From positions 9,987 through 73,986 of the forward strand of contig JBAZUV010000004.1 in assembly GCA_041661185.1 (NCBI GenBank): a DNA stretch of 64,000 bases, in the 5' to 3' direction. Positions within the stretch are counted from its first letter, which is position 1, and each line of letters opens with the position of its first letter. This document shows positions 1-64,000 of the stretch, piece after piece. The position numbers and the translations under genes are program-made. This DNA comes from Elusimicrobiota bacterium. Lineage in GTDB: Bacteria > Elusimicrobiota > Elusimicrobia > UBA1565. Under the pieces are notes generated by a model. The model had not been told where the DNA came from and did not search any database. It saw nothing but the letters and a program-made list of their open reading frames with translations.

Positions 1-256
1 GCAACGGAATAATATGACCAACTGGGAGGCCCGGCTTTGAGGCGAATTCGAGGCGCGAGGAAAGAGCATAGCTTGAGCTATGTGAGTGACGAGCAACGAA
101 GAAGGCGGCCAAAGAGGGGCCTCCCCAAAGGGCCAGGGCGCTATTGGGCTGTGACTTCGTCTCTCGTCGCTCACATACCTCCAGGTATGCTCGCTCCTCG
201 ATCCTTGTCTCGCTCCAACATCGCCCTGGCCAGTGGGTCATATTATTCCGTTGCGA
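1..256. repeat. Segment bounded by a 25-bp inverted repeat (19 perfect + 1 mismatch + 5) enclosing ~204 bp; the repeat touches the window edge
   Basis: Positions 1-19 (gcaacggaataatatgacc) are the exact reverse complement of 236-254, and pairing extends over 21-25/230-234. The AT-rich arms sit in GC-rich DNA, and internal complementary segments (tatgtgagtgacgag / ctcgtcgctcacata) are present. Confidence 0.4.
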
Positions 257-260
257 CCCC

Positions 261-641
261 TTAGCGTCCGCCCACGCGCAGGATCGCTTCCGCCTTGAGC
301 AGGAGCAATTCCAGGTCCACCGGCTTGGTCAGGTAGTCGTCGGCGCCGACCTCCAAGCCGAGGGCTTTATCCTCGGGCGACATGCGCGCGCCCGAGAGCA
401 TGATCACCGGCACCTGGCGGGCCAGTTCGTCGGACTTGATGGTCCGGCAGACGTTCCAACCCGTGGTATTCGGAAAGTTCACGTCCAGCAGGATCAGGTC
501 CGGATGCACCGAGCGAGCCTTCCCCACCGCTTCCTCGGGCTCCGCCGTGGAATCGAACTCCCAGCCCTTGAGCTCCACGTAGCGCCCGACGGCTCGCGAG
601 AGCTCTACGTCGTCGTCGATCATCAGTATCGTCTTACGCAT
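261..641 (-). CDS. Single-domain response regulator (CheY-like receiver)
   Basis: 126 aa with MRKTILMIDDD acidic pocket, LILLDVNFP phospho-Asp, MLSGA and DDYLTKP motifs. Confidence 0.85.
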   Translation of the reverse strand: MRKTILMIDDDVELSRAVGRYVELKGWEFDSTAEPEEAVGKARSVHPDLILLDVNFPNTTGWNVCRTIKSDELARQVPVIMLSGARMSPEDKALGLEVGADDYLTKPVDLELLLLKAEAILRVGGR

Positions 642-772
642 TTTCGTTTTCCCCCGGTCTTATATAACCGTCTATGCTTAGGATAAAGCCCGGGAGTTTC
701 AACCCGGTTTCAAACGGGTTTCAAACGCGTATATATAGGAAGCGACAAAGGTCACACGATGAACGACTGATC

Positions 773-950
773 CGTCATTCCGGCGGAAACCGTAATCCAG
801 GAACTATCGTCGGCTGGACCCCGGCCTCCGCCGGGGTGACAAAAAAACGTCATCCCAGCGGAAGCTGGGATCCAGGTTCCTGGGTCCCGGGTCAAGCCCG
901 GGATGACGACGGGGTTTCGTCTTTCCGGCGGAGGCCGGAACCCAGGGACT
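773..950. repeat. Cluster of ~28-bp GC-rich hairpin units in alternating orientation (REP/BIME-like), cluster 1
   Basis: Units match GTCATYCCGGCGRAAGCCGGGAYCCAGG and its reverse complement five times. Each unit folds into an ~8-bp stem with a GNRA or GAA loop. Confidence 0.6.
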
Positions 951-973
951 GCCGTCGACGGATAGGTAAGAGG

Positions 974-1660
974 TCAGGGACTGTGGAAGCGGAAGCCGAA
1001 GCCGGGAAGAGTCTCTATGCAGGAGCCCATCTTGCCCAGCTTGCGGCGAAGGCGGCAAAGGGTGAGGTCCACGACCTTCGGACGCACGGCCGAGCCCGCG
1101 CCCCACACGATCTCGAGGAGATAGTTTCTTTTAAGCACGCGCCCGGGCCTGCGCAGAAAGGTCTCCAGCAGCGCGAATTCCTTGGGCGTAAGCCTGAGCG
1201 GCTTTCCATCGACGGAGACAAGCCCTTGTTCGCTGTCCAAACTCATATGTTCGCAGCAGACTACCGCCTCCGGCTTGGGAGCGTAGTTCTCATAGCGCCT
1301 CAGGAGTCCGCGCACGCGCCAAAGCAGCTCCATGGCATGGAAAGGCTTGGCCAGGAAATCATCCGCCCCGCAGCGCAGGCAGGCAACCGCGTCCTCTCCG
1401 GTCGCGGCCGCCGAGACGAAGAGCACCGGGACCCTCTGCGTCCTGGGGTCGGCCTTGAATATCCGGCAGGCCTCCAGCCCGTTCATGCCCGGCAGGCGCA
1501 GTTCCAGCAGGACGCAGGCGGGCGGCCTGAGGAAAGAGCACTCCAGCGCCTTCTCGCCGGAAGACTCGAAATTGAGCACGAACTCATCGCCCGGCAAAGC
1601 CTCGCGGTAGAGCTTTCGGTGGGCTTCTTCGGGTTCAACTATCAGCAGGGGATTTTTCAT
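974..1660 (-). CDS. OmpR-family response regulator with atypical receiver (phospho-acceptor Asp replaced by Glu)
   Basis: 228 aa with a receiver fold (LFVSAA, AKPF) and a C-terminal winged-helix (LTPKEFALLETFLRRPGRVLKRNYLLEIVWG). The acidic pocket reads IVEPEE and the phospho-site reads LLELRLPGMNG. The start overlaps the upstream histidine kinase by 26 nt. Confidence 0.85.
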   Translation of the reverse strand: MKNPLLIVEPEEAHRKLYREALPGDEFVLNFESSGEKALECSFLRPPACVLLELRLPGMNGLEACRIFKADPRTQRVPVLFVSAAATGEDAVACLRCGADDFLAKPFHAMELLWRVRGLLRRYENYAPKPEAVVCCEHMSLDSEQGLVSVDGKPLRLTPKEFALLETFLRRPGRVLKRNYLLEIVWGAGSAVRPKVVDLTLCRLRRKLGKMGSCIETLPGFGFRFHSP

Positions 1661-3071
1661 GTTCTAACGGCAGCTCGATGAGAATAGTGGTCCCCCGGCT
1701 GACCTCGCTGCGCGCCTCGATGCTGCCTTCATGCGCGGCAACGATCTCCCGACAGATGGACAGACCCAGCCCTGTCCCGCTCCCAGCCACGCGCGAGCCG
1801 TCCGCATCGCGCACTTCCATGAACCGCGTAAAAAGATGCTTGAGATCCGCCGCGGGGATGCCCCGCCCGGTATCCGACACCGAGACTTCCACGCCGCGAC
1901 CCTTCGCCCGCGCCTTGAGCGTGATGGTCCCGCCCCTGGGAGTGAACTTGACGGCATTGGAAAGGAGATTGACGAAGACGCGCGTCATCATCGCGGGATC
2001 CCACTGCGCCTTCGGAAGCGAAGGGTCCACGGCATTCTCGATCTTGAGCCCCTTGTCCTGGGCCGCGGGCTTGAGCAGGCGCACGGCCTCATCGATGAGC
2101 GGATGGATGGAGATCTCCGCGCGCTGGATATGGATCTCGCCGCCTTCGCGCAGGCGCGCGCGGTCGAGGATGTCCTCGGCCATGAGCGCCATTCGCCGCG
2201 CGCTCACGAGGATGCGGTCGATGGAGTCCTGGCTCTCGGGCTTGAGCTTATCGCCCTCCTGCGCGCGCAGGAGCTGGGCATGCGCATGAATGGCGGCCAG
2301 GGGCGCCTTGAGATCATGCGTGAGGCCCGCGGTCATATGCTCGCGCGCCTCCTGCAGGAGCTGAAGACGCTCGACCATGAGGTTGAATACCCTCCCAAGC
2401 GAGCCCAGCTCATCCTTGCCGTCGGCCTTCGTCCGCACCGAAAGATCCCCCTCCCCGATGCGCAGCGCCGTCTGAGAAAGATCGTGGATGGATCGGTTGA
2501 GGCGCCAAGCCAGAAGGAACGCCCCCCCCAGCGCCAGGATGGAGACCGGCACCGCGGCCAAGGCTTGGCGCGCGATCGTGGCCTTCATGGCATCCAGAAG
2601 CTCCCGGTCGAGCGCCCCCTCGGAATAGCCGACGATGGCGAAGCCGAAGAGGACGCCGTCGACGTTCACGGGCCGCGCCCACTCCAGCATCCGCTCGCCG
2701 TTCTCCGCGCGGAGCAGCCCTTTGGAGTCCGCCAGGCGCTCCGATCCGATGAAGGAGCCGACCATGGAGCGGTCTCCGCGGAAAAGAGCGCTGTGCAGGC
2801 GCACGCGGCCGTCTTTCTCAACGAAGAGGCTGTAGCGGACCTTGGGATCCTCGGACAAGGCGCGCATGTAGTTGACGACGGGGATCTCATAGCGCCCGAC
2901 CACGGAATCCCGGCAAACCTCGGCGAAGCGCTCGACCGCGACGCCGGACTCCTGATTTCTCCGAACGAGGTTCTGCCGCCGCTGGACCACGAGCACGACG
3001 ACCATGGAGGTCAGCAGCGCGGCCTCGGTCAGGAGCAGGGCTCCAAAAGTGAACTTGGTGCGCAGAGTCAT
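1635..3071 (-). CDS. Sensor histidine kinase (TM-HAMP-HisKA-HATPase_c)
   Basis: H-box HDLKAPL and the N/G1/G2 boxes (DTGRGIP, GTGLGLSI) are present. The ORF runs to 3452, but the likely start is the ATG at 3071 (MTLRTKFTFGALLL..., which is TM1); upstream of that it would overlap the MBL gene. Confidence 0.8.
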   Translation of the reverse strand: MTLRTKFTFGALLLTEAALLTSMVVVLVVQRRQNLVRRNQESGVAVERFAEVCRDSVVGRYEIPVVNYMRALSEDPKVRYSLFVEKDGRVRLHSALFRGDRSMVGSFIGSERLADSKGLLRAENGERMLEWARPVNVDGVLFGFAIVGYSEGALDRELLDAMKATIARQALAAVPVSILALGGAFLLAWRLNRSIHDLSQTALRIGEGDLSVRTKADGKDELGSLGRVFNLMVERLQLLQEAREHMTAGLTHDLKAPLAAIHAHAQLLRAQEGDKLKPESQDSIDRILVSARRMALMAEDILDRARLREGGEIHIQRAEISIHPLIDEAVRLLKPAAQDKGLKIENAVDPSLPKAQWDPAMMTRVFVNLLSNAVKFTPRGGTITLKARAKGRGVEVSVSDTGRGIPAADLKHLFTRFMEVRDADGSRVAGSGTGLGLSICREIVAAHEGSIEARSEVSRGTTILIELPLEHEKSPADS

Positions 3072-3111
3072 GGGAGCGTGAAGGATTTTCTCCGGAGCGC
3101 GAGCCCGATCT

Positions 3112-3975
3112 TCACAGGCGGATCTCCTGTCCCTCGCGCGCGGCGAAGCACTCGAAATCTCCGCCGAGAGAGCGCACATGGTCCTGCGCGCGTCCGACGA
3201 CCGCGTCGATCTCCTCGTCGGACCGGTCCGGATCGAGGTGGAAGAGCGCCAGGCGCCGGACCTTTGCGGCCGCGGCAAGCTCCACGGTATCGCGCCAGCG
3301 GCTGTGGCCCCAGCCGCGCTTGCTCCGATAGTCGTCGTCGTCATACTGGGCATCGCAGATGAGCAGGTCCGCTCCGGAGCAGAACTCCGCGACCTTGCGG
3401 TCCTGCCCGGAGAAGAAATCCCTGCCGTCGCCCAGGGCGCGGTGGCACTCATGGTCGGTCAGATAGACCACGCAGACGCCGGGGAAATCGAACCGATAGG
3501 CCATGTCCACGCCGGGATGATTGGTGAAGAAGGTCTTCACGGGCACGCCGCCGGCCTCGAAGTCGCCGGCGATCTTGCGGAAATCGATCTTCGCGGCCAT
3601 GTCCACGAATTCCACCGGGAAATAGTTCTTCCCCATCTGCCGCTGGAAGACTTCTTCAAAGTCGGTCCCCGCGCTCTGCGCGCTATGGATGCGGATCTTG
3701 TTGGCGGGCAGATAGGCGGGCACGAAGAAGGGCCAGCCCTGCAGATGGTCCCAATGCGTGTGCGTGATGAAAAGGTCCATATCCAGGGGCTTCTTCCCAA
3801 ACTCCCGGGACAGGCTGCGGCCGAGCTCCCGGATGCCGGTGCCGCTGTCGCAGATGAAAAGGCCTCCGGGATGCCGGATCTCCACGCAGGGCGTGTTCCC
3901 GCCGTAGCGCACGGTATGGGGACCTGGGACCGGAACGGAGCCGCGCACTCCCCAGAAGCGGACCTGGATGCTCAT
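3112..3975 (-). CDS. MBL-fold metallo-hydrolase
   Basis: 287 aa with the HxHxDH motif (FITHTHWDHLQGW) and downstream His/Asp ligands. There is a 4-nt ATGA overlap with the upstream response regulator. Confidence 0.8.
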   Translation of the reverse strand: MSIQVRFWGVRGSVPVPGPHTVRYGGNTPCVEIRHPGGLFICDSGTGIRELGRSLSREFGKKPLDMDLFITHTHWDHLQGWPFFVPAYLPANKIRIHSAQSAGTDFEEVFQRQMGKNYFPVEFVDMAAKIDFRKIAGDFEAGGVPVKTFFTNHPGVDMAYRFDFPGVCVVYLTDHECHRALGDGRDFFSGQDRKVAEFCSGADLLICDAQYDDDDYRSKRGWGHSRWRDTVELAAAAKVRRLALFHLDPDRSDEEIDAVVGRAQDHVRSLGGDFECFAAREGQEIRL

Positions 3976-4349
3976 GGTTCCAACAATTTCTTGACGGCCA
4001 GGAACAGCTCGTCGGCCGTGTAGGGTTTGGTGAGATAACCGTCCGCTCCGGCCTGGAGCGCGGCCTTGCGGTCCACGGGATAGGACTTCGCCGAGGAGAT
4101 CAGGATCTTCACGCCCTTGAATTGCTCGTCGGCGCGCAGGACCTGGCAGACCTCGAAGCCGTGCATCCCCGGCATCATGAGGTCCAGAACGATGAGATCG
4201 GGCCGGTGCGCGCGCGCCTGCGCCACGCCTTTGATCCCGTCATAGGCCGTGAAAACCTCGTAGCCGCCCGCGCGCAGGCATTCCGAGAGGAAATCAACGA
4301 TTTCCATATCATCGTCAACGACGAGGATGGTTTTCATGAAAAAAGTCAA
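3972..4349 (-). CDS. Single-domain response regulator (CheY-like receiver)
   Basis: MKTILVVDDD, LIVLDLMMPGMHG, ISSAK, DGYLTKP motifs; the start may be the MKTIL codon at 4337. Confidence 0.85.
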   Translation of the reverse strand: MTFFMKTILVVDDDMEIVDFLSECLRAGGYEVFTAYDGIKGVAQARAHRPDLIVLDLMMPGMHGFEVCQVLRADEQFKGVKILISSAKSYPVDRKAALQAGADGYLTKPYTADELFLAVKKLLEP

Positions 4350-4403
4350 TTCCAGGACGAATGGCCCAGATATGACCGCTTTATTATGGCAAAAATAGCG
4401 CGC

Positions 4404-4450
4404 TAGGAGCGTGTCACCCGATCACGAAAAGGAATTACTCGGACACGATC
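4404..4450. repeat. 46-bp hairpin element (copy 1) abutting the stop codon of the 2405-aa gene; candidate terminator
   Basis: ggagcgtgtcacccgatcacgaaaaggaattactcggacacgatcc has ~10-bp arms (ggagcgtgtc/gacacgatcc). A T-run follows on the transcribed strand (rc ...ctatttttgcc). It is ~85% identical to the copy at 11849-11894. Confidence 0.45.
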
Positions 4451-7400
4451 CTAGTGCATGGAGTGCAGTCGCTCGATGCGCTGGATCGTGTCGGGATGCG
4501 TGACGAAAAGGCGGAAGAAGATATCGTCTCCCGGCCCTACGACCCAGCGGCTGAGCCGGTCGAACTCCAGCTTCCAGCCCGCTCCCCTGAGCTGTTCAAA
4601 GGGATCGACCGTCATCCATGGAGAGCGCGCCGCGATCAACGGCAGTTCCTCGGCTCGGAGTTCGAAATTCTGCGGCTGCCAAGCCGTCAGAAGCCCCAGG
4701 CCCAGCGCGAGCGCGTCAGGATCCCGGGTCAAAAGAGCGCCGTCCTCATCCGCGCCTCCCTCCCGGATGCGCGAGGAACCCATCTGAAGAAGCTGGGCCA
4801 TGATCGGCGCCCAGAGCGCCGCGAACACCTTGAGCACGCCGAAGGCCGCGGCCGCGGAGACCGGCTCCACGGATTCAGGCTTCACTCCCGCCGAAATCTT
4901 GGGATGCTTCACGGCGGAGCTCCGATGCGCCTTGTTTCCGGTCAGGCGCGCCCAGCCCGACTCAATGCTGCCCAAGATCCACAGCACCCAGGAGGCGCTT
5001 AAAGCGACGGCGGCCGTCAGGCTCTCGGAAACGGCGCCGATCACCATATCGCGGTTCATGACATGGCTGAGTTCATGGCCGAGTATCCCGCGCAGGACCC
5101 TCACGCCCAAAGCCTTCAGCTCGGAAGGGGCAGCCTCTGCCACGGCCGCGCGCAGCGCAGCGCTCCCGGTTTGCCGCGAGACTCCGCGGATAGAATCGCT
5201 GATGGCGGAGCGGAACGCGTCGAAGGGGATTCCGGAAGGGTCGGACTGGTCGATCAAGCGCAGGAGGCCGTTCCTCAATCCCTCCGGGTCCAGGAGCATG
5301 CGCTCGATCTCCGGGGTGACGCCCACGACCGCCTTGCTCGGGCTCAGCCCCGCGGCGAAAGCATTAGGCACGTCCATGGGCGCTTCGATGATCTCCGGCA
5401 TGGGAATCGGCTTGCGGCCCTTGGCCTCCAGGCCCTTGTTGATGATGCCTCGAAGCTCCCGCACGACCTGGAACACCTCGGGAGCGTCTTCCTCCGAGAG
5501 GGGACCGGCCTTCATCATCTTCATGATCAGCTTCGGACTGAAATAGACCTGCAGGCCGATGAGCGCGGAAGCCGCGCCCAGATGCGCCAGAAAAGCGGTC
5601 CAGCCGAACACGGTCGCGCTGAGAAGAGCCCCGAAAGCGCCGAGCCCTCCCAATGCCAGAACGGTCTTGAACCAGTAATGATGCTCCGTACGAACCGTCG
5701 GGGCATGCTGGACCGGCTGCTTTGCAGGCTCGGGCCGCGTGGAAGGCGCTGGATTGCCCGCAGGCAGGAGCCGGCCAAGGAGACGCTCCATCCAGACGGC
5801 GGAACGATGAGGAAGGAGCGTCAGCACCGCGAACGTGACCGGCGCGGCGAAACCGGTCGCCGCCGACCAGAGCGCCGCGACCGTGAAGAGCGCGTCGAAG
5901 ACCCGGGTGCGGCCGAAAAGAACCCAGGCGATCACCATGGGAATGATCCCTGCCGGGGAGTAGCCCGTGGCCAGGGCGAAGATCGCTCCAAAAAGCGCCC
6001 AGGAATACTCCGGAAAGCGCATCCCCGGCATCTGGAAAGGCTTCCCGCTCTCAGCGGAGCGGATGACGGCTCCCAGGAAGAACGCGAGCGTGGCCATGGC
6101 CGGGACAGCGGTCAAAGCCGCCAAGCCCGCCGGCGTCAACGACCCGGCCGCTGAAACGCCCATGAGCATCCGAGGAAGCTTGCCGGCCAGCCAGGCAGCG
6201 GCGCTGCCGAGAATGCCCGGCGCTCCTTGGCCGATAAAGGCCTGTCCTGCGGCAGTCGCGGGACCTCCGGCTGTTATCGCCAAAGAAGAAAGCGTCGTGC
6301 CCATAAGCGCGGGCGCGAGAGCCAGAAGCGCGCCGAGGTACGCGCCGATCAGGACATCGAGCGCGAGCTTGACTCCCCCCAAGCGCGGGCTGTCCCTCAG
6401 AAAAAGACGCCAGCGCGCGTAAAGCGCCATGGGCAGGACGAAGACTCCCGGGCTTAAGGCCCAGAACGCGGCCGCGGGAACGATGCCGAAAATAGAAGGA
6501 AGGAACATCACTGCCGCGCCGTGCAGGAGATAGGCCGCCGCGGCCGCGGCCAGGGCCCGCGCCAATGAGAGACGGGCTTCAGCTCCGGGGCTGAGCCTGG
6601 CCGTGGAAACAACAGGCTCCGCCTTGGCCGCGGGCCCGACATGTCCGCCGTGATAAGCCTGGAACTGGAAAGCCTCGGAACGGCCGGGAACCGCTTGGGA
6701 AACAGGCGCAAGCGCATCGCGCAGGTCCGCGTCATCCAAGAGCGCGGAACGATCCGGGAGCAGGCCTTGCAAGAAGCGAGTCGTGGACTCGGGGCCTGAA
6801 TCGGCCAGCAGATGGACATTGGACAACCGCGGGTCCGCGGACTCGCCTACGGCCAGAGCCGTTGCCCGCGGCAGAGCCCGGGCCATAGCGGCATCCTGGC
6901 CCCGGGGACCGAAATCATCGCCGAAGATCAGGATGTCTTTCCGGGAGATGAGCTTCTGCTTCTGCGCCAGCCAAAAGATTTCGCGCGCCCCTCCCCCTTT
7001 GTCGGCGCGCGCCACCCAGATCTCAGGCGCGCCGCGTCCCTGCGCAGGATAGCTGAGCACCACGCGATAATCCAGGGGATAGCCCGCCGCCAGGAACGCG
7101 GGAGAGAACGCCTCATAGAGCCGCAGGACCTTCTGGTCGTCGTACCAGTCTTCGTCGGTCATCTTCAAGGCGCGGGCATGCTCCTTGAGCAACGCCTCGA
7201 TGCGCAGAGCCTCCGGGCCCTTGTCCGCGGGCCTTGAAAGGACCGGCCCTCGCGGCCGCTCGCCGCCGGCCCCGTACTGATAGAGCTCCGCCCCTCCGTC
7301 CGTGGACAAGATCATGCCGGCCCGGACGTCCGGCGGCAAGCGGTCCATGAGCAGGCTCGAAAGCCCCCAGCCCCCGCCCGTGAGCGGACGATTGCTGGCG

Positions 7401-10400
7401 AATGCTATACGAACCCCCGCGGCCTTGAGCCGCCGCAGGAGTTCGACGCGCTCGTCGGATACCGGCGAGCCGATGCCGTCGGGATTATCCATGAAGGTCT
7501 TGTCGTAGTCGAGGATCACCAAGGCCGGCGGATGAGCGCGGAAGCTCTTGATGAGCGCTCCCTGGTCCGCCTGAGGAAGGCGGGGAGAAGAGACCGCCAA
7601 GCCCAGCCCCGCGAGCAGGGCGGCCAAGCCCTTCTTGGCGCGATAAGCCCAGGAGATGGACGTAGGCGCCTCTCCGGTGCGCTCGTGCATGGAGTTCCAA
7701 ATGAAGAATGCCGCGACGGAGAGCCACACGAGCACGCCCACGGCGACGGCAGCCGCCGTCGGCAGGAAAGCTGCCGAAAGCGTCAAGGGCAGGGCCGCGG
7801 CCCATGCCCCGAGCTTCACGGCCCCCGAAGCCTTGCGCGCCAGGAACTTCCCTTCCGCGAAGTCCACCTCCACGCTGTCGCCTTCCTGGATGCGGCCTTC
7901 AAGCTCCGCGTCCACGAACGCGTCGTAGACCTGGCGCTCGATCATCTGCTTAAGAGGCCTCGCGCCGTAGATGCGGTTCGCGTCGCTGGAAGCCTCGTCG
8001 ATGATGCGCTTGCGCGCGGCCTCGGTGAGGGAGGCCGTCATCCTCTTGAGCCCGAGGATCTTGGAGAAGTCGGCCAAACGCAGGTCGAGGATCTTCTCGT
8101 AGCCGGCCCGGTCCAGATCCGAGAAGACCAGGACGTTGTCCGCGCCGATGCGGTTGAAGAACTCGGGGGGCACGGCCTTCTTGAACGCATCCAGATAGCG
8201 CTGATGCCGCAGTTCGCCGACGGGCGGCGTGGACATGGGACCCGGCTGAGAGATGCTTCCTCCGAGGTTCGAGGTCATCAGGATGATGGTGTTGGAGAAA
8301 TCCACCACATGCCCCTGCCCGTCGGTCATGCGGCCGTCCTCGAGCACCTGGAGGAATATCTTGAGCACGTCGGGATGCGCCTTCTCCACCTCGTCGAGCA
8401 GGATGACCTGATAAGGGTTGCGGCGCACGGGCTCGGTGAGCTGGCCTCCGTCCTCGTAGCCCACGTAGCCGGGCGGAGCGCTGATGAGCCGGCTGACGTT
8501 CTGCTTCTCCATGTACTCGGACATGTCCAGCCGGGTCATGCTGGCCTCGGACTGGAAAAGGAAGCGCGCCAGGGAGCGCGCCAACTCGGTCTTGCCGACG
8601 CCCGTGGGGCCGAGGAAGGCGAAGACGCCGATGGGCTGCTTGGGATCCTTATAGCCCATGCGCGCGCGCCGCACGGCGCGCACCACGGATTCCACGGCCG
8701 CATCCTGGCCGATCACCGCTTTCTTGAGATCCTCGTCCAAGCGCCCCAGCATGGCCTTATCATCCTTCGAGAGCTCTTGGACCGGGATGCCGGTGCGCAG
8801 GAACACCTCGAAAGCCGCGTCCGCGGGCAGGACCTCCTTCTTGCGGCTCTCCTTGCCTGAACGGCCGGATTCCTCGACCTGGAGCTGGACCTCGCCGGCC
8901 GCGTCGTCCATGAGATCGAGCGCGGAGTCCGGAAGGCTCCGGTCCTTGAGATAGCGCGCAGCCAGACGCACGATCTCCCGGACGGTCTCCGCGGGGATGG
9001 AGACTCCGTGCTTGTCCTCATAGCGGAACTTGACGCCGGAGAGGATGTCGACGGCCTCCTGCTCGCTGGGAGCATCGAGCCGCACCTCTTGGAAGCGGCG
9101 GGCCAAGGCGCCGTCCGCCTCGATCTTGCGGTATTCCGAAAGCGTGGTGGCGCCGATAACCGAAACCTCGCCGACGAGCGCTTCCTTGAGCATGCTCGCC
9201 GCGTCGGTCGAGCCCTCGCTGTTCCCAAGCCCAAGAATGGTATGGAGTTCGTCGATGAAGAGGATGACGCGGCCGTGGGAGTTCTTGGCCTCCCGGAGCA
9301 CGTCCTTCATTCTCTGCTCGAACTGCCCGCGCAGAGTGGTCCCGGCCAGCATCGCGCCCAGATCGAGCTTGACGATGGACTTGCCGTAGAGCGAAGGGAT
9401 CTCCCCGGCCGCGATGCGCTGCGCCAAACCCTCCACGATCTTGGTCTTGCCCACGCCCTTCTCTCCCGTGACCACGGGATTGTTCTTCTCCACCCGGCCC
9501 AGGACCTTGACCATCTGCCGGATCTCCTGGTCGCGGCCGATGAGCGGGTTCAAGCGTCCCGCAGCGGCTAAAGCCGTGAGGTCCACTCCGAATTTGTTCA
9601 GGTTCGGGAACTCCGAGAGCCCGAGCTTGGGATAGCCCTTATCCGTTCCGGCCGGGACGATCGGCGGAGCCTTCTTCTCAGGAATCGGCGCGAAGCTGCC
9701 TTCCTCTCCCACGATGAGGTCGTCATCATCGACAAACGCAGACGGATCCTCGGGCTGCAGAAACGCTTCATCGGCATGGCCCAATTCCGAGATCGCGAAC
9801 TCCCGCAGATGCTCGAAACTCCTGCGCGCCTCCAGCGACCCGGCTCCCTGCCCGGGCTTCGCCGCATCCAAGAGCTGGACCATCGACGTCAAAACATCCT
9901 TTGAAGGCGGCTGAGGCGCCGCCCCGACGGAATAAGAAGCCCCGTTCAGGTATTCCCTCAGCCTCGACATCTGGTCCCGGGTCTGGACCACGCCCGTCTC
10001 TCCCAGAGGGCGCCCGGCCAATCCCTTTTCAAAGAAGCTCAGCAGGTCGGAGATCACCCACAGCGCCGCGTTCCCGCGCAATGCCGAGGCCTGCCCCTCA
10101 TTGGGATGCGCCCGCCCGAAGAGCCCCCGGTAGCGCTCCAGCATGCCCACGGCCTGTTCGGCGCGGTAGAAGGCCTGCAGATGAGCGTTCTTGCCGTTCT
10201 CGTTGAGAAGGATCGCGACATGGATCAGCAGGGAGTTGGCTGTTTCATCGTCAAAATGCAAGTTCACGGCGCCGGGCACGCGGAGATTGCCGAGCGATTG
10301 AATCTCCACGATCATCTTCGCGCCGTTATGCAGACGGACCCGCCTTCCCGTTTTATGGGATCCCGCCTCACCCGCCGCATGCTCCTGGAGCAGAACCATC

Positions 10401-11668
10401 AGCGCGCCGTAGGCTTCCAGGCGGTATCGCCCTTCGGAAGAAGCGGAATCCTCGTTCTTGGCCAAGGCCGTCAGCATCCCTTGGAAAGATTCAACAGCCC
10501 CGCGAGAGAAGCGGGCCGGCGCATGGCCGAGGTCTTCATACGCATCCTGGATCTGGGAGCGCAAGGACTGGAACAGCTCGCGCTCCTTGGAACCCGCGGG
10601 CAGTCCCTCAACGTGGGCCGCGCTCAGATCCATCAGCGCATTGAGCGCCGCGGCATTGAAGAGGATCTCCGCCTGCTCCTGGTCGGGATGCTGCTCTCCG
10701 AATATCTCCCGGTAGCGTTCATAGTCTTCTCTCGCGCCGGCGAAAAATAGCATGGCGGACAACGCTCCTTTCGCGCCGGCGGCCATGCCCGCGATCCCCT
10801 TGCGCACCTCGGCGCGCACGGATCGTCCGTCGAAGACCTCTTTTCCTGAACGCTCGACCTTCCCTTCGCTCAGGTCGAGCAAAAGGAAATCGCCGCTGCG
10901 CAGCGCCGCCAAGCGTCCCTCTCCAGCCAGTATCGCGAGCATCCGCCGGAGCTTGTCCCTGCCCCAGCCGGCGGACACTGCCGCAGACTGCGCCGCCAGC
11001 ATGACCGGCGAACCGGGTTTGACCCGATTGCTCAGGTCCATGTAAAGTATCCGCGCATCGCGCGCGTCATAGGAGGAAGCCTCCGGCGCATCGCCCGAGA
11101 CCGCGCCGGGAGTCAGGTCCCCCGGCAGCGGCTCGGGCTGAGCATCCTTGACCGCATCGAAGAGGGCTCCGGCCGCGGTCTTCGCAGTCGAGAGGTCCGC
11201 GCGAAGGATGGAAGGCAGAGAGTTCACGAACGCCTGCAGCCGACGGACGCTTGCGGCGCCGCGCGTCTTTGCGAAGATCAGCGCCTTCGCATCCGCGCTC
11301 GCCGCCGGCGCTTCGACCGCGGGAGCGAGCAGCGTCGGCGATCCCTCCCTGGGAACAAACCCCTGCGGCAGGACCCCAGGGGCCTTGACGTCGACTCTCT
11401 GGATCGGAAGGATGGAAGACCTCTCAAAAAATGAACTCTCCGGCATGATCTTGACGCCCTGCATAGGCGCGCCCGACATCGCCCCATTCCCAAACGTCCC
11501 GGGAACCGCCAAAGGAATGACCATTACGTCCGCAGCCGGAAGTTTGACGGTCTGGGCGGCGGCTTGCAGCGCGCCCAGGCCCGGACAGGTCCAGATCAGC
11601 GCGGCGCACATGATGATGGAAACAGCTCGAGGAATCTCCGCCCGGATCTTCAGAAAATATGGCTTCAT
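4451..11668 (-). CDS. 2405-aa multidomain protein: N-terminal hydrophobic segment, Clp_N-like repeats, ClpA/B-type double AAA+ (D1+D2), 2 TM, HAD-like phosphatase domain, ~8 TM, C-terminal HtpX/M48 zinc-peptidase domain
   Basis: A single stop-free frame of 7218 nt. D1 has Walker A GEKGVGKT (aa 735) and Walker [10 protein letters not shown]2 has Walker A GPTGVGKT (aa 1019), Walker [12 protein letters not shown] and sensor [10 protein letters not shown]. The HAD motifs are ILDYDKT, ASNRP and FGDDFG..DAAM. The M48 motifs are [28 protein letters not shown] and a C-terminal [11 protein letters not shown]. Confidence 0.7.
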
Positions 11669-11848
11669 GGCATCCCTTGGAACGGTTCGCGCAATAGACG
11701 TTCAGGCGCGCGCGTACGCTAACAAATGAAACCGTGAAACAATCAGGTCCAGGGTGCCTGATTTTGGCGGGCGAAAAGTCCTACATCCTATAGGTCTGAT
11801 GACCCAATTTGAGAGGCCTTTCCGTGTGGAGAAAATATCTCGAATTCA

Positions 11849-11894
11849 GGAGCGTGTCACCAGATCACGACAAAGGATTATTCAGACACGCTCC
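11849..11894. repeat. 46-bp hairpin element (copy 2), overlapping the last codons and stop of the amidase gene
   Basis: ggagcgtgtcaccagatcacgacaaaggattattcagacacgctcc has the same arms as the 4404-4450 copy; the amidase stop codon lies inside the loop. Confidence 0.45.
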
Positions 11895-13830
11895 TGGCGG
11901 CTTTGCGCTCGGCGGGATCCGTCAATTGGAGATTCCGGTAGGCGTCATAATATCCGCGGAGTCCCTCGACCAAGGTCTTGGCGAAGCGGTCCTGCCAGAC
12001 AGGGTCCAAGAGCATCTCCTCCTGCTCGGGCAGCATCACATACGCGGACTCCGTGAGCACCGCGGGCATCTGCGGAATGCGGCAGACCGCGAGATCTCCC
12101 CAGCGCAGAGCATCGTCGAAAAGCGGGATGTCCTTGCGGTGAGCGGCCTGCATGGACTCGGCCAGGAACCGGCTCTGCGGATGATAGTAGAGCATCATGA
12201 ATCCGCGGGGCGCCTCGAAGGGGTCGTCGCTCGCGCCCAAGGCATTGTGATGGATGCTCACCAGCACGTCGCCCTTGGCATCCCACGCCAAGGCCGGCCG
12301 CTCCGTGAGCGCGGGCCCCGCGGAACTCGCGCGCGTGAGGTAAACCTGCGCGCCCTCGGCCTCCAGCAGGGCTTTGACCCGGAAGGCCGTTTCGAGGTTC
12401 ACGTCTTGCTCCTCGGTGCCCAAAGGGCCGAGTCCGCCGTGATCCGGCCCGTGCCCGGGGTCCAAGACCACGCGCCGCCCCTTCAAGACCTTGTCGGAGG
12501 CCGTCAGGTCCGGAGCCCGACGGATATCGAAGAGGAATCGCCCCTTCTCGTAGCGGGCATCATAGCCCGCGCTCCAGCGGATGCGCGTGCGCACGGTCAT
12601 GAGCACGGTCTGGGAATCCTCCTGCCGCCAGACCACCTCGCGGATGATGGGATCGTCGGAAGCATAGCGCAGGCGGTCGATGCGCTGATAGGCGCCGAAG
12701 AAGCGGATCTCGAATTCCAAGGGATCGAGCCGATGCGTCACGGAGAACGGCACGGGCCGCTCCACGGACACGGCCAGGCGCACGGAATCGGAAGACACGG
12801 AGGTGTTCAGATATCGGCCGATGAGGCCGCTGGGCGGCGCGGCGCCCTCGGGCAGCATGCGCACCTGCCCCGGGTCCACCCAGGCGTCATAGCCCGGAGC
12901 CAAGGATACTCGCAAACGGTCTCCAGAACGCCCGGTGACCGCGAGCTGGACCCCGGGAGGGATGAGGATATCGTATCCTCCGGCCAAGGTCTTGAGGATG
13001 GTGCTTCTCGCGGTGCTGATCGCGGTCTCATAAGCCTGCGGGTCCAGGATGCTCACGCGTCCCTGCGCATGCTCCGACCAGGAGCCTGCCTTGCAATGCA
13101 AGGAGACCTTCACGCGATGAGACTTGCCGTGAGCAGAGTCGCCCACGCGCCAGCGCCCGTCGTAGATCCCCGGGCTCGTTTCAAAGAGCGGCATGCCTTC
13201 GACGAGGTCTTCGACGCTGAAGTTCGCTTCCCCGCCCGCAGGCCCCTTGGCCCGGACGGCGACCCAATCGCCTGAGCGGACCCACTGGCTCTCGCGCGGC
13301 TCCAGGACCGCGATGCCGGATGTCCGGGCCTCCTCCGGTCCGTCCACGAGGACATTGCGCGCGAGCGAAGCCGAAGCCCCCGCGCGTTCGGCCAGAAAAT
13401 GAAGGACGAACGCGCCGCTGGAAAAATCCACCATGGACAAGAATGCTCCGTTGCCGCGCACGGGCAGGGAGATCCCGTTGACGGTCAGCGTGGAGCCGGG
13501 AGTGACGCTGCCGAACGCGAAAGCTCGCTTCAAAAAAGGATAGCGCATCCCTTCCTCGGGCCAAACCACGCGCAGTTCAGGAGCCGCTGCGGCTGGAGCG
13601 ACGGCCGTACCAGCGCTCGACACAGCGACAACAACGGCGCTCGATGTCTCAACAGAAGCCGTGACCGTAGACACGGCCTGCACCGTTGTCGTTGAGGAAA
13701 CATTCTGCGGGACCCGCATACCAGCGGGGAGTGCCGCATCCGAAGTTTGTTGGGACGCGGCCTGCGCCCGCGCCGGAGCGCATGCGAGCGCGAGCGCTGC
13801 GAAAAGCCAGCCTGCCGTCTGGAAATTCAT
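11878..13830 (-). CDS. N-acetylmuramoyl-L-alanine amidase (Amidase_3, AmiC-like) with N-terminal signal peptide and beta-rich targeting domains
   Basis: Catalytic domain motifs are VVLDPGHGPDHGG, EEQDVNLETAFRVKALLE and VLVSIHHNAL. The signal peptide is MNFQTAGWLFAALALACAPARA, from the ATG at 13830; the ORF runs to 13878. Confidence 0.85.
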   Translation of the reverse strand: MNFQTAGWLFAALALACAPARAQAASQQTSDAALPAGMRVPQNVSSTTTVQAVSTVTASVETSSAVVVAVSSAGTAVAPAAAAPELRVVWPEEGMRYPFLKRAFAFGSVTPGSTLTVNGISLPVRGNGAFLSMVDFSSGAFVLHFLAERAGASASLARNVLVDGPEEARTSGIAVLEPRESQWVRSGDWVAVRAKGPAGGEANFSVEDLVEGMPLFETSPGIYDGRWRVGDSAHGKSHRVKVSLHCKAGSWSEHAQGRVSILDPQAYETAISTARSTILKTLAGGYDILIPPGVQLAVTGRSGDRLRVSLAPGYDAWVDPGQVRMLPEGAAPPSGLIGRYLNTSVSSDSVRLAVSVERPVPFSVTHRLDPLEFEIRFFGAYQRIDRLRYASDDPIIREVVWRQEDSQTVLMTVRTRIRWSAGYDARYEKGRFLFDIRRAPDLTASDKVLKGRRVVLDPGHGPDHGGLGPLGTEEQDVNLETAFRVKALLEAEGAQVYLTRASSAGPALTERPALAWDAKGDVLVSIHHNALGASDDPFEAPRGFMMLYYHPQSRFLAESMQAAHRKDIPLFDDALRWGDLAVCRIPQMPAVLTESAYVMLPEQEEMLLDPVWQDRFAKTLVEGLRGYYDAYRNLQLTDPAERKAARSVSE

Positions 13831-14393
13831 ATTTTCGCCGACCTCCATTCCCCCGGCCTGAGCCCTTCCAAAGTCCACGCGCCCACGCGCACGCGCACCA
13901 GACGCAGGGTCGGATGTCCGATCGCGGCCGTCATCCTGCGCACCTGCCGGTTGCGGCCCTCGGTCAGGGTCATCTCAAGCCAGACCGCGGGAACGTTCTT
14001 GCGAAATCGTATCGGAGGATCGCGCGGCTCCGACACCGGCTCGCCTTCGATCAGTCGCACGCGGCAAGGCTTCGTCGGACCGTCTCGCAGGGTCACTCCG
14101 CGCGCCAAACGCTCCAGCGCCTCGGCCGACGGCAGACGCTCGACCTGCGCGAGATAAGTCCGCTCATGCCCGAAACGCGGATCGCTGAGGCGATGGTTCA
14201 ATTCCCCATCCGCGGTCAGGACCAGCAGCCCTTCGCTGTCATGATCGAGACGCCCCACCGGATAGATTCCCTTGGGCAGCCCGAACTCCGAAAGAGAACG
14301 ATGCCCGTCGCGCGCAGTGAACTGCGAGAGCACCCCATACGGCTTATAAAACAATACGACTCCGCCCGCCCAAGATATGCTCATGAACCGCAA
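13827..14393 (-). CDS. RsuA/RluE-family rRNA pseudouridine synthase
   Basis: 188 aa with catalytic VGRLDHDSEGLLVLT motif and a RluE-like C-terminus; its stop overlaps the amidase start by 4 nt. Confidence 0.85.
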   Translation of the reverse strand: MRFMSISWAGGVVLFYKPYGVLSQFTARDGHRSLSEFGLPKGIYPVGRLDHDSEGLLVLTADGELNHRLSDPRFGHERTYLAQVERLPSAEALERLARGVTLRDGPTKPCRVRLIEGEPVSEPRDPPIRFRKNVPAVWLEMTLTEGRNRQVRRMTAAIGHPTLRLVRVRVGAWTLEGLRPGEWRSAKI

Positions 14394-14432
14394 CCTATCT
14401 TATAAACTATTGGTATTGGCGGCAGTAGTATT

Positions 14433-14512
14433 GGTGCCAGGCGTCAACTTGATTGAAATTCAACTTGCTCGGCCGAGCAAGTTGAATTTCAATCAAGTTG
14501 ACGCCTGGCACC
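14433..14512. repeat. 80-bp perfect palindromic element (copy 1) with GGTGCCAGG / CCTGGCACC termini
   Basis: ggtgccaggcgtcaacttgattgaaattcaacttgctcgg|ccgagcaagttgaatttcaatcaagttgacgcctggcacc is exactly self-complementary and identical to 59681-59760. It lies between the pseudouridine synthase and the kinase genes. Confidence 0.8.
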
Positions 14513-14533
14513 GGCATTCGGCATACTGGCGGC

Positions 14534-15844
14534 ATGTTCCGGCTTGCATTCCTCCTTCTGGCTGGACTCGCCCAAGCCTCGCCCCCGGCTGGGTCCAACA
14601 GTCTTTCTCTCATCCGCGATTCGTCGGAGCCCTCGGAAACAGCCTCCAGCCGGACCCCTGACGCCGGGAACGCGGTCAGCCCCGAAGATAAGGAAAGCTC
14701 GGAAGTCCCCCTGGAGAGAGCCAGGACGCTGCTCCCGAATGCGCCGCTGCTCAGCGGCGCACGCGTCGAATTGCCGCAGACGCCCCAGTCCTCCCACCCC
14801 CCTTCCCAGCCTCCGCCGCCTCGCAGCGGCTTCGCGGCCGCGCCCTCGGATGCCTGGCAGCTGCTCGATGCCGTGGCCGAGCCGCGTCCCGACGCGGCTC
14901 CATGGACCATTCTCGCGCTCCTGAGCCTGTCGACTCTCGCTTGCCTGGGACTTTCCCGGATCCGCCGCAGGCCGGTTGAAGAACCGGCGTCCGCGTCCCC
15001 GGCGGACAACGATCTCCTCGCCGGGAAATACGAACTTTTGCGCATCATCGGCAAAGGCGCGATGGCCGATGTCTGGGAAGCCGCGGACCGTTCGCTCGCC
15101 CGCCGAGTGGCCGTCAAGAAGATCACCTCGCAGCAAGCGCATCCTATCGATGAGGCCCGCGCCTTGGCCTCCCTTCATCATCCTCATATCCTGAGCATCT
15201 ATGAGGTGCTCGATGTCCCCCAAGGGCTCTACCTGGTCTTCGAATTCGTCTCGGGAAAGACCCTTCAGCAGCTACTCGTGGAAGAACACCGCTTGGATCT
15301 TGAGCGCGCCAAAGCCGTGCTCCTGCCGGTCTGCTCGGCCCTGGCGGCCGCTCACGACCGCTGCATCGTGCACCGGGACCTCAAACCCGCAAACATCATG
15401 CTTTCCGACGATGGGAATATCAAGGTGATGGATTTCGGCATCGCCTTGAGGATCGGGACATCGCAAGCTCCTGCCGTTGGAACGGATGGAGTTTCCCATC
15501 CCGGCAGCAGGGCTTCCTCCTTCGAAGGGACGCCGGCCTACATGGCCCCGGAAGCGCAAGACGGCTGCGTGAGCCCGTCCTGCGACGTCTATTCCCTGGG
15601 AGTCTGCCTCTACGAGCTCTTATCCGGCGAGCGTCCTTTCGGGCAGGTCTCCCTGCCCCAGAAGCTCGTGCGCGCCTATCCCCGACTCAGCACGCGCGTC
15701 CCGGGCCTGCCGAAGGACGCGGATGCGCTCATCGACGCGGTCTTGGACCCGGATCCCCGCACGCGGATGAAGGATGTCCGCGCTTTCCGCCGAGTATTGG
15801 AATCTATCGTGTTGGAAACAGAAACAGTCCGGCCGCGCCCATGA
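14534..15844 (+). CDS. Hanks-type Ser/Thr protein kinase, membrane-anchored
   Basis: Kinase motifs are GKGAMADVWEA, VAVKK, HRDLKPANIML, DFGIA and APE. It has an N-terminal signal/TM, a Pro-rich spacer and a TM (WTILALLSLSTLACLGL) ahead of the kinase domain. The ATG at 14534 (MFRLAFLLL) is preferred over the ORF start at 14498, which lies inside the palindrome. Confidence 0.85.
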   Translation: MFRLAFLLLAGLAQASPPAGSNSLSLIRDSSEPSETASSRTPDAGNAVSPEDKESSEVPLERARTLLPNAPLLSGARVELPQTPQSSHPPSQPPPPRSGFAAAPSDAWQLLDAVAEPRPDAAPWTILALLSLSTLACLGLSRIRRRPVEEPASASPADNDLLAGKYELLRIIGKGAMADVWEAADRSLARRVAVKKITSQQAHPIDEARALASLHHPHILSIYEVLDVPQGLYLVFEFVSGKTLQQLLVEEHRLDLERAKAVLLPVCSALAAAHDRCIVHRDLKPANIMLSDDGNIKVMDFGIALRIGTSQAPAVGTDGVSHPGSRASSFEGTPAYMAPEAQDGCVSPSCDVYSLGVCLYELLSGERPFGQVSLPQKLVRAYPRLSTRVPGLPKDADALIDAVLDPDPRTRMKDVRAFRRVLESIVLETETVRPRP

Positions 15845-18800
15845 CCCAGCGCTTGAAGACGTCCCTCACGGCCTGCCGCCAGCCCCGCGCCGGCGGAAGG
15901 TCCGCGGACCTTGCCGCGAAAAACCCGTAACGCTCCCGCGCCCGGCTCATCATATCCCGCGACTGCGCGATCACCCGCTCCGGTTCCTTGAGTTCCTCTT
16001 CCAGCGCCGCAAGCGCGCGCTTCTCGTCGATGAGCCCCGCCCCAGCCTCCAGAAGACCCTGTCCGGCCAAAGGAGCGGCGGTGCGGGCGATCAAGGACTC
16101 CAGGTAGAAGCTGTAGCCGTCGGGCAATCCATCGGCCTTCTCCCGAAGCACCGCCGCCATCTTCTCGATGAGCAGCGCGAATTTCCCGGTGGTATGTTCG
16201 GCCGCGACCGAAGTCCCGGAGAACGTGCGGTAAAGAGGCTTCCCCTGCCACAAGACCGTGGTGGGAGCGTCCTTGGCTTGCTGGGCGAGCTTGGAAGCGA
16301 AGGCCGAGGCGATCTCATAGGGATTGGGCATGCCGAACGCCACGGCTCCGCCGTAGTCCACCCAGGAAAGCGCCGCGGAATCCGCGGAACCCCTTGCCGA
16401 ATAGAAAGCCAGGGCCCCGGATTTATCCACGGCTCCCACGCGGATGGCGAGTTCGGCCTTGGCCGGGACATCCAGGCTTCCGGGCGAGGGCCCTTCATTG
16501 CCCGCCGCGGCGATCACCGTGATGTTCTTGAGCCTGAGCGCATCCACGAGCCTGGCGAACGGAGAATCCGCCCTCCCCTGACCGCCGAGGCTCAGGTTCA
16601 CGATCATCGGAGTCTTAAGCGGGTCTTGGACCAGGCTCGCGGCCCATTCCAGCCCGGCCATGACCATGGCATCGGTCCCGCCGTCCGCGCTCAGGACTTT
16701 CCCGACCGCGAAGTCCACGTCGGGCGCCATGCCCTCGTAGGGAGAGCCCTCCACGCTGCGTCCGCCCACGATGCCCATGCCGTACGTCCCGTGGCCGAGA
16801 GCCTCTCCATCGACCGCGTTCCCCGGAGCCGTAAAATTCCTCTTGCCCTTGATGCGGTCCCCGGCCAAGGCCGGATGCGAAAGATCCGCGCCCTCGTCGA
16901 GATAAGCCACGAGCACGCCCCGGCCCGTCAGGCCCGAAGCCGCCCGTATCTCCGGGATGCCGGAAAGAGGGCCGGTCTCATTGAGCAGAGGATAGACCGG
17001 CCGCGCCTTATGCACCCTCCAGCCCTTGGACTCCAGCTCCGCGGTGAAGGCCAGGACCTGCGTATCCGGGACATTCACCCATAGCGCCTGCGCATTCGGG
17101 AAAGCCGCCTGCAAATCCGCCTCGAAACGCTCCATGACGGCCGGCTCCAAGCCGTAACCCGCGGCCGCGCTGAGCGCCGCGCTCTTGGCTCCGCCGCGAA
17201 GATCCTGGAAGCGCTCCACGCGCGGCGCAAGAAGGCCTTCTTTCGTGTTCGCGCGCGGAAGCTCGAGTATCAGATGCAGAGGCCCAAGATTCGGGTCCAC
17301 GCCCGCCACGCCCGCGCCGCCGCGGTCCTGGACCGGAGTGGGAAGATCGAGCGGGATATCCAGGATCTTGGCCAGCGTCGAGACCAGCTCGCCCAAAGCC
17401 CCCGGCCGGCCCGCCGCGGCCTTATGCGCCTGGACGAAGCCCGCGGCGCTCTCGCGCAGAGGCGGCTTCTTCAACCGCGTCTTGAACGCCGCGGACCGGT
17501 TCGCGGTCCGGAAGAACTTCGAGATCGTGCGCGTCAGCGCGAGGTTCCCAGGACCCGCCGCAGCCAAGAGAGCGCAAACGGCTCCGTCCGTGATCAGGGC
17601 CTGGTTCAGGTTGGCGAGCTCCGTGAGCGACGCCGCGGCCAGATGGCGGATATTGCCGCGCTCCGAGGCGTCCGCGACGCGGCCGGCCAAAGCCTCCACG
17701 ACCTCCGGCGAAGCGCGCCCGCCCAGCTGTCCGGCCAGCCACACGGCCGTAAATCGCGTCTTCTTATCAGGATTCGTCATCTCCGCGCGGATCCTGGGCA
17801 GGCCGGAGACATCCCCATGCCGGGCCAGAGCATAGGCGGCATAAAGCCCGACGTCGGGCCGCTCATCGCCGCACGCCTTGCGCAGAAGTTCATCGGCGCC
17901 GTAATGCGGGATCTCGGCCAAAGCCAGGAAAGCCGTCTGCCGCACGCGGCCGTCCTCATCGCTCAACGCCGCCGCGGCCAAGTCCAGCACGGCCTCCGGC
18001 GCCTTGAGGTTCATGAGCGTGAAGGCCGCATAGAAGCGGACCACCCAGACCTCGTCTTTGAGCGCCTGCCTCAGTTCCGGGGCCGCCTGCGCCCGGAGCT
18101 GCGCGAAGCGGGCCTGGACCGACTGCTCATCCTGCGCGGAAACAGCCTCAGGGACCGCCTCATCATCATCCTCGGAAGGTTCTTCGGAGGCGCCTTCCGC
18201 GCGAGCGTCGCGCGAGCGAGCCGCGTTCTGCCGGCCGACCTCCGCGGCGCCATTAAAGACCCGGTCCTCCAGGCGCTGGACCTGCGCGGCGCGGTCGATC
18301 CAAGCCCAGGAAGGAACAGGGCTCGCCGCGGCCAATCCCGCGGCAGCGGCGAGCACCCTGAAAAGCTTAAAGCGCGAAACGCCCGGCGCCGGGCCGAAAG
18401 TCTCTGCCGCGAGCTTGACGGCCGCCAGCGCGTCCACGAAACCCGCCCCCTGGAAAAAAACAGGGACGCGCATATCCACCGCGGAACGCATAAGCAGCAT
18501 CTTCACGCAGAAAGACAGCTGATCGCGGAAATACTCGTACGCCGCGGAGCCGGCGCCGATGACCTTGCGGACGGCCTGCTTGACCAGCAATGCGATGGCC
18601 GCCACCTGGGGATTGGCCATGGAGGACCCGGCCATGCGGGTATGGAGCCCGTCCTCCGTATTGGAAGGGCCCGGCGGCATATCCTTGGAACGGACCGAGG
18701 TGATGCCCTGCGAATAGACGTCCTTGTTCCCCGGAAGAGTGGTCACGTCCCCGCCCAGCGCCGTGATGTCCGGCTTGAGGACCCAGCGCGTGAGTCCGTA

Positions 18801-21800
18801 GCGCTTGAAGCGGCCGTCCAATGCCGGCCCCACCGAAGAGTAGAACGCGGTCTCCGGTACGCCGTCGTCGAGGCTTTTGGCCGCGGCGCCCACGTCGATC
18901 ATGTTCCGGGCGTTGGCGGGCTGGCTCAAGGTCTTATTGAACGGACCCGCGTTCCCGCTCGATCCCGTGCCGATGAGCGGCTCCCCGGAAGCGCTCTTCT
19001 GCTCCAAGAGATGCGAGAAAAACTCAGCCAAGGGCGCATCGCTGTCCCCGGGACTGCCGAGGCTGACGCTGACGACGTCCGAACCCCACTTCATGGCATC
19101 CACGGCCGCGGCCATGATGTCGCCGTCGGAAGCGCCCTGCCCGGCCTGGGAGAAGACCTTGCCCATGCGTCCCTCGGCCGCGGGCGCCATGCCCTTGTAA
19201 AGAGGCCCGTTGGCATAGGAGATGCCGGCCTTATGCGTGCCGTGCCCGCTCCAATCCTCGGGTCCCTCGCCCACGAAATCGATGCACTGCAGGATGCGGT
19301 CCGCGAAATCAGGATGCGTCACATCGAGCCCGGTGTCGATATCGTAGATGCGTCCGCCTTCGCCCCGGATGCGGAGCTTCCAGACCGGCACGACGTCCTG
19401 GATGATCCCGCTCTCGAGGAGCTGGACGCGGTAGCCTCCGCGGGAAGCTCCGAAGCGCACGCCGCGCGCGCCGGAAAGCCGCTTGAGCACCTTCGAGTAG
19501 GCCTTGAGCACGCTGACATAGATGCGGTTGTCTCCCACGTCCCGGCCGAAGACATGTCGGACCCGCAAGCCCGCCTGGACGAAGCGCGCGCGCTCCTGGT
19601 CGTTGAAGCCGAAGGAGCGCAGAAGATCGTCCTGGGCCGGCGCGGAAGGGTCCGTATCGAGGTTGAGCTGCGAATGAGGAAGGCTCACCCCTTTGGCGGG
19701 AGTCAGCCACAGGTTCAGGCGCGGCTCCATCTTTCGCGCCACGATCACGTGCCCGCCCTCGGCAAGGTCCACGCGCTGGACCTGGAACTCGCCGTTGTCC
19801 GAGGAAGTCCAGAACCGGAAAACCCTTTCGACCAGCGCGACTCCGGGATCGGAGGAATGGAAAGGAAGGAGCACGATCCCATGGTCCTGCAGCCCCGCGT
19901 ACAAAGCCTGCAAATAGTCTGCCAGGCCCACGTCCTGGAGCTGGGTCCCGGAGAACTCGTTCATCATCTTGTTCAAGGCCGCGGAGACTCCCTCGACCGA
20001 TCCATTGCCCCCCACATGCACTCCGATGTTGTCGCCCAGAGTCTTCAATCGCAGAGCCAGCGGCCCGCCGGACTTGAACCCTTCGCGCGAGCTCGAGCGG
20101 TTGCGCTGTTCGAGCCGATAGGCCTCGTCGATGGAGCGCAGGGCCTGCTCAAGCCGTCGGTTCTCCGCGGAGTCCTCCAAAGGCAAGGAGAGATGGACGT
20201 TCGGGAGCACGATCACCCGGTAGCGGCCGGCATGCTCGGGCGCCTGGAGGAGCCTCTTGAGCTCCGAAGGCTCCACGCGGGCGTTCTCCCGGGATGCGAA
20301 CCCGGTCATGTCCGCAGGATCGGCGACCACGAGCCCTTTCTCCGGCAGACCGGTATAAAGACCCCGCACGCGCGCCCGTCCCTCGGAGAGCACGTCATAG
20401 GCCGAGGGGTTCAGGAGCTCCGAGCTGGAAGGCTCGACGATGAGCACGGGATAAGGAGCCCCCAGACGCAGGGAGACCTGCGCCTCCTTCAAGACGCGTT
20501 CGAGCACCGGGATGCGCAAGGACTTGAGCCACTGCCGGCTGTGCCATTCCCCGGCGCGGGCCAAGGCCTCGTCGCTCAGTCCGCGGAAGAATCCCCCGAG
20601 TCCCTTGCTGCGCCGAGCCAAGGGTTCGCGCCGGCCGTTCTGCAGATAATGCCCCATCTCGTGCTTGAGCACGGCCTGGAAGAGCCCGGGCGCGCGCGCA
20701 AGCTCGGGCCGCAGATAGATCGCATCGCCCTGCGACACGCCGAAAGCGAAACCGGAGAAGCGCCCCCTCTGCGGCCGGTAGATCCGCAGGATGCCGCGGC
20801 CGGGAGCGTATCCCAGCAATCCGGAGATCACGCTCGGATGCAGGCCCATCTCCAGGAGCTGGGCTTTGGCGAAATCCCAGAACTCGCGGTCCGAGATATC
20901 GGCCCGAAAGAAAACAGCCCAAGAGAACACGGCAAGGTCATAGAGCGCCCAGCCTGAGAAGACCGCGCCCATCACCCCCGCGGCCGCCATCGTGACCCGC
21001 AAAGGCTCCGCGAACGCGGCAAGAGCCTCCACCAGCCAGGGGGAGTGGATCAGCGCCGCATGCGCAAGGACCCAGCCGGACCCAAAGAACACGGCTGCGG
21101 CCGTTATGAAAACCGCGGCCGACAACGCCGCCAGCACCGCCGGGAACAGCACTCTGCGATACCGGATCTCCTGCTGCGCGGACTTCCGAGCCGCAAGCGC
21201 CGGGACCTGCCCGGAAGTCCGGCCCGCGCCTACAACTCCGTCATCCCGGTCCACGTCTACAACTCCGTCATCCCGGCTGACGACAGCGCCCTGCTCGTCA
21301 TTCCGGCGAAAGCCGGAATCCAGGATAAGGCTGGACCCCGGGTCAAGCCCGGGGTGACGACGGCCGACTGCACCCCGCCCTTCGCCGGGAGTCTGAATCT
21401 CCAGACCCCCTGCTTGGCCAAGTTCTCCTTGCCCGCCGAGACGGCGCGTGAAATCCTCGGCCGCGGCCTGCTGGGAAGCTTCGATCCCTCCATCCGCAGC
21501 CTGATCCAAGAATGAAGACGGCCCGCGCAGAGCCTTCCATAAACGCCCGGCTCCGCGGACGAACAAACGCACGACCCCTTTGCTCGCTTCATCCTTGCGG
21601 CCAACTTCGTCATCTCTGCTCGCGTCTACAACTCCGTCATCCCGGCGAAAGCCGGGACCCAGCAGTAGCCTGGACCCCGGGTCAAGCCCGGGGTGACGAG
21701 AGTAAAGGGTCTTGCCATTCACTGCGCCGGAAGCTTCCTGCTTATCGGGAAAGATCTCCATCTTTGGGACATCCACAGATACGCCCACGCCTGAACCCGC

Positions 21801-22085
21801 AAGCGGCTGGAGCTCGTTGGACACAGGAAGCGTCAGCAGAAAAGGCAGTGCGTTCCGGGGAAGAAAGATGGCCGGACCGGAAGGGATGCCGGCAGCCGCG
21901 ATCTGCTGGACGGGAAGCGCTTGACCTGCGGGAACGGCCTGCGCAGCGCCGGAAACCGCGCTCTGCGCCCAAAGCTCATAGGAGCGCGCTCCGGGAGACA
22001 GCAGTATGAGCGCCGCGCAGAGCGTGCCCGCGACTGTCTTTTTACAACGGACTGCGAAATTATTCCTATCCAATGCCCGGCCCAA
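15804..22085 (-). CDS. Giant membrane-anchored multi-protease: HExxH metallopeptidase-like motif, two subtilisin S8 domains, HEAT repeats; true start probably near ~21100
   Basis: S8 #1 has the triad DIDTG, SGHGTHKAG, GSSMANPQVAAIA. S8 #2 has LDEGAD, LGHGTYG, AAGNEG, SGTSVAAEHTTG. HEAT/PBS repeats lie between them (VRQTAFLALAEI..., TRFTAVWLAGQLG...). KHEMGHYLQNG follows a 2-3 TM block. N-terminal residues ~60-300 translate the hairpin-repeat DNA (RHPGLDPGS...GFRRDD twice). Confidence 0.7.
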   Translation of the reverse strand: MGRALDRNNFAVRCKKTVAGTLCAALILLSPGARSYELWAQSAVSGAAQAVPAGQALPVQQIAAAGIPSGPAIFLPRNALPFLLTLPVSNELQPLAGSGVGVSVDVPKMEIFPDKQEASGAVNGKTLYSRHPGLDPGSRLLLGPGFRRDDGVVDASRDDEVGRKDEASKGVVRLFVRGAGRLWKALRGPSSFLDQAADGGIEASQQAAAEDFTRRLGGQGELGQAGGLEIQTPGEGRGAVGRRHPGLDPGSSLILDSGFRRNDEQGAVVSRDDGVVDVDRDDGVVGAGRTSGQVPALAARKSAQQEIRYRRVLFPAVLAALSAAVFITAAAVFFGSGWVLAHAALIHSPWLVEALAAFAEPLRVTMAAAGVMGAVFSGWALYDLAVFSWAVFFRADISDREFWDFAKAQLLEMGLHPSVISGLLGYAPGRGILRIYRPQRGRFSGFAFGVSQGDAIYLRPELARAPGLFQAVLKHEMGHYLQNGRREPLARRSKGLGGFFRGLSDEALARAGEWHSRQWLKSLRIPVLERVLKEAQVSLRLGAPYPVLIVEPSSSELLNPSAYDVLSEGRARVRGLYTGLPEKGLVVADPADMTGFASRENARVEPSELKRLLQAPEHAGRYRVIVLPNVHLSLPLEDSAENRRLEQALRSIDEAYRLEQRNRSSSREGFKSGGPLALRLKTLGDNIGVHVGGNGSVEGVSAALNKMMNEFSGTQLQDVGLADYLQALYAGLQDHGIVLLPFHSSDPGVALVERVFRFWTSSDNGEFQVQRVDLAEGGHVIVARKMEPRLNLWLTPAKGVSLPHSQLNLDTDPSAPAQDDLLRSFGFNDQERARFVQAGLRVRHVFGRDVGDNRIYVSVLKAYSKVLKRLSGARGVRFGASRGGYRVQLLESGIIQDVVPVWKLRIRGEGGRIYDIDTGLDVTHPDFADRILQCIDFVGEGPEDWSGHGTHKAGISYANGPLYKGMAPAAEGRMGKVFSQAGQGASDGDIMAAAVDAMKWGSDVVSVSLGSPGDSDAPLAEFFSHLLEQKSASGEPLIGTGSSGNAGPFNKTLSQPANARNMIDVGAAAKSLDDGVPETAFYSSVGPALDGRFKRYGLTRWVLKPDITALGGDVTTLPGNKDVYSQGITSVRSKDMPPGPSNTEDGLHTRMAGSSMANPQVAAIALLVKQAVRKVIGAGSAAYEYFRDQLSFCVKMLLMRSAVDMRVPVFFQGAGFVDALAAVKLAAETFGPAPGVSRFKLFRVLAAAAGLAAASPVPSWAWIDRAAQVQRLEDRVFNGAAEVGRQNAARSRDARAEGASEEPSEDDDEAVPEAVSAQDEQSVQARFAQLRAQAAPELRQALKDEVWVVRFYAAFTLMNLKAPEAVLDLAAAALSDEDGRVRQTAFLALAEIPHYGADELLRKACGDERPDVGLYAAYALARHGDVSGLPRIRAEMTNPDKKTRFTAVWLAGQLGGRASPEVVEALAGRVADASERGNIRHLAAASLTELANLNQALITDGAVCALLAAAGPGNLALTRTISKFFRTANRSAAFKTRLKKPPLRESAAGFVQAHKAAAGRPGALGELVSTLAKILDIPLDLPTPVQDRGGAGVAGVDPNLGPLHLILELPRANTKEGLLAPRVERFQDLRGGAKSAALSAAAGYGLEPAVMERFEADLQAAFPNAQALWVNVPDTQVLAFTAELESKGWRVHKARPVYPLLNETGPLSGIPEIRAASGLTGRGVLVAYLDEGADLSHPALAGDRIKGKRNFTAPGNAVDGEALGHGTYGMGIVGGRSVEGSPYEGMAPDVDFAVGKVLSADGGTDAMVMAGLEWAASLVQDPLKTPMIVNLSLGGQGRADSPFARLVDALRLKNITVIAAAGNEGPSPGSLDVPAKAELAIRVGAVDKSGALAFYSARGSADSAALSWVDYGGAVAFGMPNPYEIASAFASKLAQQAKDAPTTVLWQGKPLYRTFSGTSVAAEHTTGKFALLIEKMAAVLREKADGLPDGYSFYLESLIARTAAPLAGQGLLEAGAGLIDEKRALAALEEELKEPERVIAQSRDMMSRARERYGFFAARSADLPPARGWRQAVRDVFKRWVMGAAGLFLFPTR
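21225..21362. repeat. GC-rich GNRA-hairpin cluster 2 (includes a 3x direct repeat of tctacaactccgtcatcccgg extending into cluster 3)
   Basis: It contains gtcatcccggc..., gtcattccggcgaaagccggaatccagg and ctggaccccgggtcaagcccggggtgac. Confidence 0.55.
21625..21690. repeat. GC-rich GNRA-hairpin cluster 3
   Basis: gtcatcccggcgaaagccgggacccag ... ctggaccccgggtcaagcccggggtgac (an inverted pair). Confidence 0.55.
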
Positions 22086-22090
22086 AAACG

Positions 22091-23314
22091 TCAGCGCATG
22101 AAATAAAAGCCCGACTCATCTGCGCGCGGCTCTTCGTCCAAGACCGTTTGCGGACGCGTCCGGGACTTCCCGGGCGCCGCCCTCTGCGTCCGCACGGGAG
22201 CGGGTCCGAAGCTCTCGCGCGTGCGCCGCCGACGGAAAGAATCCGAATCGCGATCCTCCGCATCAGACCGCAAGGCCGGCTCCTCCTCCGCATCCCCCTG
22301 CTCCCCATGCGCGTGCGAATGCCGCTTGGACAGAAGCGTGCTGTCGGCTCCGATGCGGAAAGGCGCGGCCACGCCCACCATCAGTATGAAGCTCTTGTAG
22401 GACTGCGTCCCATAGGCCTTGACCTCCCCGTTGAAGAAATAGCTGGGGAAGCTCCCTTCATGCTGCACGCCGAAGAGCAGCCGGCTCTGAAAAGGCTCGG
22501 GCTTGCCGCTGGCCTCGCCGTAGGAAGGCGTGATGGCTGTCTTCCAATCCGAACGCATCCAGCCGTAGACGGAGCCGGTCATGTGATTGAGCCCCACTCC
22601 GCCGAAGGGCGTCCAATGCCCGTAGGTCTGGCTGAGCATCGCGTTGACGCCGTAGCTGCGCACGTCCCACTGCAGATGCCCGGTATTGAGGCTGTCGGCC
22701 GTGAATCCCTGGGCCAGCTCCATATTGCTGAACTCGTTGTGGAAATCGAAGCGGCCGAACACGCGGTTGAAGGCGCCGCTCACGCTCAAAAGCGGCAGGC
22801 TGCCGCCGAAGAAGTGCTTGCGCACGGAGAGTCCGACGGTGTTGATCTGCCCGCCCCCCTGCGTGGATTCCGAGAGCTTGTAGCCCTTGGGAATGGTGAC
22901 GTTGACCAGGCGCAAACCCATGTCCATGCGCGAGGGCAGGCCCATGCGCATGTGCATGGTCAGATTCGGGAATATGACCTTGTCCGGGAGCATGGCCCCG
23001 GGATTCTTCTCCGCCAAGGCCCGGACCTTCATCTCCGGGAAGGACTTTTTGTCATAGGGAAGCATGCCGATACCGAAGCTCAGATCCGGCTGCACGCGCC
23101 AGGGCCGCATCTCATTGGGCGGATCGAAAGTGGAACCGGCATTGAAGGCCAAGCCTTCCGCGGTCTGCCGCGTGATCCAGGTCATGATCTGCGCGTAATC
23201 ATCCGACATGCTGGGGTTCGCCGCTCTACATACGGGCGCGCGCGCGTATAAAAAAGTCAAAAGCAGGAGAACCGCCAAAGCACGAACAGGCAGGCTGTTG
23301 CGGATATTCTTCAT
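22091..23314 (-). CDS. Hypothetical exported beta-rich protein (possible outer-membrane beta-barrel) with acidic/basic low-complexity C-terminus
   Basis: 407 aa with signal peptide MKNIRNSLPVRALAVLLLLTFLYARAPVCRA, alternating amphipathic strands, and no recognised catalytic motifs. Confidence 0.55.
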   Translation of the reverse strand: MKNIRNSLPVRALAVLLLLTFLYARAPVCRAANPSMSDDYAQIMTWITRQTAEGLAFNAGSTFDPPNEMRPWRVQPDLSFGIGMLPYDKKSFPEMKVRALAEKNPGAMLPDKVIFPNLTMHMRMGLPSRMDMGLRLVNVTIPKGYKLSESTQGGGQINTVGLSVRKHFFGGSLPLLSVSGAFNRVFGRFDFHNEFSNMELAQGFTADSLNTGHLQWDVRSYGVNAMLSQTYGHWTPFGGVGLNHMTGSVYGWMRSDWKTAITPSYGEASGKPEPFQSRLLFGVQHEGSFPSYFFNGEVKAYGTQSYKSFILMVGVAAPFRIGADSTLLSKRHSHAHGEQGDAEEEPALRSDAEDRDSDSFRRRRTRESFGPAPVRTQRAAPGKSRTRPQTVLDEEPRADESGFYFMR

Positions 23315-23346
23315 GCCTTAGCGTTCATCACAAGTTCTTTTTCTTT

Positions 23347-23470
23347 CGTCATCCCGGCGAAAACCGGGACCCAGCCATCCGTCTCCCCGGCGAAAGCCGG
23401 GGTCCAGCTGATCCTAGATCCCGGCTTCCGCCGGGATGACGGCCTTACCGGCTCTCGCCGGAATGACGGG
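23347..23470. repeat. GC-rich GNRA-hairpin cluster 4
   Basis: gtcatcccggcgaaaaccgggacccag, ccccggcgaaagccggggtccag, ccggcttccgccgggatgac, ctctcgccggaatgac. Confidence 0.6.
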
Positions 23471-23802
23471 ATGCATGCGGACATCAGCGGGGAAGGGATG
23501 CGGGCCGGCTCCGGTCCGTCTGCCAAAGGAAGGCGCGTCTATCCGAACGGCACTGCAGGGACACCCGAGGGCGCAGGAGCAGCTCCAGCGAAGCCCAACG
23601 CGGGAAAGCCGCGCTCTGCTGTCCTTTTTTTCCGTGTTTTCTCATATTTTCTCCGATGGCCGACACCTGCCTGCCATCACTGCTATTATAAAGGGACCGG
23701 CGCCATCATGCCTGTGCCGCCGGACCCACCCCCCTCGAAGCAAAGGACCCAGCCCCACCCACCCCAAAAGACCCATACGGACCCGCCTCCAGCATAAGAC
23801 AA

Positions 23803-23834
23803 GGGAGCCGGACCTTTTTCAAGGCCCGGCTCCC
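23803..23834 (-). terminator. Possible intrinsic terminator after the LuxR-type regulator gene
   Basis: gggagccggacc-tttttcaa-ggcccggctccc forms a ~12-bp stem 25-55 nt past the stop, followed on the transcribed strand by the U-containing stretch uugucuuaug. Confidence 0.35.
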
Positions 23835-23859
23835 TTGTATAGATGGAAGGCGGCGTATT

Positions 23860-24537
23860 TTACGCGAAAGTACCTTCCTCCGCGGATATGATGCCCATCT
23901 CGATGCCTTTGACCACGGCTTCGGTGCGGTTGCTGACATCGAGCTTCTGGAAGATGCTGTTGAGGTGGTTCTTGACCGTCTTGACGCTGCAGCCCAGGGT
24001 CGCGGCGATCTCCTTATTGGACTGCCCGCGTCCGAGCAGGGCCAACACCCGGATCTCGGTCTTCGTCAGGGCCACCAAGGTCGCCTCGGCCGTGGCGCTC
24101 GACATCTGCCGCAGGCCCTGGATGAGCTTGCCCATGACCGGCTGAGGGATCATGACGCCTTCGTTGGCGAAGGTCTTCAAAGCATTGACGAGCTCGGAAG
24201 CCGGGAGCATCTTTGAGAGATACCCGTTGGCCCCGGCCTGGATGGACTCCATGACGTGCGCCTCGTCCTCATAGGAGGAAAGGATGAGGACGTTCGTGTC
24301 CGGGCACTCCTTGCGGATCTGCCGCGTGGCGCTGACGCCGTCCATATGCGGGAGCTTGATGTCCATGAGGATGACGTTGGGCTTGAGCTTCTTGGCCATG
24401 CGGACCGCTTCCGCTCCGTCGGCGGCTTCGCCGATGACCTGGATGGATTTCTCGTTCTCGAGAAGATCCTTGATTCCCTCGCGGAACAAAGTCTGGTCAT
24501 CCGCAATAAGGACCGTCAGTCGCTTCTTGGCTGCCAT
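23860..24537 (-). CDS. NarL/FixJ-family response regulator (REC + LuxR-type HTH)
   Basis: VLIADDQ, ILMDIKLPHMDG, SSYED and an HTH (LTKTEIRVLALLGRGQSNKEIAATLGCSVKTVKNHLNSIFQKL). Confidence 0.9.
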   Translation of the reverse strand: MAAKKRLTVLIADDQTLFREGIKDLLENEKSIQVIGEAADGAEAVRMAKKLKPNVILMDIKLPHMDGVSATRQIRKECPDTNVLILSSYEDEAHVMESIQAGANGYLSKMLPASELVNALKTFANEGVMIPQPVMGKLIQGLRQMSSATAEATLVALTKTEIRVLALLGRGQSNKEIAATLGCSVKTVKNHLNSIFQKLDVSNRTEAVVKGIEMGIISAEEGTFA

Positions 24538-24582
24538 TCTTCCCCCCTATCCAACGCGTACGATACAAAAAAATCAACACGC

Positions 24583-24645
24583 CGTCATCCCGGCGGAAGC
24601 CGGGACCCAGCAGTTGCCTGGACCCCGGCTTTCGCCGGGGTGACG
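24583..24645. repeat. GC-rich GNRA-hairpin cluster 5 (inverted pair)
   Basis: gtcatcccggcggaagccgggacccag-cagttgc-ctggaccccggctttcgccggggtgac. Confidence 0.6.
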
Positions 24646-24658
24646 ATGACGCGCCGCA

Positions 24659-25789
24659 CTAGGCCTTGGCGCGCCCTTCCTTCTTGGCGGCCGGGACCGC
24701 GAAATAAAACGTCGCGCCCTTGCCCGCGCCGGCCGACTCCACCCAGAGCCGCCCGCCGTGACTTTGGAGGATCTCCTTGGAGATCGAGAGCCCGAGCCCC
24801 AGACGGCCCTGGTTGCCGCCGCTGGACTGATAGAAGCTCTCGAATATCCTGGGCAGGTCCTCCTTCGATATGCCGTCGCCGGTGTCTCGCACCGCGAAGC
24901 AAACCTCGCTGTCCTTGGCCGTGACCTCGACGGTGACGCAGCCGCCCTTGGGCGTATGCCGCAGGGCGTTCTCCAGAAGATTCAGGAGCACCTGCCCCAG
25001 CCTCCGCTTATCCGCATGGATGTCCGGCAGCCCGGACGCGATCTTCGCGGAGAGTTCCAGCCCTCTTTGCTGCGCCTTGGCCTGGGGGCCGGCCAGCAGG
25101 TCCTCGATGAGCTTGCCGGGCTGCAGCGCCGTGCGCTCCAGGCGGAACTTCCCCTGCTCGATGGCGGCCCAGTCGACCAAGTCTTCGATGAGCCGGGAGA
25201 GCTGGGACAAGCCTCCGGAGATGTAGGTGAGCCTCTTCTTCTGCTCCGCGTCGGGCTTCAAGTTCTGCTGGAGCATGTCGAAGGAGACCTGCAGAGTCAT
25301 CAGGGCGTTGGAGAGGTCGTGCGAGGACATCGAAAGGAACTTGGACTTCATGTTGGACAGATAGAGCAGCTGCTCGTTGGCCTTGCGCAGGTCCTCGAGA
25401 AGCCGCTTATTGTCCTGCTGAAGGCGCAGCTGGTCCACGCACTTGTTGATGACGCGCTTGAGATGGTCGAAGTCCACGGGCTTGACGTGGAAGTCGTAGA
25501 CCGACTCCTGGATGGCCTTGAGCGCCGTGTCCAGGGAGGCGTGCGCGGTCAGCATGAGGATCTGGCTGTCCTTGTTGATCTTGCGGATCTGCCGGATGAC
25601 CTCGATGCCCGTGGTGTCGGGCAGGTTGTAGTCCATGAGGATCACGTCGAAGAAGTCCGTGACCACGGCCTTCATGGCCTCCGCGCCCGAGCCCGCCTCG
25701 GACACGGTGCAGCCTTCGAGCTCCAGGTTGTCCCGGATGCTGTCGCGAAGATGCGCGTCGTCGTCTACGATAAGGATCTTGGCATTCAT
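24659..25789 (-). CDS. Hybrid signalling protein: N-terminal receiver + HisKA + HATPase_c
   Basis: ILIVDDDAHLRD, ILMDYNLPDTTG, H-box LSMSSHDLSNAL, DTGDGIS, LGLGLSISKEI. The start overlaps the upstream histidine-kinase stop by 4 nt. Confidence 0.85.
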   Translation of the reverse strand: MNAKILIVDDDAHLRDSIRDNLELEGCTVSEAGSGAEAMKAVVTDFFDVILMDYNLPDTTGIEVIRQIRKINKDSQILMLTAHASLDTALKAIQESVYDFHVKPVDFDHLKRVINKCVDQLRLQQDNKRLLEDLRKANEQLLYLSNMKSKFLSMSSHDLSNALMTLQVSFDMLQQNLKPDAEQKKRLTYISGGLSQLSRLIEDLVDWAAIEQGKFRLERTALQPGKLIEDLLAGPQAKAQQRGLELSAKIASGLPDIHADKRRLGQVLLNLLENALRHTPKGGCVTVEVTAKDSEVCFAVRDTGDGISKEDLPRIFESFYQSSGGNQGRLGLGLSISKEILQSHGGRLWVESAGAGKGATFYFAVPAAKKEGRAKA

Positions 25790-27813
25790 GTGGGTCGCGC
25801 CTGTGTATCGGGGATGATGCGCGCCGTTTCAGGAGGCGCGCCGCCGGAGATCGAGTCGGGAATGGTCGGAAGCGGGCCGGGAGCGGGCAAGCGCGAGAGC
25901 TGCGCCGCGGAGCGGACCGCTCCGGGAGCCCCCGCCGCGCCGGCCAGCGGCAGATAGATATTGAAGGTCGTGCCCTTGCCCACCTCGCTCTGCACGTCCA
26001 CCTTGCCCTGGTGGCGGTCGACGACCTTGCGCACCACGGCCAGTCCCAAGCCCGTGCCGCGCGCCTTGGTGGTGAAGAAGGGCGCGAAGATCTTTTCGAG
26101 GATGTCGGGCGGGATTCCGGGCCCGGTGTCCGAGATGTCGATGCGCACCCAGCGGTTGTCGAGGACCTTCGTGGCCAGGCGCACGGATCCGCGCGCGGGC
26201 ATGACCTCCACGCCGTTGCCCACGAGATTGCGCAGAGCCTGGCGCATCTCGTCGGGGTCGATATGGACCGTCGGGTCGATCGGATCGAAGCTGCGGACCA
26301 CCTCGATGTGCGGCGGGAAGGGGTAGACGGAGAGCAGCTCCTCAAGGAAATAATTAAGCTTCATGTCCTCGCACTTGAGATCTTTCGAGCGGGAATAGGT
26401 CAGGATCTCGCTGATGATGCTGTTGGCCTGCTTGATCTCGCTCTCGATGATGGCGATATGCTTCTCCACCTTCGGGTCCATGGGCGCTTCGGACTTGCTC
26501 AGCTTGGCCTTGATGAAGAACGTGGAATTGTTGATGACGGCCAGGGGATTGCGGATCTCATGCCCGACGACCGAGGCCATCTGCCCGATGGCGGCCAGCC
26601 GCTCCTTCTTGATGAGCTCGTCCTGCGCGGCCTTGAGTTCGCGGGTGCGGGCCTCCACGCGCTTCTCCAGGAAGCGGGCGAACTTCTCCAGCTCCTCCTT
26701 GGCATGAACGAGCTCGCCCGTCTTTTCCTTGAGCGCCTCGCTCATGCGCATGAAGGATTGGGCCAAGTCGCCGATCTCGTCGTTGGTCGTGATCATCTCG
26801 GGCATGTCCTCGAACTGCCCGGCCTTGAGGCGGTCGGCGGCCTGCTTGAGCATGCTGATGGGCTGGGTGATGTGGTTGGCCACGGCCAAGGAAAGAAGGA
26901 TGGTCACGCAGACGACCCAGAAGATCACGCGGAAGATCTGCCGGCGCATCTCCTCGGCGGCCATGTAGGCCGTCTCCACGGGCTGCTGGATGTAGACGGC
27001 CCAGCCCAGGTCCTTGACGATGGCATAGGAACCCAGCACCATGCTGCCGTCCTTCATCTGGATGCGTCCGCCGCCCTTCTCGGCCACCTGGGTGGTGATG
27101 ACGTCCAGAATCTCCTTGGGCAAGCGGGCGTTGGGCCGCCAAGCCTCGCTGGGATTGGAGTGCGCGACCAGGAACCCGTCGACGGCCACGACGCTGGCCA
27201 CCATACGCCCGTTCTCGGGGAACTGCTGGTGCAGCATCTGCGAGAGCCCGTTGAGGCTGATCTTTCCCAACAGCACGCCCTTGGCCACGTTGCTCTGGGC
27301 CGAACTCGCGTCCTTGACCGGGACCGCGATGGTCACGGTGGGGTAGAGCCCCTGGAAGCGCTCCAGGGAGCCCACGTATTCGCCGGACTTCATCGCGATC
27401 TGGAAGGCCGCCTGCCCCCCGAAGTCGCGCATCTCCGGCTCCGGGCCCAGGAAGCGGCCCATGCGCAGGGTCTCCTTCCCGTTCTGGTCGAAGACCGAAA
27501 GCTCCAGGAAGGCCGCGTGCTGCTGCATGACGCGGTTGAGATGCCGCTGCTGCTGGACCGGGTCCATGGTGGAGAACCCTTCCAGGCGGGAGGCCACGGC
27601 CAGCACGCCCTTGAAAGTGGAAACGTAGTTGTAGACCGTCTCCGAGAATCCCACGGCCTGGGATTCCTGGCTCCGGATGGATTCGTCCTTGAGCACGTTC
27701 TGGGAGATGTTGACGAGCTGCCACCCCACCACCGCGATGGGCGCGATGGAGATCATCAAGAACCAGAAGATGAACTTATAGGCGAGCCGTCCCCGCCGCG
27801 GGGCTTCCATCAT
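25786..27813 (-). CDS. Sensor histidine kinase with ~250-aa periplasmic sensor domain, HAMP, HisKA, HATPase_c
   Basis: TM1 at aa 12-35, TM2 at ~290-312, HAMP (ITQPISMLKQAADRLKAGQF...), H-box VVGHEIRNPL, DTGPGIP, GLGLAVVRKVV. Confidence 0.85.
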   Translation of the reverse strand: MMEAPRRGRLAYKFIFWFLMISIAPIAVVGWQLVNISQNVLKDESIRSQESQAVGFSETVYNYVSTFKGVLAVASRLEGFSTMDPVQQQRHLNRVMQQHAAFLELSVFDQNGKETLRMGRFLGPEPEMRDFGGQAAFQIAMKSGEYVGSLERFQGLYPTVTIAVPVKDASSAQSNVAKGVLLGKISLNGLSQMLHQQFPENGRMVASVVAVDGFLVAHSNPSEAWRPNARLPKEILDVITTQVAEKGGGRIQMKDGSMVLGSYAIVKDLGWAVYIQQPVETAYMAAEEMRRQIFRVIFWVVCVTILLSLAVANHITQPISMLKQAADRLKAGQFEDMPEMITTNDEIGDLAQSFMRMSEALKEKTGELVHAKEELEKFARFLEKRVEARTRELKAAQDELIKKERLAAIGQMASVVGHEIRNPLAVINNSTFFIKAKLSKSEAPMDPKVEKHIAIIESEIKQANSIISEILTYSRSKDLKCEDMKLNYFLEELLSVYPFPPHIEVVRSFDPIDPTVHIDPDEMRQALRNLVGNGVEVMPARGSVRLATKVLDNRWVRIDISDTGPGIPPDILEKIFAPFFTTKARGTGLGLAVVRKVVDRHQGKVDVQSEVGKGTTFNIYLPLAGAAGAPGAVRSAAQLSRLPAPGPLPTIPDSISGGAPPETARIIPDTQARPT

Positions 27814-27934
27814 GCGGAAACTCTTTCCATAAAATCGTTCATGCGCCCGATAGAAGCCTCGCGCAAAATTGTGCCTCGCTCATCCAACTGAAACCACTCA
27901 ACGTTCCTCTTTCCTATTCAATGGTCCCACAAAG

Positions 27935-27963
27935 GTTGTAGCATCCGCGCGCGACATTTTCAA
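27935..27963 (-). promoter_or_regulatory. Candidate sigma70-type promoter for the histidine-kinase/hybrid-kinase/LuxR operon
   Basis: On the minus strand TTGAAA-17 nt-TACAAC sits ~115 nt upstream of the ATG at 27813. The match is weak and unverified. Confidence 0.2.
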
Positions 27964-27976
27964 TGCCCGGCCGGTT

Positions 27977-28028
27977 ACAAAAAAACCGGAGGATTGGATG
28001 TTGCAATTCGCAACATCCAATCCTCCGG
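27977..28028 (-). terminator. Rho-independent terminator of the CheY-like gene
   Basis: A 19-bp perfect stem (ccggaggattggatgttgc / gcaacatccaatcctccgg, 5-nt loop) is immediately followed on the transcribed strand by UUUUUUU (plus-strand A-run 27979-27985), ~15 nt after the stop. Confidence 0.75.
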
Positions 28029-28042
28029 AGAGAAGAGAGGGT

Positions 28043-28423
28043 TCAGCCCCTTCCGCGCGCAAGCAGCTGCCTTATGCGCACGGTCAACTCCTGCAGGTCG
28101 AAAGGCTTGGTGATGTACTCGTCGGCCCCGAGCTGAAAGCCCTGCGTCTTCTCCTCGGCGGAGAGGAAGCGGCCTGTCATCATGATGAGGATGGTTTCGC
28201 GAGAGTCCTTGCGCAGGGTCTGGAGTATCTGGAAACCACTGGAATCCGGCAGCTGGATGTCCATGATGACGACCTTCGGATCATGCTTCTTGGCCGCGTC
28301 GATGCCGTCCTTGGCGTTGCCGGCCTGGACGCAGTCGAAGCCTTCCATCTCCAGGACCTCGGCCAGACTTTCGCTCAGGTGGGCGTCGTCGTCGATGATC
28401 AGCAGCTTGGTGGGGGCATTCAT
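28043..28423 (-). CDS. Single-domain response regulator (CheY-like receiver)
   Basis: LLIIDDDAHL, VVIMDIQLPDSSG, MMTGR, DEYITKP. Confidence 0.85.
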   Translation of the reverse strand: MNAPTKLLIIDDDAHLSESLAEVLEMEGFDCVQAGNAKDGIDAAKKHDPKVVIMDIQLPDSSGFQILQTLRKDSRETILIMMTGRFLSAEEKTQGFQLGADEYITKPFDLQELTVRIRQLLARGRG

Positions 28424-28424
28424 G

Positions 28425-29231
28425 TCACACCTCGGAGCCGGGCGGAATGAGTTTATAGCCGACGCAGGGCACGGTCGTGATGAGGTCCGCGGCCTTGCCC
28501 AGCTTCTCGCGCAGGCGCCGCACGTGGACGTCCACGGTGCGCGGCGAGCCGAAGTAATTGTAGCCCCAGACGCGCTCGATGAGATAGGGCCGGCTGAGCA
28601 CGCGGTTGGGCGAACTCAGGAAGACGTAGAGCAGGTCGAGCTCCTTGGAAGTCAGCGGCACGTTCTTGCCGTTGACCTTGAGCGTGTAGCTCGTCAGGTT
28701 CAACTCGATGGGCCCCATGCGGATGATCTCTTCCTGGGGCTTGGTCATGACGCGGCTCAAGACGGCCTTGACGCGGGCCAGGCACTCGGCCACGTCCTGA
28801 TCGAGCGAGAGGCACTCATCGGCCCCGGCTTGGAAGAAGGCCAGGCGCACCGAAGTCTTCGAGGCCCCGCCGGAGGCCGGCGTGAACGGCGTGCCGCGTC
28901 CGGCCGCGCCGGCGGAACCGTAGGCCGGCAGGCGCCGCACGAGCACCGGCTCCGAGCCCGAGTATTGAGAGGGCGCGGGGTCCACGAGCGCCACGATGGG
29001 GAGCTGGCGCGTGGGACCGCGAGAACGCAAGGTCTTGACTAAGGCGAGGCCGTCCTCGTCGGCAAGGGTCTGTCCCACCAGCAGCATGTCGCAGCCGCGC
29101 TGGGCCAACAGTCCATGGACCTCTTTGGCCCTCTGGACCACGGTGAGCACGTAGCCGTTGCGTCCGAGAGCCTCCAGAAGCACGCCGACGCGATTAGGAT
29201 CGCGCGCGACGCAGACGATGCTTACACGCAT
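28425..29231 (-). CDS. OmpR-family winged-helix regulator with degenerate (pseudo-)receiver
   Basis: The C-terminus has an OmpR-type wHTH (LTSKELDLLYVFLSSPNRVLSRPYLIERVWG...RTVDVHVRRLREKL). The N-terminal receiver-like fold lacks the acidic pair (VCVARDP) and has Gly at the phospho-site (MLLVGQTLADEDG), with a Gly/Ala-rich linker. Confidence 0.8.
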   Translation of the reverse strand: MRVSIVCVARDPNRVGVLLEALGRNGYVLTVVQRAKEVHGLLAQRGCDMLLVGQTLADEDGLALVKTLRSRGPTRQLPIVALVDPAPSQYSGSEPVLVRRLPAYGSAGAAGRGTPFTPASGGASKTSVRLAFFQAGADECLSLDQDVAECLARVKAVLSRVMTKPQEEIIRMGPIELNLTSYTLKVNGKNVPLTSKELDLLYVFLSSPNRVLSRPYLIERVWGYNYFGSPRTVDVHVRRLREKLGKAADLITTVPCVGYKLIPPGSEV

Positions 29232-29233
29232 CC

Positions 29234-29656
29234 TTAGGAGCCTGTCGGGCCGGTGGCGTCGATGTCCAACTCGATGCCTCCGCAGACGGAACTGAAGGCG
29301 TTATAGAGCGCCGCCACCACGAGGATAAGCGCGTCCATGAGCACCATATAAAGGACGGTGAATAGCAGCGTGGAGAGCAGCTTATAGCCGAAGGACATGC
29401 CGACCGTGTTCACGTTGGGCATGAGCACGAAGGTGACCAGCCCGCCGAAAAAACCCAGGCAGCCCAACACGCCCGTGAGCACCGGCTTGGCGGCCATGAT
29501 CACTCCGACGGACATGAGCACCGCGCCGCCCGCGGCCACCGGCAGGATCCCCCGAGCATAGCCGAACGCAGCGGCCAAGGCGCCGATGACTCCAAGTCCG
29601 ATGACCACGGGCCCCGGCTTCCAGAACGGATCGATCCTGCGGATGTGATAGCTCAT
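29234..29656 (-). CDS. Small integral membrane protein (4 predicted TM)
   Basis: 140 aa of hydrophobic helices (VVIGLGVIGALAAAF..., LTGVLGCLGFFGGLVTFVL..., LILVVAALYNAF). Confidence 0.55.
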   Translation of the reverse strand: MSYHIRRIDPFWKPGPVVIGLGVIGALAAAFGYARGILPVAAGGAVLMSVGVIMAAKPVLTGVLGCLGFFGGLVTFVLMPNVNTVGMSFGYKLLSTLLFTVLYMVLMDALILVVAALYNAFSSVCGGIELDIDATGPTGS

Positions 29657-29744
29657 CGTCCCTCCAAAAACTGAAAATAGCGCGTCCTACCCATGTTTTT
29701 TAGCAGTTAATCGCCTTTTTCGCAAGTAGAAAGGCTCTCGACAT

Positions 29745-29896
29745 CACCCACTTTTTCCGGCGGGTCCTGGAGCCGAGGGGAAACACCCTCCCTTCCCCCG
29801 CGCCCCTGGGAACTGGTTCCCCCCAAGCCGTGGGGCCCCCTTCACGGGAGCTGGAGGGTGTTTCCCCTCGGCTCCACCCGCCGTTTTCATTGGGTG
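29745..29896. repeat. MITE-like structured element, copy A (TIR cgacatcaccc / gggtgatgtcg; conserved core cttcccccgcgcccctgggaac..gttcccc...ggggccccc.tcacgggagc)
   Basis: It shares its architecture and core with 50156-50347 and 50456-50650. The inner stem ggagccgaggggaaacaccctcc / ggagggtgtttcccctcggctcc covaries with the other copies. Confidence 0.65.
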
Positions 29897-30005
29897 ATGT
29901 CGATTTGTGTGCGTGGGTAATACCCAAGGAAGGCCGCAGCTTTGGAGGTTCTTCTTCCCCGTTGAAAAGAGGCCTGGACTCCCGACATCGCCGAGCAACG
30001 AGACA

Positions 30006-31649
30006 TCACCGGATAGGCACGGCGGTCTCCAGGGCCCAGAAGGCGAAGGCTGGACTCTCTCTGCGGAGCGCGAGCCGCCGCACGCCGAAGCGGCGCAATC
30101 GCCCTGCGACCGAGGAGACCGCCTGAGGCTCCCTCAAGGTCACGACCACATCCGTCCTGCGGTCGATCTTCTTGAGCTGCTCAATGAGGACGACGCCGCC
30201 CGTTATCTCCGAACGGGGGATCCCGGTGCGCAGGGACTTATAATGAGGATCCGAATAAAGCCAGATGGGCGGACGTATCCACCACTGCATCGGGCCGCTG
30301 GCCCCGTCGGAAGCCACGATCAGGCGGCTGTTCTCGTCCTGGACGGCGGCGATGTCCTCGGGCGCGGCGAAGTTCCCCTCTTGGATGAGCGCCTCCAGCC
30401 GAAAACTCTCCCAGGCCGAAACCGCCATAAGGAAAAGAAGCCCAAGTACTATCCGCAGCCTCCATGCCCGAGAATCGATCCAACGCGACCGGAAAGCCTC
30501 CAGGGTCCCCGCGAGCAGCAGCACATAGCCGAGTCCGATGTACCATTGGTGATAATGGTGGCTGAAGCTGAGATTGCGGAACACCGTGATCCACGCCAGC
30601 CCGGAGAAAAGAGAGATCCCGCCGAGCGCCGCCAAAGGCGTCCGCAAAAAACGCCGCGCTCCCGCGCACCAGCCAAGGACAAGGACCGCCAAAAGCGCCA
30701 TGCCCGTCCGGGAGAAATTCATGCCCAAGAACCCCCACTGGCTCTTCATCCAGCCCAGCAAGGTCAGAGCGCTCATATCTTTGTTCATGCGGTAGAGCGC
30801 CTGGCTCTGCGCGACCTTCCCGCTGAACCCCAGGTGGTAGAGTATCCAAACGTTCAGCAGCATGCTGACGACGCCGACCGCCAGGAGGCCGTACAGGAAT
30901 CTCCGGTCCTCGCGCGGCCGGGTCGAGAACAGGTACGCCCAAAGTCCGACGCCCACGGCGTAAACCGCCCACTCGGCCTGAAAGAGCAAGAAGAACGCCG
31001 CCAAGAAAGCGATCCTCCGGAGCCGGCTCCCATCGAGTCTCATGGCCAGGCAATAGTTGAGCAAGACCACGAACGTCGCCACGATCTCGTGCTTCCAGGC
31101 ATCCTGATAATTGAAGTTCAGCGGCAAAACGACATAAAGGAAGGTCAGCGCCGCCGAAAGCTCCACGCTGCCCAGAACGCCGCGCAGCAGCAGGAAAAGA
31201 AGGACCGTGATCCCCATTGAGAAGAGCAGCGCGAAGCTCCGCGGGACCCAATGCTCGAAGCCCGCCGCGCCCGCATACGCCCTATAGAGCGTCGAGGCCA
31301 AGACCGGATGATGCGAGTAATGCTGCAGCCCAGTCTCCCGCCCGGACTCATCGTACGCATACCGAGTAAGCCCGAACACCTTCCAAGGATCCGACACCGC
31401 CGGATCCAAGGAATGCATCGCCATCAGCGTAAAATAAGCGTCATCCGCCGTCCAATGCGCCCGCCCCTCAAGGAATGGCTTATTGATCCGCGGCAACGAG
31501 ATGAGCAGCTGCAGGAACACTATTCCCGCGACAAACAGAACCCCTCGATGCCTTGAGATTTTTTCAATCACATCGGATGCCCATTCACTTGAGATGATAC
31601 AAGGCATAGCCGTCCTGCCCTGCCGCCCGAAGCTCCAGCCCATATCCAT
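30006..31649 (-). CDS. Polytopic membrane glycosyltransferase (PMT_2/ArnT-like, GT39/GT83-type); start uncertain
   Basis: 547 aa with ~11 TM helices, a periplasmic loop after TM1 carrying DDAYF, and a C-terminal soluble domain. The ORF start overlaps the upstream gene by 65 nt, so an internal start is likely. Confidence 0.55.
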   Translation of the reverse strand: MDMGWSFGRQGRTAMPCIISSEWASDVIEKISRHRGVLFVAGIVFLQLLISLPRINKPFLEGRAHWTADDAYFTLMAMHSLDPAVSDPWKVFGLTRYAYDESGRETGLQHYSHHPVLASTLYRAYAGAAGFEHWVPRSFALLFSMGITVLLFLLLRGVLGSVELSAALTFLYVVLPLNFNYQDAWKHEIVATFVVLLNYCLAMRLDGSRLRRIAFLAAFFLLFQAEWAVYAVGVGLWAYLFSTRPREDRRFLYGLLAVGVVSMLLNVWILYHLGFSGKVAQSQALYRMNKDMSALTLLGWMKSQWGFLGMNFSRTGMALLAVLVLGWCAGARRFLRTPLAALGGISLFSGLAWITVFRNLSFSHHYHQWYIGLGYVLLLAGTLEAFRSRWIDSRAWRLRIVLGLLFLMAVSAWESFRLEALIQEGNFAAPEDIAAVQDENSRLIVASDGASGPMQWWIRPPIWLYSDPHYKSLRTGIPRSEITGGVVLIEQLKKIDRRTDVVVTLREPQAVSSVAGRLRRFGVRRLALRRESPAFAFWALETAVPIR

Positions 31650-33081
31650 CGAAAAAGCGCCGCCATTCGGGCGAGGAAAGCACTTTGGATGTGACGAATA
31701 TCTCCCCTCCGGACATCCTCGCCTGCTCGATCCGATCTTTAAGTTCAGGAAGACGTGAATGGTAAAATCCGATCGTCAGCGGTTTCCTTTGAGCGAAATA
31801 CGGGATGTAAAGCTCATCTCCTCCCCCTTCTCCCGTGACCCAATCTGCTTCCGTCGTATTGGCTTTAATAAGCGCCATATGCGTCAGATTCGGATTATTG
31901 GAAAAAAATGACCTCGGATATATTTCCGCGGAAAAATTCGCGGCCCCGAGCAGGGCGGCAAGACAAACTCCGGCCAACGGAGACATCCAGCTTCGCGGCA
32001 GGGTTTGAGCCGCCAGGAAGAACAGCGTCACCAGCGGAACCAAGTCGGAGACGCGATACACCATGGTTCGAGGCTCCCAGGACGTGAATACCGCGGCATA
32101 GGCGCCCAGCCAGATCAGGCAGCCTATGGCCGTCGTCCGCTGGGATCCCTCCAGCTTCTTGAATCGCACCGCCGTCAAAATGAAGAAAGCCAGGCATGCC
32201 GATCGCCCGGCATAAGACAAGAACGCGGACGGCGCCCAAGCCGCCGGACTCTGAAACCCAGGCAAAAAAGAGACGAAAATATTGAGCGTCATCTTAGCCC
32301 ACGCCGCAAAGCCGCCCGGTCCCAGCGCGCCGTGCCAGACCAGGCTTTGCCCTCCGCCGCTGGCGCTGCCCAAGAGCCAATGCAGCGCGGCCGCCATGTT
32401 CGAGGGTCTCACGATGAGAGCGAGCGCCGCGGCATAGACCGCGCACAATAAAACGCCCAGGGACAGCGCATAGGCGAGAATCAGCCGCCGCCCATTGCGA
32501 GGATCGCAGGAGAAGAGGAACCATGCCCCGACCGCGACGAAAACGACATTCACGATATGCCCCGACACGGCCAGTCCATGAAGCAGGGCCAGGCCGTACG
32601 GCGACAATCTCTTGGTCATGCTCGAAAAAATCAAATAGGAGAACAGGAGGATCAGCAGGCATGTGGAAAAAATATAGTTCTCCGCGTCCGTGCTCCAATT
32701 CCAATAGCCCAGGCTGAGCGCCAAAACGGCGGACCACGCCGCCGCCGAGGCCCGTGTCGCTCCGATACAACGCAGCGTCAAGAAATAACAGCAAAGCCCC
32801 AAGCCTCCTATCAGCGCATCCATGACTTGCAGCGAGATAAGCGCGAGTCCCGCGCAGCCGAGGAGCTTCAGCACGCCGTGGAAACAAAAACCCGCGAACC
32901 CATACGCCAGATGATTCCCATTGAACAAGCCCCGAAAACTCCCCAATTCGATCGGCATCGCCCGAGCCAAACCTTCAAAAACATACGTCTTCGACAGGAA
33001 TCCCAGGTAGAGGGCGGCTGCGGCAAGCCCCAGCCCTATCCCGCAATAAAAATCGAGACTGCCGATCTTATGTTTATCCAT
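31585..33081 (-). CDS. Polytopic membrane protein, probable glycosyltransferase (PMT-like)
   Basis: 498 aa with ≥10 TM helices and a C-terminal ~100-aa soluble domain; it is paired with the neighbouring glycosyltransferase-like gene. Confidence 0.5.
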   Translation of the reverse strand: MDKHKIGSLDFYCGIGLGLAAAALYLGFLSKTYVFEGLARAMPIELGSFRGLFNGNHLAYGFAGFCFHGVLKLLGCAGLALISLQVMDALIGGLGLCCYFLTLRCIGATRASAAAWSAVLALSLGYWNWSTDAENYIFSTCLLILLFSYLIFSSMTKRLSPYGLALLHGLAVSGHIVNVVFVAVGAWFLFSCDPRNGRRLILAYALSLGVLLCAVYAAALALIVRPSNMAAALHWLLGSASGGGQSLVWHGALGPGGFAAWAKMTLNIFVSFLPGFQSPAAWAPSAFLSYAGRSACLAFFILTAVRFKKLEGSQRTTAIGCLIWLGAYAAVFTSWEPRTMVYRVSDLVPLVTLFFLAAQTLPRSWMSPLAGVCLAALLGAANFSAEIYPRSFFSNNPNLTHMALIKANTTEADWVTGEGGGDELYIPYFAQRKPLTIGFYHSRLPELKDRIEQARMSGGEIFVTSKVLSSPEWRRFFDGYGLELRAAGQDGYALYHLK

Positions 33082-33472
33082 CAGAGCTCCCTTCGCAGTG
33101 TAAAGTCTGCCATTTTTAATTCCCCTCGGTTATGTTCCAGATTTAGAAGGCGATAGAAAGCGACATCCGATGGGCAATAAAATACGCGCTGAGCTACGCA
33201 AAACATGCGCAACTCAGAAATACCGCGAAGCGTCGAGCTCTCCAATCCCTTCATCAGGGTGCCGAACACGGTGCCGTGGGACAAGGGATATGGGTCCGCG
33301 GGGCGTCTCGGAGCGCGCGCAGCCCTCTGCGCGCGCGAGAGCCGAGCGGACGCCGACGACAGAGGCGGACCGCGTACCCGCGAACCCATATCCCTTGGCG
33401 CACGGCGCACAAGCCACGACTTACCTTTCTGAGGGACCTGAGAATCTTTCTACGTGGGGTTTTACGACCGCG

Positions 33473-34684
33473 CTAGGATAGCGCGGAAGATTTCTTGGGC
33501 TCGAAGAGGATGAGGGTGCGCCTCAACTCCCCCTCCTCTTCGAGATGAACGGCGCGCACATGGCAGGCTTCCTGGCGGAACATCGTGTCCGTCTCCACGA
33601 CCTGGTTGGGCCTATCGAGCGCCACGCCGACCAATCGCAGCACGTCCTGCTGCTGACTGTCGATGACGTCCAGCAGGTGCAGGCGCGCATTCGGGTCGAC
33701 GGACGAGGTCACCGGGAAATTGGTGTAGAGCACGGTATTGTCCTCGTCGACTACGATGGCCCGGTGCGCCTTGGTCACGATGGTCGTCAGGATAGACTGC
33801 CACCAGCGCTGCTCGGCCACGCCCCGCTGCTTCTCGCGGACCATGGTATTGGCGCGGTCGGCCTTCACCTTCTGAAGGAACACGCCGAGCACGCCGGCCA
33901 AATCCCCGATCTCGTCCTTGCGCGGAGAGAACTTGATGTCCAGGTTCTTGAAAGAGATCGCCTCCACCGCGTCGCGCAGGTGCAGGAGCGGATTGACCAC
34001 GAAATGGTGCAGGAAAAAATAGAGCGGGATGCCCAGGAGGAAGAGCACGCCGATGGCGCCCAGCACATACTTGCGCATGGCCTGCGCGATCAAGTCCTTG
34101 ACCCCCTCGCGGGAGACCTGCATGTCCACGATGCCCATGACCTCGCCCCGCACGGCCAAGGGGATCGCGATCTCATAGAGCGGCTGGCCCGGCACGTTGC
34201 GGACCTTCGGGAGCTTGGAGAGATAGGCCTGCTCCACCGCGTCGGTGGGCAGCGGCAGGGCCTTGGTGAACTCATCGAAGGTCTTGCCGATGTAGCCCGG
34301 GTCCTTGAACCAGCGCACCTCGCCGTAGCGGTTGAAGTAGACCAAGGCCGCCACGCGCTCGTCTCGCGAGAGGCTTTCGCTGACGATCTGAAACTCCTCC
34401 ATCTTGATCGAGCTCTGGCGCTCGCTCAAGCCCCGGATGAGCTGATAGGCCTGCACCTTGACCAGGTCGATGGCCTCCTGCTTGAGCTTCTCGTCGAAAG
34501 TCCACTTGAAAAGGTTGTAGTAGAAGATCCCGCCCAGGAACATCACGTAGACGCCGATGGACAGATACCACAAGAACCACTTGGTGGAGAGCCTCACTGC
34601 GCTCCCCCGTAGGTCTGGTCGATCCTCTGCAGGCCCGCGGAACAGTCGGAGTTGGTGGGATCGAACTGAACGCAGAGCCTCCAC
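33473..34684 (-). CDS. Membrane sensor protein with extracytoplasmic domain, HAMP and C-terminal PAS-like domain (no output domain)
   Basis: TM1 is WFLWYLSIGVYVMFLGGIFYY and TM2 is YVLGAIGVLFLLGIPLYFFL; HAMP is LHLRDAVEAISFKNLDIKFSPRKDEIGDLAGVLGVFLQKV. The ORF start overlaps the TPR gene by 90 nt, so the true start is probably internal. Confidence 0.65.
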   Translation of the reverse strand: MEALRSVRSHQLRLFRGPAEDRPDLRGSAVRLSTKWFLWYLSIGVYVMFLGGIFYYNLFKWTFDEKLKQEAIDLVKVQAYQLIRGLSERQSSIKMEEFQIVSESLSRDERVAALVYFNRYGEVRWFKDPGYIGKTFDEFTKALPLPTDAVEQAYLSKLPKVRNVPGQPLYEIAIPLAVRGEVMGIVDMQVSREGVKDLIAQAMRKYVLGAIGVLFLLGIPLYFFLHHFVVNPLLHLRDAVEAISFKNLDIKFSPRKDEIGDLAGVLGVFLQKVKADRANTMVREKQRGVAEQRWWQSILTTIVTKAHRAIVVDEDNTVLYTNFPVTSSVDPNARLHLLDVIDSQQQDVLRLVGVALDRPNQVVETDTMFRQEACHVRAVHLEEEGELRRTLILFEPKKSSALS

Positions 34685-35946
34685 TCATCGCGCGCCTTGG
34701 CGTAGTCGTTGCGCTGATAGGCCACCAGGCCCTGCTGCCAGTGCCGGACCGCGTTCTTCTTGTTCTCGTCGGCCGCGGTCCCCGCGCCCTGGACCTGGAC
34801 ATCGCCGGGAGCGCTCGCCGCGGCGGCCTCGGCCTTGGCCTTATCCGCCTCCTCCTGCTTCTTGCGCTCCTCTTCATCCTTCTTGCGCTGCTCCTCCTCC
34901 TCGGCGTCCCGCTTGGCCTGCTCGGCCTTGCGGCGGCGGGCCTCCGACTCCCTCTGCATCTGCTCCTTGGCGCGAGCGATGAGCACGTTGGCGCGCCGAG
35001 GGTCATAGCCGTAGTCCACGGCCTTATTCCAAGAGTCCACGGCCTGCTTGTACTGCCGCTCCTTATATTGATTGCGGCCCTCGGCCACGTGCTGGCTGGC
35101 GATCTCCAGACGGATCTCGTTGATGAGCTTCTGGGCCTTGGCCTCGCCGGGCTCGATGCGCAGGACCTCATCGAGCAATTTAAGCGCGGAGGCGCTCTGC
35201 CCCTGCCCGTAGAGGGCGAGGGCCTGCTGAAGCTTGTCGTTGGCCTCCTGCCTGCGCAGCTCGGACTCGACGCGCGCGATAGTCCCCATCAGGCGCGGGT
35301 ATTTCGGATTGAGCACCAGCGCCGAATACCACTGATCGAGGGACTCGCGCAGACGGTGCAGCTGGTAGGCGCGCTGTCCGCGGCGGAAGTGCTCATCGGC
35401 CAGCTCGCCGCGCGCCTTCCTGAGCCAATAGCGGGCCTTGAGGTTCCCGGGAGAGAGCTTCGTGGCCTCCTCCCAGCGCTGGGTCGCCTCGACCAAGCGT
35501 CCCTGGCGATAGAGCGTCATTCCTTCCTCGAAGCGGTCCTCGACCAAGCGCCGCTCGGAGAGCCCGGGCTTGGGAGCCCCGTCGAGCTCCACGGAGGCGC
35601 GGTGCAGGATGGCCGCATCCTGAAAGCCGGGATCCATGGACAGGATCTTGGCGGTCAGCTCCCGGGAGCCGTCGAAGTCTCCCTCCTTGTAGAGGTCATA
35701 GGCGTTCTCATAGACCGTGCGCAGGAGCCTGTGCATCATGCGCGACTTCTCAAGCTGGATGGTGTAGAGGTATTTCTTCTTGGCCTCATGCGAGGAAAGC
35801 GTGCCCAGCTGAGTCTTGGAAAAATCCAGGAACAGGCCTTCGAGGGTCGGGGCCTTCTCCTCGTCCGGCTTGGCCGCGGCCGGCCGCGCGAAGACCGCCG
35901 GCCAAGCCAGCAGCATTGCGAGCCCCAACCGTTTCATCCAGGCCAT
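34594..35946 (-). CDS. Secreted TPR-repeat protein with Lys/Glu-rich coiled-coil tail (TadD-like candidate)
   Basis: Signal peptide MAWMKRLGLAMLLAWPAVFARPAAA, multiple TPR units (AIARYWLRKA..., ALALYGQGQSASALKLLDEVLRIEPGEA), and KKDEEERKKQEEADKAKAE. Confidence 0.75.
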   Translation of the reverse strand: MAWMKRLGLAMLLAWPAVFARPAAAKPDEEKAPTLEGLFLDFSKTQLGTLSSHEAKKKYLYTIQLEKSRMMHRLLRTVYENAYDLYKEGDFDGSRELTAKILSMDPGFQDAAILHRASVELDGAPKPGLSERRLVEDRFEEGMTLYRQGRLVEATQRWEEATKLSPGNLKARYWLRKARGELADEHFRRGQRAYQLHRLRESLDQWYSALVLNPKYPRLMGTIARVESELRRQEANDKLQQALALYGQGQSASALKLLDEVLRIEPGEAKAQKLINEIRLEIASQHVAEGRNQYKERQYKQAVDSWNKAVDYGYDPRRANVLIARAKEQMQRESEARRRKAEQAKRDAEEEEQRKKDEEERKKQEEADKAKAEAAAASAPGDVQVQGAGTAADENKKNAVRHWQQGLVAYQRNDYAKARDEWRLCVQFDPTNSDCSAGLQRIDQTYGGAQ

Positions 35947-36839
35947 TAGAAACCCATCCCTCCTTTCTTGAAGATGTTGAGGACCATCGGGCTGAGCATG
36001 AGGATGAAGACCGTGGGGAAGATGAAGAAGAATATGGGGATGAGCATCTTGGTGGAGGCCTGCGCGGCCGCCTTCTCCGCGTTATTGAGCCGCCGAAAGC
36101 GCATGTCCGAGGAGAAGTTCCGCAAGAGGTCCACCAGGCTCGTACCCAGTTCGTCGGACTGGATGATGAGCCCCACGAAGGAGCGCACGTCCTGCAGGCC
36201 CGTGCGCATGGCCAGCCTGCGCAGAGCGTCGCGGCGGGAATAGCCGAGTCCGACCTCGCTGATGGCGCGCTCGACCTCGCGCTCGAGCTCCGTCTTCTTG
36301 ATGGCGACCGAGATGATGCGGTCGAAAGCGGTCATGTAGTCCAGCCCGGACTCGATGGTGAGCGCGGCTAGGTCGACCAAAGAAGGGAAGTTGCGCAGGA
36401 TCTCTCTCTGGCGCTCCTGGATGCGGCCCTTGAAATAGAAATCCGGCATGTAGAAGGCCACGGGCGCGGCGAGGACGCCCAAGAACACGCTCTCGGACAT
36501 GAAGTAGACGAAGCCCGCCGCCACTACGCAGCAGAGCTCCTTGTAGTGGAGTATCTGCAAGGCATTGGGCTTCTCCGGCTTGCCCAAGAGCATGTGCAGG
36601 TTCTCCAGCCGCGCGCCCATCTTGGCCTGATGCACGAGGAAGAAGTCCAGGCGCTCCAGGAGCCCGCCCTGGGGATTGAGCTTCTCGAAAGGAGAGACGT
36701 CCCCCTCCCGCTTGCCCGCGATGCGCGCCAGCGAGTCCGCGTCCTCCTCGGGAGAGGAGAACATCCGCTGCACCAGGGTGAAGACGGCCATGGACCCCAG
36801 GAAGCCGATGATGAGCAGCAATATCTGCATCAGTGCCAT
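35946..36839 (-). CDS. tadC: Tad pilus inner-membrane platform protein TadC (T2SSF family)
   Basis: 297 aa with the T2SSF domain pattern (LDFFLVHQAKMGARLEN..., SLVDLAALTIESGLDYMTAFDRI) and N- and C-terminal TM helices. Confidence 0.8.
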   Translation of the reverse strand: MALMQILLLIIGFLGSMAVFTLVQRMFSSPEEDADSLARIAGKREGDVSPFEKLNPQGGLLERLDFFLVHQAKMGARLENLHMLLGKPEKPNALQILHYKELCCVVAAGFVYFMSESVFLGVLAAPVAFYMPDFYFKGRIQERQREILRNFPSLVDLAALTIESGLDYMTAFDRIISVAIKKTELEREVERAISEVGLGYSRRDALRRLAMRTGLQDVRSFVGLIIQSDELGTSLVDLLRNFSSDMRFRRLNNAEKAAAQASTKMLIPIFFFIFPTVFILMLSPMVLNIFKKGGMGF

Positions 36840-36840
36840 A

Positions 36841-38364
36841 TCAAACCTGGATGTCCGCGAGCTTGCGGACGACCCCCATGCCGATCGACATCCACACCGC
36901 GCAGAAGCCGATGGTGATGACGCCGATGACGCTGAAATAGTAGGCGTTCATGACCTCGGGCTGGAAGGCCCACATGAGCCCCATCATGGCCCAAGGCATG
37001 ATGCCCACGACCACGGCCTGGATGCGCTGCTGCGCGGTCAAGGACTGCGCCTTCTCCTCGAGCTTGCCCTCGTCGCGGATGTTCTCCACGATGCGGTCGA
37101 AGAGCTTGGTGAGGTTTCCTCCCACCGCGCGCTGGATGATGACGGCCTTGATGAGATAGGAGAGCAGGCGGCTGGCGATGCGCTCCTCCATGCCGAGCAG
37201 GGCCTTCTCGAAGGGCGTGCCGAGCTGGTAGTTCTTGAGCACGAGTCCGAACTCCTCGGAGATGGGAGGCACGAGATCGCGCTGGACGAGCTCGAAGCCC
37301 TGCACGATGTCCAAGCCCGACTTGAGCGCGTTGGACATGAGGATCATGGCGTCCATGAGCTGGGCCTCGACGCGCTTGCCTCGGCGCAGCCTCAGCGTAT
37401 TGAGTATCCATTCCGGCGCCTTGATCCCCAGATAGACGCCCGCGCAGGAGAAGATCATGAACCCGAAAATATTGAACGAAAGCACCCCGAGCATCAAGCC
37501 CACGATCATGGGCGTGAGGATGAGGTACTGGACCTTCATGGCCATGAACTGGCGGTTGAATTCATTGGCCCAATGCTTCGCCTTCTGCGCATGCTGCTCA
37601 AAGAGCCCGTAGACCGCGTCGGACTTGGCCTGTCCGTAGAGCCAGCCTGCCAGGAAAACGAACAGAGAGCCCAGCATCATGAGGAAGAGTATCCCGCCCT
37701 GGGAAGCCGGCGCGTCCTTGCCCGGAGGATTGAAGCCGCGCGGAGAACTGCGCAGGATCTGAAAGGCCTGGTTGGTGAGCGTGCCTACGGCCATCACGGA
37801 TTCCTGATAGCGCCGGGCGTCCTGGCTGGTCAGGGCGTCCAAGACGGATTCCATCTCGCGCAGGATGAGATCGTAGACGGCCAGGAGCGCGCGGCCGCGG
37901 CCGCCCAGGGAATCTCCCAGCTTCGCGCGGTAGAGACGGTCCAGCGACATCTGGAAGCGGATGCGGCTGTCCTCATAGTCCTTGACCAGCGCGCCCGGCG
38001 GGGTGAGCTGGCCGTTGAACTCCGGCGGGAAGGTCTTGCGCGTGTGCTCGAAGAACTCATAGAGCACCGAGACCGGCGCCTGCCAAAGCTGGGCCTCGTT
38101 GAGCACTCCCTCGTCGGGATCCTGCCAGACAGGCCGGCTGACCATGGCCTCCAGGATGCCGTCGATCCACGCCGGAACCTGGAGGTTCGGGTCCCGGTCC
38201 TTCTTGAAATAGTGGTAGATGTACTGGGCGCGCGCCTCGGCCCCGTTGTCGGAGTTGACCAGATAGTCGATCTGCTTCTTGCTGAACTGCGCGCACGCCG
38301 GCGCGGGCGCCAGCGCCGCCAAAAGCCCCGCCAGCACAAAGAAGCAGGCCGCCTGGGGATACAT
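36841..38364 (-). CDS. tadB: TadB-like T2SSF platform protein with ~330-aa N-terminal signal peptide + periplasmic extension
   Basis: The start is reassigned to the ATG at 38364 (MYPQAACFFVLAGLLAALAPAPACAQ), because the ORF upstream of it translates hairpin repeats. The C-terminal 180 aa carry T2SSF motifs (SNALKSGLDIVQGFELV..., QRAVGGNLTKLFDRIVENIRD). Confidence 0.75.
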   Translation of the reverse strand: MYPQAACFFVLAGLLAALAPAPACAQFSKKQIDYLVNSDNGAEARAQYIYHYFKKDRDPNLQVPAWIDGILEAMVSRPVWQDPDEGVLNEAQLWQAPVSVLYEFFEHTRKTFPPEFNGQLTPPGALVKDYEDSRIRFQMSLDRLYRAKLGDSLGGRGRALLAVYDLILREMESVLDALTSQDARRYQESVMAVGTLTNQAFQILRSSPRGFNPPGKDAPASQGGILFLMMLGSLFVFLAGWLYGQAKSDAVYGLFEQHAQKAKHWANEFNRQFMAMKVQYLILTPMIVGLMLGVLSFNIFGFMIFSCAGVYLGIKAPEWILNTLRLRRGKRVEAQLMDAMILMSNALKSGLDIVQGFELVQRDLVPPISEEFGLVLKNYQLGTPFEKALLGMEERIASRLLSYLIKAVIIQRAVGGNLTKLFDRIVENIRDEGKLEEKAQSLTAQQRIQAVVVGIMPWAMMGLMWAFQPEVMNAYYFSVIGVITIGFCAVWMSIGMGVVRKLADIQV

Positions 38365-38382
38365 CCTACGTTCCTTCTTTTT

Positions 38383-38490
38383 CGTCACCCCGGGCTTGAC
38401 CCGGGGGCCAGGAGCACGGCCAAACGACTTCCCCTGGATCCCGGCTTCCGCCGGGATGACGAATTTATGGGCTTTCGCCGGGATGACGAG
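38383..38490. repeat. GC-rich hairpin cluster 6
   Basis: gtcaccccgggcttgacccggggg, ctggatcccggcttccgccgggatgac, gggctttcgccgggatgac. Confidence 0.6.
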
Positions 38491-38515
38491 GAGCGCGAAG
38501 GAGACGGCCTCGCGC

Positions 38516-40897
38516 TCAAAGCGCATTGCGGGCCTCGTATTGCGCGTACTCCGGATGCTTCTTGAAGAGCTCGGGCGGGATGTTGAGCCCGGCCAGGCGG
38601 AACTCCTCGTAGAACTTCGGCGGCTTTCCGCAGCCGCTGAAGAAGCCCTGGGTCTTCCCGTCGGCATCGACGCCCGTGGCCACGTATCGGAACAAGTCGT
38701 TGGTGAGGATGGTGTTCTGGTCGCGGCCCGTGACCTCCGTGACCCAGGTGCAGCGGCGCTTGCCGTCCGGGAAGCGGGTGATCTGCACGACCAAGTGCAC
38801 GGCGGAAGCGATCATCTCGCGCAGGGCCCAGATAGGCAGGTCCGCGGAAGCCATCATGCACATGGCCTCCAAGCGCGTGAGCGCGTCGCGCGGGCTGTTG
38901 GCGTGGATGGTGGCCAAGGAGCCTTCATGGCCGGTGTTCATGGCCTGGAGCATGTCCAAGGCCTCGGAACCGCGGCACTCGCCGACGACGATGCGGTCCG
39001 GACGCATGCGCAGGCAGTTCTTGACCAGGTCGCGGATGGTGACCTCGCCCTTGCCCTCGATGTTGGGCGGGCGGCTCTCCAGCCGGATCCAGTGCTCCTG
39101 CAGAAGCTTGAGCTCCGCGGTGTCCTCGACGGTGATGATGCGCTCGTCCTCCGGGATGGAGGAGGAGAGCATGTTCAGGAAAGTGGTCTTTCCGGTGCCG
39201 GTTCCGCCGGAGATGATGATGCTCTTGCGCACGCGCACGCAGGCCTGCATGAAATCCAGGAGCTCCTCGTTGACGGAGCCGAAGCGGATAAGGTCCTTGC
39301 CGGAGAACGGGGTCTTGGAGAAGCGCCGGATGGTGAGCGTGGGACCGCTGACCGCCAGGGGCGGGATGATGGCGTTGACGCGAGAGCCGTCCTTCAAGCG
39401 AGCGTCGACCAGCGGCACCGACTCGTCGATGCGCCGTCCGATGGGCGCCACGATGCGCTTGATGACCTGGATGATCTGCTCGTCGTCGCGAAAGCGCAGC
39501 GAGGTCAAGACCAGCTTGCCGCCCCGTTCGATATAGACCTTGTCCGGGGCATTGACCATGATCTCGTTGACCGCGCTGTCGCGCATGAGCTCTTCGAGCG
39601 GGCCCAAACCCAGTATCTCGTCGAGGAGTTCGGCCACGAAGCGCTGGCGCAGGTCGCGAGAGAGCGGGAGGTTGGCCTCCTTCTGCAGAAGGCTCTCGAT
39701 GATGGCCGCGATCTTCTGGCGGACCTCCGCATTGCGCTCGTCGGAGTCGCTGATGCGGATGCGCTCGGTCTCCATGGCCGCCACCACGTGGCCGTGCATC
39801 TTCATCTTGAGCTCGTCCCAGAAGGCCGGCAGGTCCGTGGGCCGCGCGATAGGCTTGGCCTTGGCTTCGCCGCCCGGGCCGGCCATGGAAGAGGCCGTGG
39901 GTTTCCAGAGCAGGTTCGAGCCCTCGGAGAACTCATGCTCCTCCACCGCGGAGTGGCCCCAGGCCTTGGGACCCGAAGGGGTTTCCAGCATCTTGCCCAA
40001 GAGCGGGCGCAAGGCCTTGGCCCAGTCCGAATGCGGCTGCTCCACGACGAGGATGCGCCCCGTGTTCGCGAACTCGGGCAGAAGGTCTTCCCACGGCATG
40101 TAGGAAAGGACCCGCTTGTTCATGTTCGCGAAGAAGCGGTCGACTTCCTTGGGCGCCAGGGCGCCGGGCAGGTTCGCCTCGTTGAGCACGACCTCGAAGC
40201 GCTCCAAGGGGAAGTGCAGGGCCTTGAACTCCTGGAAGAGCGCGTAGGTGGACTCGAAGTGCCCGCGCTGAGGCAGGCAGGTCCAGAACACCAGGTCCGC
40301 CAGGTCGAAGGAGAAGACCTGCATCGGGAAATAGGGGTCCACGTCCAGGAAGAGGTCGTAGGACTGCGAAAGGCTCTCCAGGATGGGCACGATCACGTGC
40401 GGGGAGGTCTGCAGGACCTCCGAGCGCTTGCTTCCCAAGGGGAGCACGCCCACTCCCCACTGGGAGAGCGGGATGCGGCCCTTGAGCAGCTTGCTGAGCA
40501 CGGCCACGTCCTTGCCCACGAACTGCGTCAGGCTGGCCAAGGTCGGAGGCTGGAGCCCAAGCTGAAAGGAAAGGTCCGAGCGGCAAAGAGGGTCGAGCTG
40601 GACGATGAGCACGTTGCGGCTCTGCGTCCCGGCCCAAGCCAGGGCGAGATTGAGCGCGATGGAGGACTTCCCGACGCCTTCCTTGGGACCGGAGAACACC
40701 ACCACTCGGCCCGAGGACCGCGGCGTGGAGCCGGTCAGAGTCTTCGGCGCCGGAACCGTCGGAAACGGCGTGCCCGCAGAGGCCGGAGGAGCGGGGAAAG
40801 ACACGAGCTCCCCAGCCGGCGCCGGCGGCGTGGGCCTTTTCCCGGGGCCCGTGGGGAGCCCCGGAGTGCCGATGAACGGCGGAAGGTCGCTGGCCAT
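38516..40897 (-). CDS. Fused CpaE/TadZ-like (MinD/ParA-fold) domain + CpaF/TadA secretion ATPase
   Basis: The N-terminal ~330 aa carry a deviant Walker A (VVFSGPKEGVGKSSIALNLA) typical of CpaE. The C-terminal ~450 aa are CpaF (GGTGTGKTT, VTVEDTAELKL, VGECRGSEALDML, GHEGSLATIHAN). Confidence 0.85.
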   Translation of the reverse strand: MASDLPPFIGTPGLPTGPGKRPTPPAPAGELVSFPAPPASAGTPFPTVPAPKTLTGSTPRSSGRVVVFSGPKEGVGKSSIALNLALAWAGTQSRNVLIVQLDPLCRSDLSFQLGLQPPTLASLTQFVGKDVAVLSKLLKGRIPLSQWGVGVLPLGSKRSEVLQTSPHVIVPILESLSQSYDLFLDVDPYFPMQVFSFDLADLVFWTCLPQRGHFESTYALFQEFKALHFPLERFEVVLNEANLPGALAPKEVDRFFANMNKRVLSYMPWEDLLPEFANTGRILVVEQPHSDWAKALRPLLGKMLETPSGPKAWGHSAVEEHEFSEGSNLLWKPTASSMAGPGGEAKAKPIARPTDLPAFWDELKMKMHGHVVAAMETERIRISDSDERNAEVRQKIAAIIESLLQKEANLPLSRDLRQRFVAELLDEILGLGPLEELMRDSAVNEIMVNAPDKVYIERGGKLVLTSLRFRDDEQIIQVIKRIVAPIGRRIDESVPLVDARLKDGSRVNAIIPPLAVSGPTLTIRRFSKTPFSGKDLIRFGSVNEELLDFMQACVRVRKSIIISGGTGTGKTTFLNMLSSSIPEDERIITVEDTAELKLLQEHWIRLESRPPNIEGKGEVTIRDLVKNCLRMRPDRIVVGECRGSEALDMLQAMNTGHEGSLATIHANSPRDALTRLEAMCMMASADLPIWALREMIASAVHLVVQITRFPDGKRRCTWVTEVTGRDQNTILTNDLFRYVATGVDADGKTQGFFSGCGKPPKFYEEFRLAGLNIPPELFKKHPEYAQYEARNAL

Positions 40898-40912
40898 ATA
40901 TTATAGACGGCT

Positions 40913-41719
40913 TTATTTCACGATCTCGAACGTCACGAAAAGGAACAACGATTTCTGCTCTTCCAAGACGCTCGTGGTCGTGAAAAGCAGCCCGAGGATC
41001 GGGATGCGGCCCAAGAACGGGACGCGGGTCTTGGTCACGTTCTTGTTGCTGGACTTGAGTCCGCCGATGACGATGGTCTCACCGCTCTTGATCTCGACCT
41101 CGGTCTGGATCTGCCGCGTGACCATGGAAGGCACCGAAGTGTTCCCGACCGTCACGGGCTTCGAGTAGTCCGGGTTCGAGACCTCCAGCTGAAGCTGCGC
41201 GTCGATATAGTCCTTCTTGTTCGGATTGACCACGGGCAGGATGTTCAAGATCACGCCGAATTTCTTGTACTCCACGCCCACTCCCTGGTTATTGGCGACC
41301 GGATAAGGCTGCTCGCCGCCCACCACGAAGTTTGCCTGGGTGGCGGACTTGGTGATGACCTTGGGATTCGAGAGCAGCTGGGCCTTGCCCTCGGTCTCCA
41401 GAAGCTTGAGCGCGGTCTGCAGCTGGGTCAAGCGCTCGAAGTCGCCGATCCTGATGATGCCCGGGATAGGCGCCTTCTCCGCGAAGTTGATGCCGGTCTG
41501 GAAAGGCCCCCAGCTGAATCCCACGTCCTTGGAGATCGAGCCGCTGATCTCCACGACGTCGGCGCTGACCGCGATCATCACATTCTGCGCGTCGTCCTCG
41601 GCGGCCGCCTCCTCCTGCTGAGCCCTCAGGACTCCCGGAGCGAGAGCGAGCAATCCGGCAAGCAACACCCCTGTGAGGGCGCTTGGCCTTCCCGTTGAAC
41701 TTCGCTGTTGTCGTTCCAT
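40913..41719 (-). CDS. Minimal secretin (CpaC/RcpA-like; secretin C-domain only)
   Basis: 268 aa with a signal peptide and the secretin signature (LLSNPKVITKSATQANFVVGGEQPY, GVILNILPVV, GETIVIGGL, TRVPFLGRIPILGLLF); no N0-N3 domains. Confidence 0.8.
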   Translation of the reverse strand: MERQQRSSTGRPSALTGVLLAGLLALAPGVLRAQQEEAAAEDDAQNVMIAVSADVVEISGSISKDVGFSWGPFQTGINFAEKAPIPGIIRIGDFERLTQLQTALKLLETEGKAQLLSNPKVITKSATQANFVVGGEQPYPVANNQGVGVEYKKFGVILNILPVVNPNKKDYIDAQLQLEVSNPDYSKPVTVGNTSVPSMVTRQIQTEVEIKSGETIVIGGLKSSNKNVTKTRVPFLGRIPILGLLFTTTSVLEEQKSLFLFVTFEIVK

Positions 41720-41762
41720 GGTTGTCGTACCGTTTCTTACATCCCGCTAAACAACGCCCCGT

Positions 41763-42518
41763 CTATCTAAATAGTCTCCTGAAGCTCGCCATCTCCAAGG
41801 GGTGCATCTCAACATCCCCCAGGCCGCGCAGGATCACCGTGATGTCTCCCTGCTTCATGGCCAGAGAGAGATACTGCGCCTCCACCGCGTTGAGCGCCAC
41901 GCTCAGGATGCCCTTTTCCGCGAAAGCCGCCGACTGTTCGTCCTTCTTCTCTTTGTCCGCGAAATCCTTGGCCGCCATCCCCTGTCCGAGATTGCTGCCC
42001 ACGCCCAGCACGAGCGTGTTCTGCAGGATGGTGGCCGTGACCTTCTCCTTGCGGTTGTCGGCCATGAGCGCGTCGAAGGTCACCATCACGTCCACGCGGT
42101 CGCCGGGCTTGATGAGCTTGAGGAGCTCGTTCTCCACCGGGATGACGGCCCCGCGGTAGCCGGAGGGGATCTTCACGCTCAGTCCCGTGGTGGGCGAGAG
42201 CGGCGTGACGATCGAATGCGAGAGCTGGTTGCCCTTGGGAATGCGCACGCGCGTGACCAAGTTCGTGATCAGCTCGATGTCCGAGGGCGTCTTGACCTCG
42301 AAGGAATCCTGCGCCATGTATTTGCGCGGGATCTGCATGCCCTGCACGAGGTCCTTCTTAAGGAGAGTGCGCTCGGGCAAGTCCACGCGGGCCACGAGCA
42401 CCGTGGTGTTCTCGTGCGACTTGGCCAGCTGCTTCTCACGGCTGGTCAGGACCAGCAGGTAGAGAGCCGCGGCCGCCACGGCCAGGACCAGAGGGATCAG
42501 GACGCTCTTTTTTTCCAT
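41763..42518 (-). CDS. cpaB: Flp pilus assembly protein CpaB/RcpC (SAF-domain)
   Basis: 251 aa with an N-terminal TM anchor and CpaB-like beta-rich domains (VLVARVDLPERTLLKKDLV..., GDRVDVMVT). Confidence 0.8.
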   Translation of the reverse strand: MEKKSVLIPLVLAVAAAALYLLVLTSREKQLAKSHENTTVLVARVDLPERTLLKKDLVQGMQIPRKYMAQDSFEVKTPSDIELITNLVTRVRIPKGNQLSHSIVTPLSPTTGLSVKIPSGYRGAVIPVENELLKLIKPGDRVDVMVTFDALMADNRKEKVTATILQNTLVLGVGSNLGQGMAAKDFADKEKKDEQSAAFAEKGILSVALNAVEAQYLSLAMKQGDITVILRGLGDVEMHPLEMASFRRLFR

Positions 42519-42555
42519 GGTGCGTCTCCTTTGAACAACGACGTCAACACCGGTG

Positions 42556-43050
42556 CTATTTGAAAAGCGGCCGTTCTATCGGCATCCTTACGATGGCCCG
42601 CAAAAGCCTCGCCTTCTTTCCCGGCTGATCGGCCAAGACCACTCCCGTCATCGGGAAGACCATGGGCACCACGCGCCGGACCTCGACCTGCACGTCGTAG
42701 TTCATGCAGCCTTCCTGCGGATCCAGGAGCGTCGGGATCGGACCCTGGACCGATGCGAACGCCGGCGTCGGCGCCTTGAACATCTGAGCCACCACCTGCT
42801 GGGCCTTGGCCGGATCGAGCGAGGGCACCGCGCAGGAGGCCGAAGGCGTGCTTTTCGCCGTCAAAGAAGCGATGCGCGCGGCCTCGTAGGCCGCATGGTG
42901 GAGGAGGATGGTCTGGAAAGCCAGGAACCCGATCTCCATGATCATGAACATCAGGAACAGGAAGATCGGCAAGATGAGCAGGACCTCCACGAGCACCTGC
43001 CCCTCCTGCGCGCCCGAAAACTTCGGCGCGCGAACCGATCTCCAGACCAC
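42556..43050 (-). CDS. TadE/TadF-like pseudopilin
   Basis: TadE N-terminal motif GQVLVEVLLILPIFLFLMFMIMEIGF. The start is reassigned to the GTG at 43050, preceded by AGGAGGAGGGG; the ORF upstream of it overlaps flp in another frame. Confidence 0.6.
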   Translation of the reverse strand: MVWRSVRAPKFSGAQEGQVLVEVLLILPIFLFLMFMIMEIGFLAFQTILLHHAAYEAARIASLTAKSTPSASCAVPSLDPAKAQQVVAQMFKAPTPAFASVQGPIPTLLDPQEGCMNYDVQVEVRRVVPMVFPMTGVVLADQPGKKARLLRAIVRMPIERPLFK

Positions 43051-43100
43051 CCCCCTCCTCCTGCCGCCGGCGCTTCGTCCGGCGGACTGACGCCTTGCTG

Positions 43101-43292
43101 TTAGTTCGGCGATCCGACCGTGCTGGCGGCTCCGGAGATCATCTGCATGATCTGGTTGAAGATGCCGCTGATCTGCGGCTTGAACATCTTGCCGATCACG
43201 AGGATGACGCCCACGATGACGGCCAGCATCATCAGATACTCCACCGTGTTCTGGCCGCGCTTGCTGCGAAGGAACTCCTTCCATTTCTTCAT
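43101..43292 (-). CDS. flp: Flp-family type IVb pilin (flp-1)
   Basis: 63 aa; MKKWKEFLRSKRG|QNTVEYLMMLAVIVGVILVIG has a prepilin-peptidase G|Q site and a TVEY hydrophobic core. An SD-like AAAGGGGAG lies upstream. Confidence 0.8.
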   Translation of the reverse strand: MKKWKEFLRSKRGQNTVEYLMMLAVIVGVILVIGKMFKPQISGIFNQIMQMISGAASTVGSPN

Positions 43293-43368
43293 TCCATTCT
43301 CCCCTTTACGGATATTCTTCCACCCTTAAACAAACACCCCTTTCCGTTCTTAGACGACCCGGCATCCC

Positions 43369-43391
43369 GGGGAACCCTGCCAGGGTTCCCC
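43369..43391 (-). other. Stem-loop between the two flp genes (possible attenuator/processing hairpin)
   Basis: ggggaaccctg-cc-agggttcccc forms a 10-bp stem ~25 nt after the flp-2 stop; there is no U-tract. Confidence 0.3.
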
Positions 43392-43413
43392 CTACCTGAC
43401 GCGCAGGGGCCTC

Positions 43414-43569
43414 CTAAAAGTACGCAGTCAGAATCGCGATGCCGGCATTCGTGAACAGCCGCTTCGTCTGGCCCTGCAAGATCCGGTAGAGCGTGGTGAA
43501 GATGAACAAAAGCATCACGGTCATGAGCAGGTATTCCACCAGCGCCTGTCCGCGTCGTCGACGATGCAT
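43414..43569 (-). CDS. flp: Second Flp-family pilin (flp-2), 51 aa, below the ORF-track cutoff
   Basis: Hand translation gives MHRRRRG|QALVEYLLMTVMLLFIFTTLYRILQGQTKRLFTNAGIAILTAYF*, from the ATG at 43569 to the TAG at 43416-43414. It has the Flp G|Q-x-x-VEY motif. Confidence 0.7.
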   Translation of the reverse strand: MHRRRRGQALVEYLLMTVMLLFIFTTLYRILQGQTKRLFTNAGIAILTAYF

Positions 43570-43587
43570 CGTTCATCTCCAAGCCTA

Positions 43588-44568
43588 TCAGAATTTCACC
43601 TTGAGAGACAGCATGTCCGCCGTCCCCAAAGCGCCCATCGAAACCAGCGAATAATCGAAAGCGATGCCGTAGCCGAAGGCCTGCGCGGTATAGAGTCCGA
43701 TGCCGAAGCTCCAGCGCGGGGACCCGATCAAGGGATACATGAAGCTGCGGTCTTTCTCCATGACCTGCCCCATGTCGTCGGCGTTATAGAAGCCCGCGCG
43801 CAATTGGACCTGCCCGATCTGCAGAAGGTCTTCCGGCAAGGTGAATTCCGCGCCGGCTCCCAGCCGCGCGGAGTTGTCGCTGGCCTTGCTGATCTCTCCG
43901 GTCAGGGTCAAGAGCTCCAGTATCCGGCCCGAGGCGCCGACGCGGGTGACGGAGGCGACCTTCGCGGTCCCGGCGCCGATGTTCTGGACGGAGGCGCCCA
44001 AGGTCCAGCCCTGGGCCGGACGCAGGAGCAAGCCCGCGTCGCCCACCACGGAGCTGCGCGCGGAGCCCGCGTTGTCCTCGTGCACGCCCTTGGCGCTGAC
44101 GCCCAGGAAGAGCCGCTCATACCAGAAGGAGCGCGCGAGGCTCAAGGTCGCGAAGCCGTTCTGCACGCGGATATCCGAGGAATCCATGGGACGCCCCTGG
44201 TCGTCGCGCGCATCGAACCCGTCCACGGACATGTAGGCGACGTTGGCTCCCGCCACGGTGCGGCCGAAAGGATGGGCATAGCCCATGTAGAAGGGAGAAT
44301 CGATCTCCTGGACATACCGGTAATAGGAGTAGACGAACTCCTTCTGCTGGGCCAAGGCCAAGCCCGCGGGATTCCAAGTCAGGGCGTCGGCGCCCTCGGC
44401 CAAGGACACATAGGCCCGGCCCAAGGCCATGGCGCGCGCGCTGCCCAGGCCCAGCTTCATGAAATTGGCTCCGCCCGTGCCCGCGGAAGAGTCGATAGCG
44501 GCCGCAGGAGCAGCGGCCGCGAAAGCCAGAACGCATGCCATCGCCGCGCCGCTCATCTTCGTTCTCAT
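43588..44568 (-). CDS. Outer-membrane beta-barrel protein (PorV/PorP-SprF/TraF-like N-terminal motif)
   Basis: 326 aa with signal peptide MRTKMSGAAMACVLAFAAAAPAAA, the motif GLGSARAMALGRAYVSLAEGADALTWNPAGLA, alternating beta-strands and a C-terminal Phe. Its start overlaps the upstream gene's stop (ATGA). Confidence 0.65.
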   Translation of the reverse strand: MRTKMSGAAMACVLAFAAAAPAAAIDSSAGTGGANFMKLGLGSARAMALGRAYVSLAEGADALTWNPAGLALAQQKEFVYSYYRYVQEIDSPFYMGYAHPFGRTVAGANVAYMSVDGFDARDDQGRPMDSSDIRVQNGFATLSLARSFWYERLFLGVSAKGVHEDNAGSARSSVVGDAGLLLRPAQGWTLGASVQNIGAGTAKVASVTRVGASGRILELLTLTGEISKASDNSARLGAGAEFTLPEDLLQIGQVQLRAGFYNADDMGQVMEKDRSFMYPLIGSPRWSFGIGLYTAQAFGYGIAFDYSLVSMGALGTADMLSLKVKF

Positions 44569-47500
44569 GGGATGAGCACCTTGCGCACGACCTGCAGGGG
44601 CGTCTTTTCTCCGCGGTTGGGCTCCTCACGGATGAGCACGAAGTACACGCCGGGCGCCACGGTCCGGCCGGCGCTGTTGGTCTTCGTCCAGACATAATCC
44701 ACATAAGTGTCCGAGGCCTGCACGCCGAAGTCCCGGCTGAAGACGACCTCGCCGGAGAGCGTGTAGATCTTCATCGTGACCTTGGACTGGACCGGCACGT
44801 AGATGTGCGTGCTCATGCTCGTTCCGCGCACGGGGTTCGGATAAAGGATCGTATTGTTGGCGAAGTCCGCCTCGGGATCGACCGAACCGCTGCGCACCAC
44901 CGGGACCTCCGCGATGATGAGGTCCTCGGCCAGGGACGCTCCCAAGCCCACCCCGCCGGAGATGCTGTCGATGGCCCGGATATCGGTGGAGGCCACGATC
45001 TTGAAGAGATAGTTGCCGTCCGGCACGATGGTCAGCCGTTCGTCGGTCCCGTCCCAGATATCCGTGATCTCCGTGCGCGCGGGCCGCACGCCAATGATGC
45101 GCTTGACCAAGCTCTGCGACTCCGGAGGCGTGGCATTGCCGTTGCGGTCGAAATTCGTCCCGGGTTTATAGATTTTGATGCCCACCTTCATGGTCTCGGA
45201 GACCTGATAGGCGATGAGCGCGGTGCCCGCGTCCGGCCGCAAGGGGCTGACCGCCACATCATAGACCCGCAAGGGGTTGGCTGAGATGGTCATCTGCGCC
45301 GTGGAACCCGAGGAGAGCACGGAAGCCAAGTCCTCGGCGATGGCCTGCACGGTATAGAAGCCCGGGCTCACGAAGTTCCCGGAATCATCGCGCGCATCCC
45401 AGAACTCGCGGTTGACGATGCCGGCGTCGCGCACCTGCCCCAAGACCAGGGTCCTGACCACCTGCGGCGAGATGGACGTGCTCAGTATCTGGATGGTGAC
45501 CGAGGACTGCCGGGTCAGGGAGTATTCCACCTGATAAGGAGGCAGCGAAATGGTCTGGCTGGAATTGAAGAGCGTGGGGACCGTGGGAGTGACGTTGAAG
45601 ATCGGGAACACGATGGAGCCGCGCGCGACGGTCACATTGCCCACGATCTGGTCCGTGGCGAAGTAGCGGGGCGTGGTCGTGGACTGCGCCGCCAGCACGA
45701 ACACATAGGTCCCGTCCGGCACAAAGAGGCCGTTGTGGTCGCGTCCGTCCCAGAACTCCGTGATCTTCATGCGTCCGGGCCGCATGCCCTTGATGACGAC
45801 CAAGGGAGTGGTCGGAGAACCGTTGCTGGTGACCTGCGCGCAGGCGCCGGGCTCGATGCTGCGGCACGGCGGCCATGTCGCCGTCGAGCCCGTGATCACG
45901 GTCCCGGGAGGATAGAGGCTCCAAGCCGCCTGCATGGGCTGGGAGAGCTGGTAGCTGATGGTGACCACGTCCGTGGACCCGGTCAAAAGCGGGGTCACGA
46001 CCACGTCCGTGATGCGAAAGAGATTGACCGAGAAGAGCGCGGTCACCGTCGAGACCTTGGACGGCACGAAAGGATCCGCGGCGGTCAGCTGCGCCAGATA
46101 GGTGCCGGAAGTCACCCAGAGCCCGCGGTCGTCGATGGGGATGTTCCAGCGGTCGCGGTTGGCGAAGTTCGCGGGCCTCGATTCATTGGCCACGAGGGTC
46201 TTGACCAGATTGATCCCGGTCTCGTCGTAGATCTTGAGATTGACGACGGCGTCGCGCGAAAGCGTGTAGCCGAAAGTAAAGGGGTCCAGGCCGGCTACGG
46301 AGGGCGAGGAGCCGATGACCGTGGAGGAAGGCCCCACCTGGCTGATGGTGACCATGCCGCGGCTGACCGTGATGAAGCCGCTTCGCGCGTTCGTAGACCA
46401 GATGCGCTGATCAGCAGGGTTCCCATTGAAGGAATAGCCGTTCTGTGAAGGCAGGGAGGCATACAGGACGAAGACATAGTCCCCATCCGGCAGGATATTG
46501 CCTGCGGTATCGCGGCCGTCCCAGATGCTGAGCACGCTCTTGCGAGAATCCTTCTGCTCCTCAATATGCCGCAACAGCGTCGTGGAAGGACCGAAGTTCT
46601 TAGGCACAACCCCCGCAAGATCTCCGAGAGAATTGACGCTATTGAGCCCCTGAGTGAACTCCGTGCCTGGAGCATAGATATCAATATAAACCGTGGCCGG
46701 TTCCGTGATCTGGTAGCTCAGCACCGCCAGGGAGGTGGAAAGGTCCATGAGCGGCTGGACCCGGATATCCGTGATCTGCAAGGTATCTAAGGAAATCTGC
46801 CGGGTGGCTGCCGCTCCCAGATCGAAGCCGAACTGATCTCGCACCATGGGCTGCAAGGTCGCCAAATACACGCCCGGAGGAGCCAAGTCCCCGTTATCCC
46901 AACGCCCGTTCCAAGAGTCCCCATTCTGCAGGCTCCCGTTCGGAACGCCTTCGCCCACGCGAGGAATCCCCGGAACTACGGTACGGATGACGGGGAAACT
47001 CAAGGCCGGATTCGCGGTATTATGGATAGTGAGATACATGGTGGCGTCTTTGGAGAGCCGGTAGGTCAGGTTATAGGGCTCTGCGGCCACGCCCGTAAGC
47101 TCGCCCACGACCGTGGGCGTGGAACGAACCACATGGACATTCGCCACGTCCATGGTGATAGGCGCTTGGTCTACGAATATTCCATTTGCTCCGGTATCGT
47201 CGCAATTCCCCGCGCTATCCAAAGCTTTGGTCGCGCCTGAAGGATACGCCCGAGTCTGCGTGATATTGATGTTCCCGCTGGCCCCGGTTTGGTTCGTGGC
47301 AACGGTCCCGCGGAACCCGAACTGCCCGTTCGTTTTTCCAAACTCACCCAAAATGTTATAGGCCCCGTCCCAAAGCACGCAGGTCGTGGGTACTGCCGCG
47401 TCGGCGGCGGGGTTGTCCGAGTTCGTATCCCCTGGAATGATGCCGGGGTTATCAACAAAAAAAGTACGGATCGGCGGCGCGGATTGCGGATCAAGAGGAT

Positions 47501-47963
47501 TGGTGCCTTGAGCGAATTTGAATATCTCGAAATTGATGTAATCGAGGGCGATGTCCGTGTCAGCAGTGGTCGTGCTTTGGTTGTTGTTCCAGCCCACCTT
47601 GAGGCACAAGAATATCTCCTTGTTGCAGACGTTCCAGACATCGTCTGATTCAGGAAAATTGGGACTGCTGGAGCACGTCGCAGACACCGCCTGATCGAAC
47701 TCGATGCGCGGATCATTGGAGATGTCGCCGTGGTTGGGACAGCGCGCCGTAGGAGTGCAGGTGAATCTCCCGGTCGCGGTAGTAAATGTGCAGACATCTG
47801 GACGAGCAACGAATATCTTCTTGATGAAGATCTGCTGCGCCATTGCCGGACCGGCTGCCGCGAAGAAGAACGCCGCGGCCAGCGCGGCCAAGCGCGCGCC
47901 GACGGAGAAACAACTCCCTCGCCTAAAAGACAGGAGCGCTCCCGGCTCTGCAGGGCTCATCAT
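44565..47963 (-). CDS. ~1130-aa secreted multi-repeat protein: multiple FlgD-Ig-like repeats and a T9SS-type (Por_Secre_tail-like) C-terminal domain
   Basis: Signal peptide starts at the MM codons at 47963 (MMSPAEPGALLSFRRGSCFSVGARLAALAAAFFFAAAGPAMA). The repeat motifs are WDGRDTAGNILPDGDYVFVL, WDGRDHNGLFVPDGTYVFVL, WDARDDSGNFVSPGFYTV and WDGTDERLTIVPDGNYLFKI. The C-terminus reads LYPNPVRGTSMSTHIY...MKIYTLSGEVV...PGVYFVLIREE...KVLIP. Confidence 0.75.
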   Translation of the reverse strand: MMSPAEPGALLSFRRGSCFSVGARLAALAAAFFFAAAGPAMAQQIFIKKIFVARPDVCTFTTATGRFTCTPTARCPNHGDISNDPRIEFDQAVSATCSSSPNFPESDDVWNVCNKEIFLCLKVGWNNNQSTTTADTDIALDYINFEIFKFAQGTNPLDPQSAPPIRTFFVDNPGIIPGDTNSDNPAADAAVPTTCVLWDGAYNILGEFGKTNGQFGFRGTVATNQTGASGNINITQTRAYPSGATKALDSAGNCDDTGANGIFVDQAPITMDVANVHVVRSTPTVVGELTGVAAEPYNLTYRLSKDATMYLTIHNTANPALSFPVIRTVVPGIPRVGEGVPNGSLQNGDSWNGRWDNGDLAPPGVYLATLQPMVRDQFGFDLGAAATRQISLDTLQITDIRVQPLMDLSTSLAVLSYQITEPATVYIDIYAPGTEFTQGLNSVNSLGDLAGVVPKNFGPSTTLLRHIEEQKDSRKSVLSIWDGRDTAGNILPDGDYVFVLYASLPSQNGYSFNGNPADQRIWSTNARSGFITVSRGMVTISQVGPSSTVIGSSPSVAGLDPFTFGYTLSRDAVVNLKIYDETGINLVKTLVANESRPANFANRDRWNIPIDDRGLWVTSGTYLAQLTAADPFVPSKVSTVTALFSVNLFRITDVVVTPLLTGSTDVVTISYQLSQPMQAAWSLYPPGTVITGSTATWPPCRSIEPGACAQVTSNGSPTTPLVVIKGMRPGRMKITEFWDGRDHNGLFVPDGTYVFVLAAQSTTTPRYFATDQIVGNVTVARGSIVFPIFNVTPTVPTLFNSSQTISLPPYQVEYSLTRQSSVTIQILSTSISPQVVRTLVLGQVRDAGIVNREFWDARDDSGNFVSPGFYTVQAIAEDLASVLSSGSTAQMTISANPLRVYDVAVSPLRPDAGTALIAYQVSETMKVGIKIYKPGTNFDRNGNATPPESQSLVKRIIGVRPARTEITDIWDGTDERLTIVPDGNYLFKIVASTDIRAIDSISGGVGLGASLAEDLIIAEVPVVRSGSVDPEADFANNTILYPNPVRGTSMSTHIYVPVQSKVTMKIYTLSGEVVFSRDFGVQASDTYVDYVWTKTNSAGRTVAPGVYFVLIREEPNRGEKTPLQVVRKVLIP

Positions 47964-48176
47964 GACACAGGTTCTACGCACACAAGAGAGTTTAATATCA
48001 GCCCTTTTCTGATTTGTTGATTCGCTGTTAAAAAGATGTTGCGCCGGCCCGTTCCTGAGGCCTGTCTGAATAATGGTATCAGCGCTCATAGGCTCGGGCA
48101 TGGGCCCTTCTGCTCACCCCTCCCCCGCCATAGGACCCACCAGAACCTAGGACCAAAGACTATCTGGTGCCTATCT

Positions 48177-48246
48177 GGTGCCAGGGGTCATTTTGTTCGC
48201 GTAACTTTCCGCGGAAAGTTACGCGAACAAAATGACCCCTGGCACC
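48177..48246. repeat. 70-bp perfect palindromic element sharing GGTGCCAGG / CCTGGCACC termini with the 80-bp elements
   Basis: ggtgccaggggtcattttgttcgcgtaactttccgcgg|aaagttacgcgaacaaaatgacccctggcacc is preceded by the tandem duplication ctatctggtgc-ctatctggtgc. Confidence 0.75.
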
Positions 48247-48247
48247 A

Positions 48248-50092
48248 TCAGCGAAGGAGGAAGCGTTTTAGGCTGGAGGACTGCTCGCCGGGGGCGGGGG
48301 CGGCCAAGGCCCAGAGTTCGAGATTCGAGCGCCCGTTCTCAACGGGAGCGAACACGAAGGAAAGGCTCTGCAAAGCCGAGGTGAAGGGGGCGTTCTTGGA
48401 CTGGACGAAGATCTTGCCTTCCAGGCGGAGCACGAGCAATTCGCGCGTCTTGGCGTCGTAGACCCAGAGCTCGCCGTTGTGCCAAGCCATGGCCCCGGGC
48501 ACAAGCTCGCGGTCCGAGTGATAATCCTCGGTCGCGGAATCCGCGCCTTCGCCCAAGTGCCGATAGAAGACGCGCGTGACCGCGTCATAGGACCAGAGAT
48601 TCTTGCCGTCGTGCGCGAGCGCCGTGGGCGCGGGCCCGGGCGTGGGCCAGACGTAGCGGATATCCGAGGGTTTGCCGAGCGCATGGCGCACGATGCGGCT
48701 CTGCGCGGAGTCGAGAGAATACATGCCGTCTCCTGAGAGCGCGAGCGCGGACGGATGATAGCTCCCCTCGGGCCGGACCTTGAAGCGTTCGATCACGCGC
48801 GAAGGATCGGCCGGATCGAGCAGCAGGAACTCCCCGTTCCAGTCGCAGACCCACAAGAGCGAGCCGTCATAAGCCATGGCCGTGGGCGTCGTGGAGGACA
48901 AAATCATCGACGAGATCGGCTTGACCGAAAGCAGGCGGCGCCATCGCATGACCGGGAACCAGGCTCCTGCCAGGACTCCTGCGATCAAGACTCCGGCGAT
49001 GATCGCGCGCCAAGGCCTGGCCGGCGCGCGCACGACTTCCACGGCCGGCGCAAGCGCCGCAGACGCCGCCGCAGGAGCAGACGCGGGCATGAAACGGCTG
49101 GAGGCATCGCGCATCCAGCTCGCGATGCGCTCTCCGGCCTCGGAGGACTTGCGCAAAGCCTCGGCCATCTGCGTGGCGTAGCGCGTCTCCCGGGACTCGA
49201 CATCCTGGAGCTGCGTGTGCCAGGTCTCGCGCTCCTTGCGAAGGCGCTCCTCCCAAGAGGTGAACTCCTGGCGCTGGGCCTCCCACGTGGAGCGCTCGCG
49301 ATCCCAGAGCTCCTGCCACTGCTTGCGCTCCTCCTGCCAGACATTCTCCATGCGCTGGAGACGATCCTCGGCCTCGCCCAGCCGCTTGACGGCTTCGGCG
49401 CGGGCCGTCTCGGCGGCCTCTCGGTCATGGCGCTCCTGCAGGAGTTCGGACAAGGTCTTCTCGACTACGCCCTTGGCCTGCTTGAGGTCCGCAGCGTCCT
49501 TGCGCGACTGCTCCTGCTGTCCGCCGCAGGAACGCTCCGCGCGCTCGGTTGACGAACGCAGTTCCTGCAGATCCAAAAGGTATTGCTGTTCCCGCTCGTT
49601 GAACTGCCGCTCCAACTCGCGAAAGCGCCCGGCCTCGGCGGCCAAACGCGCATGCGCCTGCTCGGCCATGGCGCGCAGGGTGCTGCGCTCCTCGTCGAAG
49701 CGCGCCTCCTGGGCCTTGAAGGCCTTCTGCGCCTGTTCGAGCTGCACGGAAAGATCGAAGGTCTTCTGATAGACGACGGAGTCGTCGCGCTGGGCCCTGC
49801 GCCGCAAGGCCGTGAGCTCCTGCTCGGATGAAGCGAGCCTCTCGCGCAGCTCGCGCAAAGCCAGCTCCTTGGCGTCGACGAGCCGGCGGAAATCATCGAG
49901 GCGGCCGCGATGCCGATTCTTCATCCACTCGAAGGTCTCCATGGAGACCTCGCTGGTGATGGAGGGTTCCTCAAAGGACGCGGGCATGCCCAAGGACGGC
50001 GCGCTCATGCCAGGGGCCTCCGGCATCCCGGAGGTCACGCGCGACCAGAGCCCGTCGAGCTCTTTCTGGAGGTCGTCCGAATTCATAGGCAT
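48248..50092 (-). CDS. Bitopic membrane protein: cytoplasmic coiled-coil (~330 aa), one TM, periplasmic beta-propeller-like repeats
   Basis: Long heptad-rich segments (LRELRERLASSEQELTALRRRAQ...), TM AIIAGVLIAGVLAGAWFPV, and C-terminal repeats with W/Y-x-YD (LLWVCDWNGEFLLLD, LWSYDAVTRVFYRH, LWVYDAKTRELLVL). Confidence 0.6.
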   Translation of the reverse strand: MPMNSDDLQKELDGLWSRVTSGMPEAPGMSAPSLGMPASFEEPSITSEVSMETFEWMKNRHRGRLDDFRRLVDAKELALRELRERLASSEQELTALRRRAQRDDSVVYQKTFDLSVQLEQAQKAFKAQEARFDEERSTLRAMAEQAHARLAAEAGRFRELERQFNEREQQYLLDLQELRSSTERAERSCGGQQEQSRKDAADLKQAKGVVEKTLSELLQERHDREAAETARAEAVKRLGEAEDRLQRMENVWQEERKQWQELWDRERSTWEAQRQEFTSWEERLRKERETWHTQLQDVESRETRYATQMAEALRKSSEAGERIASWMRDASSRFMPASAPAAASAALAPAVEVVRAPARPWRAIIAGVLIAGVLAGAWFPVMRWRRLLSVKPISSMILSSTTPTAMAYDGSLLWVCDWNGEFLLLDPADPSRVIERFKVRPEGSYHPSALALSGDGMYSLDSAQSRIVRHALGKPSDIRYVWPTPGPAPTALAHDGKNLWSYDAVTRVFYRHLGEGADSATEDYHSDRELVPGAMAWHNGELWVYDAKTRELLVLRLEGKIFVQSKNAPFTSALQSLSFVFAPVENGRSNLELWALAAPAPGEQSSSLKRFLLR

Positions 50093-50155
50093 AGAAGCAT
50101 CCCGAAAAAAGAGTAACAGGCTTCCTCAGGATTTCTATGAAGGAATTGTTGCGGC

Positions 50156-50347
50156 TCGACCTCGCCCATTTTTCCTGACGGGTGGAGCAGAGGGAGAAGT
50201 CCCTCCCTTCCCCCGCGCCCCTGGGAACTCCGTTCCCCCCGATCCCGTCGTTGGAGCGATCCGGGACCCATTGGGGCCCCCCTCCACGGGAGCGGGAGGG
50301 ACTCCTCCCTCTGCTCCACCCTCCGTTTCTTAGGGCGAGGTCGAATT
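50156..50347. repeat. MITE-like structured element, copy B (forward)
   Basis: TIR ctcgacctcgcccat / agggcgaggtcgaa, the same conserved core as copy A, and an inner stem ggagcagagggagaagtccctcc / ggagggactcctccctctgctcc. Confidence 0.65.
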
Positions 50348-50455
50348 TTGATGCGTGAAGTGGACTCAAGGAAAGCCGGTGCTGAAACTTCCGTATCCCC
50401 GGGTGCTGGAAACGGCTTGACTGAGGCTTTCCTCAACGAACAGCCCCTATCTCCA

Positions 50456-50650
50456 GACTCGACCTCACCCATCAGAACAGCGGGAGGCGCGCAGGGGATG
50501 CACTCTCCCGCTCCCGTAGAGGGGGGCCCCGCCATCGCCCGAATTGCTCACACCGCGGGTTTGGGGGGAACTGGTTCCCAGGGGTGCGGGGGAAGGGAGA
50601 GTGCATCCACTGAGCGTCGGGTCCCGCCAGAAAAATGGGTGAGGTCGAGG
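50456..50650. repeat. MITE-like structured element, copy C (reverse orientation)
   Basis: Its reverse complement aligns to copies A/B: ctcgacctcacccatttttctggcggg...cttcccccgcacccctgggaaccagttcccccc...ggggcccccctctacgggagcggg...gggtgaggtcgag. The inner stem gatgcactctcc/ggagagtgcatc is compensatory. Confidence 0.65.
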
Positions 50651-52060
50651 TTAACGCCGCTGCAGGCGCTGGTACTCGAGATTGGCCTCGCCGAGGTCCA
50701 CTTCCGTTCCCTTGTAGTCGGCCAGGATGCGCTTGAGGCGCTCGGCCAGCACCAGTTCGGACGCGCCCTGAAGCTTGAGGTCCTGATAGGCGCGCCAATC
50801 ATCGGAGAACCTGAGCTTCACATCCGCCCGGCGCAGGCGTTCCTGCTCCTCCTGCATCTTCTCAAGCTTGCGCTGGGCCTCGACCCGGCGCCGCTCCATG
50901 GCCTTGAGTTGGATCTCCCGCTCCAAAAGCCTGGCCCTGAGTTCAGCCTCTCCCCGACCCGCGGCATCCTCCGCGGACTGCTTGCGCAGGGCTTCCATCT
51001 CCTCGCGCAGGAGCTTGAGCTCCTCGGCCAGGCGCCACTGCTTGAGCTCCGCGGATTCCAAGGCCTTGCCCAGCTCCCGGCGGGAAGACATCTCGGATTT
51101 AAGCAGGGTCTCGTACTCCGTCTCCGGGTTCCAGGAGCCGAAGCGCCAGCTCATGCTCACGACATGGCTCCAGCGCGTGCCGCTCGAAAGCGGGATGCGC
51201 AGGGCATAATCCACTCGCGCGCCCAGACGCTTGAATCCCGCGCCCAAGCTCCAGGAGCGCGCCAAGCCTCCGAGCGTGAGTCCGCTCCTGGCCAGGAAGG
51301 TGCCGAAGCCCGCGGTGCTCCAGGAGCACTCGCTGGCCAAGGTCGCGGCATAGGCCGTACGCCGGCCCGAGGAAGGCTCTCTGCCCGCCCAGTCCATGAG
51401 GACCTTGTAGCGCCGGACCTGCTGGGCGAAACCGAAACGCATGGTGAGCGGCGCTCGGTCCGGGATCCCGGGAAGATCCAGGCGCGGAGCATTCAGATTG
51501 AGGAAGGAGAGTCCCAAGGAACGATCATCGGAAAGCTTAAGAGAAAAACCCAGGTCCCCGGCCGCGCGGGTCAAGCCTCCTCCCGTTCTTCGCCCCGAGC
51601 GGGAAAGCCCTCGGACGCCCACGCCCAGGTTCAGTATCGCGGGCCCGATCTCGCGCCAGTTGCGCGTGCCGTAGGCAAAGCCGAACTGCCGGTCCAAGGC
51701 CGTGTTCCCCAGGATATCGTGGGTCCAGTAGGCGGCTAAGCCGCCTTCGAGCGGCCCATGGAGCTGGGTCCCGGCCGCAGCAGTCATGCCCTCCATGTCC
51801 GTCTCCGCGGCCGCGGCATGGAAAAGCCTTCGCGCCGAGAGCTCCACGTCCGTGCGTTCCAGGGAGCCGGCCGCGGCCGGATTGATGGACACGACCTCGG
51901 CATCGTCGGATAGAGCCGTCACCGCGTCGCCCAATCCGGCCGCGCGCGCGCCCAAACCCACGTCCTCGAAAGCCGCCCGCGCGGGCGCAGCAGCAGAGAG
52001 GAACGCAGCCATGAGTCCAAGTCTGATGTCCATTCCCCGCCGGCTCTTGATAAGACTCAT
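50651..52060 (-). CDS. Outer-membrane beta-barrel-like protein (same N-terminal motif family as 43588-44568) with C-terminal coiled-coil extension
   Basis: Signal peptide, then GLGARAAGLGDAVTALSDDAEVVSINPAAAG, and a ~130-aa Glu/Arg-rich heptad tail (LRKQSAEDAAGRGEAELRARLLEREIQLKAMERRRVEAQRKLEKMQEEQERLRR). Confidence 0.6.
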   Translation of the reverse strand: MSLIKSRRGMDIRLGLMAAFLSAAAPARAAFEDVGLGARAAGLGDAVTALSDDAEVVSINPAAAGSLERTDVELSARRLFHAAAAETDMEGMTAAAGTQLHGPLEGGLAAYWTHDILGNTALDRQFGFAYGTRNWREIGPAILNLGVGVRGLSRSGRRTGGGLTRAAGDLGFSLKLSDDRSLGLSFLNLNAPRLDLPGIPDRAPLTMRFGFAQQVRRYKVLMDWAGREPSSGRRTAYAATLASECSWSTAGFGTFLARSGLTLGGLARSWSLGAGFKRLGARVDYALRIPLSSGTRWSHVVSMSWRFGSWNPETEYETLLKSEMSSRRELGKALESAELKQWRLAEELKLLREEMEALRKQSAEDAAGRGEAELRARLLEREIQLKAMERRRVEAQRKLEKMQEEQERLRRADVKLRFSDDWRAYQDLKLQGASELVLAERLKRILADYKGTEVDLGEANLEYQRLQRR

Positions 52061-52076
52061 CGAAAACCTCTTTCCA

Positions 52077-53126
52077 CTATCGATGCCAACTGCGCACGGG
52101 CATGGAAGGGTCCACGGCCAAGCGTCCGCCGGACTTCCCCCGCCTGAGCCTCTGCTCTCCTACGAAAGCGATCATGGCCGCGTTGTCCGTGCACAAGGAC
52201 ATGGGCGGAAAGAACACGCGCAGCCCTTTCGCGCGTTCCATGAACGCGGACCGCAAACGGCCGTTGGCCGCCACGCCTCCGCCCACGACCACGCGCCGGA
52301 CCTTCAAGCGCTCGGCCGCGGCCAAGGTCTTGGCGGTCAAGGTGTCCACGACCGCTTCCTGAAAAGAGGCGCACACGTCCGCGCAAAAGCGCTCCGAATA
52401 CGGCGGAGCCCCGCCTGAGTCCCGCACATGGTAGAGCACCGCGGTCTTAAGCCCCGAAAAAGAGAAATCCCAAGTCCCGGGCAAGAGCGGACGAGGGAAG
52501 CGCACGGCCGCGGGATCTCCCTTGCGCGCCAAGCGATCCACGATGGGCCCGCCCGGATAGCCGAGGCGCAGGAGCTTGGCCGTCTTGTCGAAGACCTCTC
52601 CAGCCGCATCGTCGCGCGTGCGGCCCAGCACGCGGTAGCTCCCCACGGCGCGCACGTGCACAAGCTCCGTATGTCCGCCGGAGACGATGAGCGCGAGATA
52701 GGGATACGCGGGACGGGCCAAGGCCTTAGATCCCGAAGAGGAGAGCTCCACGCCTGCGGCGAGTGCGTGCGCTTCCAAGTGATTGACTCCGACCAGAGGC
52801 TTGCGCGCGGACCATGCCAGGGTCTGCGCCGCGACCTTGCCCACCAGGAGCGCCCCGGCCAAGCCCGGACCCTGCGTGAAAGCCACGCCGTCGAGCTTGG
52901 AGAGCGCTTCACGCCAAGGCAAGGGACCGAAGGCGTCCTTCAAGGCCCGGCCCACGACCGCGCGCACGCGCTCCATATGCGCGCGGCTGGCCAGTTCCGG
53001 CACCACGCCGAAGAAAACCTCGTGCAGGTCCGCCTGCGAGGAGACGATGTTCGAGAGGACCCGGCCGCGGTCGATGACCGCGGCCGAGGTCTCATCGCAG
53101 GACGTCTCGATTGCCAGGACTTTCAA
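52077..53126 (-). CDS. tsaD: tRNA N6-adenosine threonylcarbamoyltransferase TsaD
   Basis: MKVLAIETSCDETSAAV, GGVAANGRLRSAF and the Kae1/TsaD His/Asp ligand pattern, spanning the full-length ASKHA fold. Confidence 0.9.
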   Translation of the reverse strand: MKVLAIETSCDETSAAVIDRGRVLSNIVSSQADLHEVFFGVVPELASRAHMERVRAVVGRALKDAFGPLPWREALSKLDGVAFTQGPGLAGALLVGKVAAQTLAWSARKPLVGVNHLEAHALAAGVELSSSGSKALARPAYPYLALIVSGGHTELVHVRAVGSYRVLGRTRDDAAGEVFDKTAKLLRLGYPGGPIVDRLARKGDPAAVRFPRPLLPGTWDFSFSGLKTAVLYHVRDSGGAPPYSERFCADVCASFQEAVVDTLTAKTLAAAERLKVRRVVVGGGVAANGRLRSAFMERAKGLRVFFPPMSLCTDNAAMIAFVGEQRLRRGKSGGRLAVDPSMPVRSWHR

Positions 53127-53139
53127 TCCGCTATCCGAA

Positions 53140-54513
53140 TCAGCCGTCCGTGGGCTTGAGGCTGCCCAAGACCTCGCGCGCTTTCAAAAGCTCCACGGCG
53201 CGCTCGAGCACCACGTCCTTGACCGGCTCCTTCTCCTTGGCGCCGGGCTTATCCTTGGAGCCTTCCTTGGCCGCGGGCTTGGCATCCTTAGCATCCTTGG
53301 CGTCCTTGACAGGAGGCGTGAATACCTCGTCGTTCTGGGAGATCTGGAGCTTGATCTCGGTCTCGCGGTCCACGGGCACCACGATATCCGGCGTGATGCC
53401 GCCCGTGTTCTTCTTCTCGTCGCGCTGGATCGAGCGCCCGTTGGGCGTGTAGTACTTGGCCACGGTCAGGCGCAGGCCCGAGCCGTCGCCCAGCGGAATG
53501 ACGGACTGCACGCTCGCCTTTCCGAAGGTCCGGTCTCCCACGATCACGGCGCGGCGATGGTCCTGCAATGCGCCGGAGACGATCTCGCTGGCCGAGGCGG
53601 AACCCTCGTTGACCAGCACTACCATGGGCAGATTCCCGAAAGGAGCCTTGCTCCCTCCGCGGAAATCCTGCCGGCTCTCCGGCCGCCGGCCCTGCGTATA
53701 GACGATGAGCTTGTTGTCCCCAAGGAAGTCCGAAGACACGTCCACGGCCGCGGTGAGCAGGCCGCCCGGATTGTTGCGCAAGTCCAACACCAGGGAGCTG
53801 GCTCCATCCTTGACGAGCTTCGAGAGCCCCTTGTAGACGTCCTCCGAGGTGTGCGCGCTGAACTCGATGATGCGCAGATAGCCGACCTTGTCCGAGAGCA
53901 GGCGCGACTGCACGCTCTCGATCTTGATGACCTCGCGCACCAGCGTGAAGTCCTGGGTGGTCCACTCCTTCTTCGAGTCCTTGCCGTCCTCCTCGGGAGC
54001 GCGCGCCACGGTGAAGGCGACCTTGGTCCCCGGCGCTCCGCGGAGCTTCTTGACCGCCTCGACGAGGGAAAGTCCCTTGGTGCTCTCCGCCTCGATCTTG
54101 ATGATGCGGTCCTCCGGCAGGACGCCGGCCTTGAAGGCGGGCGTGCCCGGCATGGGCGTGATGACCGTCAGCCAGTCCTCGCGCATGCCGATGCGGATGC
54201 CCAGCCCGCCGAATTGTCCCTCAGTCTCGGTCTTGAGGTCCTTGTGGAGTTCGGGGTCCATGAACTGGGAGAAGGGGTCGAGAACCTTGACCATGCCCGC
54301 GGCGGCGCCGTAGATGAGCTTCTTGGTCTCGATTTCCTCGACGTAGTTCTCCTGGATGTAGTCCAGGATGTCCACAAGGATCTTGAGCTGCTCATAAGTC
54401 CTGTCCACGGCCGCGGCCGTGCGCGGCAGGGCCCATACACCGGCGAACCCTAGAACGAAGGCCAGCCCTGCGCACTTCAATCTCCGGACAAGCTTTCCAT
54501 CGTTCATCGTCAT
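53140..54513 (-). CDS. Carboxyl-terminal processing protease (S41, CtpA/Prc-like) with PDZ domain
   Basis: Signal peptide, PDZ (GGLGIRIGMREDW...KAGVLPEDRIIKIEA), and an S41 catalytic region (GYLRIIEFS, LVLDLRNNPGGLL, LVNEGSASASEIVSGALQD, TFGKASVQ). Confidence 0.9.
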   Translation of the reverse strand: MTMNDGKLVRRLKCAGLAFVLGFAGVWALPRTAAAVDRTYEQLKILVDILDYIQENYVEEIETKKLIYGAAAGMVKVLDPFSQFMDPELHKDLKTETEGQFGGLGIRIGMREDWLTVITPMPGTPAFKAGVLPEDRIIKIEAESTKGLSLVEAVKKLRGAPGTKVAFTVARAPEEDGKDSKKEWTTQDFTLVREVIKIESVQSRLLSDKVGYLRIIEFSAHTSEDVYKGLSKLVKDGASSLVLDLRNNPGGLLTAAVDVSSDFLGDNKLIVYTQGRRPESRQDFRGGSKAPFGNLPMVVLVNEGSASASEIVSGALQDHRRAVIVGDRTFGKASVQSVIPLGDGSGLRLTVAKYYTPNGRSIQRDEKKNTGGITPDIVVPVDRETEIKLQISQNDEVFTPPVKDAKDAKDAKPAAKEGSKDKPGAKEKEPVKDVVLERAVELLKAREVLGSLKPTDG

Positions 54514-54517
54514 CCCC

Positions 54518-56425
54518 CTATTGGACAGTGAGCACCGTCAGCGGATCCAGGGGCATCTGCCCCTGCCGCACTTCGAAATAGACCCCGCCCTCCTCTCCCG
54601 AGGAGGAGGCGATATCCGCGCCCGCGGCCACGCGCTCGCCCACGCGCGCGCTCGACTGCTCCAAATGGCCGTATATCCCGTAAAAACCCGCGTCATGGTC
54701 CACGATCAAAACGTTCCCATAAGAGCGGAAGGTTCCCGCGAAGATCACCTTGCCGGCCGCGACCGCGCGCACGCGCGTCCCGGGAGCGGTCTCGATGCTG
54801 ATTCCGTTGTGGAACGTCCAGGTCCCGAGCCCCGGCACCTGGGTCTTGCCGAAGCGCTGGGTCACCCGTCCTTCCACGGGCCACGGCAGGGAATGCAAAG
54901 GCACGGGCGCGCGCCGGACAGGCTCTTTCGCGCCGGCCGCGGCGCGCCGCTTGCGCTCGATAGCGTCGATGACGCTGGCCATCGCCCGCGCGGACTCTTC
55001 AAGCTCGGCCACCTCTTTCTGAAGGGCCGCGGCGCGCGCGCCGGTCTCGCGCAGGACCTGCCGGCGTCCCTGATAAGCTTCTTCCTTCTCATTGATCCGA
55101 CCCTTGGCCTGATCGGCCTTCGAGCGCATGATGAGTTCGTCGACGCGGGCGTTCTCATGCTGATGGCTGGCGCGGCCCTCGGCTTCCCGCAGGCCGCCGA
55201 GCAGCCCCGCGCGGCGCAGATAGACCCGCCGCCGCAAGGCTTGCCGCCAGAGGTCCGCGCGGCCGTAGCGAGGCTCCGAGGAAGCCAGAGCCAAGGCATA
55301 GGCCCGCAAGTCCTGGCCCAGCAAACGGCGGTCGCGCTCGCGCGCATTGCGCAGCAGGCCCGCTTCCCGGCGCATCCTTTCAGCGCGTTCGGAAGCGGCC
55401 CTGCGCTGTTCCGAAAAGCGCAGGTAGCTGCGCTGAGCCTTCTGCTTCTCGTCGAGGATCTCAGAGATCTCCTTCTTCGTGCGCTGCTGGCGTTCCTGGA
55501 GTTCGCGGGCCTCCTGCTTCTTGTGCTCGATCTGCTCCTGCAGGCGCTCCAGATCCTTGCGCCGGCTATTGGCGCCCGCCGCGCTCGCCGGGACCGCGGA
55601 AGAGAGCAGTATCGCGCACATCACCGAGAGAGCCGCCGCCTTTCCCGCTTCCCGGTGATGATGTTCCTCCCGCGAGGACCCGGGCAGGAGCAGCCCGGTC
55701 AAGCCGGAAAGCAGTATCCAGAGGATCTGCGGCCACACGCCCACCTCCAAAGAAGCCGTCCCGCTGCGATGCGCGGGCCAGAGCGCCAAGGCCATGAGCA
55801 AGAGCCCCAGAACGCAGCCCGCGGACGCTGCCGCGGGATTGCGCCAAGACCCGCGCAAGCGCAGATCCCCAAAGACAAAAGGAGAAAGCCGCAGCGCCAG
55901 GAACAGGAACCATATCCCCGCGCAGAAAGAGAGCGCCAGCGTCGTCAGGCGTTCGCACAGACGAAGACGCATAAGAGCTTCGAGCTGCAGCGGCTTATAA
56001 AGGATGTCCCCGGTCTCCGGGATCGCGGAGACCGCATGCAGGATGTCCGCGAAGGAATTCATGCCGGACTCGGAGAGCTCCAGCTCCGCGGCATCCGGCA
56101 AAGGGTTCTCCCCCAGGAATGCGGCCGCACGAAGAAGGTCAGGGTCCTCCTGGGCATAGGCCTTGAGTCCCTCGGAGGGAGGGATGGAGCGCAAGGACAG
56201 GACGCCCGGCAGGATGCGCAGCTTCTCCGAGACAACGCTTCGCCGGGCGGAGTCGACTCCGTCGCGCAGATAGACCAGCACGCGGAAATCCTCGCGCAGC
56301 TGCGCGGCGGCGTCCGCGGCTTGGCCGCGCGTCCAAAGCAAGGTCCGGCCGAGCACGCCCAAGGTCAGTCCCAGAAGGAAAAACGAGACCGCCGGCCGCA
56401 AAGCCGCATATTCCCTTAACCGCAT
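54518..56425 (-). CDS. Single-polypeptide FtsX-like module (TM1-periplasmic domain-3 TM) joined to EnvC-like coiled-coil + M23/LytM peptidase domain
   Basis: The N-terminus is FtsX-like (AVSFFLLGLTLGVLG, ECD FRVLVYLRDGVDSARRSVVSEKLRILPGV...LGENPLP, then 3 TM). It continues in frame into a signal-like AALSVMCAILLSSAVPASAAG, ~230 aa of coiled-coil, and M23 motifs (HNGISIETAPGTRVRAVAAGKVIFAG, YGNVLIVDHDAGFYGIYGHL). Confidence 0.7.
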   Translation of the reverse strand: MRLREYAALRPAVSFFLLGLTLGVLGRTLLWTRGQAADAAAQLREDFRVLVYLRDGVDSARRSVVSEKLRILPGVLSLRSIPPSEGLKAYAQEDPDLLRAAAFLGENPLPDAAELELSESGMNSFADILHAVSAIPETGDILYKPLQLEALMRLRLCERLTTLALSFCAGIWFLFLALRLSPFVFGDLRLRGSWRNPAAASAGCVLGLLLMALALWPAHRSGTASLEVGVWPQILWILLSGLTGLLLPGSSREEHHHREAGKAAALSVMCAILLSSAVPASAAGANSRRKDLERLQEQIEHKKQEARELQERQQRTKKEISEILDEKQKAQRSYLRFSEQRRAASERAERMRREAGLLRNARERDRRLLGQDLRAYALALASSEPRYGRADLWRQALRRRVYLRRAGLLGGLREAEGRASHQHENARVDELIMRSKADQAKGRINEKEEAYQGRRQVLRETGARAAALQKEVAELEESARAMASVIDAIERKRRAAAGAKEPVRRAPVPLHSLPWPVEGRVTQRFGKTQVPGLGTWTFHNGISIETAPGTRVRAVAAGKVIFAGTFRSYGNVLIVDHDAGFYGIYGHLEQSSARVGERVAAGADIASSSGEEGGVYFEVRQGQMPLDPLTVLTVQ

Positions 56426-56475
56426 ACCGGCATTATAAGATATCGCGAGGAGCGCGCGATATCAGAAGATGGAGC

Positions 56476-57492
56476 TCAGTCTTTTTTGGAGCGCAGGAGC
56501 GCGGAGACAGCCACGATCAGCGTGAGCAGAAAGGTCCCAAGAAGAAGCGTCGGCCTCTGGGAAACAGCATACTTCAGGAAGCGCTTGGACATCGGCCCGG
56601 AGGATTCTTCTTCAGGGACAGGCACGCTGTCCGGAGAGGGCACGATCTTGACCACCGCGGGATCGCGCAAGACCCGTTCAAGATAAGGCACGGGCACTCG
56701 CGCGGAAAGGATAAGCGCCATCTGGCTGGTCCCGGGGATCATCTGATAGCCCACGATGCGCCGCAGTCGGAAGGCGGCGCGCTCGGACAGCCGCGAAAGG
56801 ACCTGGGCCAGGACCGCGCTGGGAGACTCTCCCGCGGGCACGCGCACTCCCACGAGGATGTCCGTAGTGGACATGTCGGGCAGGCTGCGCATGACCGGGG
56901 AGCGCTCCACGTTGACCCGTTGGACCTCGGCGCCGAAGATGTCGCCTAAGCGCGAAGGGAATATCCAGCCCCGCACGGTCACGCGGCGGCGCGTATCATC
57001 GGCGAACGCCGGCGCATAGCGTTGGTCGAGCCTGAGCCCCGAGCGGGCGCTGACCTCGGCCACTGCGTCGCGGTACTCTCCCGGATGCGCGGAGATGTCG
57101 ATATCCACGGACACGAAAAGCCCGTCCTCGGAGACGGGCTCCCGATCCAAAGAGGCGATCGCCGCCGGGATCCCCCGATCCGCGCGCCGCAAAGCATCGG
57201 CGGAGGGGACTCGTCCGCCCTGCAGGAGCGTGGGCGCGGCCGGCCCGCTCCAGAGAGCGTAGCGCATGGCTCCGCTCGGGGCATCGCGCAGATCGTCTTC
57301 CGCGGAAACCGGGCCCGTGGAGCGGACCACGTCCGTCTTGCGCATCTGAGCCTCGGAGATCGTCAGGCCCGGAACGTCCTTGGAGAAGAATGTCTTCACA
57401 TCCGCGGCATCGACACGAGAGGAAGGCCGCATGAACGCCCACGCCGCGATATAGACGAGCAAAACAACCAGCGCGCGCCGCCAAGCCCTCAT
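56476..57492 (-). CDS. Hypothetical exported protein with C-terminal TM anchor
   Basis: Start is reassigned to the ATG at 57492 (MRAWRRALVVLLVYIAAWAFMRPSS); the ORF extension to 57549 covers the palindrome-fragment region. C-terminal TM is TLLLGTFLLTLIVAVSALL. Confidence 0.5.
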   Translation of the reverse strand: MRAWRRALVVLLVYIAAWAFMRPSSRVDAADVKTFFSKDVPGLTISEAQMRKTDVVRSTGPVSAEDDLRDAPSGAMRYALWSGPAAPTLLQGGRVPSADALRRADRGIPAAIASLDREPVSEDGLFVSVDIDISAHPGEYRDAVAEVSARSGLRLDQRYAPAFADDTRRRVTVRGWIFPSRLGDIFGAEVQRVNVERSPVMRSLPDMSTTDILVGVRVPAGESPSAVLAQVLSRLSERAAFRLRRIVGYQMIPGTSQMALILSARVPVPYLERVLRDPAVVKIVPSPDSVPVPEEESSGPMSKRFLKYAVSQRPTLLLGTFLLTLIVAVSALLRSKKD

Positions 57493-57556
57493 GAAGCCAT
57501 TGTATTCGAGCCCAGCTATGAAGTCAACGACATTGACGCCAGGCGTCAACTGCGAG

Positions 57557-57665
57557 TCGTCATCCCGGCGAAAGCCGGGACCCAGGGACTGCCGTTCTGC
57601 CGTGATCCTGGATTCCGGCTTCCGCCGGAATGACGGCTGTAGGCTTCAGCCGGAATGACGTAACG
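57557..57665. repeat. GC-rich GNRA-hairpin cluster 7, flanked by fragments of the GGTGCCAGG palindromic family (57533-57551, 57680-57697)
   Basis: gtcatcccggcgaaagccgggacccagg, ctggattccggcttccgccggaatgac, cttcagccggaatgac. Nearby lie ttgacgccaggcgtcaa and gtgacgcctggcacc. Confidence 0.6.
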
Positions 57666-57709
57666 GCGGCTAACGCGCTGTGACGCCTGGCACCGCCGTT
57701 CGTTGGCTG

Positions 57710-58297
57710 CTAACGCTTTGGAGAATCCTTCAGCGCCGGCGGACACCACACGGCGATCTCTTCCTTGATGAGGCCGGCGTCCGCGGAACCCTGGTTCTCG
57801 TGCAGGATGCGCACCTTGGTCACATCCAAGCCCGAAGGCAGGTTCGGGTCAGGGACGATATCGATGGAGAACTCCCGCATCGACGACTCTCCCGGCCGGA
57901 GATCCTCCACGATCCACTCCTTCATCGGCCCGATCTCCATGCCCAAAGCGCCGTTGGTCTCGAGCACGCGGTTGAGCGCCTGCACGCGCACGCGGAAAGG
58001 CTTCTCTCCCTTGACCGCGGTATTGGACAAGCGCACCTGAAAGCGCATGGCCTGCCCCACGAAATAAAGCGGGAAAGATCCCCAGTACGGCTGCGGGTAT
58101 ATCTTGGGTTCCGTATAGGACCACCCTCCTGACTGATAGGTGATGCCTTGAGCGTCCGTCCTCGTCGTGCCGGCAGGACTCAAGAAGCTCACTTCCGCGG
58201 AGATCTTCGCGGCCTCCCCCGCATGCTTCCCTTGCGTCTGCACCACCACCGGGACTCCGACGAGCAGAAGGCTGAAGACCAGCAAGGAATTCCGCAT
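57710..58297 (-). CDS. Hypothetical secreted protein
   Basis: Signal peptide starts at the ATG at 58297 (MRNSLLVFSLLLVGVPVVVQTQG) and is followed by a beta-rich ~170-aa domain with no known motifs. Confidence 0.5.
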   Translation of the reverse strand: MRNSLLVFSLLLVGVPVVVQTQGKHAGEAAKISAEVSFLSPAGTTRTDAQGITYQSGGWSYTEPKIYPQPYWGSFPLYFVGQAMRFQVRLSNTAVKGEKPFRVRVQALNRVLETNGALGMEIGPMKEWIVEDLRPGESSMREFSIDIVPDPNLPSGLDVTKVRILHENQGSADAGLIKEEIAVWCPPALKDSPKR

Positions 58298-58383
58298 ACC
58301 CACCTCCGAATAGATTGATGCGACGCCGGACACCGAATGGTATAAGCGGGAATCGCCCGCCCGTCAATACCTTGGTGCCAGGA

Positions 58384-59664
<1,281 letters not shown>

Positions 59665-59680
59665 AAGAAACCCCCTATTC

Positions 59681-59760
59681 GGTGCCAGGCGTCAACTTGA
59701 TTGAAATTCAACTTGCTCGGCCGAGCAAGTTGAATTTCAATCAAGTTGACGCCTGGCACC
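59681..59760. repeat. 80-bp perfect palindromic element (copy 2), identical to 14433-14512
   Basis: It exactly fills the gap between the purA start and the neighbouring gene's stop. Confidence 0.8.
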
Positions 59761-59764
59761 GGGA

Positions 59765-60721
59765 TCACGGCAAAAGCCTCCGCCACCAAGGACTGCGGCC
59801 TCCTTTGGGCCGGATCTTGAAGCGCTCATCCTGGGCGCACACCGCATCCCCGCAAAGGCCCGCGGAGAACCGCACCCGCAGATGCACGCCGTCGGAACCG
59901 TTCTCCACGGATTCCACGGGGACGGGAAGCGGCGTCGATCCCTCGCCCGCATGCGTGCCGAAAAGCTTGGCCAGATACTGGGCTATGTCGCGGCTGTCCG
60001 TGATCGAAGTGAACACCACGTCCCCGGCGCGGATCTTCCCGGCCGGCGTACCGCCCCCATCAGGCTCCAAGGCCACGCGCAGGATCAAGGGGCCTGAACT
60101 GGCCCGCTCCGGTCCCGGTGCGCCGGCAGGCCCTTCGCCGGAACGGTGGCCGTTGGGACGGACCTCCTGGAACTGCCCCATATCCAGGAGCTCGGGCCGG
60201 AACTGAAGCTCGGCCTCGGCCAAACGAGCCGGGAATCCGGAGCGCAGGCGCTCCACGGCCGCGGACCCGGTCTTCGGCTTCTCCGAATAGAACTCCACGG
60301 CCTCGCTCGATGAGAAGAACTCGCTGAGCCGATGTTCGACTTCCTGGCTGAAGTCCGGAAGCGCGCCTGCCCACAGGCGGCAGGCATAGAGACGCCCCTC
60401 GAAATCGAACCAGTGCGCGTTCAAGTCCGCGGTGAACACGGCCGGGTTGCAGGAGACCACTGCCCGGGCGCGCAGAAGAGAGCGGTCCTTGAGATTGAGG
60501 ATGACCAGCCAGAGCCCGTAGAGCGTCTGCGCGTCCGCGCGGATGCGCCCCTTGAGCACAAGGATGTTCTGGAACAGCCTCGGCACGGCCTGCACCGCGG
60601 ACTGGAGGTCGTAGGCGCAAAGTTCGAGCGCGAGCTCCGCCTCGGCCCGGTCGCAGCCCGTCTCCTCCATAAGAAGGGCGATCTTATCCTGCACCGCGTC
60701 CTCGCGGGTGAGCCTTCTCAT
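59765..60721 (-). CDS. Hypothetical protein with UBA-like N-terminal helix bundle
   Basis: 318 aa; the N-terminal KIALLMEETGCDRAEAELALELCAYDLQSAV resembles UBA/EF-Ts-N-like domains, and the rest is unrecognised. The start overlaps the xer stop by 38 nt. Confidence 0.5.
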   Translation of the reverse strand: MRRLTREDAVQDKIALLMEETGCDRAEAELALELCAYDLQSAVQAVPRLFQNILVLKGRIRADAQTLYGLWLVILNLKDRSLLRARAVVSCNPAVFTADLNAHWFDFEGRLYACRLWAGALPDFSQEVEHRLSEFFSSSEAVEFYSEKPKTGSAAVERLRSGFPARLAEAELQFRPELLDMGQFQEVRPNGHRSGEGPAGAPGPERASSGPLILRVALEPDGGGTPAGKIRAGDVVFTSITDSRDIAQYLAKLFGTHAGEGSTPLPVPVESVENGSDGVHLRVRFSAGLCGDAVCAQDERFKIRPKGGRSPWWRRLLP

Positions 60722-61586
60722 AGACGCGGCGGATCATCTCCAAGGAGGCGTGCGTATAGATCTGCGTCGTGGACAGCGATCGGTGGCCCAAAAGCTCCTG
60801 CAGCGTGCGGACGTCGCAGCCTCGGCCCAGCATCTGCGTGGCGAAGCTGTGGCGCAGGGCGTGCGGCGTCAGGGACTTGAGCAGGCCGGCCTTGCGCGCG
60901 CAGCGCCGGACGATGAGGGCCACTCCGCCGACGCCGAGGCGTGCGCCGCGGGCATTGATCCAAAGAGGCTTCGATCCGCCGGTCGTTCCCGCGGGCCGCG
61001 CGTCAAGATAATCCTTGATCGCCTTGAGCGCGGCCTTCCCCACCGGGACCATGCGCTCGCGAGAGCCCTTGCCGAAGACGCGCACGGTGCCGCCCACGAG
61101 GTCCACGTCGCCCACGCTCAGGCGCGCGAGCTCTCCGCGGCGCAGGCCGCTGGAGAAGAGAAGTTCGATGACGGCCCGATCGCGAAGCTCGGTGAGCCGG
61201 TCTCCGAGGGCGCCCTTCTCCATGAGAGCGTCGGTTTCGGTCTCGCTCAAAAAACGCGGCAGACGGCTCTCCTTGCGCGGCATGGGAAGGTTCTGGAAAG
61301 GGTCCCGCCCGAGGACATCCTCATCCATCAGGAAGCGGATGAGCGAGCGCAGGGCCGCGATCTTGTGCAGGACGCTGCTTCGCCGCAGAGGCCGCGCCGC
61401 GACCTCCGCCAGCCACGAACGGGCAAAAGCCCGGTCGAACTTGGAGACGTCCTCATCGGATCCTCCCTTCGCGTCCCAAAAGCGCTCGAATTCCGCCAAG
61501 TCCGCGCGATAAGCGCGCAGGGTGTGCTCGGAGAGATTGCGCTGCGCGCGCAAGTACGCCAGGAAACGCTGGATCCAAAGCCTCAT
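60684..61586 (-). CDS. Tyrosine recombinase XerC/XerD family
   Basis: The N-terminal SAM-like core-binding domain (LRAQRNLSEHTLRAYRADL) and catalytic R..HxxR..Y (HALRHSFATQML, LGHRSLSTTQIYTH) are present. Confidence 0.85.
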   Translation of the reverse strand: MRLWIQRFLAYLRAQRNLSEHTLRAYRADLAEFERFWDAKGGSDEDVSKFDRAFARSWLAEVAARPLRRSSVLHKIAALRSLIRFLMDEDVLGRDPFQNLPMPRKESRLPRFLSETETDALMEKGALGDRLTELRDRAVIELLFSSGLRRGELARLSVGDVDLVGGTVRVFGKGSRERMVPVGKAALKAIKDYLDARPAGTTGGSKPLWINARGARLGVGGVALIVRRCARKAGLLKSLTPHALRHSFATQMLGRGCDVRTLQELLGHRSLSTTQIYTHASLEMIRRVYEKAHPRGRGAG

Positions 61587-61595
61587 CAGAGGTCG

Positions 61596-64000
61596 TTACG
61601 ACCCCTTCGGATCGATCGGAGCCGGCGCGGCCGGAGTCTCCGTCTGCATCTTCTCAGCGTCCTCCTTGGAGAGCGGCTTGATGTTTCGGCACTTGGGAAA
61701 GGCCGAACAAGCCAGGAAATGCCCCCGCTTGCCCAAGCGCATCCACATGGGGCTGGAGCACTTGTTGCACTTGCGCGAGGTCAGCACCGGCCTGGAGCCC
61801 TCGATCTTGCGTCCTTCCTCGTCGAGCGAATAGGTGTTGCGGCAGGCCGGATAGCCCGAGCAGGCCAGAAAGCGCCCCTTTCGGCCGGTCCGGATGACCA
61901 TGCCCTTGCCGCAAAGCTCGCACTTCTCGCCGGTCTCTTGAGGCACCACGCGCTTGCCTTCCGCGTCGAGCTGGCCCTTGCCCTTGCACTTCGGGAAGTG
62001 AGAGCAGGAGAGATACTTGCCGAAGCGGCTCTCGCGGATGAGCATCTTCTCTCCGCAGAGCGGACACTTCTCGTCGGTCTCCTGCGGCTGCGTGCGGGAG
62101 TCCTCCATGTGGTCCTGCGCCTGGGCCAAGGCCTTCATGAGCGGCGCGTGGAAATTCCCCACGATGACCTGCCAAGGCTGCTTGCCCTCGGCCACGTCGT
62201 CGAGCTGTTCCTCGACCTGGGCGGTGTAGCTCAGGCTCACCTGGTCCGGGAAATGGCTGTTGAGCTTCTCCACCACGATCTTTCCAAGGTCCGTGGGCGT
62301 GAGCCGCCGGTCCTTGATGCCGCGCTTGGCGTAGTCGCGCTTGAGGATGGTCATGATGGTCGGCGCGTAGGTGGAAGGACGGCCGATGCCGTGCTTCTCC
62401 AAGGCGCGGATCAAGCTCGCCTCGTTGTAATAAGGAGGCGGGTTGGTCTTGTGCTCCTCGCTGAGCAGCGCCTCCGCGCCGTCGAGCTTGAGCACGTCGC
62501 CGGCTTCCAGCTCGGGCAGGCGGCTGGTCTCCTCCTGCTCGGATGCGTCCTCTTCCTCAAGGGACTCTTCCTCGCCGCGGGCGGCGTCGCTGCGCCAAGC
62601 GCGCAGGAAGCCCTCGAAGCGCAAGACCCTTCCGTTGGCGCGGAAAAGCGCCTCGCCGCTGCGGATATCCGCGGAAACGGTGTCATAGACCGCGTCGGCC
62701 ATCTGGCTGGCGATGAAGCGCCGGAAGATGAGGTCGTAGAGCTTGAACTGCTCGGGACTCAGATGCTGGCGCAGGCTCTCGGGCGGACGCATGCCGGTGG
62801 GACGGATGGCCTCGTGCGCTTCCTGCGCGCCGCGGACCTTGCTCACGTACACTGGAGAGGTCTCAGGCATGAACTCGGCGCCGAAGCGGGAGGCGAGGAA
62901 CTTGCGGGCCTCTTCCTGAGCCACGGTCGCCACGGTCACGGAGTCCGTACGCATGTAGGTGATCAAGCCCACGGGCTCGTTCTCGCCGATATCGACGCCT
63001 TCGTAGAGCGTCTGCGCCACCATCATGGTGCGCTCGGCCGCGAAGCCCAGGCGCTGGGAACCGGCCTGCTGGAGCGTGCTGGTGATGAAGGGCGGCTGGG
63101 GCCGGCGCCGCATCTCCTTGCGCTTGACCTCCGTGACCTCGAAAGGACCCGCGGCCGCGGCCTGCACCACCGCGGACATCTCTTCCTGGGTGCGGAAAAG
63201 GCTCGCCTTGACCCGGTACTCCTCGGAGAAGAGCGGGTAGACTCGCACGGACTCGGTCTTCTCGCCCTTCCAGTGGGTCAGCCGCGCCTCGAAGACCGGA
63301 GGATGTCCGGGCTTGTCCAAGCGGACCTTGAGTGTCCAGTACGTCTCGGACTGGAAGGCCTGCATCTCCTTGTCGCGCTCCACGAGCAGGCGCACGGCCA
63401 CGGACTGCACGCGTCCGGCCGAGAGGCCGCGCCGGATCTTGCGCCAGAGAAGCGGGGAGATCTTATAGCCCACGAGGCGGTCGATGACGCGGCGCGCCTG
63501 CTGGGCCTGCACCAGGTTCATGTCCACGTCGCGCGGGTTCTTGAGCGCTTCCTGGATGGCCTGCGGCGTGATCTCATGGAAAGTGATGCGTCGGGCGCGG
63601 GTCTCGTCGAGCCCGAGGAGTTGGGCCAGATGCCAGGCGATGGACTCTCCTTCGCGATCATGGTCAGTGGCGAGGTAGACGTAGTCGGCGTCCTTGGCCT
63701 GCTTCTTGAGTTCCGGAAGCATCTTCTTGGCGCGCGCCAGCGGGACATAGGTGGGCTCGAAGCCGTTCTTCTCATCGACGCCCAGGCTCTTCTCCGGCAG
63801 GTCGCGCACGTGGCCGTAAGAGCTGGCCACGATATAGCCCTTCTTAAGGAAGCGGGAGATGGTCTTCTGCTTGGCCGGCGACTCGACGATGACGAGGCTC
63901 TGTCCGGAGCCGCCCTTGGCAGAAGCCGGGACAGGAGCGGACTTGGTCTTGGGAGTGCGGGACGCAGGCGTCTTCGGCGAAACAGCTTTCTTGGCAGCCA
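61596..64000 (-). CDS. topA: DNA topoisomerase I (N-terminus runs off the window edge)
   Basis: Toprim LVIVESPAKQKTI, GHVRDLP, DREGE, the catalytic-Tyr region YMRTDSV and four C-terminal C4 zinc ribbons. The frame stays open upstream of 63830 to position 64000 as a Lys/Pro-rich N-terminal extension. Confidence 0.9.
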   Translation of the reverse strand, partial: AAKKAVSPKTPASRTPKTKSAPVPASAKGGSGQSLVIVESPAKQKTISRFLKKGYIVASSYGHVRDLPEKSLGVDEKNGFEPTYVPLARAKKMLPELKKQAKDADYVYLATDHDREGESIAWHLAQLLGLDETRARRITFHEITPQAIQEALKNPRDVDMNLVQAQQARRVIDRLVGYKISPLLWRKIRRGLSAGRVQSVAVRLLVERDKEMQAFQSETYWTLKVRLDKPGHPPVFEARLTHWKGEKTESVRVYPLFSEEYRVKASLFRTQEEMSAVVQAAAAGPFEVTEVKRKEMRRRPQPPFITSTLQQAGSQRLGFAAERTMMVAQTLYEGVDIGENEPVGLITYMRTDSVTVATVAQEEARKFLASRFGAEFMPETSPVYVSKVRGAQEAHEAIRPTGMRPPESLRQHLSPEQFKLYDLIFRRFIASQMADAVYDTVSADIRSGEALFRANGRVLRFEGFLRAWRSDAARGEEESLEEEDASEQEETSRLPELEAGDVLKLDGAEALLSEEHKTNPPPYYNEASLIRALEKHGIGRPSTYAPTIMTILKRDYAKRGIKDRRLTPTDLGKIVVEKLNSHFPDQVSLSYTAQVEEQLDDVAEGKQPWQVIVGNFHAPLMKALAQAQDHMEDSRTQPQETDEKCPLCGEKMLIRESRFGKYLSCSHFPKCKGKGQLDAEGKRVVPQETGEKCELCGKGMVIRTGRKGRFLACSGYPACRNTYSLDEEGRKIEGSRPVLTSRKCNKCSSPMWMRLGKRGHFLACSAFPKCRNIKPLSKEDAEKMQTETPAAPAPIDPKGS

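Follow-up and report, generated by a model that had tools for sequence, protein, structure and literature searches.

Among the described systems closest to the locus analysed here, QMITE2 of Coxiella burnetii has DRs of 7-9 bp, TIRs of 23-29 bp and a core of 113-145 bp, with a Delta G of about -113 (PMC10969869). The Correia elements of Neisseria (CREE/NEMIS) are 100-155 bp long, carry 26-bp TIRs, are flanked by a TA duplication and form promoters from their own ends (PMC2649163, PMC3184786), and RNase III processing as well as mRNA stabilisation have been described for both Correia and REP elements (PMC2649163, PMC3184786). REPINs and BIMEs are built from REP units of 20-40 nt, are moved by a RAYT and leave no target-site duplication (PMC3116915, PMC2817692). 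The insertion sequences IS5 and IS1 insert into destabilised DNA upstream of promoters, as at bgl, fucAO and flhDC, and at SIDD sites (PMC5493358, PMC11043490). A search of the full-text literature for Elusimicrobia together with miniature inverted-repeat returned nothing but a general insertion-sequence survey.

Here we describe a new, previously undescribed MITE family, one composite unit of which lies in the window, i.e., the whole 64-kb stretch of DNA that was analysed. This unit consists of a hairpin (B), a spacer and an inverted hairpin (C), and very likely represents a composite non-autonomous DNA transposon of a family specific to one uncultured Elusimicrobiota lineage. The family resembles the QMITE2-type bacterial MITEs in its size class, its non-coding nature, its TIRs, the 8-9 bp duplications at three of its units and its intergenic position, often just 3' of an ORF, and the energies of its hairpins (-104 to -125 kcal/mol) are comparable. 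Unlike QMITE2, with which it has no sequence relationship, it is confined to the Elusimicrobiota lineage, a fixed tail-to-tail pair is common in it, and it is the inner stem that changes from one subfamily to the next, the core being nearly invariant. It shares with the Correia elements the inverted repeats around a conserved core, the many gene-adjacent copies, the predicted hairpin transcripts and the proximity to promoters; in contrast to Correia, the -35 and -10 boxes lie wholly in the unique host flank, 8-18 nt beyond the element.

The unit occupies most of a 558-nt intergenic region (50093-50650) that is flanked by two minus-strand ORFs (Table 1). An earlier note, made from the sequence of this stretch, had placed two MITE-like copies in opposite orientation within this one region, and its coordinates were right to 1-2 nt; the coordinates, the alignment and the orientation given by a profile all agree with that arrangement. 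After C was reverse-complemented, which had been set beforehand as a refuting check, B and C aligned with 70% identity, and the alignment of both with a third copy, A (29737-29904), has a mean column identity of 79%. An nhmmer profile built from 21 copies found exactly A, B and C in the window (E-values of 1e-39 to 1e-57), each in a clear orientation (133-191 bits forward vs 26-28 bits reverse), and the terminal motif CTCGACCTCRCCCAT occurred five times with at most 2 mismatches, against 0.44 expected. The hairpin C had been said to end exactly at the stop codon of the upstream gene; this holds to within 1-2 nt, with a single base intervening between the last base of C (50649) and the codon. 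The labels attached to the flanking genes, 'coiled-coil/propeller' and 'OMP-like', found no confirmation: neither protein reaches a Pfam threshold, and the hints (one homologue named YvrE, another with PF08450, and a sub-threshold match to FadL/UPF0164) are sub-threshold or second-hand. Homologues of the 614-aa protein carry the names of Elusimicrobiota / Elusimicrobia MAG proteins. One homologue (P0001), 100% identical, is recorded on a 247-kb JGI contig, and a second contig also carries the 614-aa protein.

Table 1. Positions in the window of the probable composite unit, its parts, its neighbours and the third family member.
Feature	Position	Strand	Remarks
Upstream gene	50651-52060	-	469 aa
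TAA stop codon of the upstream 469-aa gene	50651-50653	-	1 nt from outer end of C
Probable composite mobile unit of ~495 bp, made up of B, the spacer and the inverted C	50155..50649	.	Whole-unit homology, recurrence, absence in relatives
Hairpin C, subfamily with inner stem CGCGCAGGGGATGCACTCTCCC	50458..50649	-	Alignment, fold, profile
C outer terminal inverted repeat CTCGACCTCACCCA (- strand)	50636..50649	-	Partner 50458-50471
C copy of the conserved core block	50563-50599	-	
110-nt spacer, palindromic (AAGGAAAGCC...GGCTTTCCT)	50348..50457	.	Overlap of the two hairpin tails, arranged tail to tail
Hairpin B, subfamily with inner stem GGAGCAGAGGGAGAAGTCCCTCCC	50155..50347	+	Alignment, fold, profile
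B conserved asymmetric core block CTCCCTTCCCCCGCGCCCCTGGGAAC..GTTCCCCC, with invariant palindrome GGGAACnnGTTCCC	50203..50239	+	
B outer terminal inverted repeat CTCGACCTCGCCCA	50155..50168	+	Partner 50334-50347
Candidate sigma-70 promoter of the 614-aa gene	50110..50137	-	TAGAAA (50137-50132), 16 nt, TACTCT (50115-50110), TG just upstream
Downstream gene	48248-50092	-	614 aa
Family member A: hairpin of 168 nt (29737-29904) with a tail of ~100 nt, at whose end is a truncated partner terminus (CCCGACATCGCCGAG...)	29737..30006	+	

The family was collected with a 21-nt core pattern, and part of the invariance of the core is forced thereby. In the JGI metagenomes there were 28 occurrences of this pattern, distributed over 24 stretches and about 20 contigs, all of them from sample Ga0172379. 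The family numbers at least 30 copies in Ga0172379, and the window has 3. Since the Ga0172379 contigs have the same G+C content as the window (63-64%) and also carry its two other repeat families, they derive from a close relative. Many of these contigs break within the element, as expected of a high-copy repeat. Searching one genome each of 185,579 species with the core pattern yielded no true copy; the sole match there (L001) was set aside as a chance match, as neither the termini nor the remainder of the element accompany it. Two scans of viral contigs with the same pattern gave no match.

The tail-to-tail pair was found at no fewer than four further loci in Ga0172379. All five core-matched pairs are arranged + then -, with their right ends facing, and in four of them the two core matches together span about 384-387 nt, measured start to end (469 nt in the wider pair, L010); three more pairs, in which one partner is a 146-nt hairpin, have the same layout. 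As a whole, the pair in the window is 91% identical to L026:500-1002 over 503 bp although the flanks of the two are unrelated, and L004 and L011 match the window unit at about 91% over 451-453 bp, covering B, the spacer and most of C. The recurrent paired layout and the 91% match to L026 despite unrelated flanks indicate that B and C are two arms of one ~495-bp composite, rather than separate arrivals. The description of the locus as two separate facing copies thus gives way to one recurrent composite unit, B, spacer and C, that moves whole. The nearest copies of B are L004a (92.9%) and L011a (90.4%), and those of C are L026a and L013 (92.7% each). A recent transposition, one of the possibilities in the earlier note, is not apparent from these values: B and C share just 70% identity, against 89-93% between each of them and its nearest copies elsewhere, and no duplication flanks the pair.

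The partner arm of the three additional pairs is a hairpin variant of about 146 nt (L009:295-440, L014:1834-1979 and L017:563-708), which has the termini and subterminal sequence of the 190-nt element but another stem and core (…GGGATGGAGCCCCTCTTCCCGC…). The family is modular, in that the ends are common and the interiors exchangeable. The copy A in the window is 94.7% identical to L017, where the same hairpin-plus-tail unit lies at a different locus, and it fills the gap from the 5' region of the ORF 29234-29656 (-) to the stop codon of the ORF 30006-31649 (-). One further copy (L003:10590-10960) is rearranged or nested: about 200 nt of structured but unrelated sequence interrupt its core behind GTTCCC, and a type-b tail comes next in reverse complement.

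A single module spans 168-195 bp. It begins and ends with terminal inverted repeats of 13-14 bp (CTCGACCTCACCCA / TGGGTGAGGTCGAG), within which follow a T-rich bulge with a variable subterminal stretch, a long inner stem and an asymmetric core. The core comprises two nearly invariant blocks, CTCCCTTCCCCCGCRCCCCTGGGAAC-nn-GTTCCCCCC and GGGGCCCCCCTCYACGGGAGCGGGAG, around a variable small hairpin that is missing in subfamily A, and to the right of the hairpin there is a conserved tail of two types, both with AAGGAAGGYC. Among the 21 copies the mean pairwise identity was 90.7% for the termini, 92-94% for the core blocks (a value that the 21-nt search pattern forces in part), 71% for the inner stem, 61% for the core loop and 55% for the subterminal part. 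Many MITEs usually conserve the stem over the core, and the opposite is the case here. The higher conservation of the core (92-94%) than of the inner stem (71%) hints that the core may have a function of its own, with the search pattern explaining part of the difference. On its reverse strand, the core of B (50203-50232) reads GGGGCGCGGGGGAAGGGAGGG, with four G-runs and loops of 3, 2 and 1 nt, which by eye is a G-quadruplex motif of canonical form; the fourth run of C, GGGGGG, lies 12 nt 5' of the other three (by eye), and the same block is present in all copies.

All three hairpins in the window fold better than any of 200 shuffled sequences (B, -120.5 kcal/mol, z -8.8; C, -108.7 kcal/mol, z -6.6; A, -113.7 kcal/mol, z -10.4). 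RNAalifold placed 53 pairs on the 21-copy alignment, and 97.2% of the stem cells show standard pairing, a value that fell to 42-57% in a control in which the partners were slid by 1-3 columns. Double-sided changes, with almost no G-U, occurred at 18 pairs, a number reached by 0 of 500 shuffles. Of the 27 pairs of the main helix, 15 are compensatory and none shows one-sided variation; among the changes are AU<->UA and CG<->GC swaps, for which no wobble intermediate exists. The inner stem sequence differs between subfamilies with its complementarity kept, and because the copies fall into about four stem subfamilies, the number of independent compensatory events is small. Judged from the alignment, this pattern points to a palindrome kept at the DNA level (or in both strands, or by copying one arm from the other) better than to a one-strand RNA gene. 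The complement of the alignment strand folds about 15 kcal/mol better in 21 of 21 copies, as the core is G-rich on that strand. This fold bias was not taken as a sign of selection on a one-strand RNA, since copies lie in both orientations relative to the neighbouring genes.

Known structured RNA families gave no explanation of the hairpins. The whole window had no match to Rfam (Rfam 15) at the gathering score, and relaxing the search to E-values up to 5 over 50050-50700 returned miRNA-precursor-type hairpins only, at 13-26 bits against cut-offs of 45-160, so that nothing real emerged in either mode. A reading frame within the element was likewise dismissed as a sign of coding. A stop-free frame is present in every copy, as is expected at ~70% G+C, and the indels between subfamilies (1 nt and 22-26 nt) shift the reading frame, making a conserved ORF unlikely.

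Evidence for mobility comes from the sequences abutting the ends of the element. Perfect duplications were found directly at the ends of a solo hairpin in L013 (ACGAGTAG), of the pair in L004 (CCTTGAAT) and of the pair in L014, which joins a 190-nt and a 146-nt hairpin (TTGGATTTT). These duplications are 8-9 bp long, and they occur in just 3 of about 12 testable units; at a fixed position, each would arise by chance with a probability of about 1.5e-5. None was detected at L011, at L026, at copy A or at the pair in the window, the window copies having been searched for exact matches of at least 7 nt and by eye. A near-duplication at the tail end of L019 (ATGAAAAAGG vs ATGAGAAAGG), noticed by eye, was discarded as not significant after multiple testing. 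The 64-kb window and about 170 kb of related loci contained no cognate transposase and no full-length parent IS with matching ends (CTCGACCTCACCC). Additional matches to the terminal motif were considered as traces of a parent IS and rejected, being chance matches in coding sequence or truncated copies, none of which encloses an ORF.

The duplications also bear on a different kind of mobility, in which a REP/BIME- or REPIN-type element, or a palindrome derived from IS200/IS605, is moved as a single-stranded hairpin by a RAYT (Y1). The long hairpins with compensatory stem changes, the recurrent inverted doublets and the intergenic position are as in REPINs (PMC3116915), the subfamilies within one genome and the substitutions that preserve the hairpin are a further likeness to REPINs and BIMEs, and the scarcity of G-U intermediates would fit recognition of a hairpin at the DNA level. 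Against it stand the perfect duplications at three units and the build of the element, a module of about 190 bp with true terminal inverted repeats instead of a REP of 20-40 nt with a conserved GTAG head. To our knowledge, Y1 transposases produce no target-site duplications of the 8-9 bp kind, and we regard movement of this type as highly improbable. A retron msr-msd was also considered and rejected. Such a locus combines a structured ncRNA and flanking inverted repeats with an adjacent reverse-transcriptase gene, and is usually present in single copy; here the flanking genes have no RT domain and have orthologues in element-free relatives, and there are dozens of copies with duplications.

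As the earlier note had proposed, the orthologous intergenic regions of two relatives, L027 (63% identical orthologue) and L028 (56% identical orthologue), were compared. Both relatives keep the local gene order, which in full in L028 is S41 peptidase, TsaD, 470 aa, 600 aa and a FlgD_ig protein. The intergenic region measures 104 nt in L027 and 118 nt in L028, as compared to 558 nt in the window, and the element is absent from both; the unit is therefore an insertion, which is what the synteny check had been meant to establish, and the second refuting condition of the earlier note, an unchanged sequence in the relatives, does not hold. No empty site turned up within the same species. With its terminal inverted repeats, the 8-9 bp duplications elsewhere, its many copies, the missing conserved ORF and its absence from two relatives, the description MITE-like is also sustained. 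The part of the intergenic region outside the element comes to 63 nt, vs the 104-118 nt of the relatives. An adjacent deletion or later decay would fit both this short remainder and the missing duplication at the window pair.

From the signature of terminal inverted repeats and duplications alone, we infer a DDE-type mechanism with mobilisation in trans. A transposase supplied in trans would recognise the outer ends and insert either a solo module or the pair, with a staggered cut of 8-9 bp at the site of insertion. Two modules joined tail to tail around a spacer of about 110 nt would make up the unit of ~495 bp, whose outer ends are identical (equivalent). In the window, the pair entered a short intergenic region between tandem genes, where it is bounded on one side by the stop codon of the 469-aa gene and on the other by the upstream edge of the 614-aa gene's promoter; both were left intact, and any effect on the neighbouring genes is presumably incidental. 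The MITE family explains the oversized intergenic region as well as the contig breaks in assemblies of this lineage.

Next to this transposon reading, we weighed a role at the RNA level. The pair would then be retained because it terminates or insulates transcription between the two co-directional genes, as the earlier note had put forward, or because it stabilises the 3' end of the upstream mRNA or offers a processing site to RNase III. An intrinsic terminator consists of a G+C-rich hairpin directly followed by a U-tract. No U-tract directly follows hairpin B or C on either strand, and a terminator scan of both strands from 49950 to 50800 found none (nor any promoter above the threshold of the tool), as did scans around the copies in L013, L015 and L023. 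As judged from the sequence, a terminator or insulator role is unsupported. The position of the unit speaks for an RNA role, as C begins 1 nt after the stop codon, between two minus-strand genes, and a read-through RNA would hold both hairpins. This transcript of 561 nt folds at -329.8 kcal/mol (z -13.6), and in its minimum-energy fold C pairs with B to form one giant foldback, which by analogy could protect the 3' end of the upstream mRNA, be cut by RNase III or hinder read-through; precedents exist in the Correia and REP/BIME elements (PMC2649163, PMC3184786). In addition, with gene orientation judged by GC3, seven of eight complete units lie in tandem intergenic regions with a stop codon on one side and a promoter on the other. 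Nevertheless, the changes in the stems are almost all Watson-Crick, with no one-sided G-U in the main helix, and copies are found in either orientation with respect to transcription, both of which suit a palindrome in DNA better than an RNA from one strand. The relatives, moreover, manage without the element in 104-118 nt. Taken together, we consider it unlikely that the pair is retained for such an RNA role.

In the complete units, the distance from a stop codon to one end is usually 0-22 nt (up to 63 nt), and a promoter begins shortly beyond the opposite end. At the window locus, the outer end of B is 17 nt upstream of the -35 box of the candidate promoter of the 614-aa gene (Table 1), which scores 8 of 12 and is thus weak and under the threshold of the scan tool. 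The arrangement GCAACAATTCCTTCA-TAGAAA-16-TACTCT in the window has counterparts in the same intergenic region of L027 (TAGAAA-16-TATAAT, preceded by AACAAA) and L028 (TTGAAA-17-TAAACT, preceded by GTAACAAT), and a motif of the AACAA(T/A) type before the promoter is common to all three. Across the family, a consensus sigma-70 promoter (at least 9 of 12.5 on our own scale), facing outwards and beginning at a distance of 5-20 nt, was present at 12 of 33 outer ends, and TTG at flank positions 12-16 at 15 of 33. The corresponding frequencies in random 80-nt windows of the same DNA were 0.56% and 5.4%. At the ends of two other repeat families the counts were 0 of 11 and 0 of 24, the latter being a REP-like family that forms arrays, so that its ends are not strictly comparable. 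The promoters of the family are consensus matches, none of them mapped, and the scan tool confirmed TTGACA-17-TACAAT in L015 and TTGACA-17-TATACT in L023. From the first residues, we take the genes driven by the promoters near the ends to be infC, mraZ, a clpC-like gene, a tRNA, a pilin-like gene and satP; the copies in L008 and L018 adjoin what we read as tRNA genes, each with a consensus promoter before it. Since these genes are unrelated and the promoter spacers are not conserved between copies, the promoters belong to the host and lie outside the element. At the left end in L022 (L022:2746), the element ends about 19 nt upstream of an ATG start, and with only this distance to the ATG the promoter of that gene must lie inside or beyond the element.

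These counts raise the possibility, which would add to the transposon reading, that the element is promoter-associated or homes to promoters, having been inserted or retained at a fixed spot upstream of the sigma-70 -35 box, in the UP-element zone. The transposase or its target capture could read AT-rich or bent DNA upstream of promoters, or a TTGAC-like pseudo-end; otherwise, the element could be useful in that place, for example through insulation from upstream read-through or through a protein-binding core. The excess of promoters (12 of 33 ends) over random DNA and the other repeats, the excess of TTG, the confirmed promoters at L015 and L023 with their unrelated downstream genes, and the recurrence in L027 of the TAGAAA box that lies 17 nt from B all speak for a preferred position. 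So does the fact that the arm turned towards the promoter is not always the same one, as the window and L026 differ in this respect. However, the intergenic regions are compact, and selection against the disruption of genes and promoters could by itself force this position. Outside the element, only about 11-30 nt separate the stop codon from the -35 box in L013, the window, L011 and L026 (about 3-21 nt once a duplicated target is subtracted), so that almost any tolerated insertion would land there and purifying selection is a plausible cause. Furthermore, the first 9 flank bases are only 56% AT, the REP-like control is limited by its arrays, the promoter in the window is weak, and all promoters here are consensus matches. 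The control with other repeat families favours target choice and the compactness favours purifying selection, and we regard promoter homing as possible, but tentatively so.

A more elaborate proposal is that the element homes to, or is selectively kept at, a distance of about 8-18 bp upstream of the -35 box, usually after a stop codon, and that its nearly invariant core (GGGAACnnGTTCCC with the G/C-run blocks), in a stem that is free in sequence but strictly complementary, is a functional DNA or RNA module and not mere filler. Such a module would be a putative boundary or insulator element, or a protein-binding site; we hold this proposal as a whole to be doubtful. The non-random landing upstream of promoters is a likeness to the IS5 and IS1 cases. 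Those elements are autonomous and activate silent operons, and their insertions lie at a small number of loci selected under stress, with distances that vary; in contrast, the present elements are a MITE family found, through targeting or selection, 8-18 nt from the -35 box of strong consensus promoters of unrelated genes. If true, a bacterial mobile element that targets promoters would be loosely like the Ty elements at Pol III genes. Provided that the promoter spacing reflects real targeting, the family would be a natural system for studying how transposons recognise promoter-upstream DNA and a ready promoter marker in an uncultured phylum, and if the spacing reflects selection in compact intergenic regions alone, it is routine selfish DNA. 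Overall, the composite is ordinary selfish DNA, save that the ends of the family tend to lie a fixed dozen bases upstream of promoters.

The window contains other repeats besides this transposon family. A second family consists of perfect palindromes with the termini (T)GGTGCCAGGSGTCA, at 48176-48247, 14433-14512 and 59680-59761. The two 80-nt copies, 45 kb apart, are 99-100% identical, and the terminal motif (at most 3 mismatches) occurs 15 times in the window and also in the Ga0172379 loci. A third copy, of 72 nt, directly separates the 1178-aa gene from the 614-aa gene, and with this palindrome on one side and the B/C unit on the other, the 614-aa gene has repeats on both sides. REP-like stem-loop arrays (GTCATCCCGGCGAAAGCCGGGAYCCAG and relatives) were found at 771-946, 21206-21702, 23345-23493, 24581-24647, 38373-38489 and 57556-57637; they alternate in orientation, with a BIME-like organisation, and are separate from the B/C family. 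Finally, a 48-nt direct repeat (4405-4452 and 11848-11895) is 85% identical between its two copies and has internal dyad symmetry, AGGAGCGTGTCACCCGATCACGAAAAGGAATTACTCGGACACGATCCT, and could be an operator-like site or another small repeat.

What the first reader, a model, noticed from the sequence alone, without database searches (positions are those of the whole stretch)
54518..56425. FtsX-like membrane module and EnvC-like M23 peptidase encoded as one polypeptide
In model bacteria FtsE and FtsX form an ABC-like complex whose periplasmic loop activates the separate coiled-coil LytM factor EnvC. Here a protein with FtsX topology (TM, a periplasmic domain with the ...ENPLP motif, three TM) runs without a stop into a signal-peptide-like hydrophobic stretch, a long coiled-coil and an M23 domain (HNGISIE...VLIVDHDAGFYGIYGHL). 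Physically linking the regulator and the hydrolase or activator is noteworthy. No ftsE is adjacent.
Basis: partly seen in the sequence, partly recalled or inferred. Interest (0 to 1): 0.6.

Follow-up and report, generated by a model that had tools for sequence, protein, structure and literature searches.

The report
FtsX-like and EnvC-like genes fused
In one lineage of Elusimicrobiota, the membrane protein FtsX and its periplasmic partner EnvC (which switches on cell-wall-cutting enzymes at division) are encoded as a single gene, and this FtsX has lost the parts that normally dock its ATPase motor FtsE, so a core division machine may work differently here.

Summary
Window 54518-56425 (minus strand) is one 635-aa ORF. 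It reads: compact FtsX-like module (TM1, Porter/X-lobe domain with GENPLP, TM2-4), short cytoplasmic linker, fifth hydrophobic segment, about 220-aa coiled-coil hairpin, LytM/M23 domain.

It is not an assembly artefact. The identical protein is called on four contigs from different sources. At least 18 diverged clusters (23-71% identity), Elusimicrobiota wherever named, keep the fusion.

Sister lineages have two genes whose start and stop overlap (e.g. ATGA). There the envC-like gene begins with a signal peptide, which became "TM5" of the fusion.

The M23 domain lacks the zinc ligands (Asp never present; third ligand always Tyr, as in E. coli EnvC). It is an activator module, not a hydrolase.

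The FtsX part passes FtsX_ECD and matches full-length FtsX structures by fold. It fails PF02687, lacks the coupling-helix motif (0 of 58) and has almost no N-terminal cytoplasmic segment. No ABC ATPase lies near any compact-clade locus, whereas four canonical relatives have ftsE directly upstream.

Best reading: a real fusion of an FtsE-uncoupled FtsX-like receptor with an EnvC-like activator, possibly cleaved at the retained signal peptide. Whether ftsE exists elsewhere, and whether cleavage occurs, remain untested. This is a new variant of a known system.

The parts
54518..56425 (-). Whole fused ORF, 635 aa plus stop codon (54518-54520)
   Evidence: ORF listing. Identical protein on four contigs from different sources. 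Colinear homologues.
56333..56395 (-). TM1 (aa 11-31), preceded by only about 10 cytoplasmic residues, so there is no room for a canonical elbow helix
   Evidence: Hydropathy. AF2 helix 3-46. Canonical-length FtsX have 17-22 aa before TM1 against 4-10 here.
55952..56332 (-). Periplasmic FtsX ECD (aa 32-158): Porter fold plus X-lobe, ending in the conserved FLGENPLP
   Evidence: PF18075 at 26.7 bits, above the 23.5 cut-off. Profile hit to the E. coli FtsX periplasmic domain 6tpi_B. Foldseek hits to FtsX ECD structures 6tpi_B, 6hee, 4n8n. Most conserved stretch of the N-terminal module.
55676..55951 (-). TM2-TM3-TM4 (aa 159-250) with a short, poorly conserved TM2-TM3 loop (aa 182-198) in place of the FtsE-docking coupling helix
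   Evidence: Hydropathy. Foldseek alignment to full-length FtsX chains over 264-288 columns. No PF02687 hit. Loop pairwise identity 20% with indels. Coupling-helix motif in 0 of 58 clade members.
55640..55675 (-). Cytoplasmic linker (aa 251-262). It corresponds to the former FtsX C-terminal tail plus the basic n-region of the EnvC signal peptide
   Evidence: Least conserved segment. Split homologues stop here.
55574..55639 (-). Fifth hydrophobic segment, the retained EnvC signal peptide (aa 263-284, ...AAALSVMCAILLSSAVPASAAG). It is needed to carry the EnvC part across the membrane, and a possible signal peptidase I site (ASA/AG) follows it
   Evidence: Aligns with the signal peptide of V. cholerae EnvC. 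Homologous to the N-terminal signal peptides of the split envC-like genes. n/h/c anatomy is present in 19 of 19 fused lineages, but the AxA rule is not discriminating.
54911..55573 (-). Antiparallel coiled-coil hairpin (aa 285-505): helix I to about aa 382, turn at 383-388, helix II at 389-497. Conserved patches lie just after the turn (391-410) and at 471-490, the position of the restraining arm in EnvC
   Evidence: AF2 helices with pLDDT 86-97 over most of both helices. HMM alignment to full-length EnvC 8tzk_E, 8hd0_E, 6tpi_A. Conservation profile.
54521..54889 (-). Degenerate LytM/M23 domain (aa 513-635), non-catalytic
   Evidence: PF01551, E 1.8e-21. Best PDB matches are EnvC LytM domains 4bh5, 8c0j_B. 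Zinc ligands absent across 19 lineages.
53140..54513 (-). CtpA-like S41 C-terminal processing protease, 4 nt downstream. A conserved neighbour, also found in canonical ftsE-ftsX-M23-ctpA operons
   Evidence: Pfam and NCBIfam. Conserved order in all loci.
56476..57549 (-). Conserved upstream gene of unknown function (signal peptide, Pro/Ala-rich spacer in relatives, conserved region of about 200 aa, C-terminal membrane anchor). It occupies the position that ftsE has in canonical operons
   Evidence: tblastn conservation in 10 of 13 distinct Elusimicrobia loci of that scan, window included. Sequences and hydropathy. No Pfam, NCBIfam or PDB match.

Best explanation
This is a genuine, evolutionarily maintained gene fusion in one clade of Elusimicrobiota. 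The ancestral state, still seen in sister lineages, was two translationally coupled genes. The first encoded a compact FtsX-like protein of about 245 aa. The second was an envC-like gene whose start overlapped the first gene's stop and whose product began with a Sec signal peptide. Merging the frames produced one polypeptide. Because the FtsX C-terminus is cytoplasmic, the old signal peptide now acts as a fifth membrane-spanning segment that exports the coiled coil and LytM domain to the periplasm (shown by homology and topology). The exported part is a non-catalytic EnvC-type activator. It has a two-helix coiled-coil hairpin, a conserved segment where EnvC has its autoinhibitory restraining arm, and a LytM domain without zinc ligands. 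It presumably binds and activates a peptidoglycan hydrolase at division (inferred from EnvC). The FtsX-like part keeps its X-lobe domain, which in E. coli clamps the hairpin tip of EnvC, so it most likely still serves as the membrane receptor for the EnvC module (inferred from conservation). It has lost the coupling helix, the elbow-helix region and the PF02687 signature, and ftsE is missing from the operon throughout the clade. I therefore infer, at about 60%, that the device no longer takes ATP-driven input from FtsE and is regulated in another way. Candidates are the conserved tail-anchored periplasmic protein encoded upstream, or the CtpA protease encoded downstream. I also infer, at about 55%, that signal peptidase I cleaves after the retained signal peptide and releases a free EnvC N-terminus. 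The canonical geometry needs the hairpin tip at the membrane-proximal ECDs and a free N-terminal helix about 140 A away.
For: Real and conserved: ORF; identical protein on four contigs from different sources; colinear homologues at 32-61% identity; 14 fused-length clusters in the exhaustive search and 18 fused-length sequences on the tree; all named members are Elusimicrobiota. Origin: the split loci L009-L014 and L017 have the ftsX-like stop overlapping, or lying 8 nt before, an envC-like start followed by a signal peptide. On the NJ tree the fused forms fall in essentially one clade nested among split forms, parsimony root split. EnvC identity: aa 271-637 align to full-length EnvC 8tzk_E at E 9e-29, including its signal peptide; Foldseek hits 8tzl_E and 6tpi_A. 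Non-catalytic: the Asp ligand is never Asp and the third ligand is Tyr in 18 of 18. FtsX identity: PF18075 and Foldseek to full-length FtsX 8ymc_C at 2e-7 and 8i6o_A at 3.6e-7. Conservation peaks at the X-lobe, after the hairpin turn, at the restraining-arm position and in LytM; the minima are the three cytoplasmic segments. FtsE uncoupling: no PF02687 hit; coupling motif in 0 of 58 clade members against 20 of 37 canonical hits; short N-terminus and short loops. No ABC ATPase in the window or in any compact-clade locus, whereas L018, L019, L022 and L023 have one directly upstream. The coupling helix is the conserved FtsE-docking element (PMC11627006). Geometry argument for cleavage: the ECDs bind EnvC residues 114-128 and 141-160 at the hairpin tip in a 2:1 complex (PMC7668044), and a free EnvC N-terminus must pair with the restraining arm (PMC12505981). 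Here only 3-8 residues separate the hydrophobic segment from helix I.
Against: Only +-10 kb around each locus could be read, so an ftsE or another NBD gene elsewhere in these genomes is not excluded (searches were uninformative). The membrane part of the AF2 model has low confidence (pLDDT below 50 for much of aa 182-282), and the alignments behind it hold only six sequences. The small-x-small cleavage rule is met in 19 of 19 lineages but also in 99.7% of composition-preserving shuffles, so it is no evidence for cleavage. The uncharged stretch (median 21 aa) is long enough to be a stable membrane anchor in most lineages. A 1:1 product does not match the 2:1 FtsX:EnvC complex of E. coli. No amidase with an AmiA/B/C-type regulatory insertion was found in the window; the one amidase present is of LytH/CwlV type. 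The tree has no support values.
Confidence: 0.7

Rival explanations
1. Permanently tethered single chain. The fifth hydrophobic segment is not cleaved, and EnvC stays covalently anchored by the N-terminus of helix I. LytM and the restraining arm are then membrane-proximal and the hairpin tip points away. The ECD must either bind a different surface in cis, or bind the hairpin tip of a neighbouring molecule in trans, forming lateral chains at the septum.
For: The gene encodes one chain. The uncharged stretch has a median of 21 aa, enough to span a membrane. AF2 draws a continuous helix from the hydrophobic segment into helix I, but at low confidence. The fusion has been kept through deep divergence, which could mean that the tether itself is selected.
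Against: The canonical contact is at the hairpin tip, and a free N-terminus is needed for activation. Helix I is about 95 residues, roughly 140 A, so a cis ECD could not reach the tip. The hydrophobic core is only 13-17 residues in eight of 19 lineages, and a Pro or Gly lies near its end in 17 of 19, which is typical of cleavable signal peptides. Split relatives use the same segment as an ordinary N-terminal signal peptide.
Confidence: 0.32
2. Canonical ATP-driven FtsEX-EnvC with ftsE simply encoded elsewhere. FtsE, or another ABC ATPase, still docks on a diverged cytoplasmic face and drives EnvC activation as in E. coli.
For: The overall FtsX fold and the X-lobe are retained. Genomes could not be searched in full. 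ABC partners are sometimes encoded apart from each other.
Against: The coupling-helix motif is absent in 0 of 58 members, PF02687 gives no hit, and the N-terminal cytoplasmic region is nearly absent. The cytoplasmic segments are the least conserved parts of the protein. Presence of the motif and adjacency of ftsE correlate perfectly: 4 of 4 against none in any compact-clade locus.
Confidence: 0.25
3. Assembly or sequencing artefact: a lost stop or a frameshift near 55650 that merges two adjacent genes.
For: Close relatives (L009, L010) do have two overlapping genes, so a single-base error could create a false fusion.
Against: The identical fused protein is called on four contigs from different sources. 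Fusions occur in many diverged clusters with different linker sequences. The linker region is in frame in all of them.
Confidence: 0.02
4. The C-terminal domain is an active M23 endopeptidase directly controlled by the FtsX-like module, in the way FtsEX controls the hydrolases PcsB, CwlO or RipC in Gram-positive bacteria and mycobacteria.
For: Strong Peptidase_M23 hit. Half of the lineages keep the first His, and 11 of 19 have Glu at the Asp position.
Against: No lineage has a complete HxxxD plus HxH set. The third ligand is invariantly Tyr, exactly as in the inactive E. coli EnvC. The best structural and sequence matches are EnvC LytM domains.
Confidence: 0.03

Closest known systems
FtsEX-EnvC amidase-activation complex of E. 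coli, P. aeruginosa and V. cholerae (PDB 6TPI, 8HD0, 8I6O, 8TZK)
   Same: It has the same two periplasmic players: an FtsX Porter/X-lobe domain between TM1 and TM2, and an EnvC with a signal peptide, a two-helix coiled-coil hairpin, a segment at the restraining-arm position and a zinc-less LytM domain with the same LYFE-type substitution. The same ftsX-M23-ctpA gene order is seen in canonical relatives (L018, L023).
   Different: The two proteins are encoded as one ORF. The FtsX part is compact (about 250 aa), fails PF02687 and lacks the coupling helix and the elbow region. No ftsE lies in the operon or within 10 kb. Fused synthesis is 1:1, against the 2:1 complex. EnvC equivalog score thresholds are not reached.
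Split compact FtsX-like plus EnvC-like gene pairs of other Elusimicrobiota (e.g. loci L009-L014, L017, L020, L024, L025)
   Same: They have the same compact FtsX-like module without a coupling helix, the same EnvC-like partner and no ftsE; most are also followed by ctpA and tsaD. They are clearly the direct evolutionary precursor.
   Different: They are two ORFs with overlapping stop and start (ATGA, or 19-nt overlaps). EnvC has an ordinary N-terminal signal peptide.
FtsEX-PcsB (S. pneumoniae), FtsEX-CwlO with SweCD (B. subtilis), FtsEX-RipC (M. tuberculosis)
   Same: An FtsX ECD holds a coiled-coil-containing cell-wall factor. Extra membrane co-factors such as SweC/SweD can be required (title and abstract of PMC6705773, listed), which is a possible analogy for the conserved upstream gene.
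   Different: In those systems the partners are active hydrolases (CHAP or NlpC/P60), are separate proteins, and depend on the FtsE ATPase.
Polyprotein precursors processed at an internal signal peptide: the Bradyrhizobium FbcH cytochrome b-c1 precursor (from my own knowledge, not checked here) and flavivirus structural polyproteins (PMC7601889, listed)
   Same: A polytopic membrane part is followed by an internal signal peptide that exports the next module. Signal peptidase then separates the two.
   Different: Processing is demonstrated in those cases. Here it is only inferred from geometry and from the retained signal-peptide anatomy.

Membership tests
FtsX (permease-like cell division protein, type VII ABC transporter membrane subunit) | Four transmembrane helices with a large extracytoplasmic domain between TM1 and TM2 | tested here: met
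   Hydropathy. AF2 secondary structure. Foldseek alignment to full-length FtsX chains 8ymc_C and 8i6o_A over 264-288 columns, E 2e-7 to 4e-7, TM 0.5.
FtsX (permease-like cell division protein, type VII ABC transporter membrane subunit) | ECD with Porter fold plus X-lobe (Pfam PF18075) | tested here: met
   PF18075 at 26.7 bits against a cut-off of 23.5. Weak profile hit to E. coli FtsX ECD 6tpi_B, E 0.016. Fold hits to 6tpi_B, 6hee, 6hfx, 4n8n.
FtsX (permease-like cell division protein, type VII ABC transporter membrane subunit) | FtsX permease domain signature (PF02687) and full-length equivalog score (TIGR00439 or NF038347) | tested here: not met
   No PF02687 hit. TIGR00439 scores 38 bits against a cut-off of 255 and covers only model positions 21-175. 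Precomputed Pfam shows PF02687 on the canonical relatives L022 and L023 but not on compact-clade genes.
FtsX (permease-like cell division protein, type VII ABC transporter membrane subunit) | Conserved coupling helix between TM2 and TM3 that inserts into FtsE | tested here: not met
   The motif E-I-x-I-M-K/R-x-V-G-A is absent in 0 of 58 compact-clade members and present in 20 of 37 canonical-length hits. The loop is 10-25 aa, 20% identical and has indels. Role of the helix is taken from PMC11627006.
FtsX (permease-like cell division protein, type VII ABC transporter membrane subunit) | Partner ATPase FtsE, usually encoded immediately upstream | tested here: not met
   No ABC ATPase in the 64-kb window or in any compact-clade locus. 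The positive controls L018, L019, L022 and L023 have one directly upstream. Presence elsewhere in the genome could not be tested.
EnvC (murein hydrolase activator, LytM factor) | Exported protein with an N-terminal antiparallel coiled-coil hairpin followed by a C-terminal LytM domain | tested here: met
   Profile alignment of aa 271-637 to full-length EnvC 8tzk_E (E 9e-29), 8hd0_E and 6tpi_A. AF2 helices to aa 382 and 389-497 at high pLDDT. Foldseek hits 8tzl_E and 6tpi_A.
EnvC (murein hydrolase activator, LytM factor) | Catalytically dead LytM domain (zinc ligands missing) | tested here: met
   HNGIS replaces HxxxD and VYFE replaces HxH. Across 19 lineages Asp is never present, the third ligand is Tyr in 18 of 18, and the first His of HxH is present in 1 of 18.
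EnvC (murein hydrolase activator, LytM factor) | Restraining-arm helix occluding the LytM groove; hairpin tip bound by two FtsX X-lobes | tested here: inconclusive
   Conserved patches lie at the expected positions (aa 391-410 and 471-490), but there is no confident inter-domain model (pTM 0.33) and no coordinates were available.
EnvC (murein hydrolase activator, LytM factor) | NCBIfam equivalog threshold (NF008644) | tested here: not met
   64.5 bits against a cut-off of 270, LytM region only. It is EnvC-like, not an EnvC equivalog.
EnvC (murein hydrolase activator, LytM factor) | Activates AmiA/AmiB-type amidases that carry an autoinhibitory helix | not testable with these tools
   The only amidase in the window (11878-13878) is of LytH/CwlV type and aligns to AmiA/B/C only in two pieces around their regulatory insertion.
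Active M23 (lysostaphin/LytM-type) zinc metallopeptidases | HxxxD and HxH zinc-binding and catalytic motifs | tested here: not met
   as above.

The most novel reading that the evidence does not exclude
Across Elusimicrobiota, FtsX has become an ATPase-independent periplasmic receptor. In the fused clade the chain stays uncleaved, so a core division switch (EnvC release from autoinhibition) would be driven without ATP. Instead it would use a single-chain, inverted or in-trans FtsX-EnvC architecture, possibly controlled by the conserved tail-anchored upstream protein or by CtpA proteolysis.
Probability: 0.2. Interest if true: 0.75.

Novelty: new variant of a known kind. Interest (0 to 1): 0.52.

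Why it matters
FtsEX-EnvC is the textbook example of an ABC "mechanotransmitter". Every current model has FtsE's ATP cycle pushing on EnvC through FtsX, with two FtsX per EnvC and a free EnvC N-terminus.

A phylum-level lineage that keeps the periplasmic half of the machine would bear on this model in three ways. It has discarded the recognisable FtsE-docking elements, and in one clade it fuses FtsX and EnvC into one gene.

- It is independent evolutionary (Rosetta-stone) evidence that the FtsX-EnvC partnership extends far beyond Proteobacteria.
- It offers a natural test of whether EnvC-type activators can be regulated without ATP input.
- It poses a concrete puzzle of stoichiometry and topology (1:1, N-terminus tethered) that distinguishes between mechanistic models.

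It also corrects annotation. Pipelines name these proteins either "FtsX" or "M23 endopeptidase/EnvC" and never both, and the M23 part is not a peptidase.

Tried and rejected
- **Single-sequence phmmer of the N-terminal 262 aa against the PDB:** no hit even at E 10. The profile gave only weak ECD hits. Fold comparison was needed.
- **Small-x-small (-3/-1) rule as evidence for signal-peptidase cleavage:** rejected. Composition-preserving shuffles satisfy it 99.7% of the time in these Ala-rich segments.
- **Internal translation start that could make a separate EnvC from the fused gene:** the only in-frame start-type codons near the junction lie inside the hydrophobic core (GTG268, ATG269) without a nearby Shine-Dalgarno sequence. 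There is no support for this.
- **Lipoprotein signal:** by eye, I saw no lipobox in the window protein or in the L009/L010 signal peptides.
- **Finding ftsE or canonical ftsX in Elusimicrobiota:** the cluster look-up of canonical FtsX hits returned no taxon names. The FtsE homologue search listed 120 hits, none named Elusimicrobiota. Three literature searches found nothing. All were uninformative.
- **The in-window amidase as the obvious target:** not supported, because it lacks the regulatory insertion.
- **Function of the upstream 357-aa gene:** no Pfam, NCBIfam or PDB match. The best hit was an ACT-domain protein at E 0.39, which is not significant.
- **Promoter and terminator scans of 50-60 kb:** at chance level.
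- **Model coordinates:** not exposed, so ECD to coiled-coil distances could not be measured.
Full report
**1. The observation**

The window carries an uninterrupted 635-aa ORF at 54518-56425 on the minus strand. Hydropathy gives five hydrophobic segments at aa 11-31, 159-186, 196-219, 228-248 and 260-285. Pfam finds Peptidase_M23 at aa 538-628 (E 1.8e-21) and FtsX_ECD at aa 49-137 (26.7 bits, cut-off 23.5), but not the FtsX permease family PF02687. NCBIfam's FtsX_Gneg model aligns only its positions 21-175 of 292, far below its cut-off. The C-terminus hits EnvC, ActS, DipM and NlpD models, all below their equivalog thresholds.

**2. Not an artefact**

The identical protein is held by NCBI, JGI, ENA and Logan and is called on four contigs from different sources. 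Five further full-length, colinear relatives of 32-61% identity carry both domains. An exhaustive profile search with the N-terminal module found 561 relatives. The 58 best (E <= 1e-30) fall into two length classes: fused (578-647 aa, 13 clusters, with one more at lower rank) and stand-alone (about 222-324 aa). All members that carry a taxon name are Elusimicrobia/Elusimicrobiota, including Elusimicrobiaceae.

**3. What each half is**

The profile of the six full-length proteins aligns aa 271-637 end to end with full-length EnvC of V. cholerae (8tzk_E, E 9e-29), E. coli (8hd0_E, 6tpi_A) and P. aeruginosa. The alignment includes the EnvC signal peptide opposite the fifth hydrophobic segment. 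AF2 predicts two long helices (to aa 382, and 389-497) at high confidence, followed by a beta-rich LytM domain. Foldseek with the full model recovers both EnvC chains (8tzl_E, 6tpi_A) and FtsX chains (8i6o_A, 8ymc_C).

The N-terminal module alone has no PDB match by single-sequence search. Its profile gives only weak ECD matches to E. coli FtsX (E 0.016-0.05). Its AF2 model (pLDDT 70, with TM3-TM4 poorly defined) nevertheless has full-length FtsX chains from FtsEX(-EnvC) cryo-EM structures as best matches (8ymc_C at 2e-7, 8i6o_A at 3.6e-7, 264-288 aligned columns). Isolated FtsX ECDs follow, and MacB and LolC/E come later. The module is therefore FtsX-derived over its whole length, but strongly diverged in the membrane part.

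**4. The M23 domain is an activator, not an enzyme**

Across 19 fused lineages the Asp of HxxxD is never Asp (11 Glu; the rest Arg, Ser, Lys, Thr or His). The first His is kept in only 9 of 19. The catalytic His of YxHL is kept in 6 of 18. The first His of HxH is present in 1 of 18, and the third zinc ligand is Tyr in 18 of 18. That last change is the same LYFE substitution seen in the E. coli EnvC alignment.

**5. Origin of the fusion and of "TM5"**

A scan of species-representative genomes returned 11 Elusimicrobia loci plus two outgroups. In all the Elusimicrobia loci the order is FtsX-like module, coiled coil, LytM, CtpA-like S41 protease, TsaD. In 10 of the 13 distinct Elusimicrobia loci of that scan (window included) it is preceded by a homologue of the 357-aa upstream gene.

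Six distinct loci, including the window, are fused. Seven are split, with the FtsX-like ORF (234-249 aa) ending just after TM4. In the split loci the envC-like start overlaps the ftsX-like stop: ATGA in L009 and L010, 19-nt overlaps in L011, L013, L014 and L017. In L012 it follows 8 nt later. The product begins with a classic signal peptide directly followed by the coiled-coil start, e.g. MARRGLILAALSAVLAAPASA|QSSQKKELARIQ.

The fused genes keep that segment internally. A basic n-region, a hydrophobic core and small residues a few positions before the coiled coil are present in 19 of 19 lineages. On an NJ tree of the shared module the 18 fused clusters form essentially one clade nested among 40 split clusters. 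Parsimony puts the root at split and needs three changes (no support values). The topology makes sense. The FtsX C-terminus is cytoplasmic, so an export signal is indispensable for the EnvC part.

**6. Loss of the FtsE interface**

The review literature states that the coupling helix between TM2 and TM3 is the conserved element that inserts into FtsE, and that TM1 starts with an elbow helix (PMC11627006).

In this clade only 4-10 residues precede TM1, against 17-22 in canonical-length FtsX. The TM2-TM3 loop is mostly shorter. It is the least conserved part of the protein, with 20% pairwise identity and indels, and the minima in 19 lineages fall on all three cytoplasmic segments. A coupling-helix motif derived from the canonical hits is absent in 0 of 58 clade members and present in 20 of 37 canonical-length hits.

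Gene context agrees. Four motif-positive, PF02687-positive relatives (L018, L019, L022, L023) have an ABC ATPase immediately upstream. L018 and L023 show ftsE-ftsX-M23-ctpA. No ABC ATPase occurs in the 64-kb window or in any compact-clade locus, including the basal split ones. This was re-tested with real FtsE probes over 374 kb.

Whether an ftsE exists elsewhere in these genomes could not be tested. and the literature searches were uninformative.

**7. How it most likely works**

These points are shown by homology and conservation:
- an exported EnvC-type module with a coiled-coil hairpin;
- a conserved patch at the restraining-arm position (aa 471-490) and a dead LytM domain;
- an FtsX X-lobe domain whose FLGENPLP end is the most conserved part of the N-terminal module;
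- a conserved patch just after the hairpin turn (aa 391-410).

In E. coli, two FtsX ECDs clamp exactly that region of EnvC, the end of helix I and the start of helix II, in a 2:1 complex (PMC7668044). Activation requires the free EnvC N-terminal heptads to pair with the restraining arm (PMC12505981).

From this I infer that the FtsX-like module is still the membrane receptor for the EnvC-like module. Helix I is about 95 residues (roughly 140 A) and begins 3-8 residues after the hydrophobic segment. An uncleaved chain could therefore not place its hairpin tip on its own ECD. That favours cleavage by signal peptidase I after the retained signal peptide, i.e. a polyprotein. I put this at about 55%. 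The simple cleavage-site rule is not discriminating here (99.7% in shuffles). The short hydrophobic cores (13-17 aa in eight of 19 lineages) and the Pro or Gly near the end of the core (17 of 19) are only suggestive.

The alternative is a permanently tethered, inverted or in-trans arrangement (about 32%). Given the missing FtsE interface, I infer at about 60% that control is not ATP-driven. The conserved tail-anchored periplasmic protein upstream and the conserved CtpA protease downstream are candidate regulators. This last step is speculation.

**8. Comparison and novelty**

The system works like FtsEX-EnvC on the periplasmic side. It fails the membership tests for canonical FtsX (PF02687, equivalog score, coupling helix, adjacent ftsE) and for an EnvC equivalog (score threshold). 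It meets the architectural tests for both.

Four searches aimed at a fused or FtsE-less FtsX and a recent FtsEX review turned up no description of a fused FtsX-EnvC or of an FtsE-less FtsX lineage. Annotation pipelines label these proteins either FtsX or M23/EnvC. I rate it a new variant of a known kind. It is moderately interesting as found, and more so if FtsE independence or an uncleaved tether is confirmed.

Noticed in passing
window 38516-40897 (-), within cluster 35946-43284: A 793-aa protein combines an N-terminal CbiA/ParA/MinD-like domain (aa 67-279) with a T2SSE/CpaF-type secretion ATPase (aa 430-709). It looks like a TadZ(CpaE)-TadA(CpaF) fusion. It sits in a Tad/Flp pilus cluster with two T2SSF proteins, a secretin, RcpC and TadE.
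   Followed up: no
window 11878-13878 (-): A 666-aa protein has a C-terminal Amidase_3 domain (aa 470-640) of LytH/CwlV type. It aligns to AmiA/B/C only in two pieces around their regulatory insertion, so it is not an obvious EnvC-regulated amidase. Its 470-aa N-terminal part has no annotation.
   Followed up: partly
window 56476-57549 (-); homologues in L001, L003, L008, L010-L013, L015, L016: A conserved gene of unknown function lies directly upstream of the FtsX-like gene in most Elusimicrobia loci, where ftsE sits in canonical operons. It encodes a signal peptide, a variable Pro/Ala-rich spacer, a conserved region of about 200 aa and a C-terminal membrane anchor with a basic tail. It has no Pfam, NCBIfam or PDB match.
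   Followed up: partly
window 50651-52060 (-): A 469-aa protein has a weak UPF0164 hit (E 0.004) and a charged, coiled-coil-like C-terminal part. It is conserved a few genes downstream of the fusion in most Elusimicrobia loci.
   Followed up: no
window 4451-11668 (-), 15804-22085 (-), 44565-48101 (-): Three very large ORFs of 2405, 2093 and 1178 aa. The last has faint CHU_C/FlgD_ig hits and is conserved near the locus in relatives. They are presumably large surface proteins and were not analysed.
   Followed up: no
window 1635-3452 (-), 23860-29231 (-): A dense set of two-component signalling genes: HAMP/HisKA histidine kinases, a hybrid receiver-kinase, a dCache_1 sensor kinase, and LuxR-type and OmpR-type response regulators.
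   Followed up: no
full-length model m47e0e109bb29 (fusion protein): The top Foldseek PDB hit was a cyanophage A4 pre-ejectosome protein (9k2v_A, E 7.6e-9, 692 aligned columns but TM only 0.13). This is probably a generic long-coiled-coil plus M23 resemblance.
   Followed up: no
L009 786-789, L010 2132-2135: Two different MAGs whose CtpA is 75-80% identical to the window's have the two-gene form, with an ATGA stop/start overlap at the same place. A fission, or retention of the ancestral state, therefore occurs close to the fused clade.
   Followed up: partly
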